From assembly GCA_965655095.1 (NCBI GenBank), contig OZ296648.1:54002001-54066000 (forward strand): a DNA stretch of 64,000 nucleotides. Direction: 5' to 3'. Positions 1-64,000 of this stretch are shown one piece after another. The notes under the pieces were generated by a model. The model did not search any database and was not told where the DNA came from. It saw nothing but the letters and a program-made list of their open reading frames with translations. This DNA is from Haplodiscus bocki. Taxonomy: Eukaryota. A program made the position numbers and the translations under genes. Numbering within the stretch: the first letter of the stretch is position 1; every line of letters starts with the position of its first letter.

Positions 1-1045
1 ACCATATTGTCATTATTTTTTTTTCGCTATAGATGATTCTGAAAAATGGAAGAATATATTTAATTTGTTGCAGATGAGCATACATTAAAACGAATCAGGG
101 TTTCATACAAATTAATGTTAAATAGGAGTGTCGTTCCGTTAGCTGGTTATTGCAGTAATTCTAATAGTAGACTGTTTTCGCGAAACCCCCTTTCTCACAA
201 GCAGGTGGTCGTTGAAAGCAAGATTTTAGTGTTCGTATCCACAACGTCGAAAATAAAATTTTGGTCCCACAACGTCGGAAGCTTATCTGTATTAAAACCG
301 ATGCATTCAGCTCCACCAAACAGGCCGTTTCACTTGCTGTGCTGGCCAAATGAGTGATTTCGCTACGACAGAGGATACTCATCTGGCTCCCGTCGAGCTC
401 AAAACAGTTTTGGATGGAAATTGGTCAATTCATTTTTTAAACTATTTACGACGTTGTAGGACATTGACGATTTTAGAAACTACAGCGTTAGAATTCAAAT
501 TGAAGTTTTGAAAGTTTTCTGGCCCCTATAAAGATTATTCATTTGATTGATTGAAATTTTGGTTTAAATTTTAAATTTAATGAATTATGCAAATTAATAG
601 TTGATCGCATTAAAGAGGTAATAACGGATCTTCATCGTGTGAGAGGAAATCTTTCTCGGGTTCCATAACTTTTTCCAAGTTTATAAACAGGCCAATTGCA
701 TGATAAAATTTTTGAAATTTATTAATTGTACCAAATTCGCTCAAGAAGTATAAATTGATACTTTTTCTTCGGAAATGGTTTTTTTTGAAAAAGCTCAAAA
801 ATATACAGTTATTCTTGGGCTTTCTACCAGTTTACGCTTTTGGCTTTGTTAGTTTAACAGGCAGTGTCGACATGAAGGGCTTCGCCGGTAATTTTCAGTT
901 CAAATACCGAACTATAGCTCTAAATAATTTAAGCTATTACTTACCACTAATTTGAACCTGGTAATTGACTTCTAAGATTGAAATGTCTTAGTTGGTAAGC
1001 ATTGCTGTAAATTATGAATACACCTGTGCAAAACATGAATAAAAT

Positions 1046-1159
1046 GGGGTTGAATTGCAATAGGTTGAAAGTGTATTGGGTTGAAATTGCAGTGGGTCCA
1101 ACTTGTACGGGTTGAAAGTGTACGGGTTGAAATTGCTTGAGATGAAACGTTCTGACACC
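1046..1159. repeat. Tandem ~15-bp subterminal repeats ending in a probable transposon terminus (...CTGACACC)
   Basis: Units of GGGTTGAAA(G/T)TG(T/C)A repeated about 6-7 times, ending in CTGACACC. The partner end is not seen in the window. Confidence 0.55.
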
Positions 1160-4100
1160 AAATTACAAACGTCCTATTTCTAAGCGATACAGCATTTCAT
1201 CGCAAAAATTTACCCTTTTATCTCCGCTTATTTTTAAACAGATCTTTCAAAAGCCTATATTTTCTAAGTAATGTTTTCAGCGAATTCAGTGAAGCGGAAA
1301 AAACCCAAAAATTACAATGTTTTTGAGTTTTAGCATCAAGCGCTAAATCCACTATTTTTTTAAAAATATACTCCTCTTTGCATAAATATTTTTTTCAACT
1401 AGCATTGGGTTGAAACTGGAACTCGATTTTAGTACAGTTTGAGATCTCCAGAGATTTTGATTATTGGGCCAGGTTTATAAAGGTTGTATTTTTGTAAAGG
1501 AACGGAACGTCTATCTAATAAAAACAAAATAATCAACAGTCAGAACTTTTCGAGTTTCTGGCAAAAGGTTCTCAGTACCAGTTTTGAAAGTAACGCGAAA
1601 ATTTTTGCCTAAAATCAAAAGTCTTGGATTTTTTCAGTTGTCAGCATTTATCCCAATGTTATAATAACGACTAAATTAAACGTGAAATTGATCATTAACG
1701 TAAAATCCGCTTCCTGATTGACATTACTCACACATTGAAGCTGGAGTTTGAGAACAAGAAGGCACTGAATATGTTTGGTTTTCAAAGTAAATCCTATCGA
1801 ATTTTGCTTTGAATTTTAGGAAAAAGAAATTGATTCTCCTGTTTGTAAAGTATGAAAGAAAACAAAAATATTGGTTTTTTAAGATCCAATTCCCCCTCTG
1901 TTCTAAACAGAATTTCGTCTGACAATTTTTCCTAACCTACTTTTCTACGATATCATTATATCAGAAAACTGCCGTCAATTATTTTATGCTTGATATTTGC
2001 CTGTTTATGAAGCGCTTGACAAAATAGTTCTATCTGCAATCATTTCACCTGTTATTATTTTTTCTGTTAATTTTAAAAGCATACTCATTTCAAAAGAAGG
2101 ATTCCTCTACAAATAAACCTTTAACAATCTTTCTTCCGCAATGATCGCGTCAACGAATTAGAAGTTTAGAGTGACATTTAAAACTTTGATTTACTGGAAA
2201 TACTGCATTTCTGCAAAACTTACCGATTTACCATTCTTTGGCGACTTTTTGTTGTCTCCTCGTGCATTCTATGGAACAATCCTAGTTTGGAGCACGCTTT
2301 AGAATCTCGGCAAATAATGTTTATATTGTCTATGTATACATTAGTTGTATAAAGTTTTTGTTGTAAATGTTGTTTTGCATCATCTAAGAGGCATAAAACA
2401 TCGCGAAGAAGCTGAGAGTCGTCGTCCATCGTTTTGGTTGCTGCAGAGCTCCAAAATGCTTCAAATATAAAAACTGTTTAAAATAGGACTTTTTATCACA
2501 TGCTAATTTTTAGTTGCGGTCTCACAATTTTCCGATCCATTTTTTCTGCGAATTATCTAAAAAAGTCGAGCTTTTTGGGTATTTCGAAGACTTTTGGGAC
2601 TTTCAAATCTTTTTTTGGTACGTAGTTGTTCAAGTTACTCTAATTTTAAAAAATCCAAACAGGAAAGCTCAAATCCGTCAGATTTAGCAGCGGTGACGAA
2701 GGTTTTCGATAGATTTTTTTGCGAAACGATCTAGAAAACCCAGTTTTTCCAACGTTTTCTGTAAAACTTTGGTCTCTCGTACTGAAATCAAGTCCGAGAA
2801 AAAAACCACTCTGTTCGCCTTGGCATCAGAAACAGTCAAAGATTGTTAATCTTGTACTTTTTAGTTGCTGCCAGAAAGTTTTTCGTCGGGATTTTACAGG
2901 AAAGAGTCTTAGTCGTCCATTTTTAGTTATCCAAAAAGGTATCTCAATTTGAAGTCTTTTATCTTGGCACCTTGGTCTTCAACTTACTTGAGTTTTGTAT
3001 AGCTTCAATAAATGACTCCCAGTTATGAGTCGGTAGTTTTTCGTTCCGGTGTCAAAATTTCTCGATAGGTTTTTTCTGCGCAAATTTTCAAAAATCGACT
3101 CTTTTTGAATTATTTTTTGTCAATCTGAATTCTTTTATACTGGAAATATTTCCTGAGCGAATTCATTTTTTACACAGACCCAAAGGAAAATCTTAGTCGA
3201 GTATTTCTTACGGACTGGTTGTGATGAGAGAACAGAAAATTTTAAATAGGTTTTTAAAGGAAATGAATTTCAAATTTGAGCTATATTCAGATATTTTGAT
3301 ATTTTCGTCATTTTTGGTACATTGTCTTGACGGAGAGGCCCGAAAATCCTCCTGAATTTTTTTTTGGCATAACAAAATTTTTTTGTATTTTTTAGCTTTT
3401 TTCAGGTGTAAATCAGAGAGTTTTTTGTCAGGTTTTTTTGGCAAAAGTTCAATATCATGCTCTCGGGGGATTGATGTTCGACCGAATTAACCAGAAAAAT
3501 TCATAACACAATTGGATTTGAATATTGAAGTGAAAAAATGGAGAAAAGTGCCTGAATATGGGGGTCCAATAAAAACCTTTAATCTTATCGAAAATTCAAG
3601 AAACTTTTGCTCCGATTACTTCCTTGAAAATCTTTCATTTTAAAAGATTTTGGGCTGCAGAAACGGTAATTTTTGCTAAGGAGTTCACTTAATTGATATC
3701 AATAATGTATTTCTTGGTATAAATTTTAGGTGAAGGTTACTATTTCGATTTGAAATAACTGATGAAGTAAAAAAGCTCATGCGAGGGAATTAATTCTGAT
3801 CCCTACTAAACACTGCAAAACAAAGGTGTCTAATTTGGCTTTTTGACTACTTCAATGTTGAAATACTTACCTTTCCTTTTCATATTAAGAAGAAGTCAAC
3901 ATTAGCTTTACTATTATCTCACTCTGCCGATTGAGGATTGCAGAAAGAATTATTTCAGCTTTTCAAACAGGCATTTGTTTACTAAGTAACCCCCTAGCAG
4001 GTGTGCTTGTTTACTCTGCCCCCATGGGAGGAAACATTCGAGATCTATGTCCAGTTCAAGGCAAATCCCACCCTTGATACAGCAGGTAATCGTTAAGCGC

Positions 4101-5980
4101 CCCCAGCCAAAAAAATTACACCTATTGATCGGTTGCTGCAGCCGAAGTGATCATATCGAAAAGGATGAAAAGATGCAGTTTCACGATTCTTCGAACACAT
4201 TTCGGAATCCCAACTTTAGAAACTTTTAGGATGATCGAAAATTGTATAATGAATGATCAACAAGTCCAGAAATTTTCAATCCCAAAATTAATTGTAATTT
4301 GTGCAAATTCATCGTTACCAATTCTAAAACCTTAATGCCGATTGTTTTTGTCAATATAAAACTCTTGTTGATGTAAAGGTTGAGAAGAACCAGAGTTCTC
4401 GTATAATTAAGATTTAGAAATGCGGTGGTAAAAGTTTCACGTTTCTAGTTTGCTTTTTTTGGTGTCATTTGTGCATTTTAACTTATCCGCTCATCGAACG
4501 GTTGATTGTGTAGTGCAAAACTGCATGAAGACATGAAAAATCCCCGGATCGTGATATGGGCACCCTCAGACGCTTTTTGATTTACTTTCTGTGAAGAAAA
4601 TTTTGTCTGGAATGATGCATTGTTTGAAAATGCAGAAGCACACTTCATTCTGATCTTCAGTCACTTTTGCCATCCCCTGAGAAGACACTACATCGCACAC
4701 CTGTTTTTATGCACACAAAAATACAACAATTTCATTTTAAATTCAATTCCATCTAATGAATTTTTTATCAATTGCTGTTTTGCCATGTTGGACTTTTGTC
4801 TGCGCTAACAACAACTGTCTCTTCTGGCGTTGCCGTAGAAAGGAAAAAATTTAAAAAATGCATAAATGCAAACTTTTTTGATTGATAGATTGTATAGAAA
4901 AGAATTTCAGAACAAATAAAGCTGCGATAACAGATTCATTACAAACCAACCTTTTTTGATGGGGTGGTTCAACAAAGAGTTTTTTGATAATTCAATTTGA
5001 AAACTATCAAAAAGGCTCTGTCGATGAAATTTTGTCGGCTCACAGACATCAAACAGGTTTTCAGTTTTAATGATCAATCGTTTTGTTGGTACATTAAATT
5101 ATTCGTCTTTCAAAAGCTTTAGTAAGTCTATTTGATCGAATCTTATTAGTACTAGAATACAATGAACAATTCAAGAGCATTCTAATCGTTTTTTTTTAAT
5201 TGAGCAGTAAATTCTTTTGAAAACTATCGGAGATTGATTGTGACTTTTCAGAAAATTTTGCCTCGAAAGTCAAAAAGAGTTTAATTAACAAAATTATTGT
5301 TTGAGCAGATAATATATATTTTTTTGTTTATAACGGAAAATTAAATCTAGTTTTTATTCCAATATTGTGGCGTGAAAGTAAAAGTAAGTTGAAACAAGTC
5401 TGGAACGGACGAAGACATCGTTGCCCGTACGGCTCAACATATGCGAGGGGGGTATCACGAAAATTTTTGGTACCTGGTTTTGGATAAAAATTGTATTGTG
5501 AATTTTGGGTTTGGGCTTCAGGATTATTTTTTTGGGGTTTTTGTACTCTTGTACGTAATGTATGTTACGTTTCCAGGCTTCGAATTCTCCGTTCCAGGAC
5601 GGCCGAAGGCTTAAGACCCCATTAGTCAACTGTTAATATTTTGTAGAATTTCGTCGATTTCAAGGTCTTAAAAAGAAAGATATTAAAAGCCACTATAGTA
5701 GTCGGGCACTTTTTCTTCGAAAAGTCGCGACTAAAAACAAAGTTGCAGCCTGACAAAATAATGAACAATAAAGCAGGAAATGATCATTATACATCTTGGG
5801 AGCTAAAAATTTGAATGGAACCTTAACTTGTGCTTTTCGGAAAGCAGAATAATAGTGAATAATATTCCTTCTGAAAGATTTCAATTGAGAAAGAAAAACA
5901 TTTAAATTTTAGATTTTACTGCTCAAACCCATTGATCAAGATCGCCCTTGAAACATCAGGATCACAGTTGAATGGGAATC

Positions 5981-6983
5981 GGTGGTAGGACAAAATAAGC
6001 AAACCCAATTTACCCAAGCCCAAAATACCCAAAGAGTCTCAATACTCAAGTTATGCTATAACAAATTATTATACCATACTAATAAAATAAGTAACAGCGT
6101 CTGAACGCCAAAAGTTTCAAGACGCTTATAATTACTTTATTTTAAAGGTCTTTAAAAAATTTGGTAGTGTCAGATCAAAATACTACAAGTGAAAGTACTC
6201 ATAGAAAAATGCTTTTTTAGAGAAACATAATTGTGCGCAAAAAAAGTTGGTTACACCAGGGGGTGTTACGAGTTTGTCTATTAGTGTCGAAAAATTTTGA
6301 AAAACACTGTTCAAATTTGTTTCTTTTTAGAGGAATGGAGAATTTCATTTCCAAAATTCTGTAATACTCCAAGAAATTTTTTTCTGAAACTTTAGTTTTG
6401 GAAATTTTGGGGTTAATAATTTTCATAAATAATTTTTTGTTCGTGGCCGTCCCAATTTCTGATTTTTGCTATTTACAAAAACCAGTTTGAAGAATTTTTC
6501 TGAGCCACCCCCCCCCCCCCCCCAAGGTCTTTGTGAGGCAAAATTGTAATAATCCCATTTGATAAACACTTTTTGCACCAGACCGGTGAAAAAGCGCCGA
6601 GTTTCAGCTTTGCTTGTTTTAATCACACTTATCTGTCTTTTCCTGAATAAGTGCTCCAGAATCTTCTTTTTGCCATGAATTCTAGAGCAAGTTTTCGAAA
6701 TTTTGCTAACGTTTTTTTCCAAAATATGGTGGTTTTTCAAAGTAGGTACCAAATGTTTTAGTAAAAAAATGCGGTGTTTTTAAAATGGCATATTACGTTT
6801 CATCGATAGGAGTAATATTATTTAACATCTTAATTACGATATCATTTAAGTATTTGTGCAAGCGCGGTTAAATATTTATTTGAGCAATTGTTTTAATCTT
6901 GGGCATTTTGGATTTTGGTTATTTTAGAACTTTGGGTATTGCGGGTTTGGTTATTTTGGGTGTGGGTATTTTGGAGTGGAACC
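5981..6983. mobile_element. Non-autonomous Mutator/foldback-like DNA transposon with a 9-bp TSD
   Basis: GGT...ACC termini; inverted subterminal arrays (CCCAAAATA-type on the left, TATTTTGGG-type on the right); exact 9-bp direct repeat ATGGGAATC at 5972-5980 and 6984-6992. Confidence 0.85.
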
Positions 6984-7151
6984 ATGGGAATCGTCTGAAT
7001 AGTTCGAGACCATTCTGCAACTTGACTTGTCCTAAAGTTCGGATAATGAAGAGTTCTGCAATGAGACAAGCTACAGTATGGTTTTACTACAACATTTGGT
7101 AAAAAAGAATGACCGAAGGACCAAATAATTTCAGCATGAGTGTACAGTTTA

Positions 7152-7304
7152 CAGCTTGTCTCCGGAATTGTTGAGTCAAAAATTCGATTTATATTGTCCA
7201 CTTTGGCGCACAGGAAAGACCTTCTGCAGAAAGAAAAGTCCCCTGAGCGCCAAAGTGGACAATAAAACTCGAATTTTTGATTCAACTTTTCCGGAGACAA
7301 GCTG
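7152..7304. mobile_element. Palindromic Tc1/mariner-like MITE
   Basis: TA|CAGCTTGTCTCCGGAA ... TTCCGGAGACAAGCTG|TA. The arms pair over about 65 bp (includes ATTGTCCACTTTGGCGC / GCGCCAAAGTGGACAAT); TA target duplication. Confidence 0.9.
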
Positions 7305-9941
7305 TACACATTGTGTATTCGTGCTGAACTTAGGTGGTCTTTCAAGTAGGCAAGCTTCTGTTAGCGACCTAAACTTGTATCACATCGCTCACAGAAGCTG
7401 GCTTGCTTGAATTATTAAAGAAATTTTACGATTTGACTGTACGAAGGATTATTTTCTGCACTGTCGAAAAAAACCGATGCAGATTGATCAGTACTGAAAT
7501 TAGAATAACTATCCGAGGCTTACAATTGGCAGTGTACAATTCTGTTCCATTGATTGCAAAATTTATTGCAATTGCGAGTAAAATAATTTCAGAGGAGCAA
7601 TTGAATATTCAATAGTCATAACTCGAGTCACCTCTTGAATTTTTCATCTTTTTTGTTGTTTTATGAGAATTCCGCTCTGGAAATTGCTCAAAGTTACATC
7701 TCATATTTGCGTCAGGTCGCTTTTTGACTCCAAGTTCAACCATATTAATGTTTGAAATGATTGCCGCATCGGGTGTACATATGCTTTTAGTGGTTTCAAG
7801 TCGCTTTCTTGTGATTGCTAAAAATTTGCCTTTTTGCCCATGCGTCAGTGACTGAGTCATTGATTCACTCGTGCCTCATTATGTCATTTTGAAAAAAATA
7901 GTTTAGCCACAATGAACCAAATCACTTTATTTTATTTGTTTTCAGTGAAGAAATTCCGCTAATTCGTTGAAGGCAGTTAACCGGGAAGATGTTTTTGAGG
8001 TAAATTGATACATGCTGGAATATCATATGACCGGTCCAGTAATTACAAAACTATGAGAAATTCCATACGTGCTTCTATTTTCATATCAACCGATCGTTAC
8101 GAAATTTTAATCAGCAACTAATTTTTTGCAGAAAGAAGAAATTGGTTTGGCATTACTGTTATCTTTCAATTGTATTTTTTTTCAAGCAGAAAAAAACAAG
8201 TTTCCTGTGTTCGGAAAGAATCGAATAAGCGATAAAAATCTAGAATGTTTAACCATTCATGAAATGCAAATTAACTAATTTATGGCATTTTATCTAAAAA
8301 AATAAGATCGATTCTTGAACAACGTCATTAATCTTTCTGTCTTTTTTCCACTGAATTCAAAACCTCCGATGGCTCGCTGCTTTTTATGCTCTTTACGAAT
8401 CAAGCATTGATGATCTTACTTTAAAAACGTTCAGTTTTCAATTATGCGTAAAAATTAGTGAAGCGGAATGAAATGCTTTTTTCAAGAGTGTTTCTTCTCA
8501 TCTTTAGATCTGTTGTTTTTTGCAGATAACTTTCGGGAATAAAAAGATTTTTATCGATGGATTTTTTTTCAGAAACTGACAACTTTTTTGGAGTCAGAAC
8601 CTTGAGCTGATAGAAAAAGAATTCAATTGATTCTGGCAAAAAAATAATGGACGTCAGTAGATAATGCGGTCATGTTGTTATGTAATGAGAAGTTTTGTAG
8701 AAGTTGTAAACTAATTATCTAATGCATTGAATTCCCAATTTGCCGGACTCATTGGCAAGATAATATTTTGATACAATAGGACAATTTATTATTCTGTTTT
8801 TGATTCCCCCTCCATGAAAATACACAGGCCGGTGGGTGCAAGGCCTTCAGGTAGATAAAAAGACAATTCAATTTGAGCATTGCCCCAAGCATGAACGAGC
8901 AATAATGATGCTGCCTACATAGGCCAAGTGTAAGGGTATACAGGTACGCAACCAAGCACGCAAGTGCGGTCCATGGTCGGTCGCTGTGTTTCTACCTCCA
9001 GCAAGAGTTTCAAGTGGCGCGATAGCAGGTATGTACCTGCCTGCCTGGGTACCCTCTTGGAATACGTATAGCCCTAGAGCAACAGAGGGGCTTGGTTGAC
9101 TTGGCCGCATAGAATGCGTCGCCTGTTCGTTACCTACACCAGCTAAAGACAAAATTTCATTGAATTCATCAAATTTTGATCACACTCTTCGATTGAGTAT
9201 TGTGACAGTAAATTAGATTTAAGCACCCCAAAGAAACTAATTTCACTTTCTGCACTTGCTGTAGGTTCCCCCAATAGAGAATTATGTCCCAAATTGGCAG
9301 AGCTTGGCCTTAAATCAACTCCCGTGTACCATTTCTATTTTCACTTGTGGATATTTTAAGTGCTAAAATTTTTTCACCATTTCATTTCACAATGAAAGAG
9401 GGACATTATGACGTGATAATCTAGAGAGCTGGCATTTGGAAAGCTTTACTCAATGTAAGTCACATAAAATTGAGATGCTAATAACAGAATAGCCATAAAT
9501 TGACACTCATTAAGCAATGCTAAGAATCCGTTCTCTTTTTGTGTTCAGTTTTACAAAATTGAAAATGCACAAAGCCGGCTAAACTTCCAAGGATCATCGT
9601 GCGAAAGTGAATTTAAGGAAGATATTCGAAGAAAGATTATGAAAATCTTGTTTAGCAAGAAGCACAGGCACACTGTGGTATTTTAGTCCTTAATTGGGTG
9701 TTCAGAGGCCATCAATCATGAAAACAAAAACGTCATGGAGTTTCTAGAGAAGGCAAACTTGGCTGCTTCCTTTTCGTGACTTGTGCAAAGTTAGAAAAAA
9801 ATAGGAATTTTGAGACTTTTTCCGACCATGCAAGCCATGAAAGTTGTTGAAAGTATTGATTTTCACATGTAAAACAATTAACAGTTATCAAAAATGGATA
9901 AGGTTGCATTTCAAACTCGTCCCCCCCCCATATTTCACAAA

Positions 9942-10020
9942 AGAAGAAAAATCATTCATCCAACATTCAGGTTTTTTTAGAAGAAAAATCATTCATCCAA
10001 CATTCAGGTTTTTTTTAGAA
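9942..10020. repeat. 37-bp tandem duplication
   Basis: AGAAGAAAAATCATTCATCCAACATTCAGGTTTTTTT occurs twice, starting at 9942 and 9979. Confidence 0.9.
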
Positions 10021-11207
10021 TAAAATTTCATAACTGCATGATAGGCAAAAGTTCACGCTAAAAATTTTCACCAATTTTTTTCAAATTTGTTGTAGAACTC
10101 GTCTACTATAGTAGCATTTCTCAAAAAAAATTCCAAAATTTAGGGTTTTTTGAAAGAAAAATTGACAAAGATGAAATCATTTGTTTTAGTTCTAAGGTTA
10201 ATTTTTTCTGCATTTTGCAGTCTCGTTACGCTTTCTACAACGTTTTTTCCCTGAATTGGGAGACAGAATATCCCGGAATTTGCCGAGCGTCTTGTGAACT
10301 ATTCTCTCGGGGTGTTTCAAATTTCAGATAGAAAAACGCGTTGACATTCGAGAACTATTTGCTGTGATAACTTTTTCTATCAACTTCTGGTTTGTTTGTA
10401 AAACTGATATGTAGGTGCAAAAATAATTTTTCAACTACTGGAGCTCCGGTCTTTTAGAATATCACAATACCTCATTTGAAGTCTTGTAGACTCGCAGTTT
10501 TCCAAATTCAAAGCTTTTCTTCGGTGTGAATAGAAATCTCCAGTGGCGAACAAACAGGTAGCCGTGCTGAAGTACTTCTTGTAGATAGTGGAGTCTTCTT
10601 TTGATCAATCAAGTGAATATGTTAGGATTATTTTCTCTTTAATTGCTGGAGAAAGATGCTAATGAATGCGGATGAGACTAATGATTAGTTTGTGAAATGT
10701 CTTCCAGGGTTTGACTTTTGATGCCAAGCTTGATACCTGTTCATCCTTCCTTTCAAAGTAGCAATTACTCTAATTAGATCCTTACTCATCTTTCCCTTTC
10801 ATTGTTACATTTCAAAAAATTAGACTGCATTCGATAGGAGGACGAAACTTTCAACTATATCAAGTCTGGCTAGTTACGACAGCATTGAAATATAGTTTTG
10901 TCTTTCGGGCGGGTAAATGGTAGCTCAGTGAACCATCCTGGTTAATCCCTCTTTCTCAATCAATTTTGTCCACGCCTTCTAATAATATTTCTATACCTTC
11001 TAAACTATTTCTTGCGTACAACATAATATTGATAAAAATAGAAAAAAATTTTCCAGATGTTAAAAATGAAGACTTCCAGTGCAAGAAGTTATCCAAATTC
11101 CAAAAACGGGATTTACCAAAAATGAGGCTTTTCAATCAATTAATCAGTGGGACTTTAAATTTTTTTCTGCGAATTTTTCATGCAGTGAATGTACAAAGAT
11201 CTTATGT

Positions 11208-11605
11208 GACAGGACCGCCGGTCACCACTGGCCTCCAACTTTGTTAAAGATGCTTTTTAGAAGAACGAAAGCGTTTTTTTTTTCGAAATATGTTTTCTTC
11301 AGCAAATTTTGATGGTTTTTCCAACTTTTAGAATTTTCCAAATTTTACCATATTGTACGCATTCTATAGCGTTTTTGCCACCGTTTCGCGATTTTGAAAA
11401 AAAAATTAAAAAAACCCAAATTGCTTATGTATTTGAGAAATTTTTCTATTTCAGTCGCATTCTACGGTAAATTTGCTATAATTTGCTGATTGAAAATTTT
11501 CAAATTTAGAATAGGACATTCGGACATTTTCAATTGGTATGTAAACGTTAAAAAAACGTTCGCGTTGAGTGGATGATTTTCTTCCATATTATAAATAGCA
11601 AAGTA
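11208..11605 (-). mobile_element. Helentron/HINE-like non-autonomous element, family A (diverged copy)
   Basis: Shares the hairpin end (CCGCCGGTCACCACTGGC) and the block CAATTGGTATGTAAACGT...TTGAGTGGATGATTTTCTTCCA with the copies at 22417, 29617, 31097 and 33147. Confidence 0.7.
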
Positions 11606-12507
11606 TAAAAAGTAATAACTGGTTAAAAGGCTAACTCATTTGTGAACGGCAGGCATTCTGATTATATTGATAGACTGAATAACAGACACTTATTGTCTGA
11701 AATGCGTATTGCTAAATACAATTATTTATTCCATTTTATACCTGGACTTCAGCGATATACTTTTGTGAAAAAAACTCCCCAAAAATGTATGCATTTTTCT
11801 GAAAATCCATTTTAGCGTGTATCTCAGTAAAAATAGAAATGAAATTAACATAATCTGTCAGATATAATCAATATCACATCCAGCATTTTCCACTCAGTAG
11901 TTTAAATTTTATCTACAAAATTTTCCCGCTGATATTTTAAGAGGTGCCCTACCGTTCATTTTACGTCCTTTTTGATCCCGTGCATTTCGACATTGCAATG
12001 CTGCGACATATTTCAGTAACTCGCACGGCAGAATGGTCGAGTAAATTTTCCTAAAAACGTGAAAAAATAAATTGCGGTGCTTGATTTATGTGCTGAACAT
12101 GACTTGGAAAGTGCTGAAAGTGAACTTTGAAGTAGGCAAAAGTGATAATAGTAATGAGATATTTCGCAATTTTCCCCATGAAGCATATCAGACGTGATAA
12201 AAGCTCCGTAATTTTCTATTTCACTAGAATCTTTGGCGCCAATATTTTGCCCGAGTTGCTGTTTTGTGAGGTAACTTGTCCTAAAGTTATCTCCGGCAAA
12301 ATGAATAGTTTATATAATTTCAAGACTTCTTTCTGGCCTCATCGGATAAAAAAATCCATCATATTAACTTTTTGCATTGAAAATTTATAGCAATATTTTC
12401 ATTACTCATCTATAACCAAGTGATATTACTTGTAGAACAAGTGATTAACTCGGTGGTTTCAGCTGTTAAAAATTCTAAACTTTTGATGAAATGAAAAAAA
12501 ATGATTG

Positions 12508-12721
12508 GGATCTTTCTGTAACCCCCCCCCCCTCCACCAGTAGTAACGAAATTTTTAACTACCCCCTCCCCCCGCCGCGGAAACGAACTCTTTCTCTTTC
12601 TGATTGGCTAAAATTCACTCGCGCGTGAGTTAAAACATTACACCGCTTATTATTTCGCATATTCATTATGGTGTGGGGGTTAAATCAGTGGGGAGGGAGA
12701 GGGAGTTAACAGAAAATATCC
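12508..12721. mobile_element. MITE with GG...CC TIRs and an 8-bp TSD (Merlin-like)
   Basis: GGATCTTTCTGTAAC...GTTAACAGAAAATATCC; flanks AATGATTG / AAAGATTG (7 of 8 match); internal sequence is the reverse complement of 23413-23626. Confidence 0.85.
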
Positions 12722-13881
12722 AAAGATTGTACTGAAAAGTGTATCGTAGGAGCGGTCTCAGTATTTGCAATAGTAGCTATTGAGAACTGTTTTTCTAAGA
12801 GCCACTCGAATATTATGGAAAATTATTGTTTTCTTGAGTTTCTTTTTGAAGTACAAAACAATTGTGAAACTTGTAATGACAAAGTACCATCGAAACTTAT
12901 GCATTACTACACTTGAGGTCTGTTCAATTATCTGAAGCCTTTTTTAAAAGCCAAGGTTATCTTTAATCAATTTTGGAACTTTTTTCTTCCAAGGATAAAG
13001 AAAAAAAACGTTGCAGCTGTAAAAGCTAACCGTTGATTTTCATCGGAAGATCAATTATTTTCCAGTTTTCAGTACGAAAAAAACATTGCGCGCGGCTTGA
13101 ATGACAGCCCAAAACTGTAGCTGTAGATATTTTCTATGAATTGTTGTTATCGAAAATTCGATTCTGATGTTTTCCAATGTTCCGATGTCTTGCCTCTCTT
13201 CACTTAACATCGCATGGTTTAATTATTCATCACAAATTGTTTGATTATTGGACTTCAATGATTTCTCATTGCATTTAATAAAATTGAGCGAGTTGTAAAA
13301 CAAGGCAACCAATAATGTGCTGAACACATGTTTTAGCCGGTTTGTGACAAAATTGAAGCTACAAAATTTATTAAAAACATGATTCAGAGAATAAATATAA
13401 TTTATTTGATGTTTGTAGTTATTTTAAGCCTGGATGAAAGTATGAAAGGTTCCACGTCGTTTTCCATCCAAAACATCCTTGAAGCATCGCCACGTCAATG
13501 TTGGTGACGGTAAAGAAACCCTCAACTTGCTTATCCTTTTGTTTTTGGGGGGAGGGGTGCTTATTACTTGTATTGGTTCATTCGACATCTTGTGCTACCA
13601 TTTGTCAGAAATTCTCCTGGATCTGATTCTGCAGTCATAAATGGATAATGCCTGGAAACTTGGAGTTGTTTCAAATGGGAATGCAGTCCGTGCAAAATTA
13701 ATTGTTCAACATAGCAAGAATGATGTGAAGAAAAACAAAAAAGTCATTAAAAATGGTTCTTGGCTCAATACTGAGAGATAGATCCACTTCCACAACTTAT
13801 ACCAGTATATTATAATATGATATAAAATAGGAGACGCGATATTTTCCATCGATGAGGCACAGAGCGGAGTGATCAATAACA

Positions 13882-13976
13882 CATCAGATAATTTTGACTA
13901 AGAGACCCAGTACTTTGGACGGAACGCGACTTCAAAAGGAAGAAAAACAGGAATTGCAGTTTTTGGCCGTTTCCGG
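13882..13976 (+). repeat. Dispersed repeat fragment; second copy at about 62157-62250 (-)
   Basis: CATCAGATAATTTTG...GACCCAGTACTTTGGA.GGAACGCG.CTTCAAA...GAATTGCAGTT.TTGGCC is present at both loci. Confidence 0.8.
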
Positions 13977-14073
13977 ATCTCACGCTTCTAACTTAATTTT
14001 TTTCAAGGAGATACCTTTACAAACAATTGTCCATAAAGACCTCGATGAAAAAATTCAGCCGTAATTTAATGTA

Positions 14074-14256
14074 CAGCCGAACCTGATTTAGTGGCCTTGT
14101 TAGCAGAATGGTCACCTTAATCTGACGGCTACCAATTATTTAAACGTAATAGGCAATTTGTAATGTCTAACAGACAGCCTGCACAGAATGGTCACCTTTT
14201 CAAAACGGTCAATTTTTGGTAGTCCCATGGGTGACCGTAATAGACAGATTTAACTG
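14074..14256. mobile_element. pogo/Tc1-like MITE
   Basis: TA|CAGCCGAACCTG...CAGATTTAACTG|TA imperfect TIRs; internal repeated CAGAATGGTCACCTT and an inverted GGTGACC. Confidence 0.65.
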
Positions 14257-14289
14257 TAATAGTATTAATTTGTTCTCCTTTTGTTTCAG

Positions 14290-14372
14290 AAGTGCTCTGG
14301 GAGGCTGATAGATCCGCCTTTAGTTCGGCCGCCGTCTGCGAGACAAGCAGTGCTAACACCGAAAATGCAAAG
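14290..14372 (+). CDS. Eph: Eph receptor candidate exon (start of ligand-binding domain; EVLWEADRSAFSSAAVCETSSANTENAK)
   Basis: Pyrimidine tract plus TTTCAG acceptor and AAG|GTAAAA donor. Phase 1 start and phase 0 end match the short second exon of Eph genes and join the next exon in frame. Sequence similarity is weak. Confidence 0.6.
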
Positions 14373-15473
14373 GTAAAAAGTTGTCATCATTTCTGTAATG
14401 ATCTCTTCTTGTCGGCACTTTTGGAGGAAATATCTGACTATTAAACGGACTGATTTTTTCACGATTGTAGCTACAAAAAGTAAACCATGCCAGGTTACAC
14501 GGAATACAGAGTACATGTTTTATAGAATAGAACTGAGGAGAGTTACAGGTTGTGGGTTCAAACCTCAGCTTGCACTAAGTGTTTCATATATTCACAAAAA
14601 AACGTATTTCGTGGCAACCTCTTCACATGCGCTCCATTCGTTCGAGGACGTGCACAAAAATTTATCATGGCTCACAAAACATTTCGTTCACACTGGGAAG
14701 TATTTAAAACGAACCTTTCTGTCTAACGTAAAAAATGATAGGTTTCTTACTTTGGAATTTCTTATAATTATAGCAAATATAAAAATTTCCTACTTTGGCC
14801 GTTCACGTTTTTTAATTTGTCTCTTCGACTCTAATAATTAGCAAAAATAAAAAATATACATCTCCAATTTTGGGCTAAAGTGATAGGTCACACGTTGAGA
14901 GAAACTCTGATTATCTAGTTAAGAGGCCAATGACGTCAAAAAAGTACCTGATTCCATCTCGAGGGTTCTATCTGAAGATGAAGATTTTAACATGAGAAAG
15001 CTGCACAGTAATAATTTTTTTTCCAAATTTTCACTTCATTCACTTTTGAGCAGCAAGTTGTTCAAGCACACAGGTAAAGATTCCTTCATAAGAGCTCTTG
15101 ATGAGCGTTTTATTTCCATTTCCCTCTTAAGCTGAGCTCAATCTACACTGAAGTATCTGGTAGTTCTCACCAGTTGAAGTAATGAGAAATCTATGGACAT
15201 GCAACACTTAAAGTTAAGATAGTATTAAAAATTGTCATATATGGAAATTTTCACACATGAATCAACCGATGCAGCCATCCTGTCCTGCAGACGGATATAC
15301 CCGCTATTTATCAGGAATAGCATTCCCTTGTTGGGTTCGAGAAAACCGTTAAAAAGTACCAACTTGGAAGAAACTGAAATTGTCTAAATGCTTCAAAAGT
15401 CTAATTTCATTGTTTTTGCCTGTTATTTTTTTGGAAAAATATTAAAAGCAAAGGCTAATTTGTTTGTTTGCAG

Positions 15474-15622
15474 TGGTGCTACGGAGAATCAACGAAGCAA
15501 TGGAAAAGCTGCCCCAGTATGCCGAGTGGCTCAAAAGATGCTGGAAAACTTTTATCCAAAGAACTTTCCTCCCAGCTTATCGAACTGCCAAATAATCTCG
15601 ACGAATTCGTTCTATCCCTCAA
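15474..15622 (+). CDS. Eph: Eph receptor exon, ligand-binding domain (WCYGESTKQWKSC...LSSQLIELPNNLDEFVLSLK)
   Basis: TTGCAG acceptor and AA|GTAAG donor. Splices in frame to 20910 to give FVLSLKFTIQSC, matching Eph IFVELKFTLRDC. Confidence 0.8.
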
Positions 15623-18553
15623 GTAAGCTCTTGACACTATTACTCTCTTTAACTATCAAAGGTGACACTGGTCATAAATTCACAAACCGACGATTTCGCT
15701 AGTTTTGGTGATACATGTTCTTATAATTCAGCAACAATCTTATTATCGATATTTCAGTAAAAAAATCATTTGAAACGAAGTTTTCACTGCGGAAAAGGAA
15801 TAGGTTCTACGATGCTTTAACTGAAGCTCAAATTTGTAGTACTTCGAGAGAAAACCTTTTTTTTTCAAACTTGAGCGTGCTTTGAAGTATCCCAGATGAA
15901 GACACGGATGCAAGAAGTAATAGAAAAAATGGAAAAATTTGGTTGCAAAATCCATGGAGTAAAGGTGAAATGCGAATTTATTTTCCGGAAAATATTGATT
16001 TTTTTTTCATTTTGGAACTAACTTTATATACTTTCCGCATTTACAAAGTAGATGTTTGGTTTTGCGACAAAATCTGCTAATTAAATGGAGCCGTCAAGGT
16101 GAACATAGTAGAAACACCCCTTAAAAGTTGGCGTTTCAAGTGTAAAATTAATTCCGTTAAAACGCTACCTAGATTGAGTTTGCTTGAAAGTAGATATGAT
16201 TGTATTAACACTCTGTCTTCCTTTCTTGTTTTGCCCGGGGACCCTGCAACCACAGAGTGTGATATCTTTCAGTAAACATCATCTGAAATTGTTCTTGTCT
16301 TTGCAAATTGGCTTCCCTTGTTCTCTACGCCCCGGGGGAGGCTTTGATTTGAAAGCACTGAAGGAGTGTCGATTTTGCATCTCTGAAATGATTCTCAAAA
16401 TTAGCATTCGGTTAAGTTTCTCTACACTCATGCCAGCTTCTAATCTTGGCAGACATATTGTTGATCAGTTTTCTTCAGAAAAATGCTAAAATTGACTAGA
16501 AACCAAGTATGCGTACATTTTTTACTCTCATCTTTTCCCTGTGGTATAAATTACTGACTAAATCTCTGATTAGAAGCGTAACCTACTTTTTTGGCGAGTA
16601 ATCGATGGCAAGGTTCAAGTTACCAGGGCTTAAGTTTGATTCATTCATGGAGCATATATGATCAATTTAGAAATGACTCGATGCAGATTATGATCTTCGT
16701 TCAACAATCCTAATTACGCCACTGGCGTAGATTACAAAACCACTGGGGAATATGCTAGCTTTTAATTGGTCATATGAGTATCCTCGGAACCAGTAAAGAA
16801 ATCAATGCCGAATTCGTTCCGAAAAGTAAAAGAAGGCGTTGTAGAATTTTCAGGGGGGAATGTGAGATTTGTGCCATCGTTTTTTTTCAACAATTGTTTA
16901 TTAAATTCTCATTTTCATCTAAAATTAGTTAAATTGAAAGGTACTCGATAGGATATAAGATATAAACAAGAATATTGGTTAAATGAGAGCCAATGAGAAC
17001 GCTCTACGCGAGTAAACAGTAACAGCAGCATAAATTTTAAAAGTTGGTCTAATTCGAACCCCAACTTTAACGTCCATTTTCTCGAAGACTTTTGTAGATA
17101 GAGCAAAACGGTTTTCACCAATGAAAACTACATTCCAAGACAAACAAGTTGGGTGATTTTCACCGCTTTCTGAAAATTAAAAGTTGTCGAAAAATTAAAA
17201 CGAAAATTATTACAGTCCGGAAAATGGTAAAATCGCGAATTCACAGTTCAGTTGCAACTTTAGAAGCGTATAAAAGTGAAAGCGGAGTGGATACAAAGTG
17301 TTATGAATACAAAAGGAATACAATAGGAGTGCCTTTGGAGTGAATTTTGACCACGCGCACGGCCGCCACCACCCCACGTATTAGCATATTTACGCTCTCG
17401 CTGCTCAAAATTAGACCTGTTTTTTTAATGTTCCCCAATGTTTGCTTGCTTATTTCTCGAAGATGAAAAAAGATATCGACAAACGGTTTGCACCATTGTA
17501 AACTACATCTAAAGGAAGCTTAAGTTTGGAATATGAGCAAAATCGGACGAATTTAAGATATTGAAAAATTGTAGCAAACGAAAAGTGCACTGCCGAAATG
17601 GCCAATTTGACTTCAGTTAAAAATTTATTCTAAGTGAACCACGCATCAAAAAAGGTTCGAATTAGACTTAAACGGAAGATATTTCAATGGAATAATGTCC
17701 CTGAAAAGATGAAATGATTATATTCAGCCATTTTGGAGAACTGAGTAAGAAATCGCCAAAAAACGCCCAAAATAGCCTAAAATCGCAGTTTTTCGCTTAT
17801 TAGTTAACGAGTAGCCAATAGAAATCAACCATATTACTAGCGATTGAAAGCTTATTATAAGGAAGAATAGAGAATAACAATAGAACAAGCATAGCAAGCT
17901 ACAAATGGCCGCCCCACAAAATTGCAGCTAGCTAAAATCACGGATTTTGGAAAATGTCGACTTGCGAAACGGCTAAACCCCCGCCACACCTTTTTGAAGA
18001 TAGAAAGCTGAAAATTTAACACAATGTTCCTAACACCGTCGTCCAGGAAACTGACCGAGGATTTTTGGAAATTTTGCCTGTACGTTGAGAAAATCGACTT
18101 TGAAGGTGGACCCAGGTAGTCAAAAATGGCCAAAATCGGTACTTTTGCGGAAAATTGAATAACTTTTTTTCAAGACCAACTAGAAAGCTCATCTTTTCGT
18201 TAAAATACTTCTCTTTGAATGTACTAACAGGAAAATACCACGCCCGCCCTGGGAAAAATTTATACGTTGAAGAAAAAGACCTCAAATTGACCAAAAATCG
18301 ATTTTTCGGTTATGGAATTTTGACTACTTTCAGGAAATCGCATTTTTTGACCAAAAATACTGAAATTAACTATAACAAAGTATACATTGCCAAAAACAAC
18401 AACATGAAAAACCACGTGTAATGATGTGCTCATTTTATGTTTATGATGCTTAGGATAGACACAATTAATTATTGAATTTTAGACAAAAATTACGCTTTTT
18501 TTGGACATTTATTTTTGCATGGATTTTAAGATGGGAATGGTTAGGGAAGATAC

Positions 18554-19950
18554 TGTAACCACTTATTTTGGAAGTACTTGATCACGCACGACGAATAGAA
18601 TAGCTGACACATCAGCCGAAAGAGGTTGTCAATCAAAATGGTGACATAGACGAATGGAAATGAAGAGGTATTTTCTTAATCATTTTTACCACCCCCGTTT
18701 TGCCAGTGGATACGACCAAAATCAAATAATCATAACTGATGTAAGCAAAAAAATAACCACCGAGTAGTACCAAAACTGATGATTAGTGTACCGAAGTGAG
18801 ATAAACGAAACAACCAACGAAAATTGATAAGTCATTTTACAAATTATTGGATACGAACAACCGGATGACTGACAGGAATGCCGAAAATAATTGAATGGTA
18901 CCGAAAGCCAGAAAAGTGGCTAAAAACGGAACTTTCCATTAGTAATAGATGAAGAATAGAACGAAAAGCGATAATATTGGAAACGAGTAGAACGAGTGAC
19001 TAGATTGATTAACTAGATGAAAATAAGCCCGAAGACGAACGAAAAAGTGAAGTGCTAGGCGCACAAAGTGAGTTGAAATCTAGAGAACGGTTTGCTACTT
19101 TGCTGTCAACGGATAGAGTACAAGTCTTTGAGTCCGGGACTAAAGATTGCAGATTTACTTCATCAACCCTTGTTAGAGAGTCCGGGACTTTTTAAGATTA
19201 GATTGTGATCCGGGATCATAGTTTGTTGTCGTTACAGAATTGGGAAGTTGGACTTCGCCAGATTATTTTGAGATGTTCTTCTTTAACGCCGTGAGACGCG
19301 GGTTAGAGAGTAATTTTGGCCCCAGCGGTGGCTGAACCGTGGATTAGTTAGAGATAGCAGTCCGGGACTGTTTTGCTTCACTCCAAGAACGTTAGAGAAA
19401 GGCGGCGCGTTATTGGAATACGACTTCTTTATTTTCTCAATCATTCATTGATTGAGTACCTTTCAATTCTTCCTTCGGGAAATCTTCTTGTTGTTATAAC
19501 CCCGTGTGGTCTGATTTGTTTATTGGTTCTGTGAACAATATATTACTCAAAGTATTTTCCATTATTTAATTGATAACCAGTAATAAAATATTATTCAGTG
19601 AAAGACATTATTTAGCATGATTGTATTATTCTATTACTTTGCGTCATTTAATTAACTTTGAGATAGTTTCTCATGAGAGAACATTTTTAATTAAACAGTC
19701 AAAGAGCTACGAGACACCCCTTTAAAAAGAAGAATCAAGACAGAACCGCGTTTCTTAGCGCATCTTACCCCCACCGCCTCCGAATTATTAGACTTGTCTT
19801 TTCTGTCGGAGTTATAAGTTTTTTGTGGATGCTCCGCCGATCCCCCCTCTCGTGGATCTGGTACACGAGTTTAATGGAGTAGTAGTGGGGCAATTTAGAA
19901 AGAGAGTAGAAAAACTCCTCAGTGATTCGATTCCTCTTTGGCGATTGTTA
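18554..19950 (+). mobile_element. LTR-like segment (right end uncertain)
   Basis: Begins TGTAAC just after a purine-rich tract (GATGGGAATGGTTAGGGAAGA); repeated AGTCCGGGACT motifs; AATAAA near 19582; a possible inverted end GTTACA at 19236. No TSD or gag/pol found. Confidence 0.4.
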
Positions 19951-20909
19951 AAGCTACTTTTCAAAATTCTACAGGCGTGAAATAATTTTTTCATGTTTTT
20001 CTTTTCACCTATTGTGCCTTTGAGTCAAAGGTGCTGAACAATAATTGCTCGCAGGTGAATTTCCAGCACCCAAGAAGCGTCCACACAATTTTTAATGTTC
20101 AGACAATGTCATTTCGTTTTATGCACAAATTAAGTGAAAAACGAACTTTTTCTATTTTGTTCACGATAAATGCTAAACAAGGGACTACGATTAACTATTG
20201 TTCTTTTTGGGGAGAAGTGAAAGTTGGGGAAATGAAGAAAACCGGAATATTAAGATTGGGTTCTTCTACATCAAGGCATAATCTCTTCCTACTTATTCAC
20301 CTAAAAGTAACAAAGAAGGATTTTAAATCTTCCAAACTTGATCACCCTAGATCTTCACAGATTTGAACCAACTAGTTAAGTCCTCATTTAAATCTAAAGC
20401 AGCAGAAATATCCATTGTCATCCAATTGTTCAAATAATCAGAATGAATCTGCTTTCCAAACTTCTGAAAACATTGTTTCCTTTCATGTTTTGGCAACAAA
20501 AAAAGTATGTGAAGTCAGCTTATTTTGTGAGCAAGTCTTTCTAAATAGTTTTTCAATCGAATTTGCGTAATTTTTTGAAAGAAAACTAAATAATCAATCA
20601 TTTGAGAAGGAAGCAATGTTCAAAAACTTCGAAATACTTATTGATTCAATTTCAATATCAATTCATCTGAAATCGTCAAATTTCAAATATAAAATTTGAA
20701 AATTACTTTTGAATTATATGAAGACAAGAAACTAAGTTAACTAAAATTCAGAAAAAAACTAGAAATCACTAGAGAAATATAAACGCGATTATTTAGTCCG
20801 AAAAGCTACCATTTTTCAAAACAAGAGACCCCCTTAATATGTTGCGCCTAACAAGCGGCGCCGACTTAGACCGTTCCCGGTTTTTCTATTTGCTTTTTTC
20901 ATATTTCAG

Positions 20910-21403
20910 GTTTACCATTCAATCCTGCGACGATATAGTACTGCGAGAAAAATCTCTTTCTTGCTCGGAGGAATTTTCTACGGAAGTTTTTGGTCTCAAT
21001 GAAGAGTATCCTGTCAAATCAGACACATCTGGGGTCCGAATTTTTTCCAAGAGTGAAAAAACAGCTTTGGGTACGGCACTAAACGAGAACTACCCAGTTG
21101 AGAACAGATCGCGGTACAAATATATCATTATCAAGTTCACCGCTTACTATTCTTGCGTAATCTTGGAAAATATCAAACTCAAAGCAGAAAGATGTCCCTC
21201 CGAGGTTTCAAATCTGGTCAAATTCGACAACGCTTATTCCTCTCAAAGTGCCAAATACGAAGGAACGTGCGTGGAAAATTCCATTCTTAACGGAAAATAC
21301 CATCCTTTACGCAAATGTTCACATGGTAGATGGATGTCTTATTATGAAGCTTCATCTTGTGTGTGCAAAGCGGGGTTTTACCTGGCCAATACAAAATGTG
21401 CCG
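20910..21403 (+). CDS. Eph: Eph receptor exon: C-terminal ligand-binding domain plus sushi-like Cys-rich region
   Basis: FTIQSC..SCSEEF..IIIKFTAYYSCVILENIKLKAERCPSEVSNLVKF..EGTCVENS..RKCSHGRW..CVCKAGF matches Eph FT.RDC..CKETF..FQD.GAC..L.SV....CP....NLA.F..G.CV.N..C...G.W..C.C.AG. TTTCAG acceptor, G|GTTAGT donor. Confidence 0.92.
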
Positions 21404-22234
21404 GTTAGTTAGTCGTTAGTTGTACCGCGGAATTTATTCACACTTCCTAAATTTTTATAACTAGATCAACACTTGAATCGATTCTGCGTTTTTAATGATC
21501 ACCTTTGTGATACATTTTTTCGCTTTTCAACTGATTTTTTCCATTCCGGCGTTAATCAAACAGAATGTACCTGTTGAAATGTTTTTCATGCCTTTTTGAT
21601 CTTGCAAATAATTGTTCTTCAAGACGAGATCAAAGGAAATTTCAGAGTCATTTTGTCGATAGCATGTCGCTTTTGACGCCAATAGGTTGATAGTAAGAAA
21701 AGTAGACCCTTCTGTTATCAGATTGTTTGCTATTCCTCAATTAAATTTTTCTGACAAGATCAACGTTGCGTGATTGAAGAAAAGTGACAGGTCCTTTTGA
21801 TTAACAATCCTTACTCTCCAATCGATTTGTTAAGCGTTAATTTTGTTTGAAGTGTATTCCCACATTCGCGCGCAATGCCGATCGTCAATGAAAATGTTAT
21901 GAAATTTAATTACCTTGATACTCCCTTCCGAAAGACGTCTACAAAACGCTTTTGAATTCTAGTGGCAGGCACCATTTTATAATAGCTTTTATATTGAGAA
22001 GCTGTGTATAATTAAGCAAAAATTCATGCTTTTTTTCACTGATCACGGCAAAACATTTTCCTGTTAAAAGGAAAAGTTTAATATACGAAAAAGAAGATCA
22101 CTAATTTTCATCGCTTCACTTGGAAGAAACGCAAGTGGAGTCATGAATTGAACTTTTCCATGCTTTTCTTGTTTGTACCATGCAAAAAATATCAAATAGC
22201 AAAATATAGGAGTATGTTGCTATATGTTTTGCAG

Positions 22235-22406
22235 TGTGTCCCCAAAACTTCTACAAACAGACTGCAGGGAATCAGCAATGTGCTAGATGCCCTTTGTATT
22301 CCACTAGTCGAGAAGGGGCTTCAAATTGTTCCTGCAACCGCGGATTCTATCATAACCCCAAAAGTCCCAACGACCCTAGCTGCTATCAAATGCCCCAAAA
22401 GCCCCA
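22235..22406 (+). CDS. Eph: Eph receptor exon: EGF/TNFR-like Cys-rich region
   Basis: VCPQNFYKQTAGNQQCARCPLYSTSREGASNCSCNRGFYH...SCYQMPQKP versus Eph C..GFYK...G...C..CP..S....GA..C.C..GY.R....CT.PPS.P. TTGCAG acceptor, CA|GTTAGT donor. Confidence 0.93.
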
Positions 22407-22416
22407 GTTAGTATTT

Positions 22417-22810
22417 GTTATTTTCCGCCATTTTTTATATTATGGAAAGAAAATCATCCTCTCAACGCGAACGTTTTCTTTTTACGTTTACTTGCCAATT
22501 GTCCCAGCAGAATTTCCGGACGATTCTGATTTTGAAAATTTTTCATCACCGAATTTTTAAAATAAACCTGATTTTCATCAAAATCGGTAAAGGTGGTAAG
22601 TTTGCCGTAGAATGCGAATCAAATGATATTATTTCTTGAAAAGGTCTTCTCCACTTTAAGTGTGTGGTATTTTTGTAATAAATCAGGAAATTTTAATTTT
22701 TTAAAAACATTTGATGAAGAGTGTTTTTTGAAAAAAAGCGCTTTCATTTTTTAAAAAGCATCTTAAAATTGGTGGGCGGAAAATATTCCGGTGATAGCAA
22801 GCCGTATTGT
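22417..22810 (+). mobile_element. Helentron/HINE-like element, family A
   Basis: 5' TATTTTCCGCC and near-3' GGGCGGAAAATA form asymmetric inverted repeats, followed by a GC-rich hairpin remnant. The core is nearly identical (inverted) to 29617-29983. Confidence 0.8.
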
Positions 22811-23412
22811 AAGTAATACTTATAAAACAATGAATTATCTAAGAGTTAATGCAAAATATCTTTCTATTCTCAGAATCTAGGAAAATGAGACAAATGAGAA
22901 GCATTCATTTTTTAAAAAAAATACGTTGTCAACGTGTACATAATTGTTAGCTTGAATATGATATTGATCATTTCGTCAATCAATTGGCTTCAGAGGAAAA
23001 TTAGTTTTCTAGTGTTTTCAAAGATGTTACTAAAATAGTTCACTATGTGTAAGTACAACTGTGACTGCTGACGGTAATGGTAGGTTCAAAGCAACATTGG
23101 TGCTCGACGCCCGCCCTATATTGTTAGGGAAATGAAATATTTATTTTAATTCGGGATACCTATGAACGTCTTTTATATTCGAGAATTTATGTGCAATTGA
23201 ACAAATATTGCAAATTCTTTTCTAGCCGTGTTTCCGATATTATTCTTTTTAGGTACACTACCAGATCGCTCTGACTCATAAAAATACACTCATAATACTC
23301 ATAATAAAGTTTTCGAATTTTTTTCTGTCAGCAAATATTAACATTTCGCTCCGAAACGAACAATTGAGGTTTGCTCAGTTGACATTGTATTGCTTAGAAT
23401 AGATATCTTTTC

Positions 23413-23626
23413 GGATCTTTTCTGTTAATCCCCCCCCCCCACTGATTTAACTCCCCCCTCCACACCATAATGGATATGCGAAATAATAAGCGGCGTAATG
23501 TTTTAACTCACGAGCGAGTGAAGTTTAGAGTTTAGCCAATCAGAGACAAGTTCGCTTCTGCGTGGGGGGGGGGGGGGGGTTAAATTTTGAGCTTCTACAG
23601 TGGTGGGGAATTAACAGAAAAGATCC
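23413..23626. mobile_element. MITE with perfect 17-bp TIRs and an 8-bp TSD (Merlin-like)
   Basis: GGATCTTTTCTGTTAAT...ATTAACAGAAAAGATCC; TSD ATCTTTTC at 23405-23412 and 23627-23634. Confidence 0.9.
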
Positions 23627-23711
23627 ATCTTTTCTATTTTATGTCACTAATGTTTACATTTATGTATAATTTTAATTTGTTTTCCAATTGTTTTTATTAA
23701 ATATACTTCAG

Positions 23712-23974
23712 AGTGTGGCGTGTCATCAATGAGAGTAATGCAGTACACTTGAATGTGAGTACAGGGGTAATGGCCGCTGGCACCCGTCTGCAAGTCAGCT
23801 GCTTGAACTGCGGCAGTCTGCGTCCAGAGACCAGCTACACCTCTAGATCAGTGACCATCACCGGGCTCACTGAACGAACCAGATATGTGTTCAAAGTGTC
23901 TGCAGTCAATCAAGTATCTTCTCTTGCTCCCGACAGAACTTCCGTGGAAGTCGTGGCCCAAACGAAAAAATCAC
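23712..23974 (+). CDS. Eph: Eph receptor exon: fibronectin type III domain 1
   Basis: VINESNAVHLNV...VSCLNC...SVTITGLTERTRYVFKVSAVNQVS versus Eph VNETS..LEW...V.C..C...V.V..L...T.Y.F.V.AVNGVS. TTCAG acceptor; phases are compatible on both sides. Confidence 0.92.
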
Positions 23975-24035
23975 GTTAGAAGTCGTTTGAGTTGGGCTAT
24001 CAAATTTCACGCTTTTCGATTGAAATTTTTTTTTC

Positions 24036-24462
24036 ATTTTTCGCACAATATTTCATATTTGGAAGTAAAATCATTAGTTTAACATTCAAGTTTATCTACA
24101 AAGAATTTGCCAATTGCACTTATACGATCGACTCCTGTGACCGTCGGTGAATACTCGATTCTGATTGGTCAAAGCAAAAGCGCAGGTAAATTTTTTACTA
24201 TAAATAGCATGACATCAGCAAATATTCGATTCTGATTGAAAGAGACGAAAAAGCGCGAGAAAGTTTCAGCCAAAAAAATAGAGTTTTCTAATCTTAATAT
24301 TGACTATTTTTGAGGGGTAGATGGCTTAGAGGCTAATGCAATTCTTGTAAAAGGGACCGGTGGGAGTACAAAGGTTACCATTTCGATTCTCGGAAGGAAT
24401 GAAGGTTTTTGTTAATTTTAGACCCGGTGGAAAATATCCCGGAGGTATCCGGGTGTCTTGTT
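24036..24462 (+). mobile_element. Helentron/HINE-like element, family B
   Basis: Ends GGAAAATAT-CCCGGAGGTATCCGGG(hairpin)-TGTCTTGTT. Inverted copy at 37268-37655. Termini resemble family A but the interior differs. Confidence 0.75.
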
Positions 24463-24655
24463 GATTGTTTCGTGGGACAATTTTTTTGCGTTTTAACAAT
24501 TTTTGCAAAGACTGACAACCGCAAATAATTTCTCTTTTTCGACACGTTCAATATCGTTTCATCGATTTTACTGTTTTCTGTTATAACTTCGGGTTTTCCG
24601 CAATTTTTTTTCTAACCACACGCTTGCCCTACAATAAACCATTTTTTGTTAACAG

Positions 24656-24871
24656 GAAGAGTACAAGGGGTTTCGTGTTCTAAAAGCTATGACAGAATTG
24701 TTATTACTTGGGACCCCGTGGAACCAGACGGTGAGAAATCAGCCGTGTGGTTGTACGTGACGTCATCAGGAAACACCATCTACATGCCGCAATATTGGGT
24801 CAAAGTGCATGAAGGAGATTCCAACACTGTCATGGACTTCTTCACGAACGAAACTCGCTTCTATACTTCAA
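24656..24871 (+). CDS. Eph: Eph receptor exon: FN3 domain 2, first part
   Basis: RVQGVSCSKSYDRIVITWDPVEP...PQYWVKVHEGD (FN3 Trp and Tyr landmarks). AACAG acceptor, A|GTAAG donor, phase 1/1. Confidence 0.85.
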
Positions 24872-25223
24872 GTAAGAGCAGCCTCATTTTCAGTCTCTAC
24901 ACGATGACACTTCAAATTAAATTGAATCAAATATTGTTCTTTTCTTAAACTGTAAAACCCGGGATTTCAGAAATTGGAAAACAACAACTTTCAGTGTTTT
25001 CGTGATTGTTTTTTTTTTCAAGTTTCGAGAGCTCACGCCTTTGTGAGCTATAGAAAAAAATCTTGAAAAAGTTTAGGATTCCCACATTTTTTAGAGAGAT
25101 CTTGTACGTCTTGGTAAGATCTTCATTAAAAAATGGTAAAATCCCAGAAACATTATGGCTAAGCGAACAAAATAGATGAATTGTAAAAAATAGTAAAAAT
25201 TTAAATGAGTTTGATGTTTTCAG

Positions 25224-25313
25224 ATCTAAACCCACGAGCAGCCTACATGTACAAAGTTGGTTTGAGAAATGACCAAAAATCTTTCAGCAACGAAGTCTTC
25301 TGTTCTAACAAAG
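25224..25313 (+). CDS. Eph: Eph receptor exon: FN3 domain 2, second part (NLNPRAAYMYKVGLRNDQKSFSNEVFCSNK)
   Basis: FN3 L.P...Y...V motif. TTTTCAG acceptor, AAG|GTAAG donor, 90 nt, phase 1/1. Absent from the ORF track. Confidence 0.85.
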
Positions 25314-28300
25314 GTAAGATGTAACGTCATGTTTTCCAAGCTTTATTACTGGAAAGAGAAAACTTCAACGAATTGAACAATCTAAACTTGTACCTTCAGC
25401 AAAGTATGAAATAGTTCGTGAAATTTATCTTCACCTAAAATGTTTTTGAAAATCCTATTTTTGAGATTTTTTGAAGCCTTTTTACTTCTGAAAGTTGACG
25501 AAATTTGCTGAATTATTCGCTGGATCCACAATTCGTTATTGAGGTGTTTTCTAGCTAAAATAAACTCGAAAGTTGTTTGGAATACTGTTTCAATATACGC
25601 ATGTATCAATGATACCTCTCGTATAATAAGCAATGGATATATGCATTATAAATTGTGAAAGTTATATTTAAAAGAGCTATTTTTTGGGAAGTGCCTGATT
25701 AAAAACGAAGTGCATTGGAAACATCTTTAATAATAGCTTGTAAAGAGTACAAAAGCTTTTTTTTTTCAATATTTAATCATCGTACTATTTTGAAGTCAGA
25801 ATAGGGCTTTAATACACCATCTGCCCAAGAAAAATTTCGAGTATTTTTATTATCTTTATAAAAGAGAAATTAGGCGATAATTTATAAAATCATTAAACAA
25901 AATTTAAATTCACGTGAAAACTTCCTCTGAAAGAACCTCACCTTAGCAAGAACTTGACATCACTCAAATTTTAATATAACAGGTGAATTTTACTAATTCG
26001 ATATTTATTTCCTATAAATAATGTAACAATGGCCAAGTTATTGGGAAAAAATTACGCAAATTATTGCTGCAATGTTCAAAAGATTTGCTTTAATTTTTTT
26101 ATTTTCGTATTTTCCAGCAGTTTAATTTGCATAAAATATGTTTCGTGTGTACGGGAAAAGCATATTGTTGAGCACATAGCGGGTACTTCAAAAATAAAGT
26201 AGGAAATAATGAACTTTTTTGCGATACTTACAAGAAACATTTTCCAGCTAAGCGAGAAACCATAAACGAAAAAATTGAGTTAATCAATTTAATCATTGCA
26301 AATCAGGCGCCGCATGCTCATAAATTGATAAACTTGAGACCAACGGATGTTCTTACTGCACCACCAGTTTTTCATGCTTTTAACGATTTGCGACATTTCA
26401 TCTAGAAGAAAAGCGTTTCGCTTGAAGCAACGATTTTTCAATGAAATATTTATTCAAAGTGTTTCCTGTTTTTCAGAAGTCTTCCTATCACACTTTGTCG
26501 AGCCTGATTTAAGGCTCTTTGATCATCCAAAGTTATTTTTGAGCTAATGCGCGCTCAATAAGCAGGCGCCGTTGAAAATTCCAGCTTCTCTGCAAAGTTT
26601 TCAAACTGATTAATTTTCTCTTTCTCCCTGATTTTTGTCTCCATTTTTTGCCATAAAATCAAAACAGTTGTATCTCCATTTTATTTCTAAACTACTCTCC
26701 GCTGCTCTGAATTATGACTGCTGCTCCAAGAATGGAGATTTTTGGGCGCCCCTCTTGTCAATGTTATTGATAACTTCCCACCAATTCCTGAACTTTGGGA
26801 GCTTCGTTTGCTGGAACTGCCTCTGATTTCGGTTTTTGGTCGCCATGTAACTATAATAGAGTTCGAGTTTTTAGTTTTTTCTTTCAGTAAAAAAACTTTC
26901 AGATTGTTTTTTTAGTTTTGAGCGATTTCTATAAACTGGAATATTTTTATATTTGTCAAACCACAAGCAAGTGGTCACTCGAGTGCTTCTAGTTGCGTAG
27001 AAAAACAGGCACCAAACATGAAGGTTGATGGTTCCAATCCCGCTAATAACACTAGTTTTCTCCAGTGACCAAATTTCGTCACCGCCTCAAAATGAACCGT
27101 TTTTCAATCGATCAAAAAAAAAAACAATCGTCCTTTGAAGATTGCTGATTTTATATAATGTTGAGATTAAAATTTGGTCAGGAATGAGGTTGGTGAAAAG
27201 CGAAATCAGTTTTAATACCAATTGGTAAGGGGTTAAGAAGTTATCTGGTTGCTATTTTCAATAATGGCCAACTTGAAGTTCAATTGACTAATCCGATCTT
27301 ATTTCCCTACAGCCTTGTATTAATTTATCAGCCAGCTTAGTTCCTGATTATAACTTGTCAATTTTTGTATTATAAGATGTAAAGTCAGGAACTGCAGAAC
27401 AATTAAGGTTTATGTAACAACATGTACTCTATTTATTAGACAAATTGTACTCAACAAAAGCTATGGAAAAGTAGGACTACGGAAATAATTAAATTTGCTT
27501 CATTCAATGCCCTATTATTTATTTTTCGAGTAAGATTGTTGCCATGGATTGCCGAGCTGTAACATTTATTTAGATAGGTTAATTTGCGCTTTTTAGATGG
27601 CAGCAATAGATTATATCTATGATACTAACTCCTAAAAATCGCAGTAGTTGAAATTGGGTTTCAACCGAGATTATCTGAGTGCAAAATAGATTTACCAAGA
27701 TTGCAGTTACCAAAAAAGCAGAAAAAAGCAGAAATTTCTTTCAGTTTCATCTGAAGAGTTTTTTCTATGCGGTAATCAGATGACGTAATTAAGTGAATGA
27801 CGGGCTCCTATGCCTAAAGTGCTGAGTTCTTTCTCCATTTGTGAAAAAAGATCACCGAGAACAAAAATTAGTTAGCGGTTGTTTTTATGCGGGGAAGAAG
27901 AACGTTTCTGACGCGTTCCAATTTTACAAGTATTGAACCGACGTCCTGATAATTATAACTTATGAATACAACTGCGTATTAAAATATTTTATAAACGTCA
28001 CCAAAAATCCCAACGCAGCGTTATGATATGTTTTCATTTTATTCGAAGCTGTGTAATCAGCAAATTTTGGTAATTGGCAGCTTAATCATTTCCTGGCTCT
28101 AGATTGTATTTTTTGGAAAAAAAATCTACTCGTTAATCAAACATTCGCCAAAAAGAAAGTACAGCTTTCCGTCATTTGAGTGAATCAGCAAATGCAGAAA
28201 AACTAATTTTTAAATTGCTTTCATCATCGATTTGGGGAAGCCACCAAAAGCCTATTCAATCATTCACATCAACTTCAAACCTTTCTAAACTGTGAGGGGA

Positions 28301-29616
28301 AGATCTCAATCCATGATTCAACCCCTTGTTGACTTGCTAGATCGAATTACCACTTTTGGGTGTCTTTTCTTTCAAGGTGCTTATGAGTCATGGAAAGGGC
28401 GTTGAATCACGTTAAAATTCTCATAAAAACCATCACCAGTGTGACATTTTCAATTATCATGTATTTTCATCTCATTCAACCTGTTTTGCCCCAAAAATGG
28501 AGGTTTTTGTTGTCCGGGTTGGTGTATGCTCTACGTAACCTTCGGATCTAATGGTTTTTCTCACTAGTTTTTCTGCTAATTAAATTTAGTTTTTCTGAAA
28601 ATGAGAATATCTTTGAGAAATTGTTTTTGCCTGTACCGGTTGAACAGAATGGTTTCCAACAAAATTGAAACATTTTAAAGGTAAATACTGGAAAATGGAA
28701 TAAAGGCTGCCTATTTAAATGATAGATGCTGCGGTTTGAATTATGTTGAGAACTGAATTTTCCAAAATTATGTTGACTTTTAGTTCGAGGTGAAGTTTCA
28801 AGAAATTCTCTGCAGCTGCGCTTCCAATATATCCACTGCATTTTTTAACGCATTGCCCGGACTTTATGTTTACAACAACGCATAAAAAGTTGTTTGCGTG
28901 CAATTTTAAAATTTTACGCTTACAACCTTTCTTGTAGATGTCCGTCACCTTCTTTGACGGAATATTCAAATATCAAAATCTGGTACCTTAATTCGATCAG
29001 AAATGCAAGAGATTGGCATGGCCATTTGGCGATGAATGGGAGGATTGCTACTCGCGCTTTTGTTTTCACTTTTTTCAAATTGATTTTTACTTTTTCAAAC
29101 TATTATCAAACTCCTTGTTTCAAATGTATTTGACTAAAAATGTGTCTTCATTGTGCTGTGCGTATGTTTGATCGTAAACAAAAGTTTTTACACACAAACG
29201 CTGGCGATGTCGGTTTCTGAAACTGACAAGTTATGCTAAGGAGTGCACAAAAACAATTGCGGGAAAAATAATTGTCAAAAATTTTACTCCAAATATTAAT
29301 TTTTATTAGGCTTAGCCAGTACAATTGTTTATTTTTAAGTAGCGAGTAACTGCTACAAAATATTATTTTCAGAATTTAATGTTGGAACGGAAAAAAACAC
29401 GCAATTTTTAATTAAGTGACGTTTTAGTTGAGTCAACAACACTGTCAAATATTATAGAAAAATTAATCCCACTTGTTTGAAAAACCAGATTTATTGACCA
29501 AGAGATTTTTCATTTTAGAAAAGCTTCTCAGTGACGCATTGATGAATCAAATTTCAAGTCGATTATTTGAAAAATGTTTTTTTTTCTCTGAACCTTTCAT
29601 ATAAAATTATATTGAA

Positions 29617-29983
29617 AAAGGCGGCCGGCTACTACAGGCATATTTTCCGCCCTCCAATTTTGATGAAGATGCCTTTTGAAAGGATGAAAACGTTCTTTTT
29701 TCAACTAAAAATTTTCTATTTTTTTTCAAAAAGGACTTCACAATTAAAGAGGAAAAGACCTTTTCAAGAAATAATATCATTTGATTCCCATTCTACGGCA
29801 AACTTACCACCTTTACCGATTTTGATGAAAATCAGGTTTGTTTTAAAAATTCGGTGATGAAAAATTTTCAAAGTCAGAATCGTCCGGACATTCTGCTGGG
29901 ACAATTGGCAAGTAAACGTAAAAAAACGCACCGCATTGAGTGGATGATTTTCCTTCCAAATTATAAATATGGGTGGAAAATAA
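29617..29983 (-). mobile_element. Helentron/HINE-like element, family A
   Basis: GCCGGCTACTACAGGC hairpin, TATTTTCCGCCC and GGGTGGAAAATA inverted repeats; reverse complement of 22417-22810. Confidence 0.8.
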
Positions 29984-30399
29984 TTCAACTTTTTAGGCGA
30001 CAATAAAAATAGTTTATTTTTCAAGAAAATAATGTGGAAATATATTTTTGCACACCCCTGGTTATGCAGGCTGGCCATCTTTTTGCTAATGAATCTTCCA
30101 AAAGCTGAGAAAAAAGACCAATTATAGAAATTATGATGAAAAGTATGAGTTAAAAAATCGACTACTCTGAAGAAGCATCTTCTTTGAAGTTTTCAACTCT
30201 CGAATGAAAAGAATTCTTTATGTGCGGTTTGTTTTTGAATCTAGGACAAATATCTTATCTAGGGCAAGTACATCGTCAAAAGAACTTGTCTTCGCAATCT
30301 CATCATATACCCATTGCATTTGGGCAACCAATAACATCAAGCAGATAAAACTCAGAGATGATAAAAGAAATATACGAGAATTTCTGTTTTTTTTTCTAG

Positions 30400-30771
30400 G
30401 CCCCATGCTTACAAACGAGCAGATCCAGGGTATCACCATCCTGACAGGGTCCATATCAGTGGTCTTTGTTTTCCTCATCACCATTCTGTTTGTCGTGTTC
30501 TGTTACTACAAAAAGAAGAGAGACGAATGGCATTACAAGAGTTACGGCACAACGGGTGACGTTTCTAGATACAACCCTGACTTCAAGTCCATCGCTGCCT
30601 CAATGCGGTACTCATCAGCCAATCAGAATGCCTCTCCCTCTAGCTACGGGGCTACACTGACACCTAATCAATACCTGTTAAGCAAATTTAATGACAGCTT
30701 TAATCCCAACATGGAATGCAGTCCCTTCCACACAGCAGTCAATTTCTCAGCAGAGCAGCAACGCCTCAAAG
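30400..30771 (+). CDS. Eph: Eph receptor exon: transmembrane helix plus long juxtamembrane region
   Basis: ITILTGSISVVFVFLITILFVVFCYY followed by a KKKR stop-transfer signal. Poly-T CTAG acceptor, AAG|GTACAG donor, phase 1/1. Confidence 0.88.
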
Positions 30772-31096
30772 GTACAGATGACATTTTATTGACCCATTTC
30801 ATTTTGTACAGTACAACTAATGCATACAACACACGTTATAATCTGTCCCTCAATCTAATTCCATATTCAATAAACAAGTTTTGCAATAGTTTATATTCTC
30901 ATCTTGGTCAATAATGTATTCCACCCTTTCAAATATTGGAGATAATTGCGAAATATCCTCTTTTCTCTGAATACGAAAAAATTTCGAATAGTTTTGACCT
31001 AGTTTTTAAACGGGTTTGAGATTTTATCCGATGTAGTCAATTTAAAAATTTTCTTTGACACAAAAATTCAAAATTTGAGATAATTGCTGAACAAGC

Positions 31097-31541
31097 CAAG
31101 ACGCCCGGCTACCACGGGGACATTTGCCATCCTCCAGCTTTGCTTAAAATGCGTTTTAGTTGAAAAAAAGTTACAACAAAATTGAAGCTTTTTCAAAAAA
31201 ATCCTCATTTTCGGTCGAAAAAAGGCATTATATAAAATTATTACCCTTTAACAACCCTTTTCTACAACAAATTTGCTACTTTTTTGTGATTTGAAAATTT
31301 TTCGTACGAAATCACATTTTTGTTTCAAAAAACCTATATTTTGGTCGATAAAAAGCGTTCTGAAGAAATATTACTGTTTGAGACTCATTCTAGAGCACAT
31401 CTGCTGTAATTTGGTGCTAAAAAACATCAAAGTTGGAAATTGTGCAATTTTCCTGAATCTTGCAATTGGCAAGTAAACACGAAAATCGCACCCGGCGAGA
31501 AAAATGTTGCTTCCGTTTTATAAATATGCCCTGTAAAATAA
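31097..31541 (-). mobile_element. Helentron/HINE-like element, family A (diverged)
   Basis: CAAGACGCCCGGCTACCACGGGG end and a CAATTGGCAAGTAAAC block shared with the other copies. Confidence 0.65.
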
Positions 31542-32459
31542 AAAAAATAATCGTAATTATGATGAAATTTTTTCAGCAACTATCTCAAATTTTAAAAAGT
31601 GAGAATTACAAAACTGAAACTCAGTTGAATTTCTGTCGCTAAAGCGCATTAACTGCCGAACATATTCTTGTGATGTCAACTGAAAAAAAAGATGAAATTT
31701 AAAGTCGAGATTTTTCATCGTTTACGAAAACAAAACTGTCAAACTGATGAATTAATGGTAACTTGTCTTCTAAAACTTCATGTATATGCTGCATACTGAA
31801 CTTGCTAATTTGCAGTTTGATGCCATAAATTTTTAATGCGGGTTTTTTGTCGAAAATTTCCTGGCTGTTACGCAGGGTTATTTTTTTGAAAAAACCCTCC
31901 AAAATCATTAAAATTCTACAAAATGTTGCACGTCCTAATTAAAAAGAGGGGAACTATCAACAGGAGCAGAACTACAACACGTGGAGAAACCTCTCGGAAA
32001 TTTTTGGTGCGATTACGTAGCCCCCCCTCCCCCCCAAAAAAAATGTTGCAGTTTTCCGTTTCCGATATTAAAATTTGTCGCCGCTCTGCAAAGACGGGCA
32101 GCATCGACGGGGGGTGTGGTTCGTCAAGCATTTACTGAAAAAGGTAAAAGAATTGGATACTACGCGTAGCTGGCGCTGCATGACTGATTGATCTGTATTT
32201 AAAAAAGACCTTTTTACGTTTATATAAGGGAAATTTCACATGAAGATAAATCTTTGTTTCAGGATTTTTTGCGGACTTCTGGCGATTATGCTTACCAACA
32301 GTACTGATGGTGGGCAATTAGTAGAGTACGTGAGACAAAAATTTACAAACACAGTGGTTGCACAGTTCTGAAGACCGCCAGTGGCCTGTATTTTTTAATG
32401 TTAAATTCGATAACTTGAATTCGTCCAAAACTGAACAAAGTTTGACAAAAAAAGACTAA

Positions 32460-32730
32460 AATTATGGCGCTGCCCGGGCGTTTTGTTTATGTTCTTTACA
32501 AATATAGCTTACCCAAAGAAGGCCTACCATTCCCAAATTTCATGCGATCCCAGATCTTTCTTCTTTTTAAAGTTTTGCTCTAATTTTTAAAGGTATTAAG
32601 TGTAATCTCAAAGCCTATAAATTTTCCTTTCTTCTTTTCATGTTTATGACTGACTGATTCAAGCAAACGTATTCGTGACTGACTGACTGGGCGAGGCTGA
32701 GAGCTAAAGTGAACCGAAATGGTCCCTGTT
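32460..32730 (+). mobile_element. Possible DINE-1/HINE-like fragment with a (GACT)n microsatellite
   Basis: GACTGACTG runs followed by a short terminal stem (GAACCGAAATGGTCC) and TGTTT. Boundaries are uncertain. Confidence 0.3.
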
Positions 32731-33146
32731 TATTATCTTTTTATATTCTGCGGTATTGATTTCCCCCAAGCTAGAGTGAGCGTCAGTATTGACTTCTAGA
32801 TTGCAAGAACCTGTGTGTGATAGTCGGAGCTTAGATTCAATTATTCAAGTACTTAGGAGCAACTATTCTCAAATTTGTCACATTATTCGCATCGTGTTTT
32901 CTGCTTTTTCAATCATTCATCACGTGTAAAATTTTTTGATTTCCAAAGTGTAGAAAAACTGCAAAGTATTAGAAGCGTCGAAATTGACCAGCAGACGACC
33001 ATTGTATACTAGTAAATTTTCGACGCGTTGATTAGTCTGCAGTTAATCGACGCAAAGGGAATTTTTACTAATTTCTAATTGTGTTTTTGTCTGCTATTCC
33101 AAATTCTTAGCGCGTAACGCTTTGCACCCTTGGTGCCTTTGCTTTT

Positions 33147-33636
33147 GTTTTCCGCCATATTTGTTTTATGGAAGTAAAATAACAAAGTTAAAGCCTGCGT
33201 TTTTTTTACGTTTACATACCAACGGCACGGTTTCACCAGATTCTGACTTTGTCGATTTTTCATCTCTAAATTGTGGCAAATTTGATGTACATTGTGAATG
33301 ATTTAGGAGGGTTTGTTAAATACGCTTGAAAAAAAAGTTTTTTTTAGTGAGAAATTTTTTGTTCTGAAAAAGAAACAAAACTTTGAAAAACTGTAAAAAA
33401 AGTAGCAAATTTGATGTAAAATGCATTTGAGGGGGGTAAAATTCCTTGAAAACGCTTTTTTCCAACCAAAATTTGAGGTTTTTTGAAAAAAAATCTGAAA
33501 CATTTTGAAATGAGAAAATAGCTAAATAATGCATGTAAAAGGGTTATTCTTTCATTGAAAAACACTTCCCTTCTAAAATGACCCTTGGAGCACAGTTTGG
33601 AGCAAAAATTATGCCGGCGGCATCCGGCCGTCTTGG
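33147..33636 (+). mobile_element. Helentron/HINE-like element, family A (diverged)
   Basis: Starts GTTTTCCGCCATAT, contains TTTACGTTTACATACCAA, and ends GCCGGCGGCATCCGGC(hairpin)-CGTCTTG. Confidence 0.7.
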
Positions 33637-35346
33637 TTGAGTTTCACTGACAGTTTCGTAGAAAGAAATTGTTCATGAGCCATCAATTTTTTCTATTAAC
33701 GTGAGATCCAAATGATTCGTACGTCATTTCTGTCGAAAAATCAAAGTTTTCTTGACCTCGAATTTTCGGGCTGGTATTGGGGAGTGCAAGTTGCTTCTTA
33801 GCAGAAAGTAGTCGCGGGAGCGCATGCACGTATCTAACATGGATTGTGGTACTCTTTGAGAGCTTTCATGTGGTACTTTTTTGGGGTGCTGGATCTTTTT
33901 CCTCAAAGTTTAAAACTATTAACCGATTTTTTTGTACATAAGGTCAAACTTTACGTCCTAACAATTGGGTTTAGCGGCTAGAGAAATAGGTGCAGAAACG
34001 TTGCCCATGATGCAATGAATACGCGTGGAGTGTTTGCTCATTCTCATGTCGCCAGTCGTACTCGTTATAAAAATAATACATGAAGTGGATGACCGTTGAA
34101 TCATAAACTAATTTTGTTAATAGATTTTCTGCTTCTCTACTCGTATACAACATGGTCCGTTCAGGATAGCAGTTTGGGTGTTGCAAGTTTAAAAAGAGAA
34201 GTGGCGAAATAAAATTCGCCCATACCCTCCTCTTTATTGGAAGGATCAATTTGTTCACCTGGGTCTAATCTGGGATTGATTAGGGCTTGTGGGAAAATTA
34301 TCCTGGAGGAATTTGAGAAATGGAAAAACAACGGAGATGTAATGTTAACAACGTATCAATACAGCTTTTCCTTAGTAATCTTCATCATGGCTTCGGGCTA
34401 AATAGTTAAGCGATGAAATTTAGCCACAGTGTTGGTGTCTTAGCGTCCCGGTTTGTCTCCTAATTTTCGTCCATAGATTCTATTCAATCTGCATCCTATA
34501 GGCATGCCTCTAAGTGTGTTTCTTTCTCCTGAAATTAATCAAATTTTAAGTATGTCTGCCTTCTACATTGCTTCCTATTTATCCTTTATTTTTTCTACAC
34601 AATCGTCTCTGAGGCTCTTAATTTCTTTCATTACACCGCACGGGTCAGATTTGTTAGGCATAATGAAGTGAAATGTAAAAACTGGAAGTGAAAAAATTTG
34701 AAAGCACTTTCGATTCTACCCATTTATACTTTTTCTTTTTCCGACTGCAATAAATTGTATGAAATGCAACAAAAAATTATTTTTCACTAAAAGCATTCAT
34801 CGCTTAATTCAGAGATAAGTGTTAAAATGAGTTATTCATCAGAGCTTCATGGACAGCTGTGATATATCAAAGGTGCCGACTACTTACCAGGTTGAAAAGG
34901 TTAAATGAAGGGAATATTAATTTTGAGTCTTTTTCTATTGCGAGATAAGAGTTTTTGAACTTCGGTTTTGATGGGTGGGTTGTACATGATGAATTCATGC
35001 TAGACACACAAACACATATTTTTAAATTTTCAGGTACGATGGTTTGCAACTTGTTATAACTATAGTGATATGTTCGTCAGAAATATTGCTTACTATGTTT
35101 TGTTTTTAACATCCATCGGATGGACGTTTTTACCATATCAGAAGATCTATTAAACTACTGAAACAAGTATCGTGGCATTTTCGAAAACTTAATTTCAGAA
35201 ATGCGAAAGATACTAACGAGTTTTGCTTCAGCAGAGAGGCAATATATGATCCATCAGTCGTATACCCTTGATGAAGATGAAGCGTTAATACAGAATTTTT
35301 TTTTCATTTGATCAATCCAATTGATCTATCGATTTTCATGTTTTAG

Positions 35347-35727
35347 AAATGGGGACAGTCCCTCTGCTGGCATGCAGTGGGGTTGATTTATACCTAGAAG
35401 CATCACAATTCTACGAAACATACGAAAACCTTCTTCTAGACTACTCCCGAGAACTTCCTATAGCTTCGTTGACCCTTAACCCCTCCACACCCCAGTCCCA
35501 GAGATTGAGAGGTCACAAACTGAACGGAAGTTTTGGGCCGGGACTCTGTTCTGAGTCAGGATCCCTGTTAGTGGATGAAAGAGAAGGAAAAGTTGAGAAA
35601 GTGAAAGTGACTGTAATGGGAGAAAATTTGGCGGAAGAGGATTTGAAAATTTTCGCTATTCAAGTCATGACAATGGCCAGTTTTCGACACCCTAACGTTC
35701 TCTTTCTCCATGGAGTTGTAACTTCAT
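35347..35727 (+). CDS. Eph: Eph receptor exon: juxtamembrane Tyr motif plus degenerate kinase N-lobe
   Basis: LYLEASQFYETYENLLLDYSREL resembles TYVDPHTYEDPNQAV.EFAKEI; MASFRHPNVLFLHGVVT resembles MGQFDHPNIIHLEGVVT. TTTTAG acceptor, T|GTAAGT donor just after GVVT. Confidence 0.92.
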
Positions 35728-37267
35728 GTAAGTTATAGCTTATTAACAATCAATATCAACTATTGTTTGAACAGTTTTGATTGCTACAATATGAAAGCCA
35801 TCGAAATTGAGTTTGAACAATGGAAACTATGAACAAAAGTTTTGACCAATAATGCTAAATAAGAGTGAATTAAGATAAATTGACGGTGTTATTGTTTTCA
35901 TTGGACCAACTGAAAAATGAGATTGTAAGAAAAAATAAATTCCAGAACTCCGGAATAGGCATCAAATTTGGAACTGGTTCTAAAAGCACACTTCCGAATT
36001 TCATGGACGGATAATTCGTGATACTTTTTCAAGATGTCCCATACTTTCAATAATTGCATATTTTATATTCCGCCCTCTGTATTTTCCCCAATTTTCTGAA
36101 ATGAAAACACGGTTAATTCTCTCTGAAGTACCTTCATACTTAAAAAAAAAATTGAACAAAATAGAGAGGTACCGAACGCATGATTAAAATTTTGCCTTCA
36201 AGTCCTTTCATGAGGCCTGGGGAATACGCACTTTGAAAAGCGGGCGCCGTTAGCTATAATTAAAATAGCACCAGTGAATTGAGTCAATTTCACTTGTCTT
36301 CAAAACCCCCAAATTGGACAGTGCTTTTGAGGAGGCGACCTTCGTGGGTTGAATAAAATTATGGATTATTATGGCGACCATCTCGCTAATTCCGCAATAG
36401 AACTAACTTTTAATAACTCCAAAAATACTCGACTATGTGGTTGAATAAATCCAATCCCTGGAGAATGCAGCAATACATAAAATGCTTCATTTCAAGGGAT
36501 ATAAATATTGGTTCTAAAATACAAATTACTTTGGTTGCGTGTAACATTTCGATATCCCGGTACAAATTTTGGAGCTCAATTCGAAATTTTTCTCGCCAGT
36601 TCACAGTTTCTTTTTTTTTTAGTTTTGAGAAAAAATGCTTGAAAACAGGTCCAAACATTTCCGATTTGTCTAGATTAACTTTTTTGGGACAAATTTTCGT
36701 TCAAATTACTGAAGTAAATCAAAATTTCACTCAGAACAGGACTTTAGGTCGGACTGAAATTGATTAACTTGAGACGAGCTGTTTCTTGTATCGAGAATCG
36801 ATGAAATCCATAGCCTTTCAATGCCGTGGCGCTAATTTCATACTCTTGCGACCACCAAACAATTTCAATAGAAAACTAAAATTATTTAAACGACCCCAAC
36901 TTTGCAGAATCTTTCTCTTTTCAAATTATTTTTATATTAATTTTTCCGGCTTGTGAACCTTTGTACTGCTTTTAACACTGAACAAGTGGTCGAGGTTATC
37001 ACAAAAACAAGTTCAGAACTGATTTATTTACATTTTAATTTTTTTCCCGAAGAATGACGATTTACATCCCTGAAATAACGACCCAAATTGCGATAATTGG
37101 TTCAACGAAACGAATGTAATTGAATGTTAATATCACCGAAAAGTTGCTTTCGAAGCAGCTTTGCCTAATTTTTGCCTAATTTTGAATTTTCAATGAATTG
37201 CGTATTCAAAATTTTAATTTTTGATGCCCAATAAGGTCGTTTTTAATCGACTTTCGATTTTAGTTTT

Positions 37268-37655
37268 AAAAGACGCCGTCTACATCGGGATATTTTTCGC
37301 CCGGTCTAAATTCAACAAAACTTTCAATCCTTGCGCGACTCAAACTGACAACTTTTGTGCTCCTACCGGGCCCTACAAGAACTACTGCGTTAGCCTCTAA
37401 GCCATCTAGATCTCACCAATGGTCAATATTCAGATTAAAATACTCTATTCCTTTCGGCAATTTTTTGCCTCCTCCAATCAGAATCGAGTATTTGATGACG
37501 TCATGCTATTTATAGTTACAGGTTGCCTCAACCAATCAAAAGCGAGTTTTTGCTCACGGTGCACATGAGTTGATCGTGCAGTCGGTAGATTCTTTGTAAA
37601 CATGAATGTTAAACCAATGATTTTCTTTCCAAACATGAAGTATTGGGCGGAAATT
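37268..37655 (-). mobile_element. Helentron/HINE-like element, family B
   Basis: Reverse complement of 24036-24462 (shared TTAGCCTCTAAGCCATCTA, AATCAGAATCGAGTATT, GTCATGCTATTTATAGT). Confidence 0.75.
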
Positions 37656-38774
37656 TAAAACAAAATGACAATTAAAATCTCGGTTTTGTTGAAATTTCAA
37701 TAGTTTTTTCTTCGTTCAGATCTGGAAATTTTTCATGCAATAAGATCTAAATTAGGAGTACTAGCAAATTTTTCTGCTTGATCGGCAGACTTATTTCTCA
37801 ATCTGTCCAACGCATTTTAAGGATCCGTTCAAGCATTTTCTTGGATCAGTCTCCTCAAAACCTCATCCCCGAGTTTTTCTGCATTTTTGATCAGCATACT
37901 TAGTCAAAATGATTGTCAAATCCTCTAGGTATTGAGAATGTTAACAGAGTAGTCTACTCGAACAGCGCCAAAAATGATAAGTAGTTTCGCTGCCTTAGTT
38001 TCTTGGTGGTGATGATTTTGTGAGGGAAGAAAGAATAAAAATATTAGATCTTACACTATTGGCTTGTGCCTGAATTTCAATTTAAGTCTTTCAGTCTTGT
38101 TTCAGGATCAAATAAACGTATGGATTTCCATTTGACTTCCGGTTGTTTTTTTCACAGACTGTTTTTACTTCATGCTGTTTTTGTGGCATCAGAAAATGTT
38201 TGCAGCTTCGGAATCACATAGAATGAATAATGCAGGTGAGTGAATTTTGCGGACGACTTGATGGACTCACGTAGTTTCTTGATTCGGCATGATTATAATG
38301 ATGTCTTTGCCGAAACACAATCAATGTGTCTAATCGGTATTTTTTTGGTTCGCTTATTCCACTTGCTCCCTTCCTTCGTTCGGCAAGGACGTTAGAAAAG
38401 CTTTGGTAGTTTTAAAAAGCCGAGACACAGTTCCTTTACTCCATTTTTTACAGGATAACTGGAATAACACTAGCGGATTTTTCATCCGACTTTGGCAGCT
38501 TGAAAAACGCTATGTATTGCCAATTTATACGAAGTGTTGACTAAAAATCAGTTTTCTTTTGAAGAAACCTTTTTTTCCGATCAATTTTCTAGAAAATTGT
38601 GACTGAGAATATAGAAATAGACAACGGAAAGGAATTTTCTTTGCCAGAGCAGCTTTTTTCTGTGTTTCATTTTCCTTTGCCGTCGAAAATTTTTTCTGAA
38701 AACAAAATATTCAATGCAGTAGCCGATGTTTTTTTCTATTCCTGATTTTGCCCATGACGCGCAGAGTCCTTGGC

Positions 38775-38854
38775 GTCTTGTATAATACAGCTTTGTGAGC
38801 GGCACCGCGGTTAGGTAGCCCGGAGGTTGCGGGTGCGAATCCCGCATTCGGCCA
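38775..38854 (+). pseudogene. tRNA-derived fragment or SINE head
   Basis: T-arm-like stem GCGGG-TGCGAAT-CCCGC (38829-38845) after GGAGGTT; the acceptor and D arms do not pair well. Confidence 0.45.
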
Positions 38855-41701
38855 TAATTTCTCAGATTTTTGTTTCGTTATTTCTTCTAACTTTTTAAAT
38901 GGCAAAGAACGGGGCTTTTTCCTGAAAAATTCTTATAACATTGATAAATGGTTTTTTCTCAAAGTCATCCGTTTCCGTTGTAACTGAAACAAAACTTTCT
39001 TATTCAAATCTTTTTCAAAATTTCAAATACTTTTCGAATTTGTTAAAAAGTGAAAAAGATTAAAAATCTGTTGAAAAGTTCAATAAAAATAAATGCAAAA
39101 AATGATGTCTCATTTTTTGCTATCTGTTTTCACTCCCGTAGTTTTTCTAGGGCCAAGAAATACTTCGTTTTTGAAAATATATCTGCTGGAGCTCATCGTT
39201 GTGTGATCTCTAAGTTGATGGAAGGCCAGAAGCGCCTATTATTAATGATTATCCTTGGAGTTGAACCTCATTTTACTGCAAAAATACGGAGTCCAATCAT
39301 ATGATCTAGGTCTCACTCGACAACATTCTACTTTCAGTGAATTCTTAGGTTGGACAGTTTTTGATTTTGATCCTTTCATCAGAGTCCTGATAATCCGAAA
39401 TGTCCAAAAAGTGCGATCAGTGTTGACTTGACTTTATATCCAGACTCATCATCATTCTCGGTAACTGCAGGTTTGATTTCTTCTACCTAAGTCCCACTTT
39501 TAAGGTTTCTGTTTTATTAGGAGTTCATGTGTTAAAAACTGTCAATTCAGTTTCCTGCTTTGGAACCCTCATAGTCCAAAAATGCCGGAAATTTTTTCAA
39601 GGCATGCTCTTCTCGATTTTGACATTCATGTTTCTCTATAACTACTGACTTGATTTCTTCTTTCAAAATCTTATTTGAAAGTTTTTTTTTACTCTTGCTG
39701 GAATTTTTGGAAGAAAAATCATTGATTTTGTTCCGTTCAGTGGAATGTTCTGGGATCAGAAATGCGAGAAAGTGCTATTAGTCTTGATATACCTCGATAA
39801 TCAAACATATGTTTTTTTTTCAACTCTACTTGTTTCATTTTTTCGTTAAGTTGTCTATCGATGGCCTTTTGCTAACGCAAAACTATATGTTTTTAAAATT
39901 CATAGAATTTTTTTCTACCTTGGAATCGGAATTCTTATGGGTCAAAAGTGGCAAAAGTGCTTTTACTTTAGACATTTCTCGATATTCCAACTCATCCTTT
40001 TCAAAAACTGCAGCTTCGAATTTTTCCATCAAGGTCGGAATTGTCACTGTTATATTATTGAGGGACTCTCAAGTTGAAAAATCTCTGATTTTATTCCTTA
40101 GATTTGAATTCTAATGGGCCGAAAATGCGAAATAGATCTATTAATACTGTTATTTTGTCATTTTTCAAACTCACAATTCTCTGAAGCTACCGACTGGAAT
40201 TCTTCCGTTAAGGTCTCCATCCAGATTTTTTTTGAGAAAATTGAGTTTCATTTCAAAACCATTCGCTGTATGATCAATGAATGATTCATCCGCTGCTGTG
40301 ACGGAAAATATCCCAGTTCGACTGCGCCTCTTGTTCAAGGATTAAACTAGCACCGCTAGTTTTGTGTGGTTCTGTTTCGTGTAATTGAGTGGGGTTGGAG
40401 TTCATCCATGTGAGCTTATCTACCTTGAGAAAACGTACATCAAGTCCCGATTTTTCCACTCATTGCTATGCTATTACAATACTATGTCATGGCACACTAT
40501 TATTGCAAGCCGAAAAAGTGTATAATTTTTAATTTTTAATGATTGTAAAGTAACTTCTCGGCTGATTGAAGACCTACTTTCACGGAAGCAATGTTCCTGT
40601 GGTTCCGGGTTACTGACCTTGTTTCTCTCGATCGCCGATTTGCGTAAAACCCAAGCGGTGTGATGTAATTAGAAACAAATTAGCGCTGCCCTCAAAAATT
40701 GTCAGAGGAAAAGGTTGCTGTTGCAACAATCAGAACATGCCGACCCACCAAAAGCTAATCAGTGTTTAATTGGCCCAACCCGTTCCAAAAAAACTTCATG
40801 AAGCTGACAGATGATTTCGCATTTTGGAAACCTTGGAGTGTGTCCCATTGATTTGAAAAAAAAATGAATCTTTTTTCTAAAAAGTCTCGTCGCTCGGAGA
40901 CGAACTTGAGCTTTCGGGATGACTTTTGATTTTTAGATTTGTGATCCAAAAAATGTTCTTTAATTGAAGAACCAAATCTGATGTTTTGATGACATCTTTG
41001 GGTGCGAGTCGCATTTCTGATAACTTTGTTGGAGACTGACCTCAAATTTTGCATGCGAGCTTTCATCAATAGTCTTCTGGTCTGTCAAAAACAAGTTCAC
41101 AATTTCTCTCTGAAGTTCCTGTTATAAATTTTGTGTCTACAACTTTTACGTTGATGTTGGGAAAGTCAAAACAAGTATTTTGTGCCGTTTTCGAGCAATA
41201 CGTATAAGTTTACTCAAATGAGACGTTCTATTTCCAATGGATTTATTCATGCTTTGAATTAAAACCAAATCGATTGTTTTTGTTCTGCATTGAGAAAAAA
41301 GATGGAGATAAAATCAATTTCCAAAGAATTATTCATAAATTTAATCCAAAGTAAAACAAAATGTTTCTTCATATAGGAGCTTTTGAGAACTCTTGAATTC
41401 TTTGGCGACAAACTAGGTCTTTTCTTCTTTTGAAAAAAAATATCGGTGAGTTTTTCGAGACAACTACTCATCAATTTTTCACTAATAATTTTTTTTCAAT
41501 TATGAAGGAATTGCATTTTCAATTATTAAGGATTTCCAGGCTTCAAATTTTGCTCTCAGTGTTGTTTTTCAATTTTTCGCTCATAAAAGTAACTTGTAGT
41601 CTAATTTGAACAGTTGCGTGTAAATGCAGGTATTTGTTTTCAATTTTACAACGGAGGTACAAATTTAAATGTCAAATTTTGTATTCCCAGGATACGTGTA
41701 A

Positions 41702-41901
41702 NNNNNNNNNNNNNNNNNNNNNNNNNNNNNNNNNNNNNNNNNNNNNNNNNNNNNNNNNNNNNNNNNNNNNNNNNNNNNNNNNNNNNNNNNNNNNNNNNNN
41801 NNNNNNNNNNNNNNNNNNNNNNNNNNNNNNNNNNNNNNNNNNNNNNNNNNNNNNNNNNNNNNNNNNNNNNNNNNNNNNNNNNNNNNNNNNNNNNNNNNNN
41901 N
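41702..41901. other. Assembly gap (200 N)
   Basis: Run of exactly 200 N. Confidence 1.
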
Positions 41902-42249
41902 TTACGAAAATTGTTTCTTGTTGTGATGTTTACGTAAACATGACAGACTGGGAAAGGCTTTTTACATTCAATTCTACGAAAAAAACGTTTTTTCAAACTT
42001 TTTTATCTTCATTAGTTTAAATGGACGTCTACAACGCCAAGAACATCTGAAAGTTGCAGTTAAAGTTTCACTAAAATGTTAGCAAAACCATCAAATCTCT
42101 AATTTACTTGTGCATTTCAAGAAAGTTTGGAGAAGTACAGCGCATCATTCGTTTTATTGCACTTTTGCTGAGCGCCCAAGAAAAAATTTTGCAATCGTTC
42201 AAGTATTTACTTAATGCTAAAAAACAAAATAAGTGTGATAACTGGCAAA

Positions 42250-45200
42250 AATTCATGATAACGATTAGGCTTTTCATTGTCCTTAGAAAAAAGCGGTAGT
42301 TGTAGTTTTTTTTGTGTTTGGTATAAAGAAACAAACATCAAAAACCAATACCCATCTTGCTGAATTTAAGAAAAAAAAAGTTTTCAAAGTAATCGACATT
42401 GTGATGCTTGTAATATTTTCGTTAAACTAAGAAGTAAAACTTTTAACAGAGGTGAGCTGCAAAAAAACTTACTTATGTGACCGCGCACTTACAACAAAAT
42501 TCAAAATGGAAAAACAGCGAAGAGTATAAACTATCTCTTCAGCCTCAAGGAAGATCAAAAACGTCAATACTAGTCAAAAGTAAGACCCCTCAGTACTTCA
42601 TTTGTTAACGATTTTCTCAGGATAGAAGCTTACGAAAAATTGATTGAAATTGAAAACGTTGAGTCAGTTAAGAAAATATGTTGAAGCTTTGCAGAAAAAT
42701 ATGAGACCTAAGTCTTTAAACAGAGTTTTCTCTATGTTTTGTTTGAATAAAGTTTTACTGATTGTCACTTTGGTAACCGCATTTTGGATATAGACGATAT
42801 GTACTTAAATCCAGAACGAAAACTTTTTACAACCTCAGAACATACAAACAATATCTATCCACAATCTTCTTTTTAGCGTATGTGTGATGTACAGAAATGA
42901 AGGTCCGTGGGTTGCAATTTTTTGATAATCATCACCGAGGACGTTAAACTTTTGAACATAACAGACAAAGGAGGTAGGAGTTACGTTAAACTGCCTAAGA
43001 GCTTTTGATACATCACAAAAATCAAAAACATTGAAAAAACTAACTGCACAATGGGTGTATTTGAGCACATTCCTATTCTGCAAGAAAAACTTTTTCTGAG
43101 TGGCAGCTATTACAAAATTTTTAATTGGCTTTGAACGAACATGCATGGTTTGGATTTTACCAATTAGCTAAAATTTAGATTCTTCCACCAATTAGAAAAA
43201 GAAAAAAATTATCAAAACATGTCACTGAAATGGGCAAAAAAAACCTTTTTGCCCTAAACTTCTACGAAAAGACAAACTAGAGAATGGAAACTTTCAACGA
43301 CTGATAGTTGAATACTTAATCTTTCAGTGAAGTTTTTAAAATCTATATAAAAAGGAGATATTTTCGTAGCTAGCGAACCTTGAAGAAAATTATATTAAAG
43401 TTGTTTAACGACTTTCACCACAAAAAACACATTCAGAGACCACAAAAAATTCAACCTCAAAAAACAAGCTTCTAGAAAAAAATTCAGACGGAAAGTCTTC
43501 AGCATTTGGGAACCTTTTTAAATTTTTTTCATCTTTTCTAGCAGTTGTTGATTTTGATTGAGAGAATAAAGTAATCCAAGTCACAAATAACGGCAAAAAG
43601 ATAGGGAGCAAAAGCCTGTCAGCTGGGGATTGACTGCATTTTGTGAAAAAAATTTCTCTAAATTTTTCGAAACCCAGTTACCAATTTTATTCCGCAGAAC
43701 GTTTGGGGAAACTTTTTGTAAAATTTACAAAAGATTCACAAAAACAGAACGAAGTATAAAAAAGAAATTTAAAAACAAAGTGGACTGCAAAAGACGAAAA
43801 ACAGCAATAACGCAGAAAGGCGGCCCATTTGTGAAGAAAAATATATTTGTGCTGATGAGTAGATTGACTTTGAGATCCTACAAAAAAAGAGGAAACTGAA
43901 GATAGAAGTCTTGTGAAAAAGCTTAACGACAAAACTTCTGTGACAATTACAATATAACGGGAAAATAAAGGAGAGCAACGCATGTGATATGTAACCTGAA
44001 CATCGGACAATCTTAATTCATGTTCCAACCTATAGGTTTCGACCAAAAAAAAACACGAAGCTCATTTATTTATTACAGAAGTGAAAAAACTGGAAAAAAA
44101 AATGTGGATATGACTTTGACCACGAAAATTCATGAAGAAAAGTTTCATTTATTTTTGGTTGCTTAGGGTTCATTGATTTGTTTAGTCCAATGATTACTAG
44201 ATTAGTAAAGTACAGAGTACAGAAAACAAGAAAAGTAATCAAAGATCATTGCGAAATTGTTATGAAAGAATTAGTTTACCCTTATAGAGCACTCCAAAAC
44301 AACACGGATTTGACAAGCCTTTTGCAGAGACCAGCAAAGCAGATTCCTATCCGACTTTAACAGAAGAAACCCCAACAAAAAAGAGAGTTTGGGAACAAAA
44401 TCATTCAAAAACCAATCACAAAACAGGAAGAAAATCAGGAGATTTTTATAAAATGACACAGCTACATCAAAATAGCAGATATTTTCCCAAAAAACTTAAA
44501 AATTTCATATGAAACCTATGCGCTTGTTCCATTATTTGTTGTATCAACCTCTAGTTATATGTGTTCATGTTCCTCAGATAAAACAAAACAAAGAATGGAA
44601 TTGCTAGAGGTTGAGGATTTATTTTTACCAGTAGAGAAACAAATTGGAGGCGGTCTTTTTGGTGGGGTTTGAACCCAATTTTTCAAAAGGATTAGAAAAT
44701 GAGTGTTATGATACAGAGATGCAAGTTATTTATATGGGTGGGATATGACTGAAGCTTTCCTCTATGCTGGGTATGACTTAATAAACACATTTTCGAAAAC
44801 AACATTTTGTACTAGTGGTGACTAGGAAACTGGCTACTTTGTAGACGCTGACTTAAAACATACCGATGCCATGAAATCAAAACACCATTTCTTTTCGCTA
44901 AACACGGAAGGTGAAAATCTGACAAAATGATTTTCACTGACTTAATGAAAAACAGTTGGCGACTTGAAACTGGACCTGTGAAGAAAGGTATTTGTAGAAA
45001 ATCTGAAAAAAAAACAGTTAATTCACAAGGCAAAACAATTATAAAATTCATCAGGAAAGCAAGATAAAAAATAAGAAACTAAAAACTTTGAAAAATCTAT
45101 TTAGGAGAATTAGCCAGAACCTTTTGCGACTGAATGTTGAGCTAGGAGCTACAAGTGAGAAAGAGTCGGAAGAAAAATTTTGCAAAGGTTCCAACAACAG

Positions 45201-46010
45201 TCTTCTTGGGAAATATTTGAAAAACGTGAAAACCAGATTAGGAAAAGTACCAGCAAAAACTGCTGTTGAATGTGTTGAAACACAGTCTAATATGAGTTAC
45301 AATACCTGTAAACAATAATATGCAGAAGGTGGAGGTGATTTTGTTACTATGCTCCCTCCTAAAGAAAGTATTCACATTTGACGAGCTGATACTCATAGAA
45401 GTTTTTTATTTAGGACATTCACAGTTAGTCATGTATATTACGTAATGAGAAAATTGAAATCCTATTTTGGAGAACATACTTTATATATCAATTTCAAATA
45501 TACCGACTCATCTTTAAAAACTGTTGAGTCAAAGAATTTAGTTAAAAGCCTCAAAAATTTACAAAACACTTACATGTTCGACTTTAGTGACATAAAACAA
45601 TAAACTGATTTAAGTTACGCATTGAAAAGGGAGTTCGGTATTTTTCTGAACGGAAACGCCGGCTTCACTCGACTAAGAGAAATTTTGTACATTAAGAAAA
45701 AATACTTTGGTTACACACATGACAATGGGGAAGATTGTGTAAAACCTGAGGAATAACAAAAATCTTCATCGAAAATTATAAGTGTTGCCAAAGGGTAAGG
45801 TTGTCTAAACATCGAAAATTATAAGTGTTGTCAAAGGTTAAGGTTGTCTAAATACCGTACTTAAAGGAAGAAAGCTTGATATCAAAAAATATATTTTGAA
45901 AGACGATCATCACGACGAGTTTGTTCGATCCAATGAGAAAAAGGAGTTTTAGTGGTTTTGACGATGAGAAAATATAGAAAAACGCAATTGACAATGAACT
46001 TTGAGGAATT
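42250..46010 (+). pseudogene. Decayed Polinton/adintovirus-type protein-primed DNA polymerase B, copy 1
   Basis: Ordered degenerate motifs: FLAVVDFD (~43540, ExoI); CDNYNITGK*RRATHVICNL (~43940-44000, like RDHCH.TGKYRGAAH..CNL); GFIDL (~44165); MKELVYPY (~44260, like RKGVYPY); IADIF..ETYALVP (~44470-44530); IGGG..YRDASYLYGWDMTEAF (~44645-44760, like YLDANNLYGWAMSQPLP); KGSNNSLLGKYLKNVKTR (~45185, like KLMNNS.FGKT.ENVR.R); KYTDS (~45500); SGFDDEK (~45950). Many stops and frameshifts. Confidence 0.9.
45767..45852. repeat. 43-bp tandem duplication inside the pPolB relic
   Basis: CATCGAAAATTATAAGTGTTG(C/T)CAAAGG(G/T)TAAGGTTGTCTAAA occurs twice, at 45767 and 45810. Confidence 0.9.
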
Positions 46011-46249
46011 TTAAATGCTTCATTTTTGCTTTTTTTGTACTCTTTTGCGTTTGTCTTCAAAAAATATAATTTGTTTCTCTACTACCTGTTTGTATTCTTA
46101 TTACAAGCAAAGTTATGTATTGGTATTTGTTGTTTCATTTTTCAAAATTAGAAAAAGTGATTTTTAGAGGGACGTCTTTTTTAGATATTTTAAACGTAAG
46201 AATGCAATCAATGTTCACAATATTGTCAGCCCACAAGAGTCTTACAAAT

Positions 46250-46960
46250 TAGTTTGAATAGATAAATGTATTGAATTAAAATCATGTAGATCCAAAAAAA
46301 CCCACGAGAAGATATCGAGAGCAACTGGATTGTCAACAAGAACATTAACCCGACAATGGTCAGACACTGGTTTTAAAAATTGTGGTGGTTTTGAAAGAGG
46401 GAAGAGGAAGAACTAAAACAATTTGAGGTGAAAAAAGATAACGAGAATATCAAACTCAACCCGGAAAAAGTTTATTAGGAATCATTGTGAAAGAGATGAA
46501 GTGGATTTTTTCGAGCCAGATTTTTACGGAGTTGGCTTAGAAAAATACATAAAATTTTTGAGCTTTTAAATGGAGGAAATTGAGTTACGGAAAAGCAATA
46601 TGAAAATTCAATGAAAGAGATTGGAGAAATTTTGGAAGGAGCACCGAATAGGAGTTTTGACACCAAAAAAAACTTAGCACAGAAAATAATCAGCGAACGT
46701 GAAGTAGCAACAGAAATGCTGAAAGTCGCTCGACAGTTGTCTATAAAAAAGAACTTTTTTTCTAGCTGAATCAAACAAACAATGAGAAATTTGGAAAAAA
46801 ATGGGCTAACAGAATCAAAAAACGGTTTTCAAAAACTTTTTAAGAGAAAACATAGGTTTGGAAAAAAATTAAGTCTGAAAAAAATCTGAATGCAGATATA
46901 CAAAGGTTTTAGGAAAAAATAAAAGTGAAATGTAATCAAATAAAAACTTAGGTTTAAACT
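46250..46960 (+). pseudogene. Decayed Lys/Glu-rich ORF X downstream of pPolB, copy 1
   Basis: Nucleotide homology with 51150-51830 (-), e.g. GCAACTGGATTGTC, TGGTCAGACACTGG, TTAAATGGAGGAAATTGA. Product unrecognised. Confidence 0.55.
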
Positions 46961-47549
46961 TTAAGAAAAGCCCTTTGGTTTGCTCATTCATATGGTATAT
47001 ATTTTGTTTAAATGCAGTCGGTTTAAGGCATCGTTTGCCACACTCCCCACGAATTTTGTTCTCCTCATTTATTTTAATGGAAACATGTGTAAAACTTACG
47101 TTTACTTTGTTTTTATTTTTTTCATTGAAAACTTACCAACTTATATGATATTATTACGAAAGCTTTTAAGAGGTAATTATCATCATAGACAATTTTGTAC
47201 GAAAGACCTTTGAAGCAGTTTTCTCTGATTTTGGAGATAAGAAAAAACCGAGAAACGCAGTTGACAGTAAACATTGCGGAGAATAAGAAAATCAAAGTTG
47301 TCTTTCTGAAGTCAGTCTATTGGCAAAAGTGTAGTTAATGAAATTTGCTTCTCTATGTTCAATTTTTATTTCTATCAGAAGCCTATTTGCCTTTTTCTAC
47401 TTGTTGTTTCCTTTCTTTTATATGAGTAAGAATGTTAATGAGATGTTTGTCAGAATATACTAAACGTATGAATACACACTTCAATTGAAACATTGTGAAC
47501 CTACTAGAATAACAGAAATCAGGTTCACTAGAAGAATGTATAAAAATTA

Positions 47550-48300
47550 AATCCAAAAAGCATAATATAAACCAAAAAATCAAAGGGAACAGGATTGTGA
47601 GCAGGAATTTAATCGAAACCTGGAGGAGTCACTAGTTGGGAATTTCGGGCGTCGATCTACCCGAAAACAGAAGCCAAGCTACACCGAGCCTACAGAAGAT
47701 AAAAAGAACCTCAACCCTATTAAAAAAACGACAAACAAAAAAACTATTGTTAGAGGAAGTGAAGTGGAATCTTGTGCAGGTCAGAGCCGCATGGAATTGC
47801 TTGAAATGTTACAATGAATTTTCAACTTAACAAAAGGAGGAGAAAGATTTACAAAAGAATCACGATGAAACTAAATTGAGCGATTCTGCGGAAAAAAAAG
47901 GAAATATTAATAAAGGCCAACATTGCAACCAAAGAAGAAAAGAAGAGTTGAAGCCGAATCTTTTTAACGAAGATATAGTGCAGCAAAAAAACTAAATGAT
48001 GCTGAACAGATGCTTACACAAAATGAAAAAGACTTAGAATAATCGAAACCAACAAAGAAAAATGTAAAACTTACATAGTGGGTGATGAAATCAGAAAACA
48101 TGTAATAAACATGGTTTTTAATAGCGATGTAGAAAATACTATGAATGCAAAATTTTTTTTTCAAAAAATCTACTAGCAGAGTAAAAAACATTCTACATTT
48201 TAAATAGAAATTCAATAAATTAAACAAGCGATCAAGATGAAACTTTTCTAAAAATCTTCTGCTCAACCTATTCAAAGTGTATAAACTGTTGTATGATTGT
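47550..48300 (+). pseudogene. Probable further paralogous copy of ORF X
   Basis: AAAACATGTAATAAACATGGTTTT matches AAAACATGTTTATAAACCGTTTT in the minus-strand copy, and it is followed by the same downstream segment as at about 47000-47200. Confidence 0.4.
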
Positions 48301-49420
48301 AATTGCTAGAAACATCAATTGCCAAACCTTTTACCAACTCGATGTTCCTCGTTTAGTTCTAGGAAAACATGTCATTTTTGCTTACACTTTGGTTTAACAT
48401 TTTTCTAAATGAAACTCTCCAAATTTTCACGATGTAACCGTCACGTGGTAATCACATCTGTGCTCTTCAGATGGGCTTGGGCAAACACCAAGCACTTGTC
48501 ACGTCCACAGGGAAAAAACAAAACACCATCATTCAAAAAATAACCATCCTTTTCAATTAGTCAACCAGAATGTAATGCATGTTGTGCTACTGGCCTAAGT
48601 TTTGATGAATAATGAAACAATGAACAAATAAAATCAAAGTCAAAAAAAGCAAAAGAGTTATCGCGGTTATCACAAAGAACTATTTTTTCCAATACATCAC
48701 TGATTTATTGAGTACTAGCAGTTTTGGTCTCAATTGACATATTCTCATTTTTCGCTGTTGGACAAAATCTAAGTTCAACTTTGATTTAATTTTTGAAAGA
48801 AAATTAATGTTTATTACTTCATTTCTTAAAAAAATCATTTTTCCCTTTTTGAATTTCTTGAAAAATTTACATTGGGTTTCATTTTCTTTTTTTCAAGGTC
48901 ATTTTCTTGTAACCGTTTTCGAAGCCACTTTTGAAAAAGTTCAATAGTTTTTGAGCTGCGCAAAACATTTTTTTTGTTTGAACACTTTTTGAAAAATTTT
49001 TTTTGAATTTATTTCCTAAGAAATATTGTCACTTAATCATAAACCCCAAATCACCATAGTGCTAATTGTTATAAACTATCAACCCCAATTTTGCAGCAGA
49101 AGTAACGGTTGCGCCAACAAAAACGATTTTTTGATCTGGTTTTAACATAAAGGCCAAAATTTCGTCCTTTCACATTTCTTTCTACTTGTTTTGATTTATT
49201 CTTTGAAATTAGTTATCATCTTTAAGGTTGATAATTGAGTTCATGCAACTATTGTTATCATTTGTTTTTGATTTCCAATCTTTCCTCAACGTCACTGCTT
49301 CCACCAATGAAGTGATTCATCAAAATAGCACTTTCACAATTTGGTTTTAGATATGCAGAAGGTGTCCAACTTGCTTTTGTTCTTTTTCAAAAGTCATGTT
49401 AAATTTATTTCAAATATATA
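48300..49420 (-). pseudogene. Decayed small ORFs Y/Z convergent on pPolB (left arm)
   Basis: Translates PNCESAILMNHFIGGSSDVEERLEIK and HALHSG*LIEKDGYFLNDGVLFFPCG; homologous to 50020-51050 (+). Confidence 0.55.
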
Positions 49421-49712
49421 CATCAATTGTTTTGATTTATAAATACGTGAGAGTACTGGAATGATTTTTTGTAATAGATATTTTGGAACGTTTCTTCCTA
49501 AAAGAAAAGGACTAAAGAAGGACTTATGAAAAAAGTATAAATTAAATATTTGAATTTAATTAATGCGATAAATTTTTAAATTATACTTTATCTGAACTAG
49601 CAAGTAAGATTTTTTTTTATCTTTAATAGTTATTCCAGAAGAGCTATTATAGTTCCAAGAATTATTTTCGACGTTAGTTCTATCACGTTTCCGAATATCA
49701 TGTTAATTAGTA

Positions 49713-49967
49713 TCACAATGCTGTGAGCAGGTTTGGTATACGCACCATCAACTTTCCTTGAAACATCCGTAATGTAAGCACTATCAATTTCTGGGATATA
49801 CCAATCACTTTGTTTTCTATGTTGAGATCAAATTCCATGGCTGAATTTTTATCACAAAATTTAGATATAACTTTTTCAATTCTACTTACTTTACTAGTAT
49901 CTTTTGTTTGGGAATGAAAATTATTAACCTCTAATTGCTTTTTACAATGATTGCAGTAATTTGTCAC
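49713..49967 (-). CDS. Small ORF with an N-terminal CxxC (NYCNHCKK) in the spacer between the two arms
   Basis: 84 open codons from a GTG start; Y-CxxC-KK resembles a half zinc ribbon; the second Cys pair is not intact. Confidence 0.3.
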   Translation of the reverse strand: MTNYCNHCKKQLEVNNFHSQTKDTSKVSRIEKVISKFCDKNSAMEFDLNIENKVIGISQKLIVLTLRMFQGKLMVRIPNLLTAL

Positions 49968-50019
49968 GTTTAAATAACTTATTGTGATCTACAATTTAGA
50001 AACAATTAAATCAACTTTA

Positions 50020-51050
50020 TTTCAATAAATGGAGAAGTGCTTGTTATATGCTTCTGCCCCACTGGAACCTACTGGTAAAAGTATTATTTTGGAACATCGG
50101 CTCATCGGTGGAACTAGTCATGTTGATGATAGATTTAAAAAATAAAAGATATCAACAGCTCCAGTAACTGATTTTCTATCTTTAAAGAGATGATAATTTA
50201 CTTTAAAAATGAAATCAAGATTTTTGAAAAGAATTGTAAGCAGGCAACCATTTGGCCACCTTTCTAAATTAAATTGATACAATCGTTAAAATTGACTGAG
50301 GCTCTACTTCAGTTGCACTAACTATTACAACATTAGAACATAAAGTACTACAGATTACCACTGTGTGGTTCGCGGATCATCAATGCGTGTTATTATTCCA
50401 ACTAACAAAAAGAAAAAAAATAGAAGATCTAATTATGGTGAACGAGCTCAACAAAGAATGAAATCTTTTGATGAATTGTTCAGAAAAAGAATTTGAATTC
50501 GTAGTAAGTGATTTTTTCCACAAAATAGTTAAAAAAGAAAGCGAGACTGAATTTTCGAAAAACTAATTCCTACACATTTGCTTAGAACCGGGAAAATGAA
50601 GCTGAATTTATAATGTTTCCTCAAGTGAAAGTTGAGATTTCTTAAATGAGATCAACTAAAATCATTTATTTTTGATCTACAAAAAAATGGAAAAGTCTGC
50701 CTTTCCTGATACCTAAGAAAACCTTTCTTCTTTTGTTAGTTTTTTTGTTTGGTTGAATCAAATTTTCATCTTTCATCTAGAAAAAAGACAAATCAACCAA
50801 ATGCATTTTCATCTGGTTACCCACCCACTTACGATGGTAGTTTCTTGAAATTTGTCGTTTCTTCTTCCCTGCGATTACAAAAAAGCTTTTCATTTTCGCC
50901 CACTCTCAGGTGAAAGGCAAAATTGTCAGAACAATGTGATAAACACATCTTATAAGTTTTTAAATTTTTATTGGAAACAATATAAATCAAAGTAAACGCA
51001 ATGTTCCCATGTTTTCATAGAACTAATCAAAGGAAACAGAAAAATTTGAG
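50020..51050 (+). pseudogene. Decayed small ORFs Y/Z convergent on pPolB (right arm)
   Basis: PTGKSIILEHRLIGGTSHVDDRFKK and NAFSSGYPPTYDGSFL..FFPCD align with the left-arm ORFs. Confidence 0.55.
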
Positions 51051-51149
51051 TTTCGAAGACGTTGCCATATACCGACTTTTAAAAAACAAATTTTATAAGT
51101 CATAAGAAATGAGAACTAGGGGTTTTTCTAAAAGTTTTACTTCAAAAAT

Positions 51150-51830
51150 TGACTTGAATGCATTTCAGCTTTATCTTTTCCTAAGAGGTTTGTATATCTT
51201 CCCACAGATTTCTCTTCCATAATTCAATTTTTCCGAACCTATGTTGTCTTTTATGTTATTCATGAAAACGGTTTATAAAACATGTTTTGACTATATCGGC
51301 CACTTTTTTTCATAATTTTTCAATCATTGTTTGATTCATCTTATTATCTTTCCCTTTGTATAAAGACCTGTCCAGCAACCTTTGATAATTTTGTTTTCAC
51401 TTCACCTTTGCTAATCAATTCTTATGTCAATTTTTGCAAGGCTTCATTTTTTGAAACTGATACTACTCCCAGATTTTCCGGAATGTCTTTCATTGAGCTT
51501 TCATCTTGTTTCATTTTTGTATTTCAATTTCCTCCATTTAAGAGCTCGGGTACTTATGGGAAATCTTCAAGCCAGTTCCATAAAGTTCTTGTTCGAAAAA
51601 GATCCACCTCATCTCCTTCACACTTAGTCTCTTTAGAGTTTTTAAAAATTTTTCCGGATTGGTGTTGATATTCTCGTTATCCTTTTTAAGCACATTTTTG
51701 TTGATTTTTCTTATATTCACTTTCAAAAGCGCGACGAGTCTCAAACCCAGTGTCTGACCAATGTCATCTTTATGTCGACAATCCAGTTGCCCTCGATTTT
51801 CGTTTTTCGTGTGTTTTAGCTTTAATTGTT
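51150..51830 (-). pseudogene. Decayed ORF X, copy 2
   Basis: Inverted homologue of 46250-46960. Confidence 0.55.
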
Positions 51831-52089
51831 TCTAGTTCTATACATTTATCTAGTAAACGTAGTTTGTAATAAACTTATGGGCTGATGATAATCTGAAACG
51901 TGATCGCAATTTTCTGTTAATTGAAATCTAATAGGGATGTCCTTGGTATGAATACTTTTTTTAGACATAAAAAAAGTAAAATCAAATACAAAGAATAAAA
52001 CGTTCTCTTTTCTGTAGTAGGAAAACAAATTGAAGGTAGAGAAACGGATATAATTGTAGACACAAATGCAAAATGAGGGAGTGTGAAAA

Positions 52090-55000
52090 TTCGAAGATGA
52101 TGGTTCCAAAACTCTCCAAGGTTGACTGTCAATTGTGTTTAAAATTTTTTTTGTCATCAAAACCACATAAACCTTTTTTTAATGGATCAATCAAACATTT
52201 CGTGAAGATTACTTTCCGCAGTACGTTTTTTGATATCTTTTACGTTTTTTTGTGAGTACGGTATTTGAACAACCTTTACAGTTTTGAAAAAATATGTTTA
52301 TTAACGCAGTTTTCTAACATACTTCATGTTTTTTACATTCTTCTCCATTGTTATGTATGTGAACATATGTTTTTGATCTTAGTGTACGAAATTCCTCTAA
52401 GTCAAATGACTCTGGGGTTTTTCTTTTGAAAAAACCACAAGCTTTCTTTTTGGTTGTGTCGCCTAATTCAGTGTACTTCTTTAAATTACTAAAATTGAAA
52501 AGTTTTTTTCGTAAACTTTTTGGTCTTCAACTGAATCATCTGTCTCAAAATTTATTAAAAGTGAGTCCGTTTCTATATATTGCTTTTATACATTATGATC
52601 TCCCGAATCAGATTGCAATTTCTCTTAAAAAGTATTATAGTTAATTAAGTATGAACTTTCTAAATTTTCAACTCTTATGAGTATTGGCCTGTCAATTGTA
52701 TTTCCTGCTTCATCACGAGGGAACATTTAACAGGATCACTTTTGTTTTCTTTATAATGTTGTTGATAGTTACTTTAATTCATATGAGATTGTTTTTTAAC
52801 ACATTCGCCAAAAAACCTTGCCGGTACTATTCTTTTTTCTGGCGTCTTCTCTCACGTTTATGTTCTTTCCGTTTCACAAGAAGATTGATCTTCAAACTTT
52901 TGCACAAATTTTTCTTCATTTTTTTCTCAGCTGTAGCGCAGACTTCCAATCAAAATAATTTTTTTTGCCATTTGTTGTGGTTAAATTTCATAACTCTCTT
53001 TTCTAATTTTCAACCTCATTCTAATTGATAAATTGAGATTTATCTACTGTGTTTATTAATTTTTTTTTCATCATATTAATTACCTATCTATTTCCTTAGA
53101 AGTTCAAGGGGCAAAATTTTCCTCATAAAATCAGTGGAAAGGACTTCGTCAACTTTTTACAACTTTTTAACTTCTGACACTATTGGAAACTATCGTCTTC
53201 TATTTTTATGTCATCTATATAGTCTATGTCAGTGTCTACAAGCTAGCCAGTTTCCTTGTCGACGCCAGTTTTAAGCATAGTTTCCAAAGATGTGTTCACA
53301 TAGTCCTAGCCAACGTAGGGGAAAGATAGAATCAACGCCCACTTATATACTTCATCTGCTTCCATGTATAACAACACTCCCTTCTTATATATTTTTTTAT
53401 CATAACAGATTCCGAAAACACCAGAAACACTGCTTTTAATATGTTTTTCCACTGGTAAAAAAAACTTCGTCCTTCGAAAAATCTATTCGTGTTAATTATA
53501 CATACAGGGTATGCCTACGTATAACCAGAGGTTGATACTAAATTTAATGGATTTAGGCGATAAGTTTCACGTCAGTTTTTTACATGTTTGCGAAAAAGAT
53601 CTGTTAATTAAAGTTCATCTGTCATATTAATAACTTTGTTGATTCTACCCGTTTTGAGATTGATTTTTAAAATGATTTTGATCGCAATTTCTGGTTCTCG
53701 GGAATAAACTGACGAAATCGAATATGATGAATATGATTTTTTTTCTGAGATTTTTTGAAGGTTTGTCATAGTCACTGTTTTTGAAAGTTTCATAAGAGTA
53801 AGCCATGTTTTTCCTGAAAAGTTTGCGACGATCTTCAGATACTTTTCGTGTTTTTGAAAAAATCTTCAATTTTCGAAGATTTCACCAGTGTATCGAAACT
53901 GACATTCATTGGACTCAACGAAACAATGAACTTTACACAACCACTAGTAATTGAAAGATTTTTTCTTCAGTTTTAGGGATAAAACCAAATTTAAGTGTAA
54001 TGTTTTTCTGTTCAGTTGATTCGGTGACAAACGAAACAGTGTCATCGTTTTTCATGTTTTGGAAAACAGAAGGTTGAAAATTTCATTGTCTGGTGCTTAG
54101 GTTACATATTACACAAGCTGTTCTTCTTTATTTTCTGTTTTTATGGCAATGGCCTGGGAGTTTTTTATCGTCATACTCTATCACAAGAAATCTACTTTCA
54201 CTTTCCTCTAAACTTTTGGATCTCAGCGTCAATATACGTTTCAGTACAATTAAATGTTCCTTCACATATGCAACCTTTTTCTCCGTTATTGAAGTTTTTT
54301 TCGTCTTTTTCAGTCTATATTGTTTTTAGGTTTTTTTGGATGTTTCCCTCATTTTTTTGCAAACCTTCTTTAAGTTTTACAAATGGTTTCACTTAATTTT
54401 CTGCAATTTAATGTTCCACACCAGATTTTGAAAGACAATCTAACTCGGAAAAGACTGCCAATCACCAACTGACAGGCGTTTGTTCCTAAATACTTTGTTT
54501 GCGAATATCTGTATCTTAGATAACTTTGTTCTTACATTCAATGTCAGCAACAGCTAAAAATCGTAGAGAAAGTTTTTGATGAATGCCTTTAAAATCAATT
54601 TTTTTTCGTGAATTTCTCCCTCTACAAGTTGATAAAATATTCATTTGTTTTGGTGATCTAATAATGTCTTTTTTTGTTGTTGAGGTAAGTAAACAGTTTT
54701 CACATAACTCTGTTCAATATTATGTTTCTATGAAAGTGTATAAAATTTTTATCATAAAATGATGACTTTTATGATGTAGTGTATCTTTAACTCTCCTTTG
54801 GGGATTGTTCTTGTTTTTTTATTTGTATAATCGTAGACATTTAGGGGCTATGTTTGTTTTTTGGCTAATTCAAGGATGCATATTGATAATGGTTTTTTCT
54901 TCTAAGTTGGGGATGTCTTATTTGTTTTCAACCCGTCGGTGATATCTAAATCAAGCGTTTCTGCAAGATGGGTTAAATGATTACTCATACCTGGTAACTA

Positions 55001-55860
55001 AAAGTTTTTGTTTCGCACGATGTAACTGGGCTAAAATACACCAAAATGCGCAATAAGTATCTTCAATGTTCTTTTTAATTAGGATTGATTTATCGTTTAT
55101 AAGCAGTTTTTGTTAACTGGTACGTCCTTAGTCTGTTGTCTTCGAAAGTTAAATGTCCATGTTATACATTTTTGTACAACGCCACCCAAAGCCATTCGTT
55201 TCTCTACTTCTCACTACCGCTAAAATGGAAGTTGAAGAAGTATCTTATTTATAGAATCTGTGTTTGTGAATTTTTTGTTTCAGATTTACGTGTATACCGT
55301 CTCAACTTAAAAAAACGTTACCACTATGACAATCAAAAACGAAGAGGGCACAGAAAGATGTTTTTTCGTTAAAATTCGGTGTCCTACTCATGTTTGAGTA
55401 AGTTCTACATTTTTATTTAACTAACGGATATATACACCTTTTCCGGCAAAATATTCATTAGCTTTTATCCTAACAAAACCGTAAACAATTTAAAAACCAG
55501 GCAAACGGATCGTACTTCTGAAACAATAACGTTTTTGGTTTTCAATGAGGCTGAAGAGTTAATTGATATTCTTTGTTGTTTCTTCATTTTCAAATTTTTT
55601 GTTCCTACGGCGTCCAGAACTATTTTATTCTATGTATTTTACCTGTGGTATTTACTGTATTTGTGATTTCAACGTAGATTTTAAGAGCATCACAATGGTC
55701 ATATTTTGGGATTTTTGTCTTAAGCAAGATGGGCATTGGTATTTTAAGTTCGTTCTCTTCATACCAAATATAATAGGTTTCACAATTTTCGCAACAAATT
55801 CTAAGGCATTTTTCATTTCCATAGCAACAAGCAAGGGGCGTTACTGAAGAGCATGTCATT
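52090..55860 (-). pseudogene. Decayed Polinton/adintovirus-type protein-primed DNA polymerase B, copy 2
   Basis: Minus-strand motifs: DTYCAFWCILAQLH..DIPNLEEK (N-terminal region); FLAVADIEC; GHCHKNRK*RRTACVICNL; VKFIVSLSPMNVSFDTLVK; RKNMAYSYE; TDLFANM..ETYRLNP; LLYMEADEVYKWALILSFPY; GLCGFDDKK. Collinear with copy 1. Confidence 0.9.
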
Positions 55861-58800
55861 TACCATAAAAAATTTAATTTTTTTACATAATTTTATAAAT
55901 ATTTTTGAGGGGTATGGATTTATGTTTTTTTATTCTGTTGGCTTTTTATGTGTTGGAAGGTAAATATGAATTTTTTTATGGGTAATGATTCGCCCTTTAA
56001 TAACGCCCCTTGCTGACTGCAATGCAAATCAAAATATTACCTAAATTGGGTTCGTGACAAAAACAATACGAGCGTCGTGGGATACACCAAAAATTGTTTG
56101 ACTTGACCCAGTATTTATGACAGCGTTTTGGACACTACTCACCTGCAGGCTGATTTTGAAATTACAAGTGAATGTTTTCTCGATTCAATGAACAAATGAA
56201 GCTTTTGGGCCAAAGTGCAACAAGCATCCCAACAATTTCCAACAGTGCTTTTTTGACGCAACTAAAGCTATGGTTACCTGGGAGTTAGAAGCGGTTTTCG
56301 ATGAACACCGAATACAAATACATCTTTCGTTTCTCAATCAAACCAAACAATATTTGAAAAAATCTTATCACATATCATTACAGGCCCTACAAATTTTACA
56401 GGCCCGGACTAGTCGGAAAAACGATCGTTGCGCTCAATTCTTTTTTTCCAAGAGGAACAAGTTTCAGATGAATTGAAAGGAAATTGTTTGATTTTCAATT
56501 TCTCTAAAATATTATTGCGACGAGGAAGCAGAAAGTCAACCGTGAAAATTCTTACCTCTTCTGGGCTCCAACTTTTTTTTTATTTTTTTTTTGCGCTATA
56601 AATATCAATTTTCCAATCAAAGAGTCTCAAGGGGCTGCACAGGGAAAACTGGGGACGATCATGAAGTTACAAAATAAATATTAACTCTGAACCCCAGCAG
56701 GAGGTAATTCTTGCGACTCTGAAATGCCTCAAAGTAGTAGATATCCGAGCAATTTTCAGACCAGAGCTGATTGGACGCAATACATGGAGGTTTTTTTGAA
56801 AAACACCGTAGGAAACTATTTGAATCTTGCTTGATGTTCAGACTGCAAGTTGAGAATTTTCGTGAGAAAGCGGAAAACAAACCATCGCTCCTCCAATGAA
56901 AAACTACCGGCAGAGGGTAGTTGCAACAGCGCAGTTTCCACAGAATCCCATTACCACTCTCCAAACGAACGTGGCTAAAACAACTTTGAATTTGCCTTGT
57001 TGTTAACTTTCTTCCGCGTGAAAGTGCAAAGGAGACCATCCTTTATTCAGTAAATATTTTGGATTCATAGTAAAACCAAACCTGGATGGTTATTGGGCAA
57101 TTAGTCTTCGCGCTTCTCAACGAAGATGCGAATTAATCCTTTAGTTTTTGCGATGAAATTATATAACTTACCAGTCCAGCTCTTCAGCAGAGCGTACAGG
57201 TTTGGAGTAACAGAAACTGTTGAAAAAAAAACAATTGGTCTATTAGAAGATAGCAATAGAATATGAAAGCGAATCAAAGAAAATGGTGTAAAATTTCAAA
57301 ATCAGTTCTTAGTGTTCGTTACATTTGGTAGTTTTTCGTACCGGCACCAGCGAAAAAGCATTGCATACATGCAAGTAGTGGGAAACTAGGCCATATGAAA
57401 AATTATTTACAAATCAAAAGCACATGGACAAATTCGGTGCGACGGCTTTTTTGTCAGAAAATGCAATTTGCGGGCGCACGGAAAGAACGAGAGCCGTCCG
57501 TAATAAACTTCCCTTCGCTGAATCGCTCGTGCCATTATTTGCAAGTAAAACAGTGAACTCGGTTCCACTCCCTGTCAGTCACCCATTTATTTATGGACGC
57601 TAAAATTCTGCATAAATGCTGGTGGAAACTCCAGGGATAACTGTACGTTTGGTATTCCGAATTTTAGTGCCAAAGAAAAGCAAAACTATTCCAAGCAGCA
57701 CATCTACTCTCAACAAGCATTTGGAGCCTTGCAGATAGCCTATTCTGGCCATAATTGGGATGTTTTTCAGCAGGCTCCCTACTAAAGTAGTTTCAGCAAA
57801 GATGGCTTCTTGCTTATATGTTTCCGTGACTTAATGAATAGGACAAAATGGTTCCCAATCCATCATTGCGGGTCCGAATTCTAGCGAAACGAGTGTTTTA
57901 CATGTTTTCGGACAAACTGCTTTCACGTTTTGGCAATTTTCGACCTACCGGTTCATTTTTTGCAGCAAAAAATCCAAGTTCAAGAGCTAAAACTTTCCAA
58001 AGAATACCAGAAATAAACTTTCTGTGATACCTCGTATTAATAAACTCCAAAGTTGGCGATAAGGGACGTTTGAGAGCTACATGCACTGCTAAATTTGAGC
58101 ATTCTCTGATTGTTTCAATAACAATGTTCCGAAATCTTACCAAATCTTATTTCTGTGAAGAAAAACGAGGCAGGAACGCTGCATCGTGTTTTCATAATTC
58201 AAAATTATCACCTGCCAACTTCATGCAGTAGACTACTTTTTGAAAAACGATATTGAAATAGAATAAATTTTGGGCTGAAAAAAATAAACTGACAATACAT
58301 TAAATTATAAACAGAGAGAAAAGCTAGAAGACTATAGAAATAATTTGTAGACGATTGAGTAAAAACGTTAGTTTTCATAACTAAAATTTCAAAATTGCAG
58401 CATTTGATCCACCAAGAACCAAAAAATGACGCAATGTTCAAAGCCGAGTTGCCTTTTTGTCTCATTGGAAAATAAACTATACGAGGGGTTTTAGATATTT
58501 TGGCATACCACGTTCAGCTGAAATTGTTATTTTTCAGGCAAAAAATGGCAGCTCGAAAATTACCCATTGGTCAAGCACATATTTGGCAAGTTTGTTTGAG
58601 ATAAATGCTTTGGAAATTCCAGGGTCAATTTGCATGGCAACTAGATAGAGCTATTCTGACTGACAATCGCAGCAACTTTATGAGCAAAAACAATGCTTCA
58701 CTCGACAGTTGATGTATTTTAACTAGTAACTAGAAGTTTATCCGTATTTAAACTCTGATATCACATAACCAAAAGTACACTGTAAAATGGGCCTAGAGCG

Positions 58801-59899
58801 GTTTCTGTAGCTTGTATTTAACTGTTTGTGATTATTGAGTCCACTATCTCCATTTATGAAAATGCAAAACTCATTCAAGCTCCATGAAAATCTACATATA
58901 TGCAAATTATATAGATAAGTCTATTCGCCGCTGAAGTTTTTATGTCTGCAATTTATCTTTTTTGCCATTGTTCATCAGAAGGGCGGAGGCCCATAAGGGT
59001 AGTTCAGTTCCAGATTTATACCCAGCAGTGTATTTGGAGTTCGGACATTTACAGCAGGCAGGAATGAAATGCGAGAATAGATAAGCATGAAGATGAAAAG
59101 CATGAACAGAAAGTGAACAAATTTCAGGTTGGAATATGCCCGCAGCAAGCCTCGGACAATCCAATGTTGTGGGACCTTCTCAATTTCAGGCTCAACAGGA
59201 GTATGGTGCTTTTTAGCTGTCCCTTGCAACCTAAAACATCAATTATTTGAATGTGCTCTCGTTATTTTCCGTCGTAATATATCACGAAAAGAAAATCATT
59301 CCCATGTAGACTTTTTTCTCCCAGCGTTTGCCAATTCTAAGTTACTTTTTCAGGTAACTTCTCGCTTAGTTTCATCGTTTTCATTGCTCGCCTCTATAGC
59401 TTAGTAGTCAATGACAATGACAGTCAATCCCGGCGTTCGGTCACACGAAGGCCCGGATTTCGATCACCACTACGAGCACTTTTTTCCATTATTTTGCTAT
59501 TTTATCAACTTCCACCAAAAAATCAATCTGAAAACGACAGAACGTTTCATTTTCTGTTTTTGATATTTTTGGTTCCTTGAGAAAAAACGCTTCAAATTTG
59601 AACTTTTGGGCTATATTGAATAGTCTGACTCAGTTCCAGAACAAATCCAAAAAAATCAAAGAGCCGAAACTTTTTCAAAACTTCATAAGAAACTTGATTA
59701 TAATATGACTAAGCAATATGTTATTGGAAAAAAAGTTTCGAGAAAATTTGAAACTAAACTTCCAGCAACCATATCCTGGTCCTTTCCGGGTCGCACAAAA
59801 AAATGAAAAACAACTGCGGCAGGAACATCAACGATTCTTCTCTTCGATCAAAACAATTTTCCTGCAGAACTACCAGCAGGATTTCTCATATCAAATTCT

Positions 59900-62110
59900 C
59901 AGACGACAGTCACTTCAACTTGTACAAGGGCATTAAAAAGTTGAAACCTTGATATGGTTTTTTTGCAACGGAACGCTGCTAGGCCGAGAATGCCAAAAAG
60001 TGCCATTAGTTCGACTTTTTGATGATATTCAAATTCGCTTTGCCCCACAACTAACGGCTTGAATTCATGCAGCAGCACATCAATTGAGTATTTAATAATT
60101 GTAACAAGGAATTAACGTCGAAACTGCCCCATATGGTCATTCTTTTGCAATGCTGATAGGCCGAACAAGGTAACAAGTGCCATTAGTTTTGATTGTAATC
60201 GATTTCCAAATTGTTTTCCCAAAACTACTGGTTTGAGTTTTTCATTAAAGACCTCAACCCACAATATGCAAGTTCAAAACAGAAATCAAAAAAGAATTTA
60301 GGGCTTTGATCATTGGCTCAGATTTCTCATGGGCGGAAAAGGCCAAAATTTGTTATCAGGGTTTATTTTAGGCGATAATCAAATTCAGTTTTCGCCACGA
60401 CGACCGAGTGGATTATACCTATCAAGGTCCCAATCACCAGTCTGGTACTGGTAGAAGCCTTTCGACATGGTCTATCACCAATATTCCGTCTTCAATCGGA
60501 AGCCGGATGGACCGAAAATGCGAAAGCAAAAGTGGTATCAATTTTCCGCGGTATTCAAACTCATCATTTTCTAGACCTACCGGCTGCACTACATGCACCA
60601 AGGTCCCATCCAACTGTCTTCTACACTTAAAAGCATTTTTATTGAAAGAGTTGTCGACTTTGTGTCTTGACTCGGACTCCTGATGGACGACAGAACATGC
60701 CTAAAACTGGTATTAGTAATGAATTTGCACGATATTTAAATTCAATTTTCGCCTTAGCTACCGCCTGAATATCCAACAGGGCCCAAAAAACGATCTTCAA
60801 CTTTCTAAAAGTATTTTCATTTTGGAGCATTTTCATCGTCGTGGACTTTCCTCTTTTCCGCGATACTAAAATCTTTTCCGGTCCAATAAAACCGACTGGA
60901 TTACATCCATGAAGGTTCCAATGAATAGGATTCTAATGGTGATAGCCTTTGCAAATTACTTACCACCATGTTGACGTCTTCGATGAGGATCCCCATAGGT
61001 CCAAAATGCTAAAATTTGCTCTTATTGATTTTCCCCTTCAATTACCCAAATTTCACCCAAAATACTGGTTTACGTACAACTCTCATGGTGCCAATAAGCA
61101 GTTTACTTCTTGCTGAAGCTTTTGCGATTTTCCAATGAGGCAATCAGCGGTTTCAATTTTGCATCTGAAACCTGAAAGATCGAAAACCACAATTATAATT
61201 ACAAAGAAGCGAAGCTGTGCTACCGAAAACTAGTGCACAAATCGACTAAAGATAACTGATTTTTGTACGTACTACGATACAACGAAGACTACTATTACAA
61301 GTGCACAAAAACTCATGTTTTTTTTCACTTCATAATTTAAATAAAAACAACGATTCTCAAGCGGTAATGGCACAGTCAGTAGAGCAAACAACTGCGGCGC
61401 GAATGGTCCCAGTTGCAAGCCTCGACCACTCCATATTCTCCTTGGTAAAAACTTAGGAACTTGTGCGATTAGTGAACGGGTCGAAAAAGAATTCAGAAGC
61501 CTGCGTTACTAAACCTGCTTGCGTTAGTAGAATTATGAATTTTCGTAGTAATTCAACCTCAACGTTCACTAACATCAGTTGGATTTCATGCATCGAGGTC
61601 CCAATCATCAGCTTTTCACTCACAGAAGCACTTTCAATAGCATCGCCACCAATCGTGAATCGGAAGCATGGGAGGGCGAAAATGTCAAAAATTGATGTCG
61701 GAAGTGTTTTTCCAAGATAATCAAACTGAAATTTGTCCATAACTTCCGGTTGGATTACATCCATTAAACTCCCAATAAACAGTTTCATACTGGCAATAGC
61801 ATTTTCAATTAGTCTACCATCATTTTTGTCCTGCATTTGGGACGAAAGGTCCAAAAAGCGCAATTATTGTTGCTATTTCTATGTGTTCAAAACGATGTTC
61901 ACCGGAAACTACGGGCTTGATTTTTTCCATCAAAACGTCAATCTATTTGTAAGACAATTGAAACAGATGGCTGTCTCATATCGAGTTTCTGATAGGTCCA
62001 CAATACAAAAATTGTAGGTAGTCTTGATGTTCAGTCAAATCCAAATCCATTTTTCGACATTAATTACAGGGTCAGATTTCTTCCATCAAGGTCATTATTG
62101 ACAGCTGTTT
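59900..62110 (-). pseudogene. Disrupted gene made of about 11-12 divergent ~55-aa tandem repeats of unknown family
   Basis: Units such as LFIGSLMDVIQPEVMDKFQFDYLGK, LFIGTFMDVIQSVLLDRKRF*YRGK, GTLVHVVQPVGLENDEFEYRGK, LVIGTLIGIIHSVVVAKTEFDYR, IDVLLHEFKPLVVGQSEFEYHQK and IDVLMEKIKPVVSGEHRFEH recur every 140-180 nt, with stops and frameshifts. A probable intron lies at about 61175-61450 (TTTCAG acceptor). Confidence 0.75.
61362..61435 (+). repeat. Degenerate tRNA-like/SINE-head fragment
   Basis: A-box-like TGGCACAGTCAGTAGAGC and a degenerate B-box GTTGCAAGCC. Confidence 0.3.
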
Positions 62111-63494
62111 GTAAAAAGTAGCTAGATGATTAAAAATAAGTTGAGGGCCTAATAGCCCGAAGTGGCCAACAACTGCAATTCATGTTTTTGTTCCTTTGAA
62201 GCCGCGTTCCATCCAAAGTACTGGGTCCTTAGGCAAAATTATCTGATGTATTTTCGCTACAACGGCCCCACAACGACGAAAAGGATGCCAGCGTCGCTGC
62301 GCCTCCTGCTACAATGTGAGTGCATTATCTTTATTCTGTCAAGTGCCTATTTTGCTTTACGTGGCGACACTTCTAGTTGCCAAAAAATCGTAAAATTTCA
62401 ACAGAGGCGAGTATTTTCGGAACTTTTTCCACTGCCTGAAAATCTCAAAGTATACATTGAAAAAATGGTTTTTACCTTCCCGATTTCTCTGACTGTGCAA
62501 AGTTTTGGGTTTTCGCAAAATGTGGGCAGTGCGCCAAAATTTTTGGCATTGGCGTTTTCAAAAAATGAAGTTCGGGTATCTCGGATGTTTTAAAAGTTTC
62601 TTTTTCGAAAATTTTTGATGTGTATGCAAAGGAGATATCAAAAATGTTAGTCTGAAATTTTTCGTATCTCAGCCAAAAACCTTGTTGGAGAGAGGGGAAG
62701 GGCTCCGTTGTCACTGTGCAAAATTTGGGCCTCCTAAAGAAAATCTTTGGAGAAATTTGTATATTGTGTACTAGAATTGGATCGATTAGTAGACATAAAT
62801 AAAAGCGTCTTATAAAGTCACAGTAAAAGTCGGTCATCTTTTAGTCGGCTCTTTTAATAAAAAAAAGAGACCGACTATTACTTTTTTGTGAAACGCTTTA
62901 ATGTCTTCGAATCGATCCAGTTTTAGTAAACAATACAGGAATTTCTCGAAAAACTAGAAAAGCTTTCCTAAGGAGCATATATTTTGCAGGGTGACAAAAA
63001 GGCGCCCTCTGCGAAGTTTTCCGTACTGTGACACAAAATTTCCCGACTGAAAGATCCCACTTTCCTCAATTAGTAGGCGCTGTAAAAACTTTGAATAAAA
63101 GATCAAGATCACAAATCTCAAACTTATCAAACTTGGAAGACTTCCGTGCCATTAGTAGTTTGAACCTTACAGTCGGCGCTGACGTGCGCCGATGCCGGCT
63201 TTTTTTCTAAAATTGAGAGCAAAAACAACCTCTGATAAATTATTGCTTTTAAGTTTCACATTTGTACAAGATTCCTCCTCATGAACGCCCAAAAAACATG
63301 AGTAAATTCTTTTGGGTGAAGAAAAAGTATGGCGCCTTAAGGCTCATCCCTAACAGAATTAATTGTGAACATTTCCAATTTTAGCGAGTAGTTATGATGG
63401 AAACTTTAGCATTTCAAGGAAAAAGAACATTTAGGTTAAGAATACAAAGAGAAAGTATCAGAGAAAGATCTAAACTAATAGGAAATTTAATTAC

Positions 63495-64000
63495 CAAGGA
63501 CAGTCACGAGTAACTGGCACCAACAGAGAGGTTTCCAATAATTCAAACATGAGCCCATCAATCTTCTTCAACGTTTCGAACGGCCAATCTTCAATCGATG
63601 CTAAAACTCTTTCGACACTGCATGACTGCAGCTGCTCAAACGGTACTAAAATTTCAGACAAATCAACATTTTGAGGATCTGCAGATGTCAAATCCTGATG
63701 ACTGTTTTGTGTAGAAGGACCTGCAAGGCCAGCTTGCATATTCGAGGTGATGTTTAAAGGCTCAATGATTGGAGCTGATTCTCTTGAGGGCACTGGCGGA
63801 TCCCTTAAAGATTGGCAAGAATTAGCAGCACCATCTAAACCCAACTTTTGTTGGGCAAGCCCAGGTAGAGGTTCATGAGTGTTGTTATTGTCATCGTTCA
63901 ATGGAAGCTGATTTTGGCTCTTGTCATTTGCGTTTCCTGTTTGATTTTGGGGATTCGCACTAGCAGCCGCGCTTGACGACGAATAGACGGATAATAACCT
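63495..64000 (-). CDS. Open exon of an unknown gene (Ser/Asn/Gln/Pro-rich, followed by a helical-looking segment)
   Basis: About 168 open codons from the window edge (SSSSAAASANPQNQ...SVERVLASIEDWPFETLKKIDGLMFELL), higher GC than the flanks, ending at a TG|GTAATT donor. Confidence 0.6.

What the first reader, a model, noticed from the sequence alone, without database searches (positions are those of the whole stretch)
42250..56090. About 14-kb decayed palindromic array of compact pPolB elements with tail-to-tail and head-to-head junctions
Seen: 42250-49450 and 50000-55860 are inverted homologues along their whole length (pPolB, ORF X, then oppositely oriented ORFs Y/Z), meeting tail-to-tail across a ~550-bp spacer; a third unit appears to start head-to-head at about 55985. 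Known: the polymerase motifs are those of Polinton/Maverick/adintovirus pPolB, but canonical Polintons are 15-20 kb and carry an rve integrase, double jelly-roll capsid, FtsK/A32-like ATPase and adenain protease, none of which I can recognise here. Inference: this may be a reduced ~6-kb ambisense, integrase-less and capsid-less pPolB replicon (linear-plasmid or bidnavirus-like layout, genes pointing inward from both ends). It could have integrated as an alternating concatemer or by repeatedly targeting its own ends.
Basis: partly seen in the sequence, partly recalled or inferred. Interest (0 to 1): 0.8.

Follow-up and report, generated by a model that had tools for sequence, protein, structure and literature searches.

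The report
Giant mirror-image Polinton satellite element
This stretch is one very old, dead copy of a mobile DNA element whose right half is the mirror image of its left half; younger copies elsewhere in the same animal genome suggest a family that copies itself as a fold-back hairpin and borrows the integrase of ordinary Polinton viruses, a layout I did not find described for such elements.

Summary
The inverted homology is real (62-66% identity), but this is not an array of compact units. It is most likely one ancient, decayed palindromic element: pPolB, ORF X131, an opposite-strand Polinton gene and a Cys-knuckle ORF in each arm. The 'third unit' is a fold-back MITE. The genome holds a family of such elements: 29 of 29 close X131 pairs among 150 scored hits are convergent; 11 young examples are palindromes (15-19 kb where complete) with arms 96.6-99.7% alike; 8 of 9 with both ends found carry a 6-bp target duplication around the whole palindrome; one shares its terminus with a full Polinton. 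None holds integrase or capsid. Their centre is a 100-130 nt imperfect hairpin with conserved mismatches. Older copies span 70-88% arm identity, one with the window's gene order. Arms are sisters in a tree, the window's included. Inferred mechanism: protein-primed replication through a hairpin, integration of the palindromic duplex by Polinton integrase in trans. No extrachromosomal form was shown. Not found in nine literature searches or earlier scan notes.

The parts
42300..49610 (+). Left arm (A) of the decayed palindromic element; outer terminus not recognisable (may lie near the assembly gap)
42290..45860 (+). Broken protein-primed PolB, pointing inward; POL1-type (same broad clade as the genome's family-1 Polintons)
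   Evidence: up to 62 bits; reversed control 1.5; start approximate, from arm-to-arm alignment
45767..45852 (+). 43-bp tandem duplication at the 3' end of the arm-A polymerase
46261..46413 (+). Stop-free stretch at the position of the family's HTH gene; looks HTH-like by eye only
   Evidence: position as in relatives; no match to Pfam or to the young HTH: unproven
46570..46960 (+). ORF X131 homologue (signature gene of the palindromic family, long-helix protein of unknown function), broken
   Evidence: 17 bits; control 5.6
47213..48405 (+). Direct duplicate of 45941-47123 (second X131 copy), present in arm A only, more diverged than the two arms
48848..49313 (-). Broken homologue of Polinton gene O177, pointing outward
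   Evidence: 17 bits; control 5.8
49446..49610 (+). Mirror of the W180-like ORF of arm B (5' part only)
   Evidence: arm-to-arm alignment only
49610..49800 (.). Centre of symmetry, about 200 bp; no preserved hairpin or centre motif
49716..49988 (-). W180-like ORF (Cys knuckle), pointing to the centre
   Evidence: 25 bits; control 3.0; 15/37 identical, E 3e-7
50210..50493 (+). Broken homologue of Polinton gene O177, pointing outward
   Evidence: 21 bits
51149..51540 (-). ORF X131 homologue, broken
   Evidence: E 1e-9; 33 bits
52113..55790 (-). Broken protein-primed PolB of arm B, pointing inward
49800..55780 (-). Right arm (B) of the decayed palindromic element; outer terminus not recognisable
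55784..56142 (.).
41702..41901 (.). Assembly gap (200 N) about 400 bp outside the first alignable base of arm A

Best explanation
The window holds one ancient insertion of a whole-length palindromic, Polinton-dependent element. Shown for young relatives: the mobile unit is the two-armed palindrome (15-19 kb), with Polinton-type ends and a 6-bp target duplication, a pPolB and a small core of its own genes in each arm, no integrase, capsid or ATPase, and an imperfect hairpin at the centre. Inferred mechanism: pPolB starts by protein priming at an end and displaces the other strand; because that strand is self-complementary it snaps back into a half-length duplex closed by the central hairpin, with a normal origin at the open end; copying through the hairpin gives the palindromic duplex again. 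That duplex has two Polinton-type ends and is integrated by the integrase of the full Polintons of the same genome, in trans. After insertion the arms drift apart neutrally; the window copy has reached 62-66%.
For: Convergent pairing 29 of 29; 10 of 10 fetched pairs plus C4:88.37 Mb are palindromes, arms 96.6-99.7%; 6-bp duplication in 8 of 9 young elements with both ends found and in 1 older one; C4 terminus matches that of an integrase-bearing Polinton with its own 6-bp duplication, and terminal non-coding DNA is 74-89% alike; X131 in 0 of 10 full-Polinton loci, integrase and capsid inside 0 of 11 palindromes; centre folds as a hairpin with mismatches and its two unlike motifs face each other in 25 of 29 facing pairs, like-with-like in 4; X131 dN/dS 0.11 between elements but pN about pS between arms; arms sisters in 16 of 17 two-arm elements of the tree, window 100/98; the window arms are each other's best match among fetched loci (824 bits against 602 and 292); same gene order in a second old palindrome, C12:8.90 Mb; same premature stop in both arms of C2:109.76 Mb.
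Against: For the window itself no terminus, target duplication or central hairpin survives, and the HTH gene is unproven. Inward polymerase is the minority layout: 1 of 19 young elements examined, 4 loci in all. C11:5.50 Mb has mirrored flanks instead of a duplication. Many elements have assembly gaps at the centre. The window's W180 match covers only a knuckle also found at the start of family-1 ATPases. A lesion-sharing count over all arms was noisy. No extrachromosomal or hairpin molecule, transcript or protein activity was observed; the replication steps and the trans role of integrase are inference.
Confidence: 0.72

Rival explanations
1. Same family and same single insertion, but no hairpin replicon: the element is a linear duplex whose terminal inverted repeats grew until they met (end-repair of a panhandle), and the centre is only a bidirectional promoter or spacer with two degenerate binding sites.
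For: Family-1 Polintons here already have 1.0-1.7 kb TIRs; 2-kb gene-bearing Polinton TIRs are reported in butterflies (passages of 10.1101/2025.02.07.637071); the centre motifs read as direct repeats of RG(G/T)TCA spaced by 5.
Against: A displaced strand of a whole-length palindrome would fold back anyway (established strand-displacement logic); the conserved unlike pairing with rare like-with-like centres fits a heteroduplex that is sometimes repaired.
Confidence: 0.15
2. One reading: ~6-kb compact monomers inserted next to each other or as an alternating concatemer.
For: The window's own ends and target duplication are lost, so two events cannot be excluded at this locus; tandem internal repeats of pol-X131 occur at C4:27.08 Mb and C1:8.53 Mb; 5 of 6 unpaired hits could not be followed past a gap.
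Against: 0 of 29 pairs divergent or tandem; duplication around the whole dimer; arms are sisters; third unit is a MITE; no monomer with a unique inner flank among 6 unpaired hits examined (5 end at a gap at the centre, 1 is a full palindrome).
Confidence: 0.05
3. A deleted ordinary Polinton that was duplicated in inverted form by the host chromosome after insertion.
For: The closest polymerase relatives in the genome (58-61% DNA identity) sit in decayed ordinary Polintons with integrase or capsid beside them; O177 is a Polinton gene; C11:5.50 Mb shows a mirror running 1.1 kb into the flank.
Against: X131 is absent from all 10 full Polintons examined; there is no room or trace for integrase, capsid or ATPase although the same profiles find them at 86-171 bits in equally decayed Polintons; the same order recurs as a palindrome at C12:8.90 Mb; host flanks are not mirrored in the window.
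Confidence: 0.05
4. Assembly artefact (fold-back reads or mis-scaffolding).
For: Gaps at many centres, duplicated centres across gaps at C4 and C3; mirrored flanks at C11.
Against: Window arms are only 62-66% alike; young elements have different flanks with 6-bp duplications and arm-specific indels; a continuum of arm identity from 99.7% to 62% exists.
Confidence: 0.03

Closest known systems
Polintons/Mavericks (adintovirus-type, rve integrase)
   Same: pPolB (PF03175, with endonuclease-VII-like region), 6-bp target duplication, AGTAGT or AGTA ends in 3 of 9 young elements (passages of PMC8097293), length 15-19 kb, shared terminal DNA, HTH and O177 genes shared with this genome's full Polintons.
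   Different: No integrase, capsid, ATPase; the inverted repeat is the whole element; every gene is present twice; own core genes (X131, W180, Y223); conserved central hairpin; three polymerase types on one core; AATAAT ends in 6 of 9.
Butterfly Polintons with 2-kb gene-bearing TIRs (10.1101/2025.02.07.637071, passages seen)
   Same: Genes duplicated inside inverted repeats.
   Different: There the TIRs are about 2 kb and hold hexon and adenain in a full Polinton; here the repeat spans everything and the morphogenetic genes are gone.
Yeast hairpin plasmids derived from pGKL1 (Kikuchi et al. 1985; title seen in the reference list of PMC4443254; content recalled)
   Same: Protein-primed linear replicon existing as a fold-back hairpin and its palindromic dimer (recalled).
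   Different: Cytoplasmic, laboratory-arising, non-integrating; here an integrated, long-lived lineage with selected genes.
Halocafeteria virophages/PLVs with terminal palindromes (10.64898/2026.07.28.741278, passages seen) and Cladophorales hairpin plastid chromosomes (10.1101/145037, passages seen)
   Same: Hairpin structures proposed as part of replication; whole-molecule fold-back in Cladophorales.
   Different: Halocafeteria palindromes are about 52 nt at the ends and go with non-pPolB replication; Cladophorales molecules are organellar, 1-7 kb.
Snap-back defective genomes, self-complementary AAV, symmetrical adenovirus minichromosomes (recalled, no call)
   Same: Helper-dependent, self-complementary genome.
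   Different: Those are transient or engineered; these integrate and show purifying selection on their own gene.

Membership tests
Polinton/Maverick | protein-primed PolB | tested here: met
   window; young relatives PF03175
Polinton/Maverick | retroviral-like (rve) integrase | tested here: not met
   no profile match of 9 bits or more in window 40-60 kb; found at 87-171 bits in comparably decayed Polintons; none inside 11 young palindromes
Polinton/Maverick | double jelly-roll capsid and A32 ATPase | tested here: not met
   only 21-23 bit ATPase-profile matches at the polymerase C-terminus in 3 loci, shared with the Y223 profile
Polinton/Maverick | adenain protease | tested here: inconclusive
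   only a putative family-2 protease profile was available (no Pfam match); no window match
Polinton/Maverick | 6-bp target duplication and AGT-type ends | tested here: inconclusive
   window: ends not recognisable; young relatives: 8 of 9 met
Polinton/Maverick | short TIRs around unique coding DNA | tested here: not met
   inverted repeat spans the element
Palindromic family defined here | two convergent arms that are each other's closest relatives | tested here: met
Palindromic family defined here | core order X131 (in), outward gene, W180 (in) | tested here: met
   same order at C12:8.90 Mb
Palindromic family defined here | HTH gene upstream of X131 | tested here: inconclusive
   no profile, Pfam or BLAST match
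Palindromic family defined here | imperfect central hairpin with conserved motifs | tested here: not met
   absent or eroded in the window and at C12:8.90 Mb
Bidnaviridae | SF3 helicase and parvovirus-like capsid | tested here: not met
   no such Pfam match in the ORFs of young relatives that were scanned; window ORFs too broken for a direct test
Hairpin linear plasmid | free half-length hairpin DNA with terminal protein | not testable with these tools
   only assembled contigs of short-read runs were served

The most novel reading that the evidence does not exclude
An undescribed class of integrating satellites of Polinton viruses: self-complementary, hairpin-centred replicons that dropped the integrase and virion half of the genome, doubled the replication half (keeping helper-like length, possibly to fit helper capsids), swap ends and polymerases with different helpers, and have persisted for a very long time in this animal lineage, with hundreds of copies.
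Probability: 0.5. Interest if true: 0.88.

Novelty: new variant of a known kind. Interest (0 to 1): 0.78.

Why it matters
How Polintons replicate outside the chromosome has been modelled but not observed. A family whose integrated form is a whole-length palindrome with a conserved mismatched centre is a genomic footprint of strand-displacement and fold-back intermediates and makes that model testable by simple DNA assays. It would also be a first described satellite lineage of animal Polintons. Practical points: arm-to-arm divergence dates each insertion, as LTR pairs do, and these elements break this assembly at their centres, so they are probably under-counted elsewhere.

Tried and rejected
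Third pPolB unit at 55985: rejected. Search for window termini and target duplication beyond the MITE and across the gap: scores within shuffles. The 20-bp hairpin at 49532-49589 lies inside the W180 mirror and off-axis, not taken as the centre. HTH identity of 46261-46413: no support. X131 function: no Pfam family, no Atlas hit, models of pLDDT 51 and 79 with pTM 0.38 and 0.32, long helices only; no fold search run. W180 Atlas hits under 0.9. Relatives outside this genome: none confirmed in viral contigs or metagenome contigs; X131 hits in protein collections were mostly unnamed and fragment-like, one full-length cluster at about 31% identity sits on contigs of at most 1.4 kb; a POL3 relative at 29% is named from Macrostomum lignano. 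Sequencing runs: no RNA holder listed; contigs of two runs cover the stretch more deeply inside the element than in its flank, which is no copy number, and show nothing on hairpins or free ends. Shared-lesion count over all arms: noisy, dominated by length variation, not used. Earlier scan notes: nothing relevant. Literature: nine searches gave no whole-length palindromic Polinton; passages of 10.1101/2024.01.15.575659 and PMC12721341 were not relevant; subscription journals, Repbase and supplements were not seen and may hold such a description.
Full report
OBSERVATION. Self-comparison of the window shows one long inverted alignment: 42312-45814 with 55773-52259 (62%), 45837-47156 with 52279-50940 (66%), 48353-48804 with 51026-50576 (58%) and 49092-49361 with 50317-50051 (63%); arm A has an internal direct duplication (45941-47123 again at 47213-48405, 60-62%) and a 200-N gap lies at 41702-41901. 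Reading frames are shattered (longest stop-free stretch in the polymerase 102 and 85 aa). The mirror continues to about 49611/49803, so the unique centre is about 200 bp, not 550. The 'third unit' is a 73-nt inverted repeat within about 55784-56142; its best relative, G000:C11:84.375 Mb, is a 460-bp self-palindrome, and 0 of 5 such loci examined has an element gene near it.

GENOME CONTEXT. G000 (1.5 Gb) gave 10955 first-look pPolB candidates, 91 scored. Ten loci chosen for long pPolB frames are ordinary Polintons of two families with rve integrase, capsid and A32 ATPase. One pair of top hits, C4:88366120-88385434, was different: a 19.3-kb palindrome, arms 99.6%, pPolB pointing inward, then small ORFs (Z241, HTH, X131, opposite Y223; my labels), no integrase or capsid. 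Its X131 matches both window arms (E 1e-9 and 7e-4).

THE FAMILY. X131 gave 1743 candidates, 150 scored; 58 of the 150 fall into 29 pairs within 20 kb, all convergent. W180 gave 1529 candidates; these are not copy numbers, 'hundreds' is my inference. Ten pairs were fetched: 10 of 10 are palindromes, arms 96.6-99.5% (one truncated by another insertion, one with its left end outside the fetch). Of 9 young elements with both ends in hand, 8 have a 6-bp duplication around the whole palindrome; C11:5.50 Mb has mirrored flanks instead. Ends are AGTAGT, AGTATA or AATAAT; the C4 end matches that of a full Polinton with its own 6-bp duplication, and terminal non-coding DNA of five palindromes is 74-89% like that of full Polintons. 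A 6-bp duplication and (AGT)2 ends are Maverick hallmarks (passages of PMC8097293). Complete lengths are 15.3-19.3 kb; two full family-1 Polintons measured 17.8 (at least) and 18.8 kb. Three polymerase types sit on the same core: family-1 type inward (C4, 88-91% aa to full Polintons), a 40-47% relative outward, and an unrelated pPolB clade outward. Outward is the rule: 18 of 19 young elements examined. Of six unpaired hits, five end at an assembly gap near the centre and one is a full palindrome. Seven older loci picked by similarity to the window's inner DNA all show inverted arms of 70-88% identity; C12:8.90 Mb has the window's order (pol inward, X131, O177 outward, W180) and C4:27.08 Mb has inward pol-X131 with tandem repeats; C6:19.72 Mb still has AGTAGT ends and a 6-bp duplication.

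THE WINDOW COPY. Profiles from natural ORFs find, in 40-60 kb, pPolB (POL1 type), X131 and O177 in both arms and W180 in arm B, above reversed-translation controls; integrase, two capsid profiles, ATPase and the others stay under 9 bits, while the same profiles find them at 86-171 bits in decayed Polintons whose polymerase is 58-61% like the window's. W180 is supported over 37 residues only, a knuckle also present at the start of some family-1 ATPases, but its orientation against O177 is that of the palindromes, not of Polintons. The HTH gene is unproven. In a 40-row DNA tree of the X131 region the arms of 16 of 17 two-arm elements are sisters, the window's with 100/98 and about 0.48 changes per site between them; the exception is C12:8.90 Mb, whose left row is long-branched; window rows have deviant base make-up. 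No rate is available, so no age in years. The arm-A duplicate branches outside the two arms, which I cannot explain. No terminus, target duplication or central hairpin survives.

MECHANISM. Shown: the unit of insertion is the palindrome; X131 is under purifying selection between elements (dN/dS 0.11, 9 copies) while arm-to-arm differences are neutral (pS 0.009, pN 0.007, 8 pairs), as expected if arms are near-identical at insertion; young centres fold into 100-130 nt imperfect hairpins of two sequence types; in one type two unlike 15-mers (47 and 50 exact matches, controls 1 and 0) face each other in 25 of 29 facing pairs, like-with-like in 4; one element has the same premature polymerase stop in both arms. 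Inferred: protein-primed strand displacement releases a self-complementary strand that snaps back to a hairpin-closed half-length duplex, whose copying restores the palindrome; the mismatched centre survives as an unrepaired bubble; the duplex is integrated by Polinton integrase in trans; dead-polymerase copies can also be moved. More speculative: doubling keeps helper-like length for packaging. The precedent of hairpin and dimer forms of the yeast pGKL1 plasmid is recalled (title only seen).

KNOWN SYSTEMS AND NOVELTY. It works like a non-autonomous Polinton derivative but fails Polinton membership (no integrase, capsid, ATPase). Nearest printed cases seen as passages: 2-kb gene-bearing Polinton TIRs, 52-nt terminal palindromes in Halocafeteria elements, Cladophorales hairpin chromosomes. 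Nine searches found no whole-length palindromic Polinton; the library lacks most subscription papers and Repbase, and no supplements were read. No relative with context was found outside this genome. O177 resembles, from recall only, the adintovirus 'gasderminX' ORF; untested.

VERDICT. Interest 0.78; new variant of a known kind; the hairpin-replicon step awaits direct DNA evidence.

Noticed in passing
window 20797-21408, 30171-30914, 35325-35738 (+): Exons of an Eph-like receptor kinase (Ephrin_CRD E 4e-5, transmembrane stretch, kinase N-lobe E 0.012); later kinase motifs not seen in the window, so the element may lie in a long intron.
   Followed up: partly
centres of L085, L116, L125, L126, L128: Centre motifs read as direct repeats of RG(G/T)TCA spaced by 5 bases, the form of nuclear-receptor DR5 elements (recalled); 10 of 11 such matches in about 0.98 Mb of loci lie at palindrome centres.
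   Followed up: partly
G000:C5:37.907-37.945 Mb (L044-L047): Tandem array, units 94-99% alike, of a decayed Polinton segment (HTH, pol, integrase, capsid): recent amplification of a dead element.
   Followed up: partly
G000:C9:48.221-48.241 Mb (L048-L050): Tandem array of about 2.1-kb pPolB fragments, 72-87% alike, beside a decayed Polinton with outward POL3-type polymerase, integrase and capsid.
   Followed up: no
G000:C1:106.22-106.27 Mb (L108-L110): Array with a 1.4-kb unit containing the same MITE-like sequence as window 55.8-56.0 kb.
   Followed up: no
G000:C11:5.497-5.516 Mb (L085, L086): Mirror symmetry runs about 1.1 kb beyond the element termini into the flanks, without target duplication: conversion, rearrangement or assembly error.
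   Followed up: partly
G000:C4:32.82-32.86 Mb: Five same-strand copies of one centre motif 4-16 kb apart, without the partner motif.
   Followed up: no
window 7115-7343; 22418-22694 and 29708-29983; 24019-24441 and 37286-37672; 11480-11622; 12476-12727 and 23405-23656: Small fold-back and dispersed repeats, 72-89% alike.
   Followed up: no
L043:8177-9371: HSP90-like reading-frame pieces about 3 kb outside the C4 element (identity judged by eye).
   Followed up: no
small contigs of G000 (20 of 150 hits): Nine of ten minus-strand X131 hits lie 1-3 kb from the contig start they point to, i.e. contigs break at palindrome centres.
   Followed up: partly
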